Notes: generated by a model from the sequence alone, not told the origin. Positions 1-48,762 are shown, counted from the stretch's first letter. The stretch is DNA of 48,762 bases from Actinomycetes bacterium (GCA_965657825.1 CBFHQG010000005.1:1-48762), one strand, 5' to 3'. Made by a program: numbers and translations.

Positions 1-16
1 CTACCCGCTGGGCCAT
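1..16 (-). CDS. Possible start of a gene running off the left edge (MAQRV..., Lsr2-like start, unproven)
   Basis: Minus strand GGGGAG...ATG GCC CAG CGG GTA; only 5 codons visible. Confidence 0.2.
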
Positions 17-205
17 GACGTGCATCACTCCCTGGCCGAGAATCCATATGAACGGTCACCGTGCCCAGCCTCAAGAGGTCATAGTCCGTCGTCGGCTGGG
101 GTTGTTTCGTGTCACACTATGGCACCTTCTCGAGAACGAGGATCCATGTCGCTGTTCCATCCGTAAGACGATCCCAGCGCCGCCGCGCGCAGCGTCGAAC
201 TCACC

Positions 206-1585
206 GTGGCCGAGCGAGTGGCCTGGGGCGAGCAGGCCCGCAAGCGTGCCAGCCGCGAGTCGCAGGGCGAATGGTCACCGGCGAGTAACCGGCCGGATCT
301 CATCAGCCTGCTCGAGGAGCAGGCAGTCACTCGCGTGCCTGAACTCGTGCCGGTCAGATACGCCCGAATGATGGAATCGCCGTTCGCGTTCTTCCGCGGT
401 GGTGCGTTGATCATGGCCTGGGATCTTGCGCATGCCCCGACGTCGGGGCTCGTCGCGCAGGCATGCGGTGATGCTCACATCAGCAACTTCGGACTCTTCG
501 CCTCTCCTGAGCGACAACTGGTCTTCGACGTCAACGACTTCGATGAGACGACCCCTGCGCCATGGGACTGGGATGTGCGCCGCATGATCGCCAGCATCGA
601 GATCGCCGGTCGCCAGAATGGGTTCTCCAGGAAGCAGCGGAGCCAGATCGTCGCTGAGGCATCCACCGCCTATCAGACGGCGATGCAGGAGTTCGCCAAG
701 CAGGGAAACATCGAAGTCTGGTACTCCCACGTTGCTTTGCATCCCGATCTGGAGTACGCCCGCACCCAGTTGGATAAGGACAGCCTCGGCCAACTACGCA
801 AGGTCGTCGACAAGGCCATGACGCGCGACAGTCAGCAGGCGTTGACCCGCCTGACGAAGGTGGTCGACGGTGAGCGTCGATTTATTAGTGAACCGCCCCT
901 TGTCGTTCCACTGTCTGAATTGCTCGACACGAATCGACCTGACTCTTTCGCCGATGACATGCGCAACCTGATCAAGGCGGCTCGACACAACCTGTCCGAT
1001 GAGCGTCGGATGCTCTTCGACCGCTATCGGATCGTGGATATCGCCCGCAAAGTCGTCGGCGTGGGCAGCGTCGGCACACGGACACAGATCATGTTGCTGA
1101 CCGGGCGAGACGAAGACGATGTCTTGATGTTGCAGGCCAAGGAGGCTGAGGCATCGGTGCTCGAACGCTTCGTCGGCCCCAGCCAGTTCGCCGAGCATGG
1201 TGAGCGGGTCGTCATCGGCCAGCGACGTATGCAGGCCGTGAGCGACGTCTTCCTCACCTGGGGACGCCTAGAGCGAGGACTTCAGGATGATCGATCGCAT
1301 GACTTCTATTTCCGTCAGTTGCGCGATTGGAAAGGGTCCTGGGATCCCAGCGAGATGAACCCGAACGGGTTGTCGTTCTATGCCTCCGGATGCGCGACTG
1401 TCCTCGCACGAGCCCATGCGCGCACCGGCGACCCGATCGCGATCGCCTCCTACCTCGGAACAGGGAAGCGTTACCCAGAAGCGATGGTGGACTTCGCGAA
1501 GGCCTACGCCGACCAGAACGAGAAGGACTACGCCCACTTCGTCGATGCGGTGAAGTCCGGTCGCATCGTGGCCGACGAGACCTGA
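206..1585 (+). CDS. DUF2252 family protein (kinase-like fold)
   Basis: RMMESPFAFFRGGA, CGDAHISNFG, FDVNDFDE, KVVGVGSVGTR, FYFRQLRDWKGS, LARAHARTGD motifs. Confidence 0.9.
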   Translation: MAERVAWGEQARKRASRESQGEWSPASNRPDLISLLEEQAVTRVPELVPVRYARMMESPFAFFRGGALIMAWDLAHAPTSGLVAQACGDAHISNFGLFASPERQLVFDVNDFDETTPAPWDWDVRRMIASIEIAGRQNGFSRKQRSQIVAEASTAYQTAMQEFAKQGNIEVWYSHVALHPDLEYARTQLDKDSLGQLRKVVDKAMTRDSQQALTRLTKVVDGERRFISEPPLVVPLSELLDTNRPDSFADDMRNLIKAARHNLSDERRMLFDRYRIVDIARKVVGVGSVGTRTQIMLLTGRDEDDVLMLQAKEAEASVLERFVGPSQFAEHGERVVIGQRRMQAVSDVFLTWGRLERGLQDDRSHDFYFRQLRDWKGSWDPSEMNPNGLSFYASGCATVLARAHARTGDPIAIASYLGTGKRYPEAMVDFAKAYADQNEKDYAHFVDAVKSGRIVADET

Positions 1586-3823
1586 TCAGGCCGGCACAAC
1601 CTCGACGGGGATCCCGCTCAGCACCGAGGTCCCACCGAGTTCGTCAACCGCGGCCACGTCGACGAGGACGTTGACGTTGGCCTCACTCCAGCCGTGCGGG
1701 ATGCACACGCAGCCTGGACTGACCTCATCCCTGATCGCCACCGGCAGCGTGATCGCGCCCACCGAACTCGACACTCGTACATCATCGCCATCGCCGATAC
1801 CGAGATCCCGCGCGTCGTGGGAATGGATCATCGCGGTGGCTACATTCGACCCGCCGCTCAGCGTCGGTAGCCCCTTCATCCAGGAGTTGTTGCTGCGTAA
1901 CTGGCGACGGCCGATCAGTGTGAAACTGCTCGATTGCGGTGCCCGATCGAGCAACGGGCGAGCCGACGCGAGAGCATCCAGCAGGACACCCGGTGCCACC
2001 TCGATCCGTCCGGTCGGGGTGCGCAGCGCCTCCGGCAAGCGTGGTTGCAGCGGCCCGAGGTCGATGCCGTGCGGTGCCGCGATGAGCGAATCCAGGGTCA
2101 GACCGTCAGAATGCGTTCCGAAACCATCGCCGTACGGGCCAGAACGAATGCGCAGATCGAGAACGCGATCGACGCCCCGGCGATCACCCACATCAGCGAG
2201 GAGTTCACTCGGCTCCCGGCCGTGGGCCCGCGAGGCTTCGTCGGTGCACGCCTGCTGGGCCACGGTGAAAGCGATCAGATCATCGACGGCTTCGGGCGTC
2301 GGTTCCGTTCCAGTGTTGACACCGATGGCGATGGCAGCAAGCTGCAGCAACACCTGCGCCTCATCCTTCTCACCCTCGGGGATGTCGAACACCGGTGGGG
2401 AATAGCGGGCCTGGTTGCGTACGGCGAGGTTGTTGAAGACCACGTCGTGGTGGGAGCGCGTCAGTGGTGAAGCGACCGGCAGGACGACGTCGGCGTGTTG
2501 ACCGGTTTCGGACAGGTACGGATCGACGCACACCAATAACTCCAGGGAGTCGAAAGCGGCGGTCAACCGGTTGCCGTTGGGTGTAGAGACGAGCGGATTT
2601 CCACCGACCACGAACACGGCGCGGATGTGTTCACCCGTTTCCGGATCCGGTGTATCGATCTCTTCAGCGAGCGCGGAGGTGGGGAACTCCCCCAGCACGC
2701 TGGGCAGGCCGCGCACCCTGGTGCGCCGGCGCCCGGGAATGGTCACGCCACGACCGAATCCGGGGGTTCCCTCGGTCGTGGGACCACCGGCGACCGGAAG
2801 CGGGAACATCGCACCACCGGGTGCATCGAGGGCACCGATCGCGATGTTCACCACGTCGATCAGCCACGACGACACCGTCGCCAGCGGGATGACGTCACCG
2901 TCGAGGGTCAAACCTGACGTGGTGGTACCCATCCGGCCGTACACCACCGGGCGCTGAGCAGAACGCAACTCCTCGGCGACGCGCCGAGTGGTCTGGGCAT
3001 CGATGCCGGTGATGGCGGCGGTGGCTTCGGGGGTGAAGTCTGCGAGTGCTGTAACCAACGTTTCCCACTGTTGTGCATCAAGCCACGATTCGGCGGCGGC
3101 GAAGTTCGGCTTCGGAGCCAGCACGTGCGCTATAGACGCCAGCCAAAGAGCATCGCTGCCGGGTCGGATCGCGATGTGCTCGTCGGCGATATCGGCGGTG
3201 CGCGTGCGCATCGGATCCACCACGACGAGTCGTCCACCGCGCTTTCGCAGTGCACGCAGACGACCGGGCATGTCGGCAGCCGTCATCAACGAGCCGTTCG
3301 ACACCATCGGGTTCGCGCCGAGGACGAGGAAGTAGTCGGTGTGGTCAACATCGGGAACGGGCACCGACAGCGGCGTGCCGAACATCAATGCCGAAGCGGC
3401 CTGCTTGGGCATCTGGTCGACCGTGCTTGCGGAGAATCTCTGCATCGTGCCGAGCGCGCGCACGAATGCCGGAAGCATGAAGGTGCCGGCCAGGCTGTGC
3501 ACGTTGGGGTTGCCGAGATAGAGCCCGACAGCATCGGCACCGTGATCGGCGACGATCGATCCCAGCCGGGTTCGGATGGCGCCGAATGCCTCATCCCATG
3601 AAGCCTCGCGGAGTTCACCGGACTCGTCACGGACCAATGGGGTCCGCAGCCTGCGCGGATCGGCGTGCAATTCCCCAAGGGCTACGCCCTTCGGACACAG
3701 GAAGCCGTGGCTGAACACATCCTCAGCATCGCCTCGGACCCGGGTAATGGCTGAGTCCTCGAAGGTGAGTACCAGGCCGCAGGTGGCCTCGCACAGCGGA
3801 CAGATACGGAGGGCTTCGGTCAT
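1586..3823 (-). CDS. Molybdopterin-dependent oxidoreductase with N-terminal 4Fe-4S motif
   Basis: CPLCEATCG...CPKG, LGANPMVSNGS, VVVDPMRTRTA, LIGRRQLRSNNSW; start moved to MTEALR (3823). Confidence 0.9.
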   Translation of the reverse strand: MTEALRICPLCEATCGLVLTFEDSAITRVRGDAEDVFSHGFLCPKGVALGELHADPRRLRTPLVRDESGELREASWDEAFGAIRTRLGSIVADHGADAVGLYLGNPNVHSLAGTFMLPAFVRALGTMQRFSASTVDQMPKQAASALMFGTPLSVPVPDVDHTDYFLVLGANPMVSNGSLMTAADMPGRLRALRKRGGRLVVVDPMRTRTADIADEHIAIRPGSDALWLASIAHVLAPKPNFAAAESWLDAQQWETLVTALADFTPEATAAITGIDAQTTRRVAEELRSAQRPVVYGRMGTTTSGLTLDGDVIPLATVSSWLIDVVNIAIGALDAPGGAMFPLPVAGGPTTEGTPGFGRGVTIPGRRRTRVRGLPSVLGEFPTSALAEEIDTPDPETGEHIRAVFVVGGNPLVSTPNGNRLTAAFDSLELLVCVDPYLSETGQHADVVLPVASPLTRSHHDVVFNNLAVRNQARYSPPVFDIPEGEKDEAQVLLQLAAIAIGVNTGTEPTPEAVDDLIAFTVAQQACTDEASRAHGREPSELLADVGDRRGVDRVLDLRIRSGPYGDGFGTHSDGLTLDSLIAAPHGIDLGPLQPRLPEALRTPTGRIEVAPGVLLDALASARPLLDRAPQSSSFTLIGRRQLRSNNSWMKGLPTLSGGSNVATAMIHSHDARDLGIGDGDDVRVSSSVGAITLPVAIRDEVSPGCVCIPHGWSEANVNVLVDVAAVDELGGTSVLSGIPVEVVPA

Positions 3824-3896
3824 AGCACCACCTTGGCAGGCCGCTGCCCCCTTCGCTAGATGGAAACGTCTATTCGCCATGTGGCAGGGTCATCCC

Positions 3897-4787
3897 ATGC
3901 GTGTTTTCCCCTCCACCGCCCTAGCAGTCGTCCTTGGCGCGTCGCTCCTCGTCGGAGTCACCCCCGCACATGCCAGTGAGCGCGCCACACCGGAGCCCAC
4001 CGCGGCCAAGCTCTTCGTGCAGGACGCGAAGGCGGCCACCGCTGAACGCAAGCGCGGGAAGCGCTGGAAGGTCACGCTGACCGGAGTGAATTCGACCACA
4101 CTGTGGTTCGTCGACCGCCCCGGTCGTGATGCTGGGCGCCAAACCACCACCAGTTTCGTGCGCGACTGGGCTGACTACGGTTTCGCCACCGTTCCTCCCA
4201 ACGCCGTGATCGAACACGAAGGTTCCGAGGGTGTGGCGGTCGAGTTGAAGAACCCCCGGTACGACCGGAAGGCGGGGACGCTCACCTACACGGCTCTACT
4301 CGACCCCGGCTCCGGCAAGCGGCTCGATCGGCGAATGAACAACGTGTCCCTGTTCATCGATGACGCCGGATACACCATGACGTCGGCGTCTTTCCAAGTC
4401 ACGAATATGTCGCCTGGCCAGAGATTCACGATTGAGATGAGTGAACCCAGCGGTGAGCCTGACCCCAACTACGCCGCGTTCTATGTGACGGGTCAGGGGA
4501 CATCCACCCCCTTCGCCGCACCTCTGATCGACAGCGAATCAGGGCCGATCTCGCTGGTGAGCCTCGACATCGGGCCGACCATGATCGAACTGCTGACCTC
4601 CACTGAATCAGGTGGCGGCGGATGCTGCTTCTCGATGAACCTGTTCATCATGACACCACCGACGGTGACCAATTTCGCTGTCACCCTGCAGGCCGATCCA
4701 GGGGTCGAGGTCGCCCTGGCACTCCAGGGGCAGCAGCCCCAGGTCATCAACACGACCCCGACGATCTTCTTCTTGACCCAGTCTTGA
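3897..4787 (+). CDS. Secreted hypothetical protein
   Basis: Signal peptide MRVFPSTALAVVLGASLLVGVTPAHA; LFVQ...WFVDRPGR...PPNA...LTY...VSLFIDD domain. Confidence 0.75.
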   Translation: MRVFPSTALAVVLGASLLVGVTPAHASERATPEPTAAKLFVQDAKAATAERKRGKRWKVTLTGVNSTTLWFVDRPGRDAGRQTTTSFVRDWADYGFATVPPNAVIEHEGSEGVAVELKNPRYDRKAGTLTYTALLDPGSGKRLDRRMNNVSLFIDDAGYTMTSASFQVTNMSPGQRFTIEMSEPSGEPDPNYAAFYVTGQGTSTPFAAPLIDSESGPISLVSLDIGPTMIELLTSTESGGGGCCFSMNLFIMTPPTVTNFAVTLQADPGVEVALALQGQQPQVINTTPTIFFLTQS

Positions 4788-4808
4788 TTCTGACGCCAGG
4801 ATTCACCC

Positions 4809-5582
4809 GTGCTCGACTATTCGACCCTGTGGTGCGGATTGCGTGGGCACATCACGTACGCACCAGATGATCCTCAGCTTGCTGAGCGCCTGCAGGCGGA
4901 GGCACCGGCAGGTACCGCCTGGAGGTGCCTCCGCTGTGGCTCCTACGTCCCCGGGGAACCCCACGGACACGGCCCCGCCGACCTCGCACCCACTCCACCA
5001 CGGGGGCAGGCGTTGCGTCAACTCATCGTCTTGCGGATGCTCGCGGTCCTTCGACTCATCGAAGGAGTCGCGGAGCTAGCGATCGGTCTCACCCTGTTCG
5101 GGTTGCAGTCGAAGGTGCCCGATGTCGTGCAGGCACTGAAGAACGAGCTACCGCTCCTGGTCCCCGCTGCCGAGAGCATCGGGTGGGATATCGAGAACTC
5201 CTGGATATCCCGCACGATCGACGACATCGCCGGCATCAGTCCCGGCTCGTATGGACTCATCGGCTTGGGCATCGCAGCACTCGGCACGATCAAATTGGCC
5301 GAGGCTGTCGGGCTGTGGCTGGCCAAGCGGTGGGGCGAATACCTCTCGGTGATCGCCACGAGCGTGTTCATTCCCGTCGAGATCCGGGAATTGATCCTGG
5401 GCATCACGCCGTTCAAGGTGACGATCTTCGTGATCAACGTGGCCGCCGTCGTGTGGCTGATCTGGGCCAAGAGGCTGTTCGGCGTGAGAGGCGGGAAGGC
5501 GGCCGCTGAGGCCGAGAATGAGGAGGCCTCGTTGATCGCCGTCGAAAAGGCCGCCGTCGTCCCGGCCGGACCCCGGGTTTGA
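4809..5582 (+). CDS. DUF2127 family membrane protein
   Basis: WCGLRGH...WRCLRCG N-terminus; AEAVGLWLAKRWGEYLSVIATSVFIPVEIREL; KRLFGVRGG. Confidence 0.85.
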   Translation: MLDYSTLWCGLRGHITYAPDDPQLAERLQAEAPAGTAWRCLRCGSYVPGEPHGHGPADLAPTPPRGQALRQLIVLRMLAVLRLIEGVAELAIGLTLFGLQSKVPDVVQALKNELPLLVPAAESIGWDIENSWISRTIDDIAGISPGSYGLIGLGIAALGTIKLAEAVGLWLAKRWGEYLSVIATSVFIPVEIRELILGITPFKVTIFVINVAAVVWLIWAKRLFGVRGGKAAAEAENEEASLIAVEKAAVVPAGPRV

Positions 5583-5595
5583 CACACTGGCGCCC

Positions 5596-5793
5596 ATGAC
5601 GACGAAGGGCGAAGCCCCCACAGGCGAGCAGCCAGATCCAGAAGACCCCAAGGAGAAGTTTCGCCAGGCTCTGGAGGCGAAGAAGGCCAAGGGCGGGCAC
5701 CGGGGCACGGAAGCCTCCGGTGAATCCGGTGGCTCCATGGGATCCTCACAGCGATCCGGTGGCAAGCGTGAGTTCCGGCGCAAGAGCGGGTAG
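5596..5793 (+). CDS. Small conserved actinobacterial protein (DUF5302-like)
   Basis: KEKFRQALEAKK...KREFRRKSG ending. Confidence 0.75.
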   Translation: MTTKGEAPTGEQPDPEDPKEKFRQALEAKKAKGGHRGTEASGESGGSMGSSQRSGGKREFRRKSG

Positions 5794-5799
5794 TTGACG

Positions 5800-6933
5800 A
5801 TGAACGAGACACGAACCTGGACGGTGGAGAACCGCACACTCTGGCGGATCGGGTTCATCGCATTGGCCGTCATCGCGATCGGCCTCTTCATCACCTTCTT
5901 GATCGAAGATGGTGGCGGGGTCATCTTCATCGTGCTCATGGCGTGGTTCTTCGCTCTGGCTATCGCGCCCGGCGTCGAGCGCCTCAGCCGTCATATGAAG
6001 CGCGGCCTGGCCACCATGATCATGATGGGCGGCCTCGCACTGTTCATCGCGGTGTTCATCTTCGCCTTCGGACAGCTGCTGGTCGATCAACTTGTGTCGA
6101 TCGTGCGAGCGCTTCCTGATCTGTTCACTCGCGTCATCGACTGGTTCAACGCGACTTTCGGAACCTCTTATCAGGCCTCCGAACTGCTGGCGGAGATCGA
6201 TTTCACCGACGACAATCTGCGCAACTTCGCACTTCGCGTCGCCCAGGGGATCTTGGGATTCGCCGCGTCCGTACTGGGTAGTTTCTTCGGGCTGTTCACG
6301 TTCGGTCTCATCGCCTTCTACATCAGCGCTGATGGGCCGCGGCTGCGCCGGTGGATCGCATCGCTGTTCCCCGCCCAGACACAGCGGGTGTTCATCAACG
6401 TCTGGGACACCACCGCGGAGAAGGTGGGTCGATACGTTGCCGCCCGCGCGATTCTGGCGACCATCAACTCCGTCACCAGCGGCATCGTGTTCTTCGCTGT
6501 CGGTCTGCCGTACTGGCTACCCATGGCTATCTGGACGGGCGTGGTCGCGCAGTTCGTCCCGATGATCGGCACGTATATCGCGATCATCCTGCCCGTGATG
6601 ATCGGTCTGCTCAGCGGTAACCCCTGGATCGGTGTGATCGTCCTGGCGTGGGCTCTGCTCTACCAGCAGGTGGAGAACCTCACCATCGAGCCGCGTATCT
6701 CCGCACGCGCTGTCGATGTCAATCCCGCGGTGGCCTTCGTGTCGGTTCTTCTCGGCGCCGCGCTGTTCGGCATCGCGGGTGCACTGCTGGCGATCCCGGT
6801 TGTCGCCATGGTCATCACCCTCGTCGGCCTCTACGTCAAGAGGCATGAGTTGATCGAGGAGATCGACTCAGGGGACGACGAGAGTACCGGGGATGGGGAC
6901 AGGTCTCCGCCAGACCACGAGCACTCCGAGTAG
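5800..6933 (+). CDS. AI-2E family transporter
   Basis: Multiple TM segments; VAQFVPMIG, YQQVENLTIEPRI, GAALFGIAGALLAIP. Confidence 0.9.
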   Translation: MNETRTWTVENRTLWRIGFIALAVIAIGLFITFLIEDGGGVIFIVLMAWFFALAIAPGVERLSRHMKRGLATMIMMGGLALFIAVFIFAFGQLLVDQLVSIVRALPDLFTRVIDWFNATFGTSYQASELLAEIDFTDDNLRNFALRVAQGILGFAASVLGSFFGLFTFGLIAFYISADGPRLRRWIASLFPAQTQRVFINVWDTTAEKVGRYVAARAILATINSVTSGIVFFAVGLPYWLPMAIWTGVVAQFVPMIGTYIAIILPVMIGLLSGNPWIGVIVLAWALLYQQVENLTIEPRISARAVDVNPAVAFVSVLLGAALFGIAGALLAIPVVAMVITLVGLYVKRHELIEEIDSGDDESTGDGDRSPPDHEHSE

Positions 6934-8046
6934 CGCGAGCAGCGGGACGAGTAAAAACGCTGTGCGCAGGCCGATCGTGTCGGCCAGGGCACCGAGAGCG
7001 AACGGTGCGGTCATGATCGCCAAACCAGCGCACAGCAAGCCAACCGCAGATGCCAGGTCGGCCAGGTGCGGTACGGCACGGATCGCGCGTGCGATCGCCA
7101 GCGGCCAATGCAGACCGATCCCGCACCCGGTGAGGAATAGGAAGGTCAGCATGACCGGAACGAGCGGTGTCGCCCAGACGATCAGGAAAGCGGCTCCCGA
7201 CAGTGCGAATGCTGCGATGAGGAGCTTCTCCGGATCCATCCGCTGAGCGATCCTCCCACCCACTACGCGCCCGGTGATCAGTCCGGCAACGACGATGGCG
7301 AGCGCAGCACTGGCCGCACCATCACCGAGCCCACCCTGCTCACGCAGCAGGTCGGCACTCCACAGGGCGAGGGAGTACTCGATTCCGGCGGCCGGCAGCA
7401 TGACCAGGCAGCACCACCAGAACAGTCGCGTCAGGTCCCGCCACCCCCCGGCGACACCGGCCACCTCTCCGAGGTCATAGGAGCGTGTCTGCGCGCCCCG
7501 CCACACCTCGACGCCGATCACGATCACGATGAGGAACCACAGGGCAGGACGCCAACCGAAGGTCACCGCAACACCGATGCCGACACCGATGGCGCCCAGG
7601 AACCCCGCGACGGCAGCGAGCGCGTTGGCCTCCGAGAGCGATGAGGGAGCCGCGAGGCCCTGCTGTTCGCCGAGGAAGGCGCTCAACCCCGCCACCATCA
7701 GCGCCCCACCGCAGCCGGCGACGACCACTGAGGCGATAGTGATGGCCACAGGCAGGCCGCTGGTGTAGCCAAGGATCCCAGCGATCATGAGGATCGAGCC
7801 CAGCCGCATCGCCCGACCGCGCCCGATCCTCGCGCTGATGCGGGGGCTGGCGAAGGACATGATGACGATGCCCAGTGCCCAACCGCTGCCGTGCAGTCCG
7901 GCGATGGTGCGCGTGGTCTGCTGCTCCTCACGCAACAGGATCTGCGATGCACCCAGGGCATAGACGAAGAACCCGTAGGTCCCCATCTGGGCGTAGGACA
8001 CCCAGGTTCGCCGATCGCGCCGAGGCACCGTCGGCGAGAGACTCAT
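6868..8046 (-). CDS. MFS transporter
   Basis: About 12 hydrophobic segments, RISARIGRG loop, GALADTIGLR. Confidence 0.85.
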   Translation of the reverse strand: MSLSPTVPRRDRRTWVSYAQMGTYGFFVYALGASQILLREEQQTTRTIAGLHGSGWALGIVIMSFASPRISARIGRGRAMRLGSILMIAGILGYTSGLPVAITIASVVVAGCGGALMVAGLSAFLGEQQGLAAPSSLSEANALAAVAGFLGAIGVGIGVAVTFGWRPALWFLIVIVIGVEVWRGAQTRSYDLGEVAGVAGGWRDLTRLFWWCCLVMLPAAGIEYSLALWSADLLREQGGLGDGAASAALAIVVAGLITGRVVGGRIAQRMDPEKLLIAAFALSGAAFLIVWATPLVPVMLTFLFLTGCGIGLHWPLAIARAIRAVPHLADLASAVGLLCAGLAIMTAPFALGALADTIGLRTAFLLVPLLALLGVLVVWRRPVPIPGTLVVP

Positions 8047-8774
8047 GGCCGCACAGTAGTGAGTGTCCGTCGCAGTCGGTGGGCGGCCTGTTCGATTCGT
8101 TCCCTGGACTCGGAGGTGCGCACCAGGGGTTGCGCCTGGACACCGGCGCTCTTGGAAAGTTTGCGACCTTCGTCATCAGTCAGAAGGCCGTGGTGGAGGA
8201 CTTCGATATCGGCGAACGTCGATTGCGACAGGTATGCGGCCAGAGATCTCTGCACCGCGGTCGCCTCGCTCAGGTCCTCTCCTCGCAGGATGTGGCTGAT
8301 CCCCATCGCGCGGTCATCGACGATATTCGCGAGGTGGTATGCGGGTATGCCTTCACGCCGCCACACCACGATGTCGTCGTCGCCCACCTGCATCCGCAAG
8401 GCGGTCTCTCCGGTGACGAGAGCGAGTTCTGAGCATCCTCTCGGGCAACCCGGTCCCGAGTGTCCTTGCCACTCGGTGCGTGAACACGCACACACGTAGG
8501 CACCGCGCGTGATCAATTCATCGCGTGCGAGTGCGTACTCCTCCATGTGCTGACTTTGTGTCCGCGACCCACCGGTGATCGGTACCTCGAGCCACTCGAT
8601 CATGTCGTGGATATCGGCGACGTACTCCGATCGGGTGCGATCAGGATCGATGTCATCGATGCGCAGGGCGATCTGCCACCCACGCTCTTCGGCGAGCAGA
8701 GTCAGTAGTCGAAGATGCACCGCATTGCCGAGGTGCAGATACCCACTCGGCGTCGGCGCAAACCGCGTGATCAC
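8043..8774 (-). CDS. gluQ: Glutamyl-Q tRNA(Asp) synthetase-like protein (truncated GluRS paralog)
   Basis: TRFAPTPSGYLHLGN, LRIDDID, CAC...C...C, ILRGEDL, KLSKS; 243 aa with no anticodon domain. Confidence 0.75.
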   Translation of the reverse strand: MITRFAPTPSGYLHLGNAVHLRLLTLLAEERGWQIALRIDDIDPDRTRSEYVADIHDMIEWLEVPITGGSRTQSQHMEEYALARDELITRGAYVCACSRTEWQGHSGPGCPRGCSELALVTGETALRMQVGDDDIVVWRREGIPAYHLANIVDDRAMGISHILRGEDLSEATAVQRSLAAYLSQSTFADIEVLHHGLLTDDEGRKLSKSAGVQAQPLVRTSESRERIEQAAHRLRRTLTTVRP

Positions 8775-9163
8775 GGCAGCGTGATGAATTCACAGCGCGG
8801 ACCCGTCGCGCGGGCGAGGCGCTGATCCATCGTGATAACGGGAGCCCCTAGAGCTTCGGCGAGCGCTACATAGAACGCATCCCAGACACGCACATTGGCG
8901 CGTAGGTGCCAAACACGTTCAACCAAGGGGGTGATGGCGAATCTCTCCCCCGGCCAGGACAGAAGATCGTTGACAGCGACAGCTGCCCCAGTATCGTCGA
9001 GAAGTCCGCGATATTGGTCACGCTTGATGATCCCGAGAACCTCCGCATCCAGGATCGCTGGCGTCACAACATCATCGTGTGTCAACAGAGTGGATAGGGC
9101 GACATCTCGATGAACACCCTGACTTACCACCTCGTACACGATGGAAGCATCAACCACGATCAC
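8771..9163 (-). CDS. vapC: VapC-family PIN-domain toxin
   Basis: VVDAS, AEV, WDAFYVALAEALGAPVITMDQRL; GTG at 9163 overlaps the antitoxin stop. Confidence 0.9.
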   Translation of the reverse strand: MIVVDASIVYEVVSQGVHRDVALSTLLTHDDVVTPAILDAEVLGIIKRDQYRGLLDDTGAAVAVNDLLSWPGERFAITPLVERVWHLRANVRVWDAFYVALAEALGAPVITMDQRLARATGPRCEFITLP

Positions 9164-9399
9164 GTCGACGGCCACTCCCCGCGAATCTCATCGAGGGCTC
9201 CGACAGAATCGACCTCACGGGGGCTGACCCCATGACCGCGAACCTGCTCTGCCCATTCGCGCATGCTTGGTCTCGCGACTATGCGAGCCGCCTCTTGACG
9301 GAGAAACTCCGGCACACTCAGTCCCGCCTCTGCGGCCTTGCGAACAAGACCAAGGTACGTCTCATCATCGAGATCTCGAATCTGGATTGTTTTGGGCAT
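9160..9399 (-). CDS. vapB: FitA/VapB-like ribbon-helix-helix antitoxin
   Basis: TIQIRDLDDETY...KAAEAGLSVPEFLR; directly upstream of and overlapping the PIN gene. Confidence 0.85.
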   Translation of the reverse strand: MPKTIQIRDLDDETYLGLVRKAAEAGLSVPEFLRQEAARIVARPSMREWAEQVRGHGVSPREVDSVGALDEIRGEWPST

Positions 9400-9405
9400 A
9401 CGACC

Positions 9406-9437
9406 ACCTTAACATGCGAAAATGCATGTCAACATGC
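9406..9437 (-). promoter_or_regulatory. vapBC promoter and autoregulatory operator
   Basis: ACATGC (9412-9417), GCATGT (9424-9429), ACATGC (9432-9437) half-sites; TG-N-TAAGGT -10 6 nt before ATG; TTGACA at 9432-9427. Confidence 0.65.
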
Positions 9438-9446
9438 AAAGAAAGC

Positions 9447-11234
9447 TCATTCCTCCAGGCGTGTGGCCAGGGTGAGCCACTCCTCTTCCAACTCTGCGAT
9501 CGCGGCCTCCACCTCTCGCAGCGCCGCGGTATCGGCGAGGAGGCGATCGGCATCGGTGGCGTGCTCGGCCAGGGATGCGTGCAGCGCTTCTGCTTCTGAC
9601 TGACGCTTGGTGATGCGACGCTCGATCGAGGAGATCTGTTTGGTGATCTCGTGGCGCTGGCCACCGGAAAGCTTCGGCTGCGCGGTACTCGCCTTGGGTG
9701 CGTCAGTCGTGACCGCATCCATTGTGGCGCGCACCTTCAGGTATTCCTCGACCCCGCCGGGCAGATCGCGCACCTGACCATCCCCGAGCACCGCGCGATA
9801 GGTCGTGCACACCCGCTCGAGGAAATACCGGTCATGGGACACCACGAGCAGTGTGCCGGCGAAACCATCGAGCAGGTCCTCGAGCGCAGAGAGCGTCTCG
9901 ACATCGAAGTCATTGGTCGGCTCATCGAGCATCAGCACGTTCGGGCCTGACATCAGCACACGGGTCAGCTGCAGCCGCCGTCGTTCACCACCGGAAAGGT
10001 CTCCGATCCGGGTCCACTGCGCACCGCCGGTGAAGCCGAGGCGTTCACACAGCGACGACGCACTGATCTCACCGGCCTTGCCCAGATCTACATAGCGCGC
10101 GACTCGCTCCACCGATTCCAGCACCCGATCATCGGCGGGCAGATCATCGAGACGCTGGGACAGCAGAACGGGCTTGACCGTCGAGCCCGTGCGAATGCGG
10201 CCACCATCGAGTGGGCGCTCACCAAGCAGGGCGTTGAGCAGAGTCGATTTGCCCGCGCCATTCGGACCGAGGACGCCCACCCGGTCACCCGGGCCGATAT
10301 TCCAGGTGACGTTGTCGACGAGCGTGCGGTCACCCACTCGAAGGGTGACGTCTTCCAACTCGAAGACGCGCTTGCCCAATCGGGAGCCGGCGAACTTCAT
10401 CAACTCGATGTCGTCACGCGGCGGAGGTTCGCGGCTGATCAGTTCATTGGCCGCGGCGACTCGGAACTTCGGCTTCGTCGTGCGGGCAGGTGGTCCGCGG
10501 CGCAGCCAGGCCAGTTCCTTGCGCAGCAGATTGGCTCGCCGTGCCTCCTCGGCCTGCGACTGGCGCGCCCGCTCGGCCTTTGCGAGAACGAATGCGGAAT
10601 AGCCGCCCTCATAGGACTCGACTTCTCCGCGCACGACCTCCCATGTGTCGGTGCTCACCTCGTCGAGGAACCACCGGTCGTGGGTGACCACCACATAGGC
10701 CCGATCTCTCAAGCCCTTCAGGTGTGCAGCGAGCCAGGCGACACCTTCGACATCGAGGTGGTTGGTCGGCTCATCCAAGATGATGATGTCGGGGCTTTCG
10801 ACCAGCACGCGGGCAAGTTCGACCCGCTGGCGTTCCCCTCCGGACAGGTTCTCCAGGGTGCGGTTCAGCAGCACGTCGTCATAGCCACCGAGCAGTCCGG
10901 TGAGGATGTCGCGGATCCGGGAATCTGAGGCCCAGGTGTGATCGGGGACATCGCCCACGATGCGTTCGCGGATCGTCACCCCCGGCAGCGGCGGTGGCGC
11001 CTGCCCGACGAACCCGAGGGTCGCATCATTGGCTCGCGTCACTCGGCCGGTTTCGATGTCGCGGGTGCCGGCCAACACACCGAGCAGGGTCGACTTGCCC
11101 CCACCGTTTCGACCCACGACACCGACCCGGTCACCGACATTCAGGCCGAGGGAGACGTGGTCGAGGATCGATTTCTCCCCATAGGTGATGACAGCGTCCT
11201 CGACGTTGATGAGGTTGACCGGTGTCGCTGACAT
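9447..11234 (-). CDS. ABC-F family ATP-binding protein (Uup-like)
   Basis: Two ABC domains (GRNGGGKS/LSGGE/LDEPTNHLD and GPNGAGKS/LSGGE/LDEPTND), no TM segments, C-terminal coiled coil. Confidence 0.92.
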   Translation of the reverse strand: MSATPVNLINVEDAVITYGEKSILDHVSLGLNVGDRVGVVGRNGGGKSTLLGVLAGTRDIETGRVTRANDATLGFVGQAPPPLPGVTIRERIVGDVPDHTWASDSRIRDILTGLLGGYDDVLLNRTLENLSGGERQRVELARVLVESPDIIILDEPTNHLDVEGVAWLAAHLKGLRDRAYVVVTHDRWFLDEVSTDTWEVVRGEVESYEGGYSAFVLAKAERARQSQAEEARRANLLRKELAWLRRGPPARTTKPKFRVAAANELISREPPPRDDIELMKFAGSRLGKRVFELEDVTLRVGDRTLVDNVTWNIGPGDRVGVLGPNGAGKSTLLNALLGERPLDGGRIRTGSTVKPVLLSQRLDDLPADDRVLESVERVARYVDLGKAGEISASSLCERLGFTGGAQWTRIGDLSGGERRRLQLTRVLMSGPNVLMLDEPTNDFDVETLSALEDLLDGFAGTLLVVSHDRYFLERVCTTYRAVLGDGQVRDLPGGVEEYLKVRATMDAVTTDAPKASTAQPKLSGGQRHEITKQISSIERRITKRQSEAEALHASLAEHATDADRLLADTAALREVEAAIAELEEEWLTLATRLEE

Positions 11235-11257
11235 CGCCGCCATCGTAGAATCTCCGT

Positions 11258-11380
11258 GTGAATCGGAATCCCCACTCCCCCTTTCCTCGGTTCAGCGATT
11301 CACCCGACGCTGCACCGGTGACGATGGAGATGGTGTCTGAAGCACTGGCCGACGAGGACGAACTCCCACGATCCGGTTAG
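11258..11380 (+). CDS. Small ORF (40 aa) absent from the ORF track, antitoxin C-terminus-like
   Basis: GTG 6 nt after TAGAAT (11246-11251); MNRNPHSPFPRFSDSPDAAPVTMEMVSEALADEDELPRSG. Confidence 0.45.
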   Translation: MNRNPHSPFPRFSDSPDAAPVTMEMVSEALADEDELPRSG

Positions 11381-11390
11381 GTGACAAACC

Positions 11391-12851
11391 GTGGGGAGGC
11401 CCGATGTTCAGGTTGTGTGGTTCAAGCGTGATCTGCGTGTCCACGATCACCCCGCGTTGACTGCAGCCATCGCTACCGGTTCACCGGTCCTGCCTCTCTA
11501 TGTGATCGAGCCCAGTCTGCTCGCCCATCCGCACACCGCACCCCGCCATACGGAACTGGTGCTCGACGGGCTGGCTGACCTGCGCGAATCCCTCGCGCGA
11601 CTGGGAGCACCGCTGGTGGTGCGCGTCGGCGAGGTCGTCGATGTGCTCGAAGCAATGAACTGCGATGTCGCGATTGCAGCGATCCACTCCCACGAGGAGT
11701 TCGAGATCCTCGCGACCTGGCAACGCGACCGGGCGGTCGCTGATTGGTGTCGGGCACGCGGTGTCACCTACACCGAGCACCGGCAAACCGGAGCGATGCG
11801 CGGATTGCGATCCCGCGACCAGTGGAGCAAGCAGCGCATGGAGTTGTTCAACCAACCGCTGCACCCGGTGCCCACTGCGATCCGTGCCACGCAGGTCGAT
11901 CCGGGCCCGATCCCGACGCTGCGTGACCTCGGGCTCACACCTGAGACGATGGAATACCGCCAGCGCGGAAGTGAGCAAGCAGGTCGCGAAGTGATGCGGT
12001 CCTGGTTGACCGAGCGGGTCGACGGTTATCAGCGCAACCTGTCCAGCCCCAACACCGGGTGGAATGGCTGCTCCCGGTTATCGGTGCACCTGGCACTGGG
12101 CACCGTCAGCCCGCGCGAGGTGCATAAACGGGCCGAACGTCGCCACGGTGAAGCGGGATCACCTCGACTATCCCTCGAAGCGTTCGGCGAACGGTTGGCG
12201 TGGCGGGATCACTTCGCCCAGAAGCTCGAGGATGCCCCGTTCATCGAGCAGCGCGCGATCCATCCCGCCTTCGACGGTCTGCGGCCCGAAACACCGAACC
12301 AGGCCGCCCTCGATGCGTTCACCTCGGGGCAGACCGGATATCCCATGGTGGATGCGGTGCTGCGCTCCTTGAAGGCCACCGGGTGGACGACCTTCCGAAT
12401 GCGGTCGATGGTGACCTCGTTCGCGTCCTATGACCTGTGGCTGCCGTGGCAGACCACTGGGCGGGTACTCGCTCGCTGGTTCACCGACTACGACCCGGGC
12501 ATCCACTGGCCGCAGATCCAGATGCAGTCGGGCGTGACGGGGATGAACGCGCTGCGGATCTATGACCCGGTCAAGCAGCAACTCGACCACGACCCCGACG
12601 GGGTGTTCGTGCGCCGCTGGGTGCCCGAGCTACACGACGTACCCGCTGACCTGTTGGCGACACCGTGGCTTGTCGCACCCGAGCAGCGTCACGGGTATCC
12701 CGATCCGATCGTCGACCACTCTGCTGCTGCGGCACAGGCGAAGCGACGCATCAGTGCGGTGCGCCAACGTATCCGCGGTGACGGCTCAACCCGCGCGCTG
12801 TTGGAGCGGCACGGGTCGCGCCGACCCCCGCCGGAACGACGTCGCCCTTAG
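11391..12851 (+). CDS. Cryptochrome/photolyase family FAD-binding protein
   Basis: VVWFKRDLRVHDHPAL, CSRLSVHLALG, GQTGYPMVDA, FTDYDPGIHW, RIYDPVKQ. Confidence 0.92.
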   Translation: MGRPDVQVVWFKRDLRVHDHPALTAAIATGSPVLPLYVIEPSLLAHPHTAPRHTELVLDGLADLRESLARLGAPLVVRVGEVVDVLEAMNCDVAIAAIHSHEEFEILATWQRDRAVADWCRARGVTYTEHRQTGAMRGLRSRDQWSKQRMELFNQPLHPVPTAIRATQVDPGPIPTLRDLGLTPETMEYRQRGSEQAGREVMRSWLTERVDGYQRNLSSPNTGWNGCSRLSVHLALGTVSPREVHKRAERRHGEAGSPRLSLEAFGERLAWRDHFAQKLEDAPFIEQRAIHPAFDGLRPETPNQAALDAFTSGQTGYPMVDAVLRSLKATGWTTFRMRSMVTSFASYDLWLPWQTTGRVLARWFTDYDPGIHWPQIQMQSGVTGMNALRIYDPVKQQLDHDPDGVFVRRWVPELHDVPADLLATPWLVAPEQRHGYPDPIVDHSAAAAQAKRRISAVRQRIRGDGSTRALLERHGSRRPPPERRRP

Positions 12852-14530
12852 CGGCCGACCCGCTTCATCCGCACCGGCTGATCAATGGTGCCGTCACCAT
12901 CGGTGTCGATACCGAATGCGGGCCGCTGGGTGATCCGCTTCCAGTTGGAGTAATCGAGCACGAGTTGGCCGCCCGCGGGATAGGACACCCGAGTCGCTCG
13001 GAACTTCCGGTCAACCCCTCCTCGGTTGAGTTCCACGGTGACCGTCATCGACCCGCCAGCGGAGTTGCCATCGCCGTAGAAGACTGCCTCACTGCCCGTC
13101 TTCACCGTGATCGTGCGCCCATTGCCGGCGGCAACCTGCTGACCGCCGTACACGATCGAGGTGTAGTGGCGGACTCCTTGCGTGAACACCCGCTCCATCT
13201 TGGGTTTCAACGCGACAGATCCGCCGAAGCCGAACAGGCCGGCCGCATCGAACTCCGCCATGGCATTGGCCCCACCGGGGAAGTTCGCAACCGTCACCTT
13301 CTTGACTCCGTTCACCGACAGATCGGTGATCGTCAGTGGAAAGTTCGGCGCTGAGTCGTCGGTGTCCACCACGTAATAGAAGCCATCACCTGGAGCCACA
13401 TCGATACCGGGAGGGCTGGCTAGCTCTGGATTGCCGCTGTCCACCGACTGCAGCACGGCGAATCGATCGGAGGGTAGCGGCTGACCATCAAGGCCGAGTA
13501 ATCCTAGGTCCATGGATTCCCACGCTGCAGCGGGAACCGGGTTCATCAACACGAGGTTGGTGTTTCGACCACCCTTGCAGACGACGCACTCCTGTGTCGC
13601 CAAGGATTCGGACACTGACTGAAGTTGAATGTTCTTCGTCGTCGCGTTACCAGCCGCGATCGTTGCCGGCGCGTTCGGATTGATCAAAACCTGGTACTCC
13701 CAGGTATCCTCGATCGTGTCGACGTGGATGGCCCGCTCTTTGAACGGGTAGTTATTGTCGTACACCGCGATGGCGTATTGGCCGTTCCCCTTGTCGTAGA
13801 CCGCGTACGGCGTGATGCCGTGTCCTTCGAACTGGCCGGTGTCCGACTGCCACCAGATGCGCAGGATATTCGGCACCTGGCCGGGGGTGGTGAAGTCCTC
13901 GATGAGTTGGGTCACCACCTGCGATGGCGTCAGGTCCGTGAGAGGTGTGTAGTACTGGGTCGCCCAGTTGCGAGCAAGGATGTTCTGGGTGTCGAGTGTC
14001 AACTGTGACTGCGCTGCCAGAGTTGTCGCAGACACCGCACCCGGCTCGATCTGACCGTTGAACAGCGCCGCAGAGGTGATGGCGAAACCGACGCAATGTC
14101 CGACCCCATCGACGGAGTCCATAATCGCCACCGCCTGATATTCCGCGGCCGGCGTCATCACGCAGGATCCGTCGCTTTGCACCGGGCCGGCGCATACCCC
14201 CTCGCCGTACAGGTCGATCATGTAGTTCGAGGTCATCGGCTGCAGTTCATTGTCCGGCGTGCCCCAGAACACCTGGTTGGGCTGCAGACTGCCTGCGTAG
14301 TTCGCGTAGGGGAAACCGTTCGGTAACGGCCGGAGCCCGGAATCCGCCACGACCGTCCCCTGGGGTTCCCAGTCAGGATCGGTCGGGCCGAACCACAGGT
14401 CGTAGAAGTACTCCGTTTCCGGATTATCCGGAATGCTCGGCGGAATGACGGGGCCTACAGCAAGTGCAGGAGCTGCCAAACCCAAAGCCAGGGCAGGGGC
14501 GGACACGAGGGCGATGATCTTCCGGCGCAT
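12848..14530 (-). CDS. Secreted protein, putative Cys-His-Asp (papain-like) hydrolase
   Basis: Signal peptide ending ALA; GHCVG, GHGITPYAV, VYDNNYP; C-terminal DTDGDG. Confidence 0.6.
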   Translation of the reverse strand: MRRKIIALVSAPALALGLAAPALAVGPVIPPSIPDNPETEYFYDLWFGPTDPDWEPQGTVVADSGLRPLPNGFPYANYAGSLQPNQVFWGTPDNELQPMTSNYMIDLYGEGVCAGPVQSDGSCVMTPAAEYQAVAIMDSVDGVGHCVGFAITSAALFNGQIEPGAVSATTLAAQSQLTLDTQNILARNWATQYYTPLTDLTPSQVVTQLIEDFTTPGQVPNILRIWWQSDTGQFEGHGITPYAVYDKGNGQYAIAVYDNNYPFKERAIHVDTIEDTWEYQVLINPNAPATIAAGNATTKNIQLQSVSESLATQECVVCKGGRNTNLVLMNPVPAAAWESMDLGLLGLDGQPLPSDRFAVLQSVDSGNPELASPPGIDVAPGDGFYYVVDTDDSAPNFPLTITDLSVNGVKKVTVANFPGGANAMAEFDAAGLFGFGGSVALKPKMERVFTQGVRHYTSIVYGGQQVAAGNGRTITVKTGSEAVFYGDGNSAGGSMTVTVELNRGGVDRKFRATRVSYPAGGQLVLDYSNWKRITQRPAFGIDTDGDGTIDQPVRMKRVGR

Positions 14531-14585
14531 GGACCGTGTCTAGCAGAGGTGCGGCGTGATTGTCAGGCTGAGCGTCGGGAATTCC

Positions 14586-15452
14586 CTATGCGATGGCGTC
14601 GATCGCCGCGATCGCCTCGGCGTCGAGGGTCACCTCGGCGGCCGCGCAGTTCTCCTCCAGGTGGCTAATGGAGCCGGTGCCCGGGATCGGCAGCATCACC
14701 GGTGATCGCTGCAGCAGCCAGGCGAGGGCGACCTGGGAAGGCAGCACTCCGAGCCGGGCCGCCTGCTGGGCGACGACACCGCCCTCGGCAAGCAGCTCTC
14801 GGTTGCCGAGGGGAAACCACGGGATGAAGCCGATGTTGTGCACGGTGCAGTGAGCGAGCAGCTCCTCGCTCTGGCGCAGCCCCGCGTGATACAGGTTCTG
14901 CACGCTGACGATGTTGAGGGTCTGCTGCGCTGCCTTCAAGTCAGCGACATTGACCTCGGACAGTCCGACGTGGCGGATGAGTCCTTCGTCGACCATCTCG
15001 GCGATCACGCCGAACTGCTCATCGGCGGGCACCTTCGAGTCGATGCGATGCAACTGCCACAGGTCGATGCGATCAACCCCCAATCGACGCAGCGACATCA
15101 TCACGCACTGACGCAGGTATTCCGGGCGACCGACCGGCATCCACTGATCCGGCCCATGCCGGGTCAGGCCGCCCTTGGTGGCGATGACGATGCCGTCATA
15201 GGGATGCAGCGCCTCGCGGATCAGCCGCTCGCTGACCTCCGGGCCATAGGAGTCAGCGGTGTCGATGAAGTCGACGCCGAGTTCGACGGCTTTGCGCAGA
15301 ACCGCACGGGCGTTGTCCAGATCGGCGGGGTCGTCCCAGATGCCAGGGCCGGTGATGCGCATCGCACCGAAACCGAGCCGATGCACGGTGAGTGGATCTG
15401 CGCCATTCGCGTCGAAGGTGAAGGTGCCTGAGGCTGAGATCGGGTTCGTCAC
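14586..15452 (-). CDS. Aldo/keto reductase
   Basis: [39 protein letters not shown]. Confidence 0.92.
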
Positions 15453-15454
15453 AC

Positions 15455-16654
15455 CTACAACCCTACGACGGTGAAGAACTTCCGCTCGAGTTGCTCACCC
15501 TCCTCGGGCGACAGCGCCATGAATTCCTGCGACTGAGCGAGGAGTTCGGGGGTCGGGAAGATCCACGGATCGTCCACGAGTTTGGGGGCGACCTGCTCCA
15601 TGGCCTCCTGCGCTCCCTGCACGGGGCACACATACTGCACATACTGTGCGACCCGGGCAGCGATCAACGGCTCATAGTAGAAGTTCATCAGTCGTTCAGC
15701 ATTGGCCTTGTGGCGAGCGCGTGCCGGAATAAGCATGTTGTCCGCCCAGATCATGCCGCCGGAGTCAGGCATCGCGAAGTCGAAGTCCCCGCCGAGCGCG
15801 AGGACGTCCCCGGACCAGCCGATCGAGGCGATGACATCGCCGTTGTCGAGAGCGGCAAGGTAATCATTCCCCGCTACCTGCCGGATGAATCCGCTGTCGA
15901 TGTACCCCTGGAGCACCGACAGGGTCTCGTCGAACTGCTCGGTGGTGAAGTCGTCCATCTGGTAACCCTGCCAGTTCAACAGCAGACCCATCGTGTCGCG
16001 CATCTCCGACAGGATCGCCACCCGACCTTCGAGCCTGGGGTCGAAGAACTGGTCGAAGGACGTGATCGAGTCGAAACCGGCATCACGTTGAAGCAGGGGG
16101 CCGTTCCACCCGAATCCCGTGAAACCCGATTGCCAGGGCAGCGAGTACTCCCGATTCGGATCGAAGGGCGGGTCAGCCAGACCGGGGATGACGTTCACCG
16201 CGTTGGGGATCAACTCCTTGTTCAGCTTCTGCGCGTACCCCAGGGCGATCCACAGTTCCACGCCCTCCTCAGTGAGGACGACGATGTCGCGCCCGATGTC
16301 CTGACCCTGCTCGAGCGGTAGGCGCACCTTGGCGTAGAACTCCGCGCTGTCGTTGATGTCCTCGGTGTAGACGACGTCGATCCCGGTCTCGGCGGTGAAA
16401 TCCTCCAGCGTCGTGGTGGGTCTGTTCTTCCGCGAGATGTCGATGTATGCCGGCCAGTTGGAGAAATTGACAACCGGTTCCGAATCGGAGAAATCGGTGG
16501 GCTCCGGCGAAGGTTCCGGGGTAGCCGATCCGCTTCCTGTCGCAGTAGGTGACGGCGTGGGATCGGACCCTCCACCGATCCCACAGGCACTAGCGGTAAC
16601 TGCTGCGGCCCCCACAACTCCAGTCCCTAGGACTTTCCGCCTGCTCCACCGCAT
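15455..16654 (-). CDS. Polyamine ABC transporter substrate-binding lipoprotein (PotD/PotF-like, Tat)
   Basis: SRRKVL Tat motif plus ASAC lipobox; [27 protein letters not shown]; RBS GGGAGGA; no permease genes adjacent. Confidence 0.85.
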
Positions 16655-16695
16655 GATTCCTCCCACTGTGCGCTCGACCTGCTTCCTCATTCACC

Positions 16696-17841
16696 CTAAC
16701 CAGAAACCGGATTAGAGTCCTTGGAGTCGGGAATTTTCGATGCGAACGCGACCGATACGACACCCATGACGGCAAGCCAGACACCAAGAGTGATCATGGC
16801 GACGGTGAATCCCAATGTGGCGATGACAACGCCGATGAGAACACCGCTCAGCAGGATGCCGCCATCGAAGGTAATGTTCCAGGCCGTCGATACGACACCG
16901 AAGCGAGCAGGTTCGACCAAGGCCAGCATCCCGGTCAACGCGGCGGTGCCACCAGCACCGATCGATGCGCCGAGGATCGCTGACATGGCGATGTCGACGG
17001 TGTCCGATGTCACGACACCCAGGGTCACGATCGCCGCAGCGCCCATAAACGTCGCGGGAATGAGCACCCGCGACATCGAGCTACGATCAACTAGACGCCC
17101 ACCGGTGGAGCGGCCGAGGACGTAACCGAGGCCGACGGCGATGAGTGCGAGCGGGGCAACCGCAGACTCCAGAGGCAGGAAGGTGTACAGGGCGCCGTAG
17201 ACGATCGCCGACGGCAGGAACACCAGGACCGGTAGGAAGGTCCACAGCGGGACCCGGTCACGGGTGCCGGTCGAGAGATGACGCCGCTGCGAGATGGGAG
17301 TCGGTGAGGCCCGGAAAATCGGGACGAGTACTGCCAGTCCGATCAACGGGATGATCGCGCCGAGCGTGAGCGGAATCGCTCGCGCAGTGTTCTCCAGCAG
17401 CCACAGGCCGACACCCGGTGTGACGACCCCGGACAGTGAGGTGACCAGACCGAGGTACCCCTGTGCGGCACCCTGGCGGGTCGGCTCGGCGTAGTGAGCG
17501 GCGAGGGACACCGACACGATGGTGAGCAGGCCGAACCCGATCCCCCGGATCGCGGTGACAAGCAAGAACAACCAGGCTGGGAGATCCAACAGGTAGGTGA
17601 TCGCGGGCACGCCGAGCAGGAGCAGTGACGCCGCGAACAGCACGCCCGGCTGGATTCGAGCGAGCAGTGTCGGCACGAAAACCTGGGTGAGAACAGTAGT
17701 GACCATGAAGGCCGTCGTCGCCAGCCCGGCACCTACGGCACCGAGGGTCTGGGATCCGATCACAGGCAGAACCGCGAACAGGATGAACATCCCGGTGAAG
17801 CCCGGCCCGGATGCGAGCAGGACAGCGCGGGCCGGGGTCAC
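16696..17841 (-). CDS. MFS transporter
   Basis: About 12 TM segments, RGIGFG, GGRLVDR, STAWNITFDGG. Confidence 0.85.
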   Translation of the reverse strand: MTPARAVLLASGPGFTGMFILFAVLPVIGSQTLGAVGAGLATTAFMVTTVLTQVFVPTLLARIQPGVLFAASLLLLGVPAITYLLDLPAWLFLLVTAIRGIGFGLLTIVSVSLAAHYAEPTRQGAAQGYLGLVTSLSGVVTPGVGLWLLENTARAIPLTLGAIIPLIGLAVLVPIFRASPTPISQRRHLSTGTRDRVPLWTFLPVLVFLPSAIVYGALYTFLPLESAVAPLALIAVGLGYVLGRSTGGRLVDRSSMSRVLIPATFMGAAAIVTLGVVTSDTVDIAMSAILGASIGAGGTAALTGMLALVEPARFGVVSTAWNITFDGGILLSGVLIGVVIATLGFTVAMITLGVWLAVMGVVSVAFASKIPDSKDSNPVSG

Positions 17842-18938
17842 GCGCTCATTGTGGACCCTGACTCAGTGATCTCCGGCAGCGGGAGTTCTGCACGCAGGCA
17901 AGCACCACCCAGCGGGGATTTCTCCCAGCGCCAGGTGCCGTTCAGGGTGCGACACCACGTATCCAGCAGTGTGCTGCCGAGGCCCGGAGCGGGATCGGTC
18001 GGTAGCCCGGCTCCATCGTCACCCACACGAATACGCAGGCGGTCAGTCACCTCAAGATCTATACGACACTGCTGTGCATTGCCATGCGATGCCGCATTGA
18101 GCAGGGCCTGCTCCACGATGCGATAGGCGCCCAGCCGAAGGTCGCGATCCTTCGGCACCTGACCGTTGATGCTGACCTCTACCGTCATGCTTGGCGACCA
18201 CATGTCAGCGAGTTCCTCCAGCGATGTCTGCATGTCCACATCGCGCAGGTTCGGGCTCAACGACCGCACGGCGCGGCGCAGATCGAGCGCGCGCAGTTGC
18301 TCGAGTTGGCGAATCACCTCACCAATCGCCCGCTGCTGCTCCTCGACCGATTCGTCGGCCGACCGTGCCGTCTGCAATCGCAGGCACGCCGAGACGAGCC
18401 CGGCCTGCACCTGATCGTGCAGCACGATCGCCACCTGCTGGCGCACGGCCTCATCGGCTTTCAATAACGCCATCTGCTGCTGCTGCAACGCAGCGGCGGC
18501 CTCGGTGGCACGGGCGTTCTCACGTCGAAGGCGATCCTGCGCACTGCCGAGGATCCCCTGGATCACGATCAAGGCCAGGACCGACATGATCGCCGCCGAT
18601 GTGAAGCTGATACGCAAATCAGGGTTTCCCGGCAGCACACCGCCGATGAGTCGGATAGTCGACGCGGAGAGGGACGTGACAACGAAGACAGCGACATATC
18701 CGCTGCGCAAAGCCACTATTCCGCTCGCCCAGCGGCGGGCTGACGCCAGAATCAGCCAGCCGACAAGTGTGACTGCCGCACCGCTGAGGATTGCGGGTCC
18801 TTGCTCGACCCACGGTGCATCTTTCAATCCCAACCCGACAGTGAAGAGCCCGACGATGCCTGCGACTGGTAGCGGCTGCAGCGGCCAGGGGCCGAAGAAC
18901 CGCCACCACGGTTCACGTGCCATCGTCGGCGTCGTCAT
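17838..18938 (-). CDS. Membrane sensor histidine kinase (HisKA_3 type)
   Basis: N-terminal TM segments; LHDQVQ H-box, YRIVEQALLNAASHG, DDGAG, GLG. Confidence 0.88.
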   Translation of the reverse strand: MTTPTMAREPWWRFFGPWPLQPLPVAGIVGLFTVGLGLKDAPWVEQGPAILSGAAVTLVGWLILASARRWASGIVALRSGYVAVFVVTSLSASTIRLIGGVLPGNPDLRISFTSAAIMSVLALIVIQGILGSAQDRLRRENARATEAAAALQQQQMALLKADEAVRQQVAIVLHDQVQAGLVSACLRLQTARSADESVEEQQRAIGEVIRQLEQLRALDLRRAVRSLSPNLRDVDMQTSLEELADMWSPSMTVEVSINGQVPKDRDLRLGAYRIVEQALLNAASHGNAQQCRIDLEVTDRLRIRVGDDGAGLPTDPAPGLGSTLLDTWCRTLNGTWRWEKSPLGGACLRAELPLPEITESGSTMSA

Positions 18939-19575
18939 CGCGGATCAGATCGTGGTAGACCAGGATCGCCTTCGTGCGCAGGTCTATCTCTTCCCTGGCC
19001 TCGGGCACCAGCACGCGGTAGGCCTTCGACAGGTCCTGGCGCACCGTCTCCGGTGTCACCGCCAACCGACGGGCGATCTCGGTAGCTTTGATCCCCGATG
19101 CGGTCATTCCCATCACGGCACGCTGCCGCATCGTCAGAATCTGCAGGGGGGATTCGGTATCGGTGTTCCCCTCGATGCCGAAACTGCGACCTTGAGCGGT
19201 GCCCCGAACAACCTCGACGATCTCCTCGATCGGCATCTCTCCGGATTTGGGTAGCGCCGACCAACCGAACAGCACCTCAGGTGGAACGCTGCGTGCCACG
19301 GTGTCGAGGCGATACTGCGAATGGATCACGATGCCGATGTTCTCGTTCAACCGACGCATCGCCAAGCCGAGGTCGATGCCGTTCATCTCATCGTTACCCA
19401 GGGCCAGATCCAGCAGAGCGACATCAGCCGATTCGACGAGGCCGCGATGCAAGGCGGCACCGGGGGTGTCGGCGTGCAGGAGCAGCTCGATGTCGGGGTG
19501 CTTGTCGAGCAGCCGAGCGAGGATCCCCCGCAGCGCGGGGTCGTTCTCGACATAGATCAAGCGGGTCGGCCGCAC
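18913..19575 (-). CDS. NarL/LuxR-type response regulator
   Basis: YVEND, LLDLAL, PKS; C-terminal HTH (LTMRQRAV...EIARRLAVTPETVR); GTG start after AGGAG. Confidence 0.88.
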   Translation of the reverse strand: MRPTRLIYVENDPALRGILARLLDKHPDIELLLHADTPGAALHRGLVESADVALLDLALGNDEMNGIDLGLAMRRLNENIGIVIHSQYRLDTVARSVPPEVLFGWSALPKSGEMPIEEIVEVVRGTAQGRSFGIEGNTDTESPLQILTMRQRAVMGMTASGIKATEIARRLAVTPETVRQDLSKAYRVLVPEAREEIDLRTKAILVYHDLIRDDDADDGT

Positions 19576-19579
19576 GCTC

Positions 19580-22500
19580 CTACTGTCCCACCTGTCGAAG
19601 GATGATCCGATTGGAACGCACCCGTTCCATGCTGCTGCTGACAGTCTCGAAGTAGACATACACCTTCTTCTTCGTCCGCCGCTGCCAGCTGAAGCCTCCA
19701 TCACGCACCATCCGCATCGACCCCTGGCGGTAGGTGGTCTCCCCCCTGAGCTTGACCCGAGCCTGCACCCGTTCACCATCGAGGTTCTCGGTGACTCCTG
19801 TGACGAACACCCGCCGAGCCAATGCTCGCGAGACCATCCGTTCGCCGGTGATGCGAATGCTGCGATCCAGCGACTGCTGGACGGCCATTCCCAGATTCGC
19901 ACTCAACGCCTCCAGGCGGCTCGTGGTGCCGACCACCTGCAACACATACTCCCCGGCCACCACCTCATCAGGCAGCACCCACGCTCCGGTGAACATTCCC
20001 GAGTCATCCACCAGCACAGCCCCGATGATCACCGGCTCACCCAGCACCGGAGACGAGTCATCGTCCGTGTCGTGCACATACACCGCGGCATAGGTCGAGG
20101 GGTGGAACCCATCACCGGACACCGCGACGCGCTGCCCGGCCATCGGCTGCACCTGATTGCCCTCCCCCAACGGCAGGGCACGCCCCGCCGGATCCAGTGC
20201 CGCCGCATCCACGGTGTAGTCACCACTGACCACCACCACCGCAGCACCCGCGTCCGGGGTGGCCGTGGCTCGGGGATCCAACTGCCCATCGATGGTCACC
20301 TTCACCGACCCCGCCGGCACCGGACCCGGCACCGGATCAGGCTGAGGAACCGGCTGCGCCGACCCACTCGGGACCACCGGAGCCGACGGTGGCGACTCCG
20401 CCCCCCACCCCGCGCCAGTCAACGCCCGACCGGTGACCGTGTAGGCGACACCATTGGTCAACCCCTCGATCACACACGAGGTTGCCGGCACCGCCACCAC
20501 ACACGACGCACCACCCGGAACCGCCCGCATCAGATAATCACTCACCGGGAACGAACCCGACGACACCGGCGCACCCCACGACACCGACACTCGACCATCC
20601 CCGGCCACAGCACTCACACCCACCGGCGGCCCCGACAGCACAACCGGAGCCGGGGTCGGTGTGGGTGTTGGGCCCGAACCCGAACCTGAGCCGGCTAAGT
20701 TCACAGTCTGCGTGCCACCCGATGTTGCGATGGACAATATGGCGGAGCGGGAGCCGGCTGCCTGCGGGTCGAAGGCCACGTCGATCGTGCAGGACGCGAA
20801 GGCCGTGATGCTCCCGCCATCAGCGCACGTCCCGCCACTTACGGAGAAATCACCGGCGTCCGTCCCCGTGATGGTGATGCCTGGTGAACTAACTCTCACG
20901 ATCGCGGCACCGGAATTCGCTACCGCTACCGTTCGGGTTGTCTGAGAACCCGAACCAACCGCCCGCGTTCCAAACGACATGCTCGAAGCACTGGTTCCGA
21001 GATCAGCTATGGCCCTCCACTGCGCATACAAAGGCAGATCTGCAGTGATGGCTGGGGTGGCTCCAGCCGAGTAGGCGGTGCCGACTCCGACCGCGGAGGT
21101 GTTCCAGCCAGCAAACTCATAGCCAGTTCGCACCAACGTGCCGGCGCCCTCGACGGTGGCTGGATCGTTGTAGTTATAGACAGTCTCATCGGTAGGCGCA
21201 GTTCCCGATGTTGCACCATTGGCGTTGTAGGTGATCGAGTAAGTGGTCGCCGAGGTGTAGGTGAAAGCGTTCGTGGCCCGCACCGCCTGCCCGTCGAGGT
21301 TGAACACGATTACATCGACTTCCCCGGGATCGCCAGGCGGTGTGGTGACAGTGAGCGACGTCGCTGTAAAGGCCGTAACGGTCGCGGCGACACCGCCGAT
21401 CGAGACGGTCGGACCGCTTCCTACCGACGAGAAGTTCGTGCCAGTGATCGTCAACGTTGTTCCCCCGACGGCGTCACCGGATGTCGGCGAGACACCGGAA
21501 ATCCCGGGCGAAGGCGCGTCGATCAGTGGCATTGTGAACTCGATCGTTGACCCGACGTCGGTGCCTGCGCTGTTGGTTGCGGTGACGTTGAAATAGTACG
21601 TGGCTCCCTGGGTCAGACCTGTGACTTCCTTGTAGACAGCCCCAGTCTCGTGGCTTGCCGACAACGGAGATTGATCAGCCGTGACCGAAGTGCAGCCGAC
21701 CAGGGTGGGAGAGGTCCCCCAGCAGAAGGACACATTCGAACTCAAACCACCGGGGTCAATCGATCCGGTGAGGATTGCCTGACCGGCCTTGTCACGGAAG
21801 ATCGCCGAAACGGTGCTCGCGTCCGGGGCGCTGGTCGTACTGAAGCTCACGATGTTGCCGGTATCCGATCCCGTGGAGTTGACGGCTTGGACACGCGCGT
21901 AATACGTCGTCCCAGGCGTCAGCCCCGTCAACGTCTTGCTCACCGACGTGCTGCTCGGCCCAGCGGCAAGGGGCGATTGGTCCGCTGCGACTTCGGTGCA
22001 TCCTGTGAGATCCGGCGCCGTGCCGAAACAGAAGGTAACTGCCGTTACAAGGTTCCCGGGATCAACATTGCCGTTCAGCACTACCGACGTGGTCGCCACC
22101 GACGTTGCCGCCGTCGTGATCGCACCAGGGGTATCGACAACGCCGATGGAGAAGACCTTCGTTGCCGTCTGACTAGTGGCATCAGTCACTTCGATGGTGA
22201 AGGACGACCCTCCATCGAATAGCGGTGTTCCCGAGATCGCCCCCGTCGTCGAATCCAAGGACAGGCCTGACGGCAGCGATCCGGCTACCACACTCCACGT
22301 GTAGGGAGCCGTGCCACCATCTGCCGCCAGCGTCTTGGAGTACACCGTGCCGACAGTGCCCGTGGTGAGAGAACCGGTAGTGGTGGTCAGCACCAGTGGG
22401 CGAGCTGATGTTGTGAAAGAGCCAATCGAACTGCTAGCGCTGCCGTTTGAATTCGTTGCCGTGACGCGCACGTAGTAGGTGGTGGATGGACTTAGCGCAG

Positions 22501-24244
22501 TCAGATCAGCGGACACATCTACTGACGTGCTCACCGCCACCAAAGGAGACTCAGCGGCGGTGACCGCGGTGCAACCCGTAAGGTCCGCAGCGGTTCCGTA
22601 GCAGAACTGCACTGTGGTGCTCAACCCCTTGGGATCAACGGATGCATTCAACCGGGCGTCGGTTGACGTCACATCAGTGGTTGACCCAAGTGTTAGAAAG
22701 GGCACGTCCAACGTGGTGAAGGACACGATCGATCCACTCGCCGATCCATCCGCATTGGTCGCGCTGACCCGCGCGTAATACCGAACACCAGGCGTCAGGC
22801 CAGAAAGCGAGGCGGAAACCGGAGCATCCGAGGTTCCAGAAACCGGAGACTGGCTTGCAGAAATGTATGTGCAGCCCGTGAGATCAGCAGCTGTGCCGTA
22901 GCAGAAGTCAACGGTCGTCGAACGATTTCCCGGATTCACCAGGCCATTGAGAATTGCAGCTGTAGTGGAGACGCTGCTTGCCGACTGGGTAGTCGAGACC
23001 GGCGCTCCTGTCGTGGCGAAGGAAGCGACGCTTCCGTAGGTGGTGGTGAATGAATTCTCAGCCACGACTTGCCAGTAGTAGGTGGTCCTGTTGGTCAGGC
23101 CGGTCAGCGTCAGCGACGTCAAACCGGTCGCACTGCTACCTGTAAGAGGAGCGGCACCACTGGCGTTCGTGAACTGTGAGGTTTGAGTGCATCCCTGCAA
23201 CGCACCACCGCTGGTTGCTGCCGTCGTTCCGTAACAGATCAAAGCTGTTGTCGGTGCTCCGTTGGGATTGACGTCGGCCGTGACACTTGCTGACGTGGCT
23301 GAGACGGATGACGCGGACTCATTCGTGATAGTTGCCGAGAAGGCCGATCCGGCATTTGGGCAGCTAGCGCCATCATTGGCCGGCGACAACGTGGTTCCGC
23401 CAAAGGTCGGGGGAGAACCCATGCTCACCACTTCAGGGTTCGACTCCGACAGTTCGGCGGATTCAATTTTGTAGACACTTCCACCGTTGACGTGGAAGTA
23501 CACGTTGCCGAGCGCGTCAGCGTAGGCAGCCCCCGTACCTCCGCTGGCCATGGCCCCCGACGTTGTCTTGTTGACTACGACTTGCGTTGTCAGGTTGACG
23601 ACCGAAAGTGTCATGGGAGTACTGGCTGTATTGGGGGAAAGCCCGTACGCCGTGTTACCGAGAACGGTGAAATCGGCCGCATTCGAACCAAACGTGTTGC
23701 CGTCCAGAGTGAAATCCGTAACGACTGGGTTGTCGGGATCGGAGACATCAACGCTCTTCCAAGCGTTGTTCCTGTTCTTGCCAAGCAGTAGGCGATTCTC
23801 ACCCCAGAAGTCACCAGCGTTGTAATCGCCGATTCCATTTCCGTTCTGTTTGAGGTCTCCGACATTCGCGTACGTGCCGTTGGCATCAACCCGAATAAGT
23901 TTGCTGTTGTAGTTGGCGTATATGAAGTTGTCGGCTGTGTTGTAGCCCATTCCATTTGGGCCACCAGTCGTAGAGTCGCCCACCGTGCTGTAGGTGTTTG
24001 TCACCGGGTCGTAGACATACAACCTCGGGCCAGGAGCCGCAGACTGATACAGCTTCGGTTCGCAGGTGAACGGCACCGGACTGCTCGCCGGTGCCACGGC
24101 CGCCTCTTCTTCCACCTGCGACACCGCATCAACCTCTGACTGCGGCTCAGCCGCCGTGGCGTAAGCCGGCAGAATCCCGGCCCCCAGAGCGAGGGCGGCC
24201 AGGGCGGGCACGAGGCGGCTGCGGGGGGATAACCGGCCGGTCAT
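19580..24244 (-). CDS. Large secreted surface protein (FN3-like repeats, putative Ig, IPT/TIG, InlB B-repeat-like, choice-of-anchor D, FN3, basic C-terminal domain)
   Basis: Signal peptide; S/T/G-rich; GGTAPYTWS...GSLPSGLSL, ISGVSPTSG...GGTTLTITGTNF, YNANGA...RTGYEFAGWNT...LYAQW. Confidence 0.88.
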   Translation of the reverse strand: MTGRLSPRSRLVPALAALALGAGILPAYATAAEPQSEVDAVSQVEEEAAVAPASSPVPFTCEPKLYQSAAPGPRLYVYDPVTNTYSTVGDSTTGGPNGMGYNTADNFIYANYNSKLIRVDANGTYANVGDLKQNGNGIGDYNAGDFWGENRLLLGKNRNNAWKSVDVSDPDNPVVTDFTLDGNTFGSNAADFTVLGNTAYGLSPNTASTPMTLSVVNLTTQVVVNKTTSGAMASGGTGAAYADALGNVYFHVNGGSVYKIESAELSESNPEVVSMGSPPTFGGTTLSPANDGASCPNAGSAFSATITNESASSVSATSASVTADVNPNGAPTTALICYGTTAATSGGALQGCTQTSQFTNASGAAPLTGSSATGLTSLTLTGLTNRTTYYWQVVAENSFTTTYGSVASFATTGAPVSTTQSASSVSTTAAILNGLVNPGNRSTTVDFCYGTAADLTGCTYISASQSPVSGTSDAPVSASLSGLTPGVRYYARVSATNADGSASGSIVSFTTLDVPFLTLGSTTDVTSTDARLNASVDPKGLSTTVQFCYGTAADLTGCTAVTAAESPLVAVSTSVDVSADLTALSPSTTYYVRVTATNSNGSASSSIGSFTTSARPLVLTTTTGSLTTGTVGTVYSKTLAADGGTAPYTWSVVAGSLPSGLSLDSTTGAISGTPLFDGGSSFTIEVTDATSQTATKVFSIGVVDTPGAITTAATSVATTSVVLNGNVDPGNLVTAVTFCFGTAPDLTGCTEVAADQSPLAAGPSSTSVSKTLTGLTPGTTYYARVQAVNSTGSDTGNIVSFSTTSAPDASTVSAIFRDKAGQAILTGSIDPGGLSSNVSFCWGTSPTLVGCTSVTADQSPLSASHETGAVYKEVTGLTQGATYYFNVTATNSAGTDVGSTIEFTMPLIDAPSPGISGVSPTSGDAVGGTTLTITGTNFSSVGSGPTVSIGGVAATVTAFTATSLTVTTPPGDPGEVDVIVFNLDGQAVRATNAFTYTSATTYSITYNANGATSGTAPTDETVYNYNDPATVEGAGTLVRTGYEFAGWNTSAVGVGTAYSAGATPAITADLPLYAQWRAIADLGTSASSMSFGTRAVGSGSQTTRTVAVANSGAAIVRVSSPGITITGTDAGDFSVSGGTCADGGSITAFASCTIDVAFDPQAAGSRSAILSIATSGGTQTVNLAGSGSGSGPTPTPTPAPVVLSGPPVGVSAVAGDGRVSVSWGAPVSSGSFPVSDYLMRAVPGGASCVVAVPATSCVIEGLTNGVAYTVTGRALTGAGWGAESPPSAPVVPSGSAQPVPQPDPVPGPVPAGSVKVTIDGQLDPRATATPDAGAAVVVVSGDYTVDAAALDPAGRALPLGEGNQVQPMAGQRVAVSGDGFHPSTYAAVYVHDTDDDSSPVLGEPVIIGAVLVDDSGMFTGAWVLPDEVVAGEYVLQVVGTTSRLEALSANLGMAVQQSLDRSIRITGERMVSRALARRVFVTGVTENLDGERVQARVKLRGETTYRQGSMRMVRDGGFSWQRRTKKKVYVYFETVSSSMERVRSNRIILRQVGQ
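21535..23340 (-). repeat. Five ~100-aa FN3-like protein repeats (FCYGT..LTGC...GLTP..YY.RV.A.N), with an Ig-like domain between copies 3 and 4
   Basis: Visible in the translation; boundaries approximate. Confidence 0.8.
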
Positions 24245-24284
24245 GCTTCAGTTTTAGGCCGATCCCCGAGCCAATCCCCGATCC

Positions 24285-24298
24285 TTCACGATCGTGAA
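24285..24298. promoter_or_regulatory. Perfect palindrome TTCACGATCGTGAA, putative operator of the 1554-aa surface gene
   Basis: 41 nt upstream of the start; near-identical copy at 27919-27932. Confidence 0.65.
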
Positions 24299-24349
24299 AT
24301 CCCCCGCCCCCGCATCATCGCGCGTCCATGCCTCGCACAGATCGGGAGC

Positions 24350-24358
24350 TGTGGATAA
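24350..24358 (+). promoter_or_regulatory. Perfect DnaA-box sequence TGTGGATAA
   Basis: Exact reverse complement of TTATCCACA, upstream of the DUF222/HNH gene. Confidence 0.5.
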
Positions 24359-24415
24359 CTATCCTTGTAAAATGTTGTCCTGCAAGGGAAAATGGGTGTG
24401 TTGGGGGTTGACTCG

Positions 24416-24451
24416 TGTCTGACCCTTGATCTAGAATCGTACTCATGTTCG
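24416..24451 (+). promoter_or_regulatory. RecA-NDp-like promoter plus LexA SOS-box-like site
   Basis: TGTCTG-N10-TAGAAT (24416-24437); CGTAC-TCAT-GTTCG (24438-24451, one mismatch to CGAAC-N4-GTTCG) over the ATG. Confidence 0.7.
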
Positions 24452-25911
24452 CATCCTCGCATCTGACTCCGGAGGGCCGCTACGGGTTGGCCCTGGATCA
24501 GATCGAGGCTGGCTTGGATGTGCTCACCGAGGCCGATCCCACCGAGTTGGATCCTTCAGTTCTGGGTGGGTTCATGCTGAAGCTGATGACTCAGTCCCGG
24601 AGCATGGGTGCTGCCCAATCAGTCCTCGCCGACCGATTCGCATCGTCTGGTGTGTGGGCTGATGAGGGGGCGAAGACTGCGCACGCGTGGGTGACCGCGA
24701 AGACGAACGAGTCCCTGCACCGGGCCCGGGCGGCGGTGGACACCGGTGCGGGGATGCGGGCCCATCCGGAGATGGCGGTCGCCTACGCCGAGGGGAAAGT
24801 CTCCGCCCGGCATGTGGACATCCTGGCTGCGACGGCCGGCAAGTTCCCGACCGTGCGGGGGCACCTGGAAGCGAATGCCGACGTGATCGTGGAGATCGCG
24901 ACCCACCTGCCGGCCAAAGACTTCGCTGAGAACCTAACCGCGTGGTGCCACATGTTCGACCCGGGCGCGGTCGAGCGCGATGAACGTAAACGCGACAGTG
25001 AGGCCTATCTGCATCTGTCCCGGATCGGGGGCGGCATGTGGCGGCTGGACGGATTGCTGCCCGACGAGGTCGGGACGCAATTCAAAGCGCTGCTGGATGC
25101 CGCGCTGCGCCGGGTACGGGCTGATGCGAAGAAGAAAGATCGCGCCGAGGATGGGTTTGCGCAGGAACGATTGTCAGATTCAGGCGATAGTGGCAAGGAA
25201 ACGTGCGCAAATTCAAACTCTGAGGTGATCGGCATTGATGTGTTGGGCAACCCGATCTATGCCGACGAGACTCCAACCGAGGTGATGGACAACCGGTTCG
25301 GATCCCGGCAGAACATTGATGGTCTGCGCTACCTGTTCAACCTCCTCGCCCCCGCCACCAACCCTGACGGCACCATCGCCCTACCGACTGTGAACGGAGC
25401 CCGACCGGTGGTGCACCTGACCGTCGACATCGAATCCCTTCTCGAAGACTCCAGGAACGCAGCCGCAGCGTGGCTCGAGCGGTTCGGGGTGCCGACCAGC
25501 GTGATCTCCGCGGCGAAAGCGAAGCTGCTGGCCTGTGACGCCACGCTCGAGCCGATGATCATGCGCGACGGACAACTCCTCGCCACCCTGCCCAGTATCC
25601 AGACCGTACCCGCCCACCTACGCAAAGCGGTCATGCTGCGCGATGAGGCCTGCCGGATCAACTCCTGTGACGCACCGATCGCCGAGGTCCATCACCTGAT
25701 CTACCTGTCCCAGGGCGGACCGACCACGATGAGCAACCTCGCCGGCCTGTGCTGGTACCACCACCACATGATCCACGAGGGGAAATGGACCCTCACCGGC
25801 GATGCAAATCACGAACTCACCCTGACCAACACCGCCACCGGTCAGCAATGGACCAACCGGCCACCACCCAAGAAACGCGTAGGACTTCCTCGCCAGCGAA
25901 AACGGGAATGA
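24445..25911 (+). CDS. DUF222 / HNH endonuclease (13E12-repeat-like)
   Basis: GMWRLDGLL, RPVVHLTVD, LACDA, LRKAVMLRDEACRINSC...EVHHL...GGPTTMSNLAGLCWYHHHMIH. Confidence 0.9.
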   Translation: MFASSHLTPEGRYGLALDQIEAGLDVLTEADPTELDPSVLGGFMLKLMTQSRSMGAAQSVLADRFASSGVWADEGAKTAHAWVTAKTNESLHRARAAVDTGAGMRAHPEMAVAYAEGKVSARHVDILAATAGKFPTVRGHLEANADVIVEIATHLPAKDFAENLTAWCHMFDPGAVERDERKRDSEAYLHLSRIGGGMWRLDGLLPDEVGTQFKALLDAALRRVRADAKKKDRAEDGFAQERLSDSGDSGKETCANSNSEVIGIDVLGNPIYADETPTEVMDNRFGSRQNIDGLRYLFNLLAPATNPDGTIALPTVNGARPVVHLTVDIESLLEDSRNAAAAWLERFGVPTSVISAAKAKLLACDATLEPMIMRDGQLLATLPSIQTVPAHLRKAVMLRDEACRINSCDAPIAEVHHLIYLSQGGPTTMSNLAGLCWYHHHMIHEGKWTLTGDANHELTLTNTATGQQWTNRPPPKKRVGLPRQRKRE

Positions 25912-25918
25912 CCCGCCG

Positions 25919-27877
25919 TCAACGGGGAATGATGATCCGGTTGGACCGAGTTTTCTGCCCGTCCTCGCCCACGGCCTGGAAGAACACATAGACCCGCTTG
26001 TTGGTCCGCCGCTGCCAGGTCACATCCTGCTTACCCCGAGCCACCCGGATGCTCTCGGCAACCGCATAGCGCACCTGCCCCGGCCACCTCACCCACACCG
26101 ACACCGAACCTGTCGACATGCCCGACACCTCGCCAACCACGCTCACCATCCGACCCGTGCGCGAACCGGTCACCACGATCGCAGGTGCAGCCACCGGAGT
26201 TACTGAGACAGGCTCACTCCGCGCCCCCCAACCAGCACCGGTCAACGCCCGCACCCGCACCTCATACTCCGTACCGTTCGACAGGCCCTCCAAGGTGCAG
26301 CCGGTAGTTTCCGCGGAAACCAGACACGACCCACCACTTGGCCGTGTCGTCACCTGATAGTGAGTGATCGGAAACGACCCGGACGATTCCGGTGCAGCCC
26401 ACAACACTGATGCTGAACTATCGCCACCTGTCACAACCACGTCGACAGGCGCTGATGCAGGGACTGCCGGAGTGGGCTGAGGCGGCGCTGTTAGACCAGT
26501 GCCGGAGAGCCCAGCCGTTACCGAACCTGCTGACGTTGCAACTGTAAGCGTGGCGGAACGTGCACCGGATTGTGTCGGAGCAAACGCGAGATCAATCGTG
26601 CAGGAACCACCGACAGCAACAGTGGCGCCCGCATTACACGTGCCGCCGGTGACCGTGTAGTGGCCATCGTCAATGCCCGTGATCGTGATGCCCCCGCCGT
26701 TGATCGTCAGTGAGGAGCCACCGGTGTTACTGAACGTGATACTGGAGGTGACGGAGGTAGCACCCACCGTGATCGACCCGAAGGGCACACTCGCTGAGCT
26801 GAGGGTGGGTGTGGGTGCGGGGCCCGCGATGAAGGTATTCGTCGCCGCGATCCCCGCCGGGACCGTGGAACTGCCGTTGTAGATCAGATCGGGGGTGTTC
26901 CCAGAGAACGTGTTTCCGGTGACGGTGGCGGTTGCGGGAGCCGTCACGGAAGTTGACAACCCGTAGTCGGCATTGTTGATGAACTGATTGTCGGTCACAG
27001 TGTTGTGAAAGAACCAGCCTTTGGCGTCACTCTTCCAGGGATTGATTTCCGCACCGAGGCTGTTGGCCTCTATTCGATTGTTGTGGAACTCATGATTGCC
27101 AGCTCCCACGAACGACGCGGCCTGGTAGTTGCGCAGGAAAGTCGAATCGCGCACGATCATGGTGCGTTGGGCGCGGAGAGTTATGAAGTCCTCATTGTCG
27201 ACAAACGTCGACCCTTCGATGGTGACGACGTTGTTAGCCGGAACCCCAGAATCCGTCGACCCATGGTTGGCTTGAATCAGGTAGGACGAGTCATCTGCTG
27301 AATTGTTGCGAAAGGTGCTGTCCTGGATCGTCAGGAATGAATCCGATTCCTTGTTGTAGACGATGTTTCCCCATGCCGATCCCGTCAACATGATGTTCTC
27401 GACAGTGACACGACGGAAAATGGTGGTCGCTTTCGTGTTGTGGATCAGCGACCCAAAGTTTCGATCGGCTGGAGGCGTTCCGGTGAGCGTCATGTCTGTG
27501 ACGGTGGTGTTGCCCCCGTTGATGAAGAACGGACGGAACGTCCCGGAATCCACGGTGAGGGACGACTCGCCCGGACCGCTGATCGTCACCTGTTTCGTGA
27601 ACTGCGGCAGACTGGATGTCAGCGTGATCACCGCTGGATCTGGAAGCGAGAACGTAATCGTGTATCCGTTTCCGGAATTCGCCGTGATGATCGCCTCCCG
27701 GAGGGTCAAGACCCCATCACTCGAGTTCACCGTATCGGCAGTGCTATCGACGATCAGGATCGAGGAGGCCGCCACCTCAGTTGCGTTCATCGTCCCGGTC
27801 GTGACCACACCGCCAATCAGTACTCCGACCGCCAGAATCCCAAGCCCACGACGACCCACTGGTGAAACGACACTCAC
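25919..27877 (-). CDS. Secreted surface protein (CSLREA-like N-terminus, beta-helix, choice-of-anchor D, FN3, basic C-terminal domain)
   Basis: VDSTADT...LTLREAI, STFRNN/STFVDN beta-helix repeats, GSFPITHY...RALTGAGWG; start 27877 or 27880. Confidence 0.85.
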   Translation of the reverse strand: MSVVSPVGRRGLGILAVGVLIGGVVTTGTMNATEVAASSILIVDSTADTVNSSDGVLTLREAIITANSGNGYTITFSLPDPAVITLTSSLPQFTKQVTISGPGESSLTVDSGTFRPFFINGGNTTVTDMTLTGTPPADRNFGSLIHNTKATTIFRRVTVENIMLTGSAWGNIVYNKESDSFLTIQDSTFRNNSADDSSYLIQANHGSTDSGVPANNVVTIEGSTFVDNEDFITLRAQRTMIVRDSTFLRNYQAASFVGAGNHEFHNNRIEANSLGAEINPWKSDAKGWFFHNTVTDNQFINNADYGLSTSVTAPATATVTGNTFSGNTPDLIYNGSSTVPAGIAATNTFIAGPAPTPTLSSASVPFGSITVGATSVTSSITFSNTGGSSLTINGGGITITGIDDGHYTVTGGTCNAGATVAVGGSCTIDLAFAPTQSGARSATLTVATSAGSVTAGLSGTGLTAPPQPTPAVPASAPVDVVVTGGDSSASVLWAAPESSGSFPITHYQVTTRPSGGSCLVSAETTGCTLEGLSNGTEYEVRVRALTGAGWGARSEPVSVTPVAAPAIVVTGSRTGRMVSVVGEVSGMSTGSVSVWVRWPGQVRYAVAESIRVARGKQDVTWQRRTNKRVYVFFQAVGEDGQKTRSNRIIIPR

Positions 27878-27917
27878 CACCCCAAGTTAGGTGATTCCCT
27901 GAGCGGAACCACCGATC

Positions 27918-27933
27918 GTTCACAATCGTGAAC
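27918..27933. promoter_or_regulatory. Palindrome GTTCACAATCGTGAAC, putative operator of the 653-aa surface gene
   Basis: Core begins 42 nt upstream of GTG 27877; 13 of 14 nt identical to 24285-24298. Confidence 0.65.
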
Positions 27934-27961
27934 TCCATCCTCAAGGGGATAGATTGCTTCC

Positions 27962-28384
27962 GTGATCACCGTGCCTGTCTATCGCCGGTTCTCCGACCTC
28001 GACCCGCTCGGCCACGTCAACAACGTCGTGTACCACGACTATCTGCAGGAGGCCAGGGTCGGCATCATCGGTGGCATGGACGGCGTGCTCGGGTCGGGGT
28101 TCTCCCAGATCGTGGTCGACCAGCATGTGCACCACCTCGCACCGCTGGGATATGCCCGCGAACCGATCCAGATCGAGGTCTGGATGGAGACGATGAAGCG
28201 CTCGTCGTATGTGCTCGGCTACCGCATCTATGACGAGAACGGGGTTGTCGTGGCCGAGGCCACCAGTCGGCTCGCGGTGATCGATCCCGAAACCGGTCGA
28301 CCCATCCGCATCCCGCAGGAGATCCACGACCGGCTCGCCGCCGCATTGGTCGAGCACGGGATCGAAGAGCCAACCGAAGCCTGA
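27962..28384 (+). CDS. Acyl-CoA thioesterase (4HBT/YbgC hotdog fold)
   Basis: RFSDLDPLGHVNNVVYHDYLQEAR. Confidence 0.9.
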   Translation: MITVPVYRRFSDLDPLGHVNNVVYHDYLQEARVGIIGGMDGVLGSGFSQIVVDQHVHHLAPLGYAREPIQIEVWMETMKRSSYVLGYRIYDENGVVVAEATSRLAVIDPETGRPIRIPQEIHDRLAAALVEHGIEEPTEA

Positions 28385-28398
28385 CAGAATCTGTCGGC

Positions 28399-29454
28399 AT
28401 GGAACCCTCGCCCGAAATGCCCCAGCAGTACGTGCCCGATCCGCACCGCTATGACGGTCGGATGCCGCAGCGACGATGCGGTCGCAGTGGACTGCACCTG
28501 CCAGCGGTGACCATCGGGTGCTGGTGGAACTTCGGCGATGACACCCCGCTGATGACCCAGCGCGAGATGCTGCACACCGCATTCGACCTCGGCATCACCC
28601 ACTTCGACCTCGCCAATAACTACGGCCCGCCCTACGGCTCAGCCGAGAAGAACGTCGGACGCATCCTGCGCGAGGACTTCGCGAACCTGCGCGATGAACT
28701 CATCATCTCCTCCAAGGCCGGCTGGGATATGTGGCCTGGGCCCTACGGCGATCTCGGTTCGCGCAAATACCTGCTCGCCAGTCTCGATGCGAGCCTCGAT
28801 CGACTCGGACTCGACTACGTCGACATCTTCTATCACCATCGCCCCGACGAGAACACGCCGTTAGAGGAGTCGATGGGAGCGCTGGCGACAGCGGTGGCGC
28901 AGGGCAAAGCACTGTACGTCGGCATCTCGTCCTACTCACCCTCGCGCACGGCGCGGGCAGCGCGCATCCTCGCCGAGATGGGCGTGCCACTGCTGATCCA
29001 CCAGCCGTCGTATTCGATGTTCAATCGCTGGATCGAGGAAGGACTGCTCGACACCCTCGAGGAGTTGGGCATCGGTGCGATCACGTTCTCGCCACTCGCC
29101 CAGGGGTTGCTCACCGACCGGTACGCCAACGGCATCCCCGAGGGTGCACGTCCCACCCAGGGCAAGAGCTTCGATCCGCAGTTGGCGACACCGGACAACC
29201 TCGAGCGGGTGCGCGGGCTCGCGGCGATCGCCGCAGCACGCGGGCAGAGCCTCGCGCAGATGGCGGTGTCATGGACCCTGCGAGACGACCGCGTGACCTC
29301 GACTCTCGTGGGTGCGTCGAGTGCGACCCAACTTCGTGAGACTGCAGCGGCGGCGTCACGTACCGACTTCACCGATGCCGAGATCATCGCGATCGACGAG
29401 TTCGCCGTCGAGGGCGGTGTCGACCTGTGGCGCTGGGTGTCGCGTTTCAGTTAA
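28399..29454 (+). CDS. Aldo/keto reductase, L-glyceraldehyde 3-phosphate reductase (YghZ/Gpr)-like
   Basis: GITHFDLANNYGPPYGSAE, SSKAGWDMWPGPYG, GKALYVGISSY, IHQPSYSM. Confidence 0.9.
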   Translation: MEPSPEMPQQYVPDPHRYDGRMPQRRCGRSGLHLPAVTIGCWWNFGDDTPLMTQREMLHTAFDLGITHFDLANNYGPPYGSAEKNVGRILREDFANLRDELIISSKAGWDMWPGPYGDLGSRKYLLASLDASLDRLGLDYVDIFYHHRPDENTPLEESMGALATAVAQGKALYVGISSYSPSRTARAARILAEMGVPLLIHQPSYSMFNRWIEEGLLDTLEELGIGAITFSPLAQGLLTDRYANGIPEGARPTQGKSFDPQLATPDNLERVRGLAAIAAARGQSLAQMAVSWTLRDDRVTSTLVGASSATQLRETAAAASRTDFTDAEIIAIDEFAVEGGVDLWRWVSRFS

Positions 29455-29807
29455 GCGGAGGAACCGGTCGTGACGCGCCGGACGATGGCCTGCGCGGTCG
29501 ACGCATCGGCCGACACCACCAGGCTTCGGTAGGGCTCGTCATGCAGTTCCAGCACCACTCCGGGATCACGCTTATATAGGGCGACGAAGTTCCGTCCGTC
29601 CCGGTGCCGCAGACCACCGAGGAGGAACAGGCCCGGGACCCCAGCGGGTACCCGCCATCCTCGGGCGGCCTGCCACGGATCGGTTGAATACTCCGCGCGA
29701 TCGATGTGATCCCAGGGGATCATCAGGTCACCCCGCAGCGCATACATCCGCTCCCACCTGCCCAGGTGCACCTCGAGGGCGGCATCGGTCAACACGAGTC
29801 GGGCCAC
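29451..29807 (-). CDS. Conserved hypothetical protein (bacterial PH-like)
   Basis: GTG start VARLVLTD; WER...RGDLMIPW...RGWRVP...PG...YRSLVVS. Confidence 0.65.
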   Translation of the reverse strand: MARLVLTDAALEVHLGRWERMYALRGDLMIPWDHIDRAEYSTDPWQAARGWRVPAGVPGLFLLGGLRHRDGRNFVALYKRDPGVVLELHDEPYRSLVVSADASTAQAIVRRVTTGSSA

Positions 29808-29843
29808 GGGAGCAAGCCTGGCATGCGTGTCGTCTCCGGGCAG

Positions 29844-29865
29844 TGTCGGAGGGCGGTGGCATGCT
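29844..29865 (+). promoter_or_regulatory. RecA-NDp/PafBC-like promoter
   Basis: TGTCGG-N10-CATGCT, 7 nt before ATG 29873. Confidence 0.65.
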
Positions 29866-29872
29866 CGCGGGT

Positions 29873-30748
29873 ATGGCACGCAATTCCGCTCGCGACCGAG
29901 TCCTCGTCGAGGTGCCGACGAATGCCGTGCCCGCCGGCCCGTGGTCGGCCACCAGCGTCGAGTCCTTCACCGGCTGCCCCCTGAAGTACTGGTGGAGCAA
30001 GGTCGAGAAATGGGAGACCCCCTCCACGCTCCCTCTGGTCGTCGGGCGTGCGGTGCACGCCGCCCTCGAGGGCCTGCTCGCACTGCCTCCCGATGAGCGC
30101 ACCCGCGAGGCCGGGGTCCCGCTGCTCGACGCCGCCCTCGTCGACGAGCTCGCCCTCGTCGCCGACACGTCATTCCATATCGGCATCGACCCCGAGGCCG
30201 TGCGCGAGGCCGCCTACACCGCCTACGACGCCTACTTCACCACCGAATCGCCCGATGAGATCGACGTCGTGGGGCTCGAGCGCGAGGTCGCCACCGAGAT
30301 CCGCGGTTTGCCGTTTCGCGGATTCATCGACCGGATCGCCCGGGCCGACGATGGCCTGCGTGTCACCGACTACAAGACCGGCGCAGCCAAGCCCCGCTAC
30401 TGGTGGGGATACTGGCGCCAGCAACTGCTGTACGCCCAGGCCCTCACCGAATCCGGCGAGGACATCGCACAGGTCGAACTTCTCTTCCTGACGTCGCCGC
30501 GAGCGGTGACCCGCCCGGTATATGCCACCGCGCTCGCCCGTGCAATCGACGATCTGGAACGTGCCAATGACGAGCGCGCACGCATGGCTGAGGCAGCCCG
30601 CTGGGAGGCGCGCACCGGTCCCCTGTGCGGATGGTGCGACTTCCGTCATGCCTGCCCCACCCAGCAGCGCAATGCCCCCGCCCCCGGATCACAGGCCAGC
30701 GACGAGGTACTTACCCGCGCCGGGCTGCGCAAACGCGGAACGCCATGA
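29873..30748 (+). CDS. RecB/Cas4-like PD-(D/E)XK nuclease
   Basis: SATS...CP, GRAVHAALE, LERE, GFIDRI, DYKTG, QLLYA, CGWCDFRHACP. Confidence 0.9.
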   Translation: MARNSARDRVLVEVPTNAVPAGPWSATSVESFTGCPLKYWWSKVEKWETPSTLPLVVGRAVHAALEGLLALPPDERTREAGVPLLDAALVDELALVADTSFHIGIDPEAVREAAYTAYDAYFTTESPDEIDVVGLEREVATEIRGLPFRGFIDRIARADDGLRVTDYKTGAAKPRYWWGYWRQQLLYAQALTESGEDIAQVELLFLTSPRAVTRPVYATALARAIDDLERANDERARMAEAARWEARTGPLCGWCDFRHACPTQQRNAPAPGSQASDEVLTRAGLRKRGTP

Positions 30749-32535
30749 CCGAACACCTCGACATCCCCACCTGGACTCCACCCTGGCCGAGCGAGGGCCA
30801 GGTCACGTTCCTGCGCATCTCCGCCTCCTCACTGTCCGGTGACTCCCGATGGACCTGCGCCGAACAGGTCGCCAAGAAAGCGCGACCGCAGATCTCCCCC
30901 GAGCGAGATCGTTCAGCAAGAGTGGTCTACCCGCCCTATGAAGACGTGCCGATCGGGATGGTCCGTGACGCGCTCTACGACATGCTGGCCAAGGGCGCCG
31001 ATATCGACCAAGCCCTGGCTTCTCGCGATGCCGAGGCCCGACGTGAGATCAGCGACCCCACACGCGCAGCCATGCGAGCCGGTATCGAGGGGTACCTCGC
31101 TGTCCTCTCGGATCTGACTCGAAGCGGTGAACTGCCCGCCGACACCGTGGTCCGCGAGTTCACCGCGATCGATGCGATCCCTCCGGCCGGTCGGGTGGAG
31201 TGGTACGGCTGGGGCCTGATGCACACCTCGCGCGACAGCGCGATCCGCGAATACCACCTGCTTACCTGGAGCAAAGCCGGCACCCGCGAGCGCAGTGCAG
31301 CCTCACTTGCGGTCTATGCCCGGATCGCCGCCGATGCCGTCAACGTCCACGACGGCACCGCGTGGTGGGAGCCACGCGTGGAGAACAGTGCTCAGCCGCG
31401 GCCCGGCCGCGAGGTGCGAATCCGCGAGATCGGCCTGCTGGACCGATCCTGGGAACTGCGTTACACCGACACCGTCGAGGCGGCCCGCGAGTTCTTCGCC
31501 GCGCACGTACCACCGGCACTCGGTGTGCTCGCCGGTGGCCACTACCAGCCGACGGCCCGCTGCTCATCCTGCGCACTTCGTAGCGCCTGCCCCGGAATCC
31601 CGCGCATGCCCGGGGTGCTCGGGGTGATCGGCGAGTCGACCTGGCCGCGGGCATTCAGGCCCGGTGACATCTCCCACGGCCGTCACTGCACTGAGCAGGT
31701 GTTCTTATCCCGCACCCTCGGTCTGCCCGGGACACGAGGCGAACCCACCGAGGCGATGCAGCGTGGCAATGACGTCCATGCATGGCTCGAGCACGCCCAT
31801 GCCCGCCGCGAGGCGTGCACGATCGAGGACCTCCCCGCTGATGCAGCCGACCCGATCGCTGCGCGCCTGGGTTGGTCCGACGAGCGCTACCTCTCCCGAC
31901 GGCCCTATCTGCAGGCTCATCTCGACGTGTGCGCGCTGGCACGCTATGACGCAGAGAACGCATTCCCCGAAGTCACCCTCGCCGGGTGGGACACCGACGT
32001 CGATGTTGTCGTATCCACTCGCGCCGATCTCGTGATCGCTGACGGTGACGTGGTCGTGGTCCGGGAAACAAAGACCGTCTACGACGCCGACGACAGCCTC
32101 AGCGATTCGCAACTGCTCTATCGCTACCCGCAGATCGCTCTGAGTGTGTGCCTGCTCGCCGACGGTCTCGATCCCCTCACCGGGCAGTTGCTCGACGTCC
32201 CTCATCCTGCGCGCATCGAGTTGGAATTCCTCACCGCCGACGGTGCGCACGTGCGCTCCTTCGATGTCAGCGATCCCGAGATCGTGTTACTCGCCCGGAT
32301 ACACCTCGCCGAGGGCATCGATCGCCTCCTCTACGACAGCCCGACTGCGAATCCCGGGCGCTGGTGCACCTGGTGTCCGGTGCAGCGCTGGTGCCCGGCT
32401 GCAGCCGTGGCAGAGGATGGATCCTGGACCGGCGAGGAAGTGGAGTCCGAAAGTGAGGGCGAAGGTGCGCGCACCTCGCTCCTCGCTCTCGCCGAGACCG
32501 CCACCTACGACGAAGATGAGGACATCCCCTTCTGA
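30745..32535 (+). CDS. Tandem PD-(D/E)XK (Cas4-like) domain protein with acidic tail
   Basis: ATGA overlap with the previous gene; two C...CxxC-x5-C sets; second domain has GNDVHAWLE, PEV, RADL, RETKT, YPQ; ends DEDEDIPF. Confidence 0.8.
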   Translation: MTEHLDIPTWTPPWPSEGQVTFLRISASSLSGDSRWTCAEQVAKKARPQISPERDRSARVVYPPYEDVPIGMVRDALYDMLAKGADIDQALASRDAEARREISDPTRAAMRAGIEGYLAVLSDLTRSGELPADTVVREFTAIDAIPPAGRVEWYGWGLMHTSRDSAIREYHLLTWSKAGTRERSAASLAVYARIAADAVNVHDGTAWWEPRVENSAQPRPGREVRIREIGLLDRSWELRYTDTVEAAREFFAAHVPPALGVLAGGHYQPTARCSSCALRSACPGIPRMPGVLGVIGESTWPRAFRPGDISHGRHCTEQVFLSRTLGLPGTRGEPTEAMQRGNDVHAWLEHAHARREACTIEDLPADAADPIAARLGWSDERYLSRRPYLQAHLDVCALARYDAENAFPEVTLAGWDTDVDVVVSTRADLVIADGDVVVVRETKTVYDADDSLSDSQLLYRYPQIALSVCLLADGLDPLTGQLLDVPHPARIELEFLTADGAHVRSFDVSDPEIVLLARIHLAEGIDRLLYDSPTANPGRWCTWCPVQRWCPAAAVAEDGSWTGEEVESESEGEGARTSLLALAETATYDEDEDIPF

Positions 32536-32578
32536 GGTTTCGTCCGCCACGTCATCGACACCCCTAGACTGACCGACC

Positions 32579-32806
32579 ATGAGCGACAACGCGCCGGCCA
32601 TCCCCTGGTCCTCACGGGCGCCGCAGAAGTACGTCCTGTCCATCATCACGATCGTCATCGGAGTCGCCCTGATGGTCACAGCCGTCGCCTACATCGCCAA
32701 CGGAACCGGCGGAGTGGTGCCGTTCCTCATGCTGGTCGTGGCCCCCGTGCTCACCGTGGTCTATGTGTATTCCTTCCTGTTCAAGAAGTGGGAATCCACC
32801 GAGTGA
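32579..32806 (+). CDS. Small two-TM membrane protein
   Basis: Two hydrophobic segments; TAGACT just upstream. Confidence 0.7.
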   Translation: MSDNAPAIPWSSRAPQKYVLSIITIVIGVALMVTAVAYIANGTGGVVPFLMLVVAPVLTVVYVYSFLFKKWESTE

Positions 32807-33222
32807 GCTCACCTGAGTTGCGGGCTGGTGACGCTGATCGCGATCGGGTCATCGAGCAGTTGCGCGAGGCCTACGCCGAAGGACGTCTGACCACCGACGA
32901 ACTCGACCAGCGCATCGACGCTGCACACCAGGCACGCACGATGTCCGATCTGACACCCCTGACCGCCGATCTCCCCGCTCCGGTCCCCGCCCCCGTGGAC
33001 ACCGATGCCGTTCAAAAGGCGAAGCAGAAGGCCAAGGTGGCCAAGGATCTCCGCTCTACCTGGGCAGCGTGGCTCGGTGTCGGCGTGCTGGTCAACATCA
33101 TCTGGCTCGCCACCGGATTGACCAGTAGCGGATTCGGCTACTACTGGCCGATCTGGGTCATCGGCCCATGGGGCGGTGGTCTTCTCATCTGGCAACTGAC
33201 CTACTGGTTCGGATCGGACTGA
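32803..33222 (+). CDS. DUF1707 (SHOCT-like) membrane protein
   Basis: LRAGDADRDRVIEQLREAYAEGRL...LTADLP; YYWPIWVIGPWG. Confidence 0.88.
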   Translation: MSSPELRAGDADRDRVIEQLREAYAEGRLTTDELDQRIDAAHQARTMSDLTPLTADLPAPVPAPVDTDAVQKAKQKAKVAKDLRSTWAAWLGVGVLVNIIWLATGLTSSGFGYYWPIWVIGPWGGGLLIWQLTYWFGSD

Positions 33223-33225
33223 CCC

Positions 33226-34209
33226 ATGACGATGCAGATGCGTGAACTCGGCACAGCCCGACTGCGAGTGAGCGAGCAGGGACTGGGCTGTATGGGGATG
33301 TCGACCACCTACGGACCCAGTCACGACGACACCAGCACCGCGGTGATCCATCGTGCGCTCGACCTCGGCGTGACGTTCTTCGACACCGCCGATGTGTACG
33401 GGTCCGGACACAACGAGGACTTGGTCGGGCGTGCACTCAGTGCTCGCCGCGACGACATCGTGCTCGCCACGAAGTGCGGATTCGGACCGGACCTGTCCGT
33501 GCACGGCAATCCCGACTACATCCGCTCCGCATGCGATGCCAGCCTGCAGCGCCTCGGTACCGACCGGATCGATCTGTACTACCTGCATCGCGTGGACCCG
33601 ACCGTCCCGATCGAGGAGTCGGTGGGTGCGATGGCTGAGCTCGTGTCTGCGGGCAAGATCCGCCACATCGGTCTGTCCGAGGCGAGTTCTGCATCCCTGC
33701 GTCGAGCCGCTGCCGTGCACCCCATCACCGCGCTGCAAAGTGAATGGTCGCTGTGGACTCGCGACCTGGAGGACGATGTGCTCGCTACCGCTCGTGAACT
33801 CGGGATCGGCATCGTGCCCTACAGCCCGCTAGGTCGCGGATTCCTCACCGGAACCGTGACCAGCGAGGACTTCGACTCCCAGGACATGCGCCGCTCCCAT
33901 CCACGGTTCCACGGAGAGGCTCTCCACGCCAACCTGCAATTGGTCGAGCGCGTCCGCGAGATTGCCGAGCGACATGGGGTGACTCCGAATCAGATCGCCC
34001 TGGCCTGGGTGCTCGACCAGGGGACTGACGTCGTGCCGATTCCGGGTACCAAACGCATCGAATACCTCGAATCCAATGTCGCCGCGGGCGATGTGCGGCT
34101 GACCGATGAGGATCGACACATTCTCGCGGAGATCTTCGCTCCCGGAGCAGTCACCGGAGCCCGGTACGGACGTGCGCACAGTTACGGAGATTCACCGCTG
34201 CCCGCTTAA
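33226..34209 (+). CDS. Aldo/keto reductase
   Basis: [47 protein letters not shown]. Confidence 0.92.
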
Positions 34210-35123
34210 TCCTCCGGCTGCGCAAGACGTTCGCGGCCGACGTCAGCGGCGATCTGAGCGAAGCGAGTGGCAGCAGGGGTGCGCAGCGCCGGTACCGGCA
34301 ATCCCAGCAGGATCGACCGCGGCGGGATCGGTGGGTCCAGGGGAAGGACGCGGACACCGGGGTCATCGGTGTTGACCGCGAGAAGCGGCATGATCGCCGG
34401 GGCCAAACCGGTGCGCGCCATCGCCTGCATGGCGCCGTTGTCATTGGTCTGGAATCGGTAGCGTGGGTGCACACCGGCACCGCGCAGGCCGTCCTCGATG
34501 AAGGACTGTGCGGTGCCAGCGGATTCACCGATGATGCCCGTGCTCGACAGCAGGTGCGCGGGGAAGGTCGACATGCCGCGGGTGTGATCATCGGTCGCCG
34601 CGACGATGACGAACGGATCCTCGCCGAGGGCGATGGTCTCGATCATCGGCTCGCGCACCGGACCGGCGAGGAACGTCACATCGAGGTCACCGGCGATGAG
34701 CGAGGCGATGAGGGGCTCGTTCTCGTCCTCCTCCACCACCCGCACCTGCAGGTCAGGGGTCTCTGCGAGCACCCGACCGACGATGGCGGGCAGCAACTCC
34801 ACCGAGACGCTCTGGAAGGTGCCGCAGGCCAGACGTCCCCCGATGCCGGCATGCAGGAGGTCGATATCGGCGCGCATCTCATCGAGTCGGTCGAGGATCA
34901 CCTCGGCGTGACGGAGGCACACGCGCCCGGTGGGAGTCAGGCTCACCGCGCGAGGCCCACCGGGTCTATCGAAGACGGCATGACCCAGTGCGGATTCCAA
35001 GGAGTGGATCTGCTGGCTCACCGCCGCCTGGGAATAGCCCAGGCGGATCGCCGCATCAGTGAAACTGCCCTCCTCCGCAACCGCGCGCAGGGCCTCGAGG
35101 TATCGGATTTCCACACTCGCCAC
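34206..35123 (-). CDS. LysR-family transcriptional regulator
   Basis: [35 protein letters not shown]; GDLDVTF. Confidence 0.93.
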
Positions 35124-35132
35124 ACCCGTACC

Positions 35133-35147
35133 ATAACATTTACTGAT
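35133..35147. promoter_or_regulatory. LysR T-N11-A recognition site
   Basis: ATAAC-ATTTA-CTGAT (T35134 to A35146) in an AT-rich divergent promoter. Confidence 0.5.
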
Positions 35148-35257
35148 TGACACGATCTATTTTCATCATTTTACATGATCTCCCCGCGTGATCTACCGTG
35201 GAATCACACCACCGGATCGTGACCTGCACATCCGGGACAACGTGAAGGAGAAGCCCG

Positions 35258-35509
35258 ATGTCCACCCTCACCCGTTCCTCGCTGCAGACCCTCGGCCAGC
35301 GCGTTGCTGAGGCTGGCGTCGATGTCGATCCTGCAGCCCTCACCACCCTCGCCGCGACCGCGGAGGCCGCCGGAGTCTCGCCGGCCCTCATCGAGGTGCT
35401 GCTCGACGACCAGGCCCCGGGCGTGGTGCGCCTTCGCGCTTTCGAGCGCGTGACCTGCGCCCTGTCGCGCCTGGTCTACTCCCGCGCCAACGTCGCGACC
35501 GCCGCATAG
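35258..35509 (+). CDS. Small hypothetical protein divergent from LysR
   Basis: Strong RBS AAGGAG, GC-biased codon use, 83 aa. Confidence 0.75.
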   Translation: MSTLTRSSLQTLGQRVAEAGVDVDPAALTTLAATAEAAGVSPALIEVLLDDQAPGVVRLRAFERVTCALSRLVYSRANVATAA

Positions 35510-35534
35510 GTCATCCCCTCAGTAGGGCATCCTC

Positions 35535-36443
35535 ATGCGGGTGATGCCCGCTGATCTGGATCCGCAGATCGCCGCTTGGCTCGACTCGGCGCCTCCGGTC
35601 GACATCGACTTCGCTGACATCGCCGCGATCCGGGCGATGTCAGATGCCTACATGCGCGAGACCGGGGGCCCTGCACCCCGGTTCGCCGACCCGCGCGTGC
35701 GTCTTCACTCCGAGCGCTTCGGCGGGGTGGACACGCTGGTGTGGGCGCCCGTCGACCGCCCCTCGCGCGGCACGGTCATCGCCGCCCATGGCGGTGGATT
35801 CATCGTCGGCAGTGCGCTGGGTGCCGAGCGCATCGCCGTACCGCTCGCGGCAGACCACGCCATCACCACGGTGAGCGTCGAGTACCGACTGGCCCCCGAA
35901 CACCCGGCCCCTGCTGCACTCGAGGACATGATCACCGTGCTGGGCCACCTCGATCGATCCACGCCCCTCGTTGCCCACGGCAGTAGCGCCGGCGCGACCC
36001 TCGCCGCGGGATTGACGCTGTGGGCCCGCGATCACGACCTCCCACTCGTCGGGCAATCCCTGAGCTGCCCGGCCCTGGATGACCGCGTTGTCGATGAGGT
36101 CTGGTCGCCGACCTGGACCGCGGACGCAACGCGATGGATGTGGCGGCACTACCTTGCGACCGATGCACCACCGCCCTATTGCATTCCGGCACGCCACGAC
36201 GATCTGCGGGGGTTACCACCCGCGCACATCGTCATCGCCGCACACGACACGTTGCGCTCCCAGGGCCTGAACTACGCCCAGAGACTGCGCCACCACGATG
36301 TGCCGGTGAGCGTGCACGACGCACCGGGCACCGTCCATGGTTTCGACGGTCTACTGCCCGACAGCGACGCTGCTCGAGCCGCAGTCAACGCTCAGGTCGA
36401 CGCGATCGCCGGATGGATCACGGAGGCGTCGGTCGGGCCTTGA
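35535..36443 (+). CDS. Alpha/beta hydrolase (HSL-type esterase)
   Basis: HGGGF, EYRLAPEHP, GSSAG, HD, HGF. Confidence 0.9.
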   Translation: MRVMPADLDPQIAAWLDSAPPVDIDFADIAAIRAMSDAYMRETGGPAPRFADPRVRLHSERFGGVDTLVWAPVDRPSRGTVIAAHGGGFIVGSALGAERIAVPLAADHAITTVSVEYRLAPEHPAPAALEDMITVLGHLDRSTPLVAHGSSAGATLAAGLTLWARDHDLPLVGQSLSCPALDDRVVDEVWSPTWTADATRWMWRHYLATDAPPPYCIPARHDDLRGLPPAHIVIAAHDTLRSQGLNYAQRLRHHDVPVSVHDAPGTVHGFDGLLPDSDAARAAVNAQVDAIAGWITEASVGP

Positions 36444-37872
36444 GCGCACCGAACTTGCGTCCGGAGATCTCATCCAGGCTCTTGCCCATGGTCTCGATTC
36501 GGAATGCCCAGGTGATGATGAGCGCGAGGATCGTCACCCCGGCCAAGGCGAACAGCAGAGCTGGCTGACCGATCTCATCGAGCAGGATCGGGAAGAAGAA
36601 CACACCCAGCGCGGCACCGAGCTTGGCGAGACCCGCCGCGAAACCATGCCCGGCTGCCCGCACCTCCGAGGGGAACACCTCAGCGGGCAGAGCGTAGGTC
36701 GTGGCATTCGGCCCCATGTTCATGAAGAAGTTGAAGATCGCGAAGCCGACGAACACCAGCGCAAGATGATCATCGCCTCCGCCAGGCAGCGCGGCCGCGA
36801 CTCCGAGGATGAGCAATCCCACACCCATGAGTGAGAAGCCGAGTATCTGCAACTTGACGCGCCCGAGCTTCTCCACCGTGAAGATCGCCGCCACGAATCC
36901 CAGGACGAGGAAGATATCGAGGAATGCGGTGCCTTCGGTTGCTGCGATGTCGTCGGCGATGAACGTCGAATTCGGTCCAGCGAGTGCCAGTGCCGCCAGC
37001 AGGGTAGGGGTGAAGATGCCGACGCCGTAGGTGGCGATATCCATGAGGAACCACGGGACCGAGGTGAAGATCGTGCGCCGCCGCAGATCCTTCTTGAACA
37101 GTCGCGGCTGGAAGAGTGCCTGCAGACCCTCACTGGACTCCTCGACCTTCTCCCGGTCCTTGTCGCTGACGTGCACCTTCTCGCCGGTCAAGCGTTCGGT
37201 GACCTCGATGGCTTCCTGTTCATGCCCGTTTTGAGCGAGCCATCGCGGACTCTCCGGGACGCTGCGCCGCAACCAGATGATGACGAGTGCGGGGATGATG
37301 CCGAAGCCGAGCATCCAACGCCACGAGTCGACCTCAGGCAGGATCAGCAGGATCACGACACCCACCGCAGCACCGAGCAGCATGCCCACCGCCTGCAGTG
37401 AGAACGCCGAAACGAGCATGCGGCCACGATTGGCCTTCGGCAGGATCTCAGCGAGATAGGCGGCCGCGATCGGGTAATCCAAGCCGATGGCGATACCGAG
37501 GAAGAATCGCGAGGCGATCAGGGTCCATAGATCCGGTGCCACCATGCAGGCGACGGAAAACACCACGAACATGATGAGGTCGTACTTGAAGATTCGACGT
37601 CGACCGATCTTGTCACCCAGAGGGCCGAGGAACATCGCGCCGAAGATCGCGCCCACGATCGCCGCAGACGACACCAGGCCGGTCTGCCAGGCGCTCGCCC
37701 CGAAGTCCTCCTTGATCAGTGGATTGGCCACACCGATGATGAAGAAGTCGAAACCGTCGAGCATGATGCCCAGCCCGGCAAGGAACCAGAAGCGCCGATG
37801 CAGCCCGCTGAAGCGGGCGTTGTCGAGGGCCTTTCCGATCGAGGGCGTCTTGGCGTCGCTCGTGGTGGACAT
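36418..37872 (-). CDS. MFS transporter (sugar porter/PHS-like)
   Basis: DGFD, GDKIGRRR, PESPRWL, AEVFPSEVR, ETMGKSLDEI. Confidence 0.9.
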   Translation of the reverse strand: MSTTSDAKTPSIGKALDNARFSGLHRRFWFLAGLGIMLDGFDFFIIGVANPLIKEDFGASAWQTGLVSSAAIVGAIFGAMFLGPLGDKIGRRRIFKYDLIMFVVFSVACMVAPDLWTLIASRFFLGIAIGLDYPIAAAYLAEILPKANRGRMLVSAFSLQAVGMLLGAAVGVVILLILPEVDSWRWMLGFGIIPALVIIWLRRSVPESPRWLAQNGHEQEAIEVTERLTGEKVHVSDKDREKVEESSEGLQALFQPRLFKKDLRRRTIFTSVPWFLMDIATYGVGIFTPTLLAALALAGPNSTFIADDIAATEGTAFLDIFLVLGFVAAIFTVEKLGRVKLQILGFSLMGVGLLILGVAAALPGGGDDHLALVFVGFAIFNFFMNMGPNATTYALPAEVFPSEVRAAGHGFAAGLAKLGAALGVFFFPILLDEIGQPALLFALAGVTILALIITWAFRIETMGKSLDEISGRKFGALKARPTPP

Positions 37873-37973
37873 GACCGCAGGTTAGGTCCCCCCTCTGTCG
37901 CCGGCTAGACCTGTCACCAAGTGTTCACCCGCGTTCGAGACGTTCACCCGAGGGCACCCGTAGGCTCACCCGC

Positions 37974-38711
37974 GTGACACCCTCCATCCTGCGCGTAGCC
38001 GACCGATTCTCCGGCCCGATCGGGTACGCGAATGGCGGCTGGATCGCCGGGATGGTGGCACAGGCAAGCGGCATGGATCCTGTCGAGGTAACCCTGCGTC
38101 GACCCATCCCACTCGAGGTCGATCTGGCATTGGTCATGGATCCGCAGACATCCTCGGGACGACTCCTCGATCACGACACCCTCATCGTGGAGGTCAAAGT
38201 GGGGACGTTCCAGCGTGCTGCTCCCGAATTCGTCCCCCGAGCGGACGCGATCGCAGCAGAGGATGTCAGCCTGGTGCGATCGAGCCCGGACTACGGGCAC
38301 TGCCTGGTGTGCGGGGCTGATCGAACCGACGGCTACCGGCTGCGACCGGGTGCCGTCACGCACCGCCCACACACCGTGGCCTGCCTCTGGCGTCCCGCTG
38401 CGATGCAGCCGCTCCTGTCTGTCGATGCGACGATCCCCGCCGCCTGGGCGGCCATGGACTGCCCCGGGGTGTGGACGATCGATGCGCCCAATGATCCGAT
38501 GCTGCTCGGGCGGATGACCGCGAGCGTGTTGCACGCACCCGACCTTTCACGAGGCGATGCCACCGAAGATCTCATCGTCGTGGGCAGACAGGATGCGCGC
38601 GACGGACGCAAGATGCACACCTCCACCGCGCTGTACTCCCTCGACGGCGAGTTGCTCGCCCACGCCGAGCAGACCTGGATCGCGGTATCCCGACATCCGG
38701 AAGCATCATGA
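37974..38711 (+). CDS. Hotdog-fold thioesterase-like protein
   Basis: RFSGP...NGGW, VTLRRPIPL, CLVCG, WAAMDCPG, LLGRM, GRK. Confidence 0.75.
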   Translation: MTPSILRVADRFSGPIGYANGGWIAGMVAQASGMDPVEVTLRRPIPLEVDLALVMDPQTSSGRLLDHDTLIVEVKVGTFQRAAPEFVPRADAIAAEDVSLVRSSPDYGHCLVCGADRTDGYRLRPGAVTHRPHTVACLWRPAAMQPLLSVDATIPAAWAAMDCPGVWTIDAPNDPMLLGRMTASVLHAPDLSRGDATEDLIVVGRQDARDGRKMHTSTALYSLDGELLAHAEQTWIAVSRHPEAS

Positions 38712-39625
38712 CCGATCGACTCGCACTCCCCATGTCATTCGAGGCTCGCTACGGGGCAGGTCTCGATCGGACCCTGGTGCTCGGTGGCGGCGGAGTGTGG
38801 TTCATCGCCTGGCAGACCGGCTACCTGCGCACACTGATGAAACTCGGCATGGACTTCAGCCTCGCAGAGCGGGTCGTAGGGACCTCGGCCGGATCGGTGA
38901 TGGCCAGTGTCATTACCGGGCGCAGACTCGCCGCGTTCTCCACCGCGATCTCCGGGCTGGCCAAAGCACCTGCTGTCGTATCCGCTCTGGCTCCGGCCAG
39001 TGCACTGTCGCCATCTCAGGATCACGCTCTGGAGATGTTCCGTGCCGCGCAGGACAACAGCCCTGAGACGATCAAGGCGATCGGCTTCGCGGCACTCGCC
39101 GCGGATACACCGAGTGCTAACACTCTCGCACGCAACATCACGGTGCTGCTGGCCATGCGCCGCTGGCCAGCTCCGACACTGAACACCACCTGCGTGGACG
39201 CGTACACAGGCGAGCGCTGCGTCATCGGTGCCGGTGATCGGATACCCCTTGCGCGTGCAGTGGCGGCGAGCAGTGCGGTGCCGGGCCTCTTCCCACCCCA
39301 ACCCATCGCCGACCGCAAATGCATGGACGGCGGCGTCAGCGGGTCGGGCACGCACACCGACATCATCGCCGGCGCACGTCGCGCCGTTGTGATCTCGCTC
39401 ACTGACGGGACGACGACGGACGGCACCTGGGGCACCGTCGAGCCCGGGGGTATCGCGCGGCAGTTCGCCGCTCTCGCCGACTCAGGAACCGATGTCGCCC
39501 TGTGCGTTCCGAGGGGCTCGATCCCTGACGATCTGATGAACCCCAGGGATGTTCCCGATGCACTCGCCCGCGGCACGGCACAGGCGATCGCCGACCACCC
39601 TGAACTCGCGCGGATGTGGGCCTGA
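38708..39625 (+). CDS. Patatin-like phospholipase
   Basis: LVLGGGG, GTSAG, ASSAVPG, DGG. Confidence 0.9.
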   Translation: MTDRLALPMSFEARYGAGLDRTLVLGGGGVWFIAWQTGYLRTLMKLGMDFSLAERVVGTSAGSVMASVITGRRLAAFSTAISGLAKAPAVVSALAPASALSPSQDHALEMFRAAQDNSPETIKAIGFAALAADTPSANTLARNITVLLAMRRWPAPTLNTTCVDAYTGERCVIGAGDRIPLARAVAASSAVPGLFPPQPIADRKCMDGGVSGSGTHTDIIAGARRAVVISLTDGTTTDGTWGTVEPGGIARQFAALADSGTDVALCVPRGSIPDDLMNPRDVPDALARGTAQAIADHPELARMWA

Positions 39626-39641
39626 CGGCACGATAGGAGCC

Positions 39642-40883
39642 ATGCCCGCCACCGATACCGACGTCCTCGTCGTGGGTGCCGGGCCCGCAGGGTCGGCTGC
39701 TGCCGCCTGGAGTGCGCGAGCCGGGATGGACACCTGGCTCCTCGACGCCGAAACCTTTCCGCGGGACAAGCCCTGCGGCGACGGACTGACACCACGCGCC
39801 ATCGCCGAACTCGATCACCTCGGGCTCGCCGGATGGCTGGAGGGCCGGGCCCGTAACCGGGGGCTGCGTGCCGCTGGATTCGACCAACTGCTCTACCTGC
39901 CCTGGCCGGGTGGATCCCTTCCCGCATACGGCGGCGCGGCCCCCCGACTCGAACTCGACGCGGCGATCCGTCAGGTCGCCGTCGATTCCGGCGCACAGGC
40001 GGTCGAGGGTGCGCGTGTGGTCGACGTCCAGCGCGATGGTGATCGAGTGAGTGGCGTCGTGGTCAAGGATGCGGGTGGCACGCGAACCGTGACCTGTCAG
40101 CGTCTCGTCGTGGCCGACGGTGCACGCTCGCAGCTGGGTCGGATGCTGGGTAGGGAGTGGCATCGCGACACCGCGTACGGAGTCGCTGCACGCGCCTACG
40201 TGAAGTCCGGTCGCAGCGATGACGAATGGATCTCATCGCACCTGGAGTTGCGTGGCGCTGATGATCGGCTGCTCAGTGGCTACGGTTGGATCTTCCCGCT
40301 CGGAGACGGCGAGGTGAACCTCGGTGTCGGCACACTCGCGACGAACAAGAACCCTGCCGACATCAATCTGCGCGCGGTGCTGCACCACTACGCAGACGCG
40401 CAACGTGATGGCTGGCAACTCGGTGACGATGTGCGTGCGGTGTGGTCAGCCCTCCTACCGATGGGTGGTGCCGTCAGCGGAGTGTCCGGGACCAACTGGA
40501 TGCTCATCGGCGACGCGGCCGGATGCGTGAACCCACTCAACGGTGAAGGTATCGACTACGGCCTGGAGACCGGACACCTCGCCGCGCAGGTGCTTGCCTC
40601 CCATGGCCGCAGTTACGACCTCAACACCCTGTGGCCGGTCCTCCTCCGTGAGCGCTACGGGCTGGCCTTCTCCATCGCCAGGCGCCTCGCCGGGCTCATC
40701 ACCGTGCCCGGCCTACTGTCGACCCTCGGCCCGATCGGGATGCGCTCGCAGTTGCTGATGACAATCGCCTTACGCGTCATGGGCAACCTCGTGACACCCG
40801 AGGATGCCGACGCGATCGCGCGGGTCTGGCGGACCGCTGGACGCATGTCAGTTCGGCTGGATGATCGGCCTCCTTTCACGTGA
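39642..40883 (+). CDS. menJ: Geranylgeranyl reductase family protein, menaquinone reductase MenJ-like
   Basis: VVGAGPAG, FPRDKPCGDGLTPRA, SHLELR, GYGWIFP, LLPMGGAVSG, NPLNGEGIDYGLETG; closely resembles mycobacterial MenJ as recalled. Confidence 0.8.
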   Translation: MPATDTDVLVVGAGPAGSAAAAWSARAGMDTWLLDAETFPRDKPCGDGLTPRAIAELDHLGLAGWLEGRARNRGLRAAGFDQLLYLPWPGGSLPAYGGAAPRLELDAAIRQVAVDSGAQAVEGARVVDVQRDGDRVSGVVVKDAGGTRTVTCQRLVVADGARSQLGRMLGREWHRDTAYGVAARAYVKSGRSDDEWISSHLELRGADDRLLSGYGWIFPLGDGEVNLGVGTLATNKNPADINLRAVLHHYADAQRDGWQLGDDVRAVWSALLPMGGAVSGVSGTNWMLIGDAAGCVNPLNGEGIDYGLETGHLAAQVLASHGRSYDLNTLWPVLLRERYGLAFSIARRLAGLITVPGLLSTLGPIGMRSQLLMTIALRVMGNLVTPEDADAIARVWRTAGRMSVRLDDRPPFT

Positions 40884-41863
40884 CCCGAACGGTCGCCATC
40901 ACCGGGGCCGGTGGCTTCATCGGATCCGCTCTCGCCCGTCGCCATCTACAGGCCGGAGACCGGGTGCGCGGCCTGGATCTGCCCGGTGTCGAGATGGTCG
41001 ACGGCATCGAGCCCATCGCCGGCGATATCACCGACCCCGACGTGATCACCGAAACCGTGCGAGGTGCCGACCTGGTCGTGCACACCGCAGCACTGGTCGC
41101 TGAGTCCGGTGACTGGGCGACGTTCCATCGACTCAACGCACAGGCTCCGCGGGAGCTGGCGCTCGCCGCGAGAGATGCCGGAGCGCAGTCCTTCGTGCAC
41201 CTGTCCAGCGTGATGGTGCACGGGTTCGACTATCGCGATGGTGCAACCGAGGACGATCCACTCGACCCGGCTGATAATCCCTACTGCTGGTCGAAGATCA
41301 TCGGTGAGCATCACCTGCGTGGTGTATCCACGCCGGGTGGGTTCGCCGTTCACATCGTGCGCCCCGGAGATGTGTACGGCCCCGGCAGCGTGCCCTGGGT
41401 GCTGCGACCGGTGCGGCACATGCACGAACGCACCTTCATCTACGTGGATCCGCGTTCCTCGGTGATCAACCACGTCTACATCGACAATCTGCTGGATGCC
41501 ATCGACGTCATCGTCGAGCGACGCGAGGAGACCACCGACCGGCCGGTGATTGTGACCGACGGCCAACGCACCTTGATGCGCGACTTCTGGGGTTGGTACG
41601 CCGAGCGCTCACCCGTCACCCGGCATCCGTCGCTGCCGGGCTGGCTGGCCGAACCGATGATCGGCGGTCTCGCCGCGGTGATCCCTGCTCGATGGGCCCG
41701 CCGCCTCGACCTGGATCGCCAATCGATCCGATACCTGCGTCGCCACGGAGTATTCGACACCACCCGGTTGCGCTCCCTGGGGTGGGAACCTGCGGTCGGG
41801 TTGACGGAGGGCCGGGAGGCGACCGCGAGTTGGCTGCGCGAATTAGGCCTGATGCGGGCCTAG
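40880..41863 (+). CDS. NAD-dependent epimerase/dehydratase (extended SDR)
   Basis: ITGAGGFIG, HTAA, LSS, YCWSK, RPGDVYGPG. Confidence 0.9.
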   Translation: MTRTVAITGAGGFIGSALARRHLQAGDRVRGLDLPGVEMVDGIEPIAGDITDPDVITETVRGADLVVHTAALVAESGDWATFHRLNAQAPRELALAARDAGAQSFVHLSSVMVHGFDYRDGATEDDPLDPADNPYCWSKIIGEHHLRGVSTPGGFAVHIVRPGDVYGPGSVPWVLRPVRHMHERTFIYVDPRSSVINHVYIDNLLDAIDVIVERREETTDRPVIVTDGQRTLMRDFWGWYAERSPVTRHPSLPGWLAEPMIGGLAAVIPARWARRLDLDRQSIRYLRRHGVFDTTRLRSLGWEPAVGLTEGREATASWLRELGLMRA

Positions 41864-41872
41864 AGTGGGGTC

Positions 41873-42238
41873 ATGACCGAGCAACCGACCCAGGCCCTAC
41901 TCCCTGGACGCATGGGATTGCTCGTGCGGTTGCAGGCGCAGCCCGGCCAACGCGCTGCCCTGCTCGATGTGATCAACCGCTACACCGATGGTCTGAGTGC
42001 GGAGCCGGGGACCGAGGTGTTCATCGTCCACCTCGACCCCGATGACGTGGACATCGTCTGGCTCTATGAGATCTTCCGCGACGAGGACGCCCAGAACGCC
42101 CATCGTGCCACCGACGGATTCGCGACCCTCATGACCGAGATGCCCGAACTGCTCGCCAGCCCACCCGGAGTCTTGCGGATGGACCCACTTCGCGTATCGA
42201 TGCAACAGGCTGTCCTCGACGAGGACTGGGCCCTGTAG
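41873..42238 (+). CDS. ABM-domain (antibiotic biosynthesis monooxygenase-like) protein
   Basis: AQPGQR...EPGT...WLYEIFRDEDAQNAH. Confidence 0.85.
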   Translation: MTEQPTQALLPGRMGLLVRLQAQPGQRAALLDVINRYTDGLSAEPGTEVFIVHLDPDDVDIVWLYEIFRDEDAQNAHRATDGFATLMTEMPELLASPPGVLRMDPLRVSMQQAVLDEDWAL

Positions 42239-42316
42239 ACCACGCCGCATCCTCCGGGGTGCACATTTCCTGCCCGATGGGTGCAGGGATCGAGCCGCCC
42301 GCGACATAGACCGGGT

Positions 42317-43672
42317 ATGAACGACACCTTCGAACCAGAACCCGGACCTGAATCAGGACCCGAACTCGACCGTCTGCGTGCCGCCGATCCGGTGGGTGCG
42401 GATCCAGATCTGTCCGCACTGCGGGCGCGGGTCCTCGATGACGCCGCCACCTCGCCCCAACCTGCTCGCACCAAGCGGGGGCGCACGATCGCGGTCGGGA
42501 TCGCTGCCGCAGTGGCCCTGCTCGCCGCCGGGACCCTCGCCGGAGTCGCCCTCGGGCGAGCGACCAGCGACGACCCGATCCTGGCGCTGGCCGACGAGCC
42601 CGATGAGGTGCCGGCGATCAACTCCGCACCCGATCTGCCGATGGACTCCGACACACCGGTGTCTCCCGGGCTTCCCTCCATCGGTGGTTCCGCGGCCACA
42701 AGCGAGGATGCCAAGGCCGCGGGCATGATCTGGCCGGGCTACTCCGCCGATGTCATCGCCGATCCCGGTCTGGTCGATGAGAGTGGCACCGCCGATGGGT
42801 ACCGCCTCGATGTGTCCGGCATCGACCGGCTCGCCCTCGCCTCACAGTTGGCCGCTGTCTTCGGTGTCGAGGGATCACCTGCGACCAATGAGGGGATGGT
42901 CACCGTCGGGGACTCCTCGGGAATGGGACCGCAGATCTGGGTGTACGACGACGCGACCGCATCCTGGGCGTACTCCGACTACAGCCGTGATCCCTGGAAC
43001 TGTCCGGATGCGGCAGGGTCGTCCGAGCCCGGTGTCAGCGACCCGATGCCCGCTGAGCCGTGCACGCCGACGGGCAACGCGATCAGTGAGGGGGCCGCCC
43101 AGGATCAGGCACAGGCCATCCTGTCCACTCTCGGGGTCACCGACGGCGGCGGGTTCGGTATTGATTGGGAGACCTTCACCGACGGTGTCATCACCACGGC
43201 GACGGCCTGGCAGACCATCGACGGCCAGCGCACGCAGTTGAGCTGGTCGGTGTCCTTCGACGATGAAGGGCCACTGTGGGCCAATGGGTTCGCCGGTGGC
43301 CTGGAGGTCGTTCGCGACTATCCGATCGTCGGTGCACGCACCGCGGTGCAGCGCTCAGCGCTACCGAAGTGGGCAGCCTTCGGGCCTACTCCTATCGATG
43401 GGGAGGTTCGAGTGATGGACGCCACTGTCAGTTCCGATGAGGTGTCAGTCGAACCTGCACCCCGCGCAACCGATGCACCCGCCGGCTCGATCGAGATCGT
43501 CTGGGACCCGGTCGTGGCAACGGGCGCGTCTTCGACGCTGGCCCAGTATTGGACCCCTCAGGGTGAGTTCCTCCTGCTGCCGGCCTACCGGCTCTCCACC
43601 GCCGATGACCGAGGTGACTGGGTCGTGATCGCGGTGGCGGATTCCGCCGTGACCTTCACCACCGGCCGTTGA
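42317..43672 (+). CDS. Single-pass membrane protein with a large acidic extracytoplasmic domain
   Basis: LDRLRAADP N-terminus, one TM segment after RTKRGR. Confidence 0.7.
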   Translation: MNDTFEPEPGPESGPELDRLRAADPVGADPDLSALRARVLDDAATSPQPARTKRGRTIAVGIAAAVALLAAGTLAGVALGRATSDDPILALADEPDEVPAINSAPDLPMDSDTPVSPGLPSIGGSAATSEDAKAAGMIWPGYSADVIADPGLVDESGTADGYRLDVSGIDRLALASQLAAVFGVEGSPATNEGMVTVGDSSGMGPQIWVYDDATASWAYSDYSRDPWNCPDAAGSSEPGVSDPMPAEPCTPTGNAISEGAAQDQAQAILSTLGVTDGGGFGIDWETFTDGVITTATAWQTIDGQRTQLSWSVSFDDEGPLWANGFAGGLEVVRDYPIVGARTAVQRSALPKWAAFGPTPIDGEVRVMDATVSSDEVSVEPAPRATDAPAGSIEIVWDPVVATGASSTLAQYWTPQGEFLLLPAYRLSTADDRGDWVVIAVADSAVTFTTGR

Positions 43673-43819
43673 CCGCGGGCAGAGGTTCACCATTCGGCAG
43701 ACGTACGGATCGATACCTTCCTTCCGCCACCGCGTGGGAGGGCCCGATCAGTCCGGTAGCGTGGGCCCTCGATTCCCTGCGGGTCCCCAGCACAAGCACC
43801 AACGCCGACAGGGTGTCCA

Positions 43820-43909
43820 GGAGGGATGGCCGAGCGGCCGAAGGCGACGGTCTTGAAAACCGTTGAGGCGGTATCCCCGTCTCCGTGGGTTCAAATCCCA
43901 CTCCCTCCG
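43820..43909 (+). tRNA. tRNA-Ser (TGA)
   Basis: GGAGGGA/TCCCTCC acceptor stem, ACGGT-CTTGAAA-ACCGT anticodon arm, long variable arm, GTTCAAATC; CCA not encoded. Confidence 0.95.
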
Positions 43910-43918
43910 CCCTAGCCC

Positions 43919-43965
43919 TTCTTCGGGTGGTTCGAGCCCGAATCGGGCCTCAACCGCCCGAAGAA
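43919..43965 (+). terminator. Long hairpin after tRNA-Ser(TGA)
   Basis: TTCTTCGGGTGGTT...AACCGCCCGAAGAA arms with inner GCCCGA/TCGGGC. Confidence 0.55.
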
Positions 43966-43993
43966 CCACCCGGAGTTCAGCACGGAGGTCACG

Positions 43994-44464
43994 ATGTCGG
44001 CGAGCACGATCGCGTGGCTCATCGTCATCGACTTCAGCATCATCGCGGGACTGTCGATCATCATCGGGGCCGTGGCTCCCCGCTGGCCGGATCGTTGGCT
44101 GGACACCGATCACGGGCCGATGCGCATTCCCATCCCTCGCCGAGAGACGACCTTCCGCGCTCTTGGTGTCACCTGGATGGCCCGCCATCTGCCGGAATTG
44201 GGGTCGGTATTCGGCGGCCAGAGTAAGTCGAGCCTGCCCGGTCGAGATGCTGAGAGCCTGCGGCGCTACCTGATCGAAGTGCGTCGCGGTGAATGGGTGC
44301 ACCTGCTGTCGATGACGACATTCATCCCACTGGTCTTCTTCAACCCGTGGTGGCTATTCGTTCTCTTCGCCGTCATTGCGATCGGTGGGAATCTGCCCTT
44401 CGTACTCATCCTGCGCTACAACAGATTGCGATTGACACGCCTGCTCGACCGAATGAATGGCTAG
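43994..44464 (+). CDS. CrtO-family (carotenoid glycoside acyltransferase-like) membrane protein
   Basis: LGVTW...LPE, YLIEVRRGEWVH, NLPFVLILRYNRLRL; RBS GGAGG. Confidence 0.7.
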   Translation: MSASTIAWLIVIDFSIIAGLSIIIGAVAPRWPDRWLDTDHGPMRIPIPRRETTFRALGVTWMARHLPELGSVFGGQSKSSLPGRDAESLRRYLIEVRRGEWVHLLSMTTFIPLVFFNPWWLFVLFAVIAIGGNLPFVLILRYNRLRLTRLLDRMNG

Positions 44465-44475
44465 GGTTACCCACC

Positions 44476-45330
44476 GTGATCGATGGTTTCGGTGTGACCT
44501 CCATGACCGCGCCACTGCGTCGCGTAGCCGTGCGACCACCGGCGGCCGGCTCGGCCTTCGCTGCTGCGCACTGGGCTCAACCCCTCGACGAGGATTTGCT
44601 CCTCGATCAGCATGCTGCCTTCACCGGATTGCTCGAGCGGCTCGGTTGCGAAGTCGCGATACTCCCCGCCCGGATCGATCTCGCCGACTCCTGCTTCGTC
44701 TACGACCCCGCCTTCGTCGTTGGTGACGGTGTCATCGGGCTGCGCTCGGGCAAGACGGTCCGCATTGCTGAGGGCCCGGCGCTGACCGAGGAACTGGTCT
44801 CACTCGGTGTGCCGGTTGTCGGTTCACTGACCGGTGCTGCCACCGCTGATGGCGGAGACATGTTCTGGCTCGACGATCGAACCTTGGCCATCGGCCGCTC
44901 CTACCGGACGAACGCCGCGGCCGTCGATCAGATCCGTGACCTGCTGGCACTCTCGGGGACCCAGGTCGCCACCTTCGACCTCCCGCATGATCAGGGTCCC
45001 GAGTGGTGTCTGCACCTGATGAGCGTGGTGTCCCCTGTCCGTGATGACCTCGCCGTGGTGTACGAGCGGCTGGCTCCTGTGGCGCTTCTGCAGGCCTTGC
45101 ATGATCGCGGTGTCGCAACGATCAGTGTTCCCGAGAGCGACTGGGCGAGCCTGGGGTGCAATGTGCTCACCGTCGAGCCTGGGGTCGTCGTGATCGCCTC
45201 GGGCAACGATGGGACGGCCGAACTTCTCGCTGACGCGGGGTGCGAGGTGCACGTGTATGCCGCGAGCGAGTTGACGAAGGGCGAGGGTGGACCGACGTGT
45301 TTGACCCGGCCACTGTGGCGGAGCCACTAG
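44476..45330 (+). CDS. Dimethylarginine dimethylaminohydrolase / amidinotransferase family protein
   Basis: DSCFVYDP, DGGD, YRTN, LHLMS, KGEGGPTCLTRPL. Confidence 0.88.
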   Translation: MIDGFGVTSMTAPLRRVAVRPPAAGSAFAAAHWAQPLDEDLLLDQHAAFTGLLERLGCEVAILPARIDLADSCFVYDPAFVVGDGVIGLRSGKTVRIAEGPALTEELVSLGVPVVGSLTGAATADGGDMFWLDDRTLAIGRSYRTNAAAVDQIRDLLALSGTQVATFDLPHDQGPEWCLHLMSVVSPVRDDLAVVYERLAPVALLQALHDRGVATISVPESDWASLGCNVLTVEPGVVVIASGNDGTAELLADAGCEVHVYAASELTKGEGGPTCLTRPLWRSH

Positions 45331-45384
45331 ACGGGAACTGTGGCGGAGCACATAGAGGGAACTGTGGCGGAGCCACTAGACGGA
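45312..45384. repeat. Three tandem 24-25 bp units ACTGTGGCGGAGC(C)ACTAGACGG(G)A
   Basis: Units at 45312-45336, 45337-45360 (degenerate) and 45361-45384. Confidence 0.9.
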
Positions 45385-46179
45385 GGTGTCTCCGCCGAGT
45401 TGCCAGATGCGTGCCCCACCGACGAGTGCCGCGGTGTTGGGGACGATCACGGTGTCGTCGCCGAGTTTGACGATCTGCGAGGCGGTGATGTGTCGGGAGT
45501 TGCCACCGCCGATGTAGAGGCGATCCCAGACGAAGATGGGTCGCAGCCCGTCGACGACGCGCACCACGCGACGTGACCAGAACGAATCACCGAGGCGGCG
45601 TCGCTCATGCTCGCCGATGTAGGTGTCGTAGCTCAGGCCCCACCGCACGGGTGCCTGGGATAGTTCGAGGTGCGGGGCGAGCCGGCCGCCGTCGAACAGC
45701 GCGCAGCCCAGCCCGGTGCCGAGGGTGAGCACGAGTTCGAGTCCTTGCCCGGCGACGACCCCGGCGGCGTGGAACTCCGCGTCGTTGAGTACCAGGGTCG
45801 GTATCCCGAGGGCGTCGGCGAGTGCGGTGCGGGCATCGAATCCGTGCCATTGGGCGAGGAGTTCGGGTTTGACCCGGGTACGAGGACCGCGTGCGGTGAC
45901 GTAGTGGGGGGTGGTGATGACAACCCCGTGGCGGATCATCCCCGGCAAACCGACGCTGGCCCGATCGGCTCGGGGGAGGGTGCCGGCCATCTCGGCGATC
46001 GTGTCGACGAATCGGGAGGTCGGTAGGGGGTAGGGCGTGGGGACCCGGATGGGCTGGGCGCGCATGGTGCCGGCTTCGTCGAAGACGCTGGCCTTGAAGC
46101 CTCCGCCGCCGCAATCGACGACCAGGGTGGACACGCTGTGCTCGGAGGAGTCGGTCGAGGAGCCATGGTCGGGGGTCAC
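45376..46179 (-). CDS. ROK-family / polyphosphate glucokinase-like kinase
   Basis: LVVDCGGGGFKA, VGLPG, LNDAE, LTLGTGLG, LYIGGGN. Confidence 0.85.
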   Translation of the reverse strand: MTPDHGSSTDSSEHSVSTLVVDCGGGGFKASVFDEAGTMRAQPIRVPTPYPLPTSRFVDTIAEMAGTLPRADRASVGLPGMIRHGVVITTPHYVTARGPRTRVKPELLAQWHGFDARTALADALGIPTLVLNDAEFHAAGVVAGQGLELVLTLGTGLGCALFDGGRLAPHLELSQAPVRWGLSYDTYIGEHERRRLGDSFWSRRVVRVVDGLRPIFVWDRLYIGGGNSRHITASQIVKLGDDTVIVPNTAALVGGARIWQLGGDTSV

Positions 46180-46242
46180 GGCACATCAGTGTGCCGGGTC
46201 CTGGCCTCCTCCGGTAGCCTGTCCGGGCTGGTTCGCCGGCAC

Positions 46243-46336
46243 GGAGGCGTCGCCTAGTCCGGTCTATGGCGCCCGCCTGCTAAGCGGGTTTGGGGCTAAA
46301 ACCCCATCGAGGGTTCAAATCCCTCCGCCTCCGCCA
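46243..46336 (+). tRNA. tRNA-Ser (GCT)
   Basis: GGAGGCG/CGCCTCC acceptor stem, CCCGC-CTGCTAA-GCGGG anticodon arm, long variable arm, CCA encoded. Confidence 0.95.
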
Positions 46337-46481
46337 TTTCAGGGAATAGGGCCCCGCAGGGGTCGTATTCCCTGAAATATCGAATGCGTGGGATTTTCCG
46401 AGGAGTGACCGCAGGTCACGACGGCTCCCTCCGCCTCCGCCATCGACGAAATGTGCCCCCGCAGGGGTGCAGTTCGTCGAT
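46320..46481 (+). repeat. 18-bp direct repeat of the tRNA-Ser 3' end, each copy followed by a CCCC-GCA-GGGG hairpin
   Basis: TCCCTCCGCCTCCGCCAT at 46320-46337 and 46426-46443; hairpins 46336-46378 and 46442-46481. Confidence 0.9.
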
Positions 46482-46559
46482 TCTTACGAGAGAACGACGC
46501 TAAACGGGACTAGCCGCAGTTCGTGAGCACCGATGGTCGTCGCTCTCTGGGCAGAATTC

Positions 46560-47009
46560 TCAGCCGACGAAAAGTGCGCCGCGCTTGCGCTTAGCCGTAA
46601 CCTTGCGCAGCGGGCCAGATGCCGGGCCGGAGACCTTCGCGCCCTTCGCGGTGAACGTCGACCCGTGCAGGGGGCAGCGCCATCCGCTGGGGGTCTCCAC
46701 CACGGTGAAGCCCTGGTGGGTGCAGCGCAGGTCCACCGCCTTGTATTTCTTACGGCTGATCCGGACGATCGCCGTGGGTACCCCGCGGACATTCCCGATG
46801 GTGGCCACGCCCCCGACAGCGGCCAATGCCGGAACCTTGCCCAACCGCACCCGAACTCGGCCATCGCCAAGTTGGGTGACGGAGCTAGCCGGCGCAGGAG
46901 CGGCCTGAGCCGTCGATGCTCCGGCGGCCACGACTGCCAGCCCGCACAAACCGGCCGCTGCCTTCAAGGCATCGCGACGAGTCAGGCCGGGACCGCCTGG
47001 CATATCCAT
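46560..47009 (-). CDS. Tat-exported Rieske 2Fe-2S protein
   Basis: TRRDALK signal, CTHQG and CPLHGS, GPA. Confidence 0.9.
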   Translation of the reverse strand: MDMPGGPGLTRRDALKAAAGLCGLAVVAAGASTAQAAPAPASSVTQLGDGRVRVRLGKVPALAAVGGVATIGNVRGVPTAIVRISRKKYKAVDLRCTHQGFTVVETPSGWRCPLHGSTFTAKGAKVSGPASGPLRKVTAKRKRGALFVG

Positions 47010-47081
47010 GCCTGAGAGTGTGGCCCACCAGGGGCCGATGCGCATCCGGGCAGGGGGTATCGTTACCCACCGCAGTTCCCA

Positions 47082-47589
<508 letters not shown>

Positions 47590-47594
47590 GCCCC

Positions 47595-47616
47595 ATCGTC
47601 TCGCCTCCCTCTGACA
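47595..47616 (-). promoter_or_regulatory. RecA-NDp-like promoter
   Basis: TGTCAG-N10-GACGAT, 5 nt before ATG 47589. Confidence 0.5.
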
Positions 47617-47647
47617 CGGTCTCCTCATTTCTTTCCGCAGAAAGTAT

Positions 47648-47656
47648 TTATCCACA
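47648..47656 (-). promoter_or_regulatory. Perfect DnaA-box sequence TTATCCACA
   Basis: Exact consensus match about 60 nt upstream of the HNH gene. Confidence 0.5.
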
Positions 47657-47862
47657 GGGAGATCACCTAGTGAACCCGGCATCGCGTCGGCCTCTTACTG
47701 ACGGTGTGTTCGACAATCAGTGAGGGGAACCCAGCGGTTTCCGCATGGTCGCGATGCCTACCGACAGTGCCGAGCCGCATCGCATTGTCCCATGGCGAGG
47801 ACGCCCTCCTGAGTGACAAAGACCACAGATGAACGGTCAGGAATCGGACGTACATTGGATAT

Positions 47863-48609
47863 ATGACCGGTCAGATGGTCTCCAGTCGAAGGGAAGGCAC
47901 CCTCCCGGGTGCCCGGCTCGTGGCGGCTGTGACCGCGGTGATGCTGACGCTGGTCGCCCTGATCGTGATCGACACCCAGCCCGCAGGCGCCGCGAGTTCA
48001 CGCGTTGACGCCGACTACCGGTCTTTCTTCGCGGGGAGTGCGTTGGACGGCACCGGCTGGACCACCTGCCCCACCGCCATCACCTACTCCATCGACGTGC
48101 GTGCCCTGAAGCCTTCGCAACGCGCTCGCGAGGTCCGACGCATCCAGTGGTCCATGCGCCAGTGGGCGAAGGCCGCCGATCTGACGATCCAGTTCACCGG
48201 TCGAGAGCGGCTGCGTCTTGATCCGGCCAGTCACACCCTGCACCCCGCCGACGGCACACTGCTGCGCAATCGTCATGTCTACATCTCCTTTCTCCGCGAG
48301 GGAAAGGACCCACTCATGATCGACCCGGTGGCCGGGTTGGCGATGCCCGCCCGAGTGCGAGTCGCCGAACGCGATGTGATCGGTGGCGTTGCGCTATTCC
48401 GCGCTCGTCATGTTCGCACGCTCAGTTCGGTGGACGGCCACGCACTGAAGGGCCTCTACCTGCACGAGCTCGGGCATGTCTACGGACTCGGGCACGCTGA
48501 TATCCCCGACAACGTCATGCACCCGACCGTGACTCGTCGCACCGCACTTGGTGCCGGAGATCGTGCCGGCGTGCAGGCGGTGGTCAAGCCGTGCCCGGTG
48601 TCGCGATGA
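47863..48609 (+). CDS. Secreted matrixin-like (metzincin) metallopeptidase
   Basis: Signal/TM segment; HELGHVYGLGH plus Met-turn NVMHP. Confidence 0.88.
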   Translation: MTGQMVSSRREGTLPGARLVAAVTAVMLTLVALIVIDTQPAGAASSRVDADYRSFFAGSALDGTGWTTCPTAITYSIDVRALKPSQRAREVRRIQWSMRQWAKAADLTIQFTGRERLRLDPASHTLHPADGTLLRNRHVYISFLREGKDPLMIDPVAGLAMPARVRVAERDVIGGVALFRARHVRTLSSVDGHALKGLYLHELGHVYGLGHADIPDNVMHPTVTRRTALGAGDRAGVQAVVKPCPVSR

Positions 48610-48762
48610 CGAAGACGTTGGACTCGTAACTGCGTGCCGCCGCGTCGAAGGCGCCTCCGCAGGTGATGAGCGTCAGGCGATGCTCGCCCTCCAGCGCGAA
48701 CGCCTCCCCGGCGATCGTGGCGAACTCATCCTTGTCCACCATGAGAATTTCGGTCACCGTGT
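48584..48762 (-). CDS. Class F sortase, C-terminal part (runs off the window; absent from the ORF track)
   Basis: Manual translation ...EGEHRLTLITCGGAFDAAARSYESNVFVIATPGTA*; TLITC with Asn in the usual Arg position. Confidence 0.85.
   Translation of the reverse strand, partial: TVTEILMVDKDEFATIAGEAFALEGEHRLTLITCGGAFDAAARSYESNVFVIATPGTA

Follow-up and report, generated by a model that had tools for sequence, protein, structure and literature searches.

Nuclease domains of the Cas4/RecB type cut only single strands threaded through a channel, which is why they normally depend on an accompanying helicase, Cas1 integrase or Argonaute. In RecBCD, the dead nuclease-like domain of RecC serves as a scaffold or as a guide for ssDNA, and in AdnAB and AddAB a UvrD-type motor is fused to the nuclease. 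Passages of one report (PMC12094033) describe ACE1 as a helicase-less Fe-S nuclease of the Cas4 family that forms a heterodimer and supports pAgo immunity; they state that the channel-buried active site of such a fold admits only single strands, and that solo-Cas4 may act as an independent immune system. An excerpt of PMC5704561 places two cas4-like genes side by side in type I-A CRISPR adaptation modules.

The window analyzed here, meaning the whole stretch of 48,762 nucleotides from an Actinomycetes bacterium (GCA_965657825.1 CBFHQG010000005.1:1-48762), carries three such folds over two coupled genes with no partner in the operon, and an SSB-like tail on the second protein was the only visible substitute (Table 1). 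If the tail works as it seems to, it would explain in a simple way how a nuclease without a motor locates its substrate. The original prediction for this locus, made from the sequence alone, proposed a helicase-free heteromeric nuclease. It had missed both the homology to a pPIWI-RE nuclease and the SSB-like tail, which change the reading of the missing helicase. With only 192 cluster representatives in 1.84 billion proteins, the family is rare, and the result is therefore of specialist rather than general interest.

Table 1. Position of the two genes and their features in the window.
Feature	Position	Strand	Description
Gene 1	29861..30748	+	295 aa; stand-alone Cas4/AdnA-type Fe-S nuclease; likely start ATG 29861
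Gene 1 fourth cysteine ligand, C39	29975-29977	+	Invariant in A2
Gene 1 catalytic motifs, D157 (IDR), D170-Y171-K172, Q187...Y191	30329..30433	+	From alignment A2
Gene 1 residues 177-227	30389..30541	+	Hold most of the predicted interface with gene 2
Gene 1 CX2CX5C (C256, C259, C265)	30626..30655	+	Cysteines invariant in A2
ATGA	30745..30748	+	Gene 1 stop overlapping gene 2 start
Gene 2	30745..32535	+	596 aa; two Cas4-like domains and acidic tail; start ATG 30745
Gene 2 N domain, residues 18-285	30796..31599	+	Cas4/RecB fold; C38 and C273/C276/C282; conserved E152, R168, E169
Gene 2 inter-domain linker, residues 289-299 (PGVLGV...)	31609..31641	+	Predicted to touch gene 1
Gene 2 C domain, residues 300-556	31642..32412	+	Active-looking, putative Cas4/AdnA-type nuclease
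Extra H345, H352, C358, H392, C396 inside gene 2 C domain	31777..31932	+	Invariant in A1
Gene 2 helix, residues 511-530	32275..32334	+	Predicted to pack against gene 1
Gene 2 C-terminal linker, residues 557-596	32413..32532	+	Low confidence; tip D589-EDEDIPF-596 at 32509-32532

Domains and pairing of the two genes

The open frame of gene 1 spans 29684..30748 and offers GTG 29843 and ATG 29873 as other possible starts; the start first proposed, at 29844, was one base off that GTG and was replaced by the ATG listed in Table 1. The Pfam family PDDEXK_1 (PF12705) matched residues 28-266 of gene 1 (E 1e-28, 101.4 bits, cut-off 22), and the AdnA nuclease domain was the best profile match of the gene 1 alignment profile (E 7e-13). 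In alignment A2, which held 22 homologs, C39, H66, E129, D157 of the IDR motif, D170-Y171-K172, C256, C259 and C265 were invariant, as were R214, R218 and P219, and Q187 and Y191 were conserved in at least 90%. The catalytic pattern of D...(D/E)xK and QxxxY was present as D157, D170-x-K172 and Q187...Y191. Gene 1 scored below the cut-off of the NCBIfam model for CRISPR-associated Cas4, TIGR00372 (32.7 bits vs 65), which gene 2 did not match.

Gene 2 was modeled by AlphaFold2 with a pLDDT of 84.2 and a pTM of 0.80. PDDEXK_1 matched only residues 312-551 (2.2e-19, 70.8 bits, cut-off 22), the N-terminal half matched no Pfam or NCBIfam family, and the best match of a PDB profile search with gene 2 had an E of only 0.46. 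Folded alone, the N-terminal half reached a pLDDT of 83.7. In a structure search of 48,161 chains by a method other than Foldseek, the top seven matches of the N domain were all RecB/Cas4-type nuclease domains, led by the AdnA nuclease (Z 10.2 over 221 residues, rmsd 5.3), with further matches to AddB (Z 8.5), ACE1 (8.3), Dna2 (7.9) and Cas4 (7.2). The top Foldseek match was ACE1 (E 5e-7), and RecC chains were among the weak ones (probability 0.44-0.63). The C domain matched the AdnA nuclease domain more closely (Z 14.3, 225 residues, rmsd 4.3, 21% identity). Sequence homology between the N domain and gene 1 was considered and rejected, as hhalign aligned only 21 columns at the cysteine motif with a probability of 61%.

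Three Cas4/RecB-type folds are present across the two genes, each with a C...CX2CX5C cysteine set. In alignment A1, which held 21 homologs of gene 2, C38/C273/C276/C282 and C315/C541/C544/C550 were invariant, as were E409, D428, E441, K443 and Q463 in the active site of the C domain. With one cysteine plus CX2CX5C, invariant in all three cases, each set would be suited to holding a 4Fe-4S cluster. The catalytic pattern was found in the C domain (D428, E441-x-K443, Q463), and no D...(D/E)xK...QxxxY motif appeared in the alignments of the N domain, which keeps E152, R168 and E169 across the whole family. These patterns suggested that the C domain is a second complete Cas4-type active site, and that the N domain is a degenerate Cas4 fold that kept its Fe-S cysteines and lost the catalytic lysine and QxxxY. 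Given the family-wide E152, R168 and E169, the N domain could also be catalytic in a non-canonical way. H345, H352, C358, H392 and C396 form a possible second metal site; neither in the tail-less set A6 nor in the solo set A8 did the equivalent residues vary.

Most of the original prediction on these domains was borne out, including the full RecB/Cas4 motif set of gene 1 (E, IDR, DYK, QxxY; 1+3 Cys), the two successive 1+3 Cys domains of gene 2, the want of a recognizable D/ExK in the first and the retention of PEV...RADL...ETK...Q in the second. Both fold searches agreed with a Cas4-like N-terminal half, and the HMM check proposed for each domain returned PDDEXK_1 for gene 1 and the gene 2 C domain and nothing for the N domain. 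The claim of two active sites and one binding-only domain stood in part: motif conservation fits two sites and one non-canonical domain, and the E152, R168 and E169 kept by the latter call for caution in regarding it as binding-only. Neither gene carried a helicase or UvrD-type motor domain in Pfam searches, and no helicase fusion occurred among the best 150 N-domain relatives listed, the longest of which had 759 aa.

A gene 1 homolog lay directly upstream of gene 2 in 42 of 45 related loci; among the other three, gene 2 was at a contig edge in two, and one was a match to the C half only. Pairing extended to three distant genomes at 32-35% identity, and distant clades shared only the pair, with different flanking genes. 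The ATGA overlap noticed at this locus was matched by a stop/start overlap in all 40 loci assessed (4 nt in 33, 1 in 3, 8 in 2 and 11 in 2), and adjacency and overlap persisted down to 32-40% identity. The conserved pairing sought by the original prediction was thereby found, together with translational coupling.

An interface between the two proteins was also predicted by modeling. A single structure-prediction job with our own alignments gave a complex model with a median ipSAE of 0.77, while the best of three controls reached 0.01; for comparison, 58 of 80 solved complexes and 2 of 110 mismatched pairs attained that mark. The partners had a pLDDT of 86 or higher, and 1% or more of the contacts were common to the runs. 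Counted at an expected error below 8 A in the best run, the modeled contacts involved gene 1 residues 177-183, 185, 189, 205, 216, 218-224 and 227, and also 163-164. On gene 2, the lowest-error contacts were made by linker residues 293-296, and the helix contributed residues 511-512, 515, 518-519, 522-524, 526-527 and 530. Invariant residues occurred on both sides, including P289, G290, G293 and V294 of the linker and V514, A517, R518, A522 and D526 of the helix (A1). The model indicated that gene 1, as a complete Cas4/AdnA-type Fe-S nuclease, would be set against the linker and C-domain helix of gene 2, and that the two proteins probably act as a single complex that has no dedicated helicase. 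Conservation of the linker motif extended to pPIWI-RE-type proteins, which lack a gene 1, and may have a reason other than contact with gene 1.

Family, acidic tail and genomic setting

Gene 2 matched the PADLOC profile PprPDDEXK (PDLC02423) with an E of 5.1e-46 and 155.8 bits (residues 96-555, profile positions 15-446 of 449). With core members at 391-734 bits, this score makes gene 2 an outlying relative. It belongs to a small family, the other branch of which is the PprPDDEXK protein of actinobacterial pPIWI-RE (Argonaute-like) operons. Both domains of PprPDDEXK are homologous to those of gene 2, and the whole two-domain layout is common to the Streptomyces-type proteins. The two share both cysteine sets, E152, W156, D164, R168, D428, E441, K443 and Q463 as invariants and have similar lengths (about 540-610 aa), with an identity of only 24-33%. 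They differ in that PprPDDEXK has neither the acidic ...PF tail nor a gene 1 neighbor, and pPIWI-RE operons bring their own DinG helicase. Among 80 loci fetched with tail-less proteins, in which the tails themselves were not read, 76 were four-gene operons with the nuclease followed by PprRE, PprDinG and PprPIWI, and none of the 80 had a gene 1 homolog. PprRE, PprDinG and PprPIWI were not found among the neighboring ORFs of the window (Pfam, PADLOC), and no Ppr gene occurred among 30 flanking ORFs sampled in six distant paired loci (Pfam). The fourth gene of the operon is present in PADLOC, and we found no paper describing it: the word "PprPDDEXK" occurred in no paper in our literature search, and the main text of the defining pPIWI-RE paper mentions neither RecB nor Cas4.

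The C-terminus of gene 2 was modeled with a pLDDT below 50 over residues 567-596. P595 and F596 were invariant in the 21 homologs of A1, following a variable linker. The tip of E. coli SSB is DDDIPF; the host SSB ends in ...GGDEPPF and gene 2 in ...DEDEDIPF. A tail ending in PF, nearly always after acidic residues, was present in 40 of 107 full-length family members, with forms such as ...DDDEPPF, ...DDEPPPF and ...DEDIPF. Among the 11,289 frames of the host genome that span 100 aa or more, only 7 end in PF. The likeness to the SSB C-terminus consists of a flexible linker, then acidic residues and a terminal [IP]-P-F, and is confined to this tip: SSB has an OB fold, whereas gene 2 has none and gave no match to the SSB family (PF00436). 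The tail was absent from the named predicted contacts with gene 1. From this resemblance, we infer that the gene 2 tail would bind SSB clients as the SSB tip does.

The tail was almost exclusive of the pPIWI-RE context, as Ppr genes accompanied 34 tail-less loci and only one tailed locus, with 20 tailed loci free of them. When the tail columns were left out of the tree, a single clade (61 rows, support 100) held the tail-less proteins, and the tail changed 6 times vs 33 in shuffles. A tie between the tail and gene 1 was rejected, because 20 tailed loci had no gene 1 homolog; a tailed copy on a Rhodococcus plasmid also lacked one. In 11 of the 24 loci checked, solo tailed relatives had xseA on one side and DUF4245/glpX on the other.

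Other proteins of the host share such an ending. DUF222-HNH endonuclease paralogs in its genome end in ...DDDPPPF, ...DSDPPPF and ...ADPPF. Three tailed HNH-like fragments had no Pfam match; one was 39% identical to the DUF222-HNH protein of the window, and another was weakly similar (E 0.007).

The neighbors of the pair were aldo-keto reductases, a thioesterase, a LysR protein and a DUF1707 protein (Pfam, 22 neighboring ORFs). As the original prediction had stated, no helicase, cas gene (cas1 and cas2 included) or integrase was nearby, among these ORFs by Pfam or 23 other ORFs of the window by PADLOC, and the same searches showed no defense island around the pair; the single PADLOC match was an ATPase gene at 9447-11243, about 19 kb away. 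Of 151 genomes from the host's family, 33 carried the pair, with most of them falling in 4 of 16 genera (5/6, 17/20, 9/21 and 1/1), and in the class it occurred in 8 of 301 genomes; its distribution was patchy above the genus level, and synteny around it was conserved in the near clade. Distant homologs were found on four plasmid records at 28-33% identity. Two further candidates were rejected. A mobile element was not supported, with no match in 50,697 phage records, no integrase seen and tRNAs only at 43.8-47.2 kb of the window, the nearest 11 kb from the pair. A conserved third gene was represented only by a divergent upstream ORF on the minus strand (29451-29879, no Pfam match), which was syntenic only in the near clade and bore no relation to the ORFs that precede the pair in distant loci.

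Five short RNA-library contigs, four on or just before gene 1 (29741-29891, 29924-30073, 30012-30162 and 30092-30241) and one on gene 2 (31314-31569), gave only a hint of transcription, as such libraries can hold DNA, and stretches that no contig covers carry no information. The suggestion that the pair is damage-inducible fared poorly. The LexA box consensus is TCGAAC-N4-GTTCGA; no match to it occurred from 29186 to 30276, and each of the window's 49 matches carried 2-3 mismatches. A PafBC-type motif had one match near gene 1 (29844-29865) with 2 mismatches, and 18 such matches occurred in the window vs 12.6 expected. No sigma-70-like promoter was found in 29300-32900.

Proposed function and alternative explanations

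Our preferred reading, held tentatively, is that the gene pair encodes one helicase-less nuclease complex whose tail docks on SSB clients and which processes ssDNA gaps or ends in genome maintenance. The N domain of gene 2 would act as a scaffold or ssDNA guide, by analogy with the dead domain of RecC. Because the active site of this fold lies in a narrow channel for single strands only, as passages of the ACE1 report describe, the complex should cut ssDNA or ends unwound by other proteins. The flexible ...DIPF tail would plug the complex into the pockets of SSB clients, such as helicases and recombination mediators, and this docking would stand in for a helicase in the operon. The complex would most likely serve in ssDNA gap or end processing, with its two genes kept on the chromosome as a stable pair by a few lineages of actinobacteria. 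Another contig of the host encodes a separate AdnAB-like pair, and therefore the need for repair by the pair studied here is not obvious. The nearest characterized context of the family is a predicted defense system, which stands against a role in genome maintenance.

In a somewhat unlikely alternative, the pair would act on its own as a nuclease against plasmids or phages, with the pPIWI-RE accessory nuclease as its ancestor or its descendant. Its tail would direct it to SSB-rich intermediates of replication or entry, and it would degrade foreign single-stranded or replicating DNA. The PprPDDEXK match with its shared two-domain layout, the pPIWI-RE operons around tail-less members and the patchiness of the pair at class level are consistent with such a role, as are the roles of ACE1 and possibly solo-Cas4 in immunity in the passages cited above. 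The tailed Rhodococcus plasmid homolog, moreover, adjoins an EcoRI-family methyltransferase and a DUF262 gene. However, the pair was near-fixed within genera and syntenic, outside variable islands, its neighbors were those listed above, and PADLOC found one match in the other window ORFs and none of the copies sought in phage records appeared. The pPIWI-RE RNaseH domain (PF13032) had no match in the host genome (96% complete), nor in any of the control genomes, and nothing pointed to discrimination between self and non-self DNA.

A broader idea, which we consider unlikely, is that the tail serves as a portable adaptor to the network of SSB clients, through which a motor-less nuclease would borrow whatever host helicase or mediator normally docks on SSB. 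The family would have switched between a form with a helicase in the operon and no tail (pPIWI-RE, DinG) and a form with a tail and no helicase (solo or paired with gene 1), and the DUF222-HNH paralogs with PF tips may use the same trick. If this were true, mimicry of the SSB tip would be a general route of actinobacterial nucleases to ssDNA, with the pair as a three-Cas4-fold machine built on it.

It is improbable that the tail instead acts as a built-in DNA mimic, folded back onto the DNA-binding channel of its own protein so that the nuclease stays inactive until it receives a signal, or that it is simply a lineage-specific disordered appendage. In SSB, T7 gp2.5 and T4 gp32, the acidic tail also binds the DNA-binding surface of the same protein, and the gene 2 tail is likewise acidic, of low modeled confidence and preceded by a variable linker. 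Yet a terminal [IVLFP]-P-F after 2-4 acidic residues was kept in 40 family clusters from distant clades and matches the host SSB tip, which is more specific than acidity, and loss of the tail went with a helicase encoded alongside. Least probable is that the proteins act separately, with gene 2 a self-sufficient nuclease and gene 1 an ordinary "RecB family exonuclease" sharing the operon by chance: tailed homologs occur without gene 1, the gene 2 interface motif is conserved where gene 1 is absent, and gene 1 grades, beyond its block of close homologs, into ~300-aa proteins labeled "putative RecB family exonuclease" at no more than 34% identity, but adjacency and overlap at low identity, a complex score far above controls and a conserved C-terminal extension of gene 1 specific to the paired clade (PxPGSxxSDxxLxxxGL) argue against it.

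Comparison with known nuclease systems

The AdnA nuclease of mycobacterial AdnAB (PDB 6PPR, 7SJR, 9NP6) was the best structural match of both gene 2 domains. AdnAB, AddAB and the pair share the iron-staple cysteine pattern and the D...(D/E)xK...QxxxY motifs, whereas neither gene of the pair has a motor domain. RecBCD likewise combines a live PD-(D/E)XK domain (RecB) with a degenerate copy of the fold (RecC) in one machine, but RecC has no Fe-S cysteines and is part of a motor complex, while the N domain of gene 2 keeps its cysteines. Type I-A modules resemble the locus in their paired cas4-like genes, in contrast to which no cas1, cas2 or other cas gene was found near the pair. ACE1 is a single domain of about 278 aa with a long-A pAgo as its partner, whereas the pair has three Cas4 folds on two chains, no Argonaute and an SSB-like tail. 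If the tail docks as we propose, it would link two branches of one family, the tailed chromosomal pair or solo form and the tail-less fourth gene of pPIWI-RE operons.

Anatomy and predicted assembly of the nuclease pair

The reading frames, motif alignments and fold searches confirmed a pair of genes encoding three Cas4/RecB-type folds, as had been noticed from the sequence itself. The two genes were joined by an ATGA overlap as described; the gene 1 start given in the original prediction, 29844, was one base off a possible GTG start at 29843. The Pfam PDDEXK_1 match spanned nearly the full length of gene 1 (E 1e-28) and was limited to residues 312-551 of gene 2 (E 2.2e-19), and gene 1 fell below the cut-off of the CRISPR Cas4 equivalog model (32.7 bits vs. 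65). Residue conservation was read from two alignments, one with 22 homologs of gene 1 and the other with 21 of gene 2; across these, three C...CX2CX5C sets were invariant. Complete catalytic motif sets were present in gene 1 and in the C domain of gene 2; all of these motifs were absent from the N-terminal half of gene 2, which kept E152, R168 and E169. The C domain also carried an H/H/C/H/C set, located after its first Fe-S cysteine and before its catalytic strands, which occurred in the alignments of all three family branches (tailed, ending in an SSB-like acidic stretch and PF; solo, tailed without gene 1; and pPIWI-RE) and may represent a second metal site.

Features of the nuclease pair, its surroundings and related loci
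Feature	Position	Strand	Remarks
Gene 1	29861-30748	+	Likeliest start ATG 29861, 295 aa; GTG 29843 and ATG 29873 are other possible starts
Gene 2	30745-32535	+	596 aa
ATGA shared by both frames	30745-30748	+	Overlap of two plus-strand frames
Cysteine set, gene 1	C39, C256, C259, C265		Invariant (22 homologs)
Cysteine set, gene 2 N domain	C38, C273, C276, C282		Invariant (21 homologs)
Cysteine set, gene 2 C domain	C315, C541, C544, C550		Invariant (21 homologs)
Catalytic motifs, gene 1	D157, D170-Y-K172, Q187...Y191		Complete set, from alignment
Catalytic motifs, gene 2 C domain	E409, D428, E441-T-K443, Q463		Complete set, from alignment
H/H/C/H/C set, gene 2 C domain	Residues 345-396 (31777-31932)		H-x6-H-x5-C ... 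H-x3-C; invariant family-wide
Aldo-keto reductase paralogs	28399-29454, 33226-34209, 14586-15452
Large predicted surface proteins	19580-24244, 25919-27880	-	Fibronectin type III, IPT/TIG, He_PIG, NosD-like repeats
DUF222 + HNH endonuclease gene	24445-25911	+	Pfam 1.2e-18 and 2.7e-5; 4 kb upstream of pair
Host frames (G000 contigs) with SSB-like tips	C1:3-665; C156:2-652; C191:170-1171	+; +; -
SbcC-like ATPase and metallophosphoesterase genes, distant paired locus L042	7812-12019	-	ATPase: AAA_27/AAA_23, C-terminal Lsr2 DNA-binding domain, 988 aa; L036 by clustering
Family member, locus L126	8001-9596		Streptomyces kaempferi contig; tail-less; 8 kb flank each side
Family member, locus L172	5001-6656		Nonomuraea longicatena contig; tailed (...ADDDEPPF)

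The full-length model of gene 2 was confident (pLDDT 84.2, pTM 0.80), and its C domain matched the nuclease domain of AdnA, from the mycobacterial helicase-nuclease AdnAB (Z 14.3, 225 residues, rmsd 4.3). As C domain matches filled the full-length hit list, residues 1-303 were folded separately (pLDDT 83.7). Foldseek's top matches to this N domain were ACE1, the Cas4-family Fe-S nuclease that partners long-A pAgo (E 5e-7), and AdnA (E 1e-5). A search of 48,161 chains, independent of Foldseek, ranked AdnA best (Z 10.2, 221 residues, rmsd 5.3), followed by AddB (8.5), ACE1 (8.3), a putative exonuclease (8.2), Dna2 (7.9) and Cas4 (7.2), with unrelated helical fragments entering only at Z 6 and lower. 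By sequence, the cysteine motif alone aligned with gene 1 (hhalign probability 61%). Together, these model-based matches and the sequence alignment bore out the suggested Cas4-like fold of the N-terminal half and marked it as a very diverged copy.

The pairing was also expected to recur in other genomes, and it did. Among 45 loci from one genome per species, most of them metagenome assemblies under the labels Candidatus Nanopelagicales or Actinomycetota, a gene 1 homolog lay directly upstream of the gene 2 homolog in 42; the other three comprised two gene 2 copies at contig edges and a C-half-only match in Amycolatopsis. Three distant genomes of the class kept the pair at 32-35% identity. The gene 1 stop overlapped the gene 2 start in all 40 loci with both ends readable (4 nt in 33, 1 nt in 3, 8 nt in 2 and 11 nt in 2). 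In distant clades, the genes flanking the pair differed and the upstream ORFs were mutually unrelated.

Complex prediction supported the proposed interface, yielding a median ipSAE of 0.77 vs. 0.01 for the best of three controls; of the 80 solved complexes, 58 reached that mark, as did 2 of the 110 mismatched pairs, a calibration that is only rough because custom alignments were used. Both partners had pLDDT values of 86 or higher, and 1% or more of the contacts agreed between runs. The modelled interface involved residues 163-164, 177-189 and 216-227 of gene 1, and the linker 289-299, loop 417-420 and helix 511-530 of gene 2. It contained invariant residues in both partners; as a caution, its gene 2 linker motif was also conserved in relatives without gene 1.

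The pPIWI-RE branch and the SSB-like tail

Gene 2 unexpectedly gave a strong match (5.1e-46) to the PADLOC model "PprPDDEXK," a name not found in the literature searched. A genome search with this model led to large actinomycete genomes, where the matching gene (573-610 aa) was the first of a four-gene operon, followed by PprRE (pPIWI_RE_Y and REase), PprDinG (pPIWI_RE_Z and helicase) and PprPIWI. Because the matching gene heads this operon, "Ppr" denotes the pPIWI-RE system, a bacterial PIWI family described in PMC3702460 as a three-gene operon; RecB and Cas4 have no occurrence in the main text of that paper. The family was small: the N-domain profile, run over 1.84 billion representative proteins, returned only 192 matches, 115 of them at E 1e-10 or better. 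Among the best 150 of the 192, 107 were at least 480 aa; the N domain was N-terminal in nearly all of these 107, and no helicase fusion occurred among them. When 80 loci were fetched with tail-less proteins, 76 had the full pPIWI-RE operon and none had a gene 1 homolog.

All 21 aligned gene 2 homologs terminated in [IVLMF]-P-F preceded by an acidic stretch. The window's gene 2 ended in ...DEDEDIPF after a variable, low-confidence linker, and the host's main SSB in ...GGDEPPF; among the host genome's 11,289 stop-to-stop frames of 100 aa or more, only 7 ended in PF. Family-wide, 40 of the 107 full-length representatives (best 150 of 192 relatives) ended in PF, nearly all with preceding acidic residues (e.g., ...DDDEPPF and ...DDEPPPF). 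On a tree computed without the tail columns, tail-less proteins grouped, with support 100, in a single clade of 61 rows, outside which lay all 41 tailed rows and 6 scattered tail-less rows; the tail required 6 changes on the tree vs. 33 in shuffles. Fetching 61 loci with a second tailed clade yielded 20 tailed loci lacking both Ppr genes and gene 1, 1 tailed locus with PprRE and DinG, 34 tail-less loci with Ppr genes and 6 tail-less loci without them. The tail was almost mutually exclusive with the operon carrying its own DinG helicase, a split to be read as a pattern and not a statistic, as related genomes are not independent samples. Dependence of the tail on gene 1 was rejected because genomic contexts separated the two, both in those 20 loci and in a tailed copy (...DDEDEPPPF) on a Rhodococcus plasmid, next to a methyltransferase gene and a DUF262 gene.

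Several individual loci merit mention. The tailed member at L172 lay beside PprRE and PprDinG, the sole such locus seen, and could be an intermediate between the tailed and pPIWI-RE branches. PprRE, DinG and PIWI were unmatched within both flanks of L126, whose family member could be orphaned or all that is left of a decayed operon. In two Streptomyces-type pPIWI-RE loci, L060 (G028:C5) and L061 (G157:C2), the gene immediately upstream of the nuclease, on the other strand, encoded a Ser/Thr protein kinase, and an N6 DNA methylase gene also adjoined in L060. Three further host frames carried SSB-like tips (...DSDPPPF, ...DDDPPPF and ...ADPPF) and had no Pfam match. The C191 frame was 39% identical to the window's DUF222-HNH endonuclease (E 9e-57) and the C156 frame weakly similar to it (E 0.007), suggesting that HNH endonuclease paralogs may use the same tail. 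The window's HNH protein had no acidic PF tail, its C-terminus being basic (...PRQRKRE); its gene was flanked by the two surface-protein genes, which are unrelated to the nuclease pair.

Genomic setting and possible role

Of the 151 genomes examined from the host's family, 33 carried the pair, which was concentrated in 4 of 16 genera (5/6, 17/20, 9/21 and 1/1) and whose synteny was kept in the near clade. Its neighbors were aldo-keto reductases, a thioesterase, DUF1707 and a LysR regulator; two of the three aldo-keto reductase paralogs bracket the pair, an arrangement syntenic in the near clade. Among 23 other window ORFs scanned, PADLOC matched one, an ABC-type ATPase gene ca. 19 kb away, through generic models. 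The host encodes a separate AdnAB-like pair, which the module therefore supplements rather than replaces. Neither an SOS nor a PafBC signal was found. Transcription is only hinted at by short contigs from three RNA libraries in two studies, which matched both genes with 95-100% identity.

The mechanism that we consider likeliest, although still doubtful as a whole, serves genome maintenance and has three parts. Gene 1 and gene 2 would pair as a heterodimer whose two active sites, both of the channel type, take single-stranded DNA, the degenerate Cas4 domain would serve as a scaffold or strand guide, and the SSB-tip mimic would link the complex to SSB-client proteins, replacing a helicase of its own. 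A stable, housekeeping-like role was favored by the concentration in few genera, the near-clade synteny, the neighboring genes and the single, generic PADLOC match, and also by the lack of a homolog in the phage records searched, by the solo clade's location between xseA and DUF4245/glpX in 11 of 24 loci, and by two distant paired loci convergent to SbcC-like ATPase and phosphoesterase genes, in one of which the second gene upstream encodes a DEAD-box helicase. At L042, the phosphoesterase gene encoded a metallophosphoesterase, and L036 was likewise arranged by clustering.

The same anatomy of three Cas4 folds and an SSB-like tail could instead serve defence, which we regard as unlikely. This role would accord with the pPIWI-RE system being the family's only described context, with the tailed plasmid copy in a defence-like island, with the ACE1 and solo-Cas4 precedent (PMC12094033), and with the patchy class-level distribution (8 of 301 genomes).

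Neither the coupled three-fold pair nor the SSB-like tail was found in the main texts of the literature searched; the fold, the iron staple and the pPIWI-RE relative were already known. The nuclease of the pPIWI-RE operon has the whole two-domain layout in common with gene 2, both cysteine sets included.
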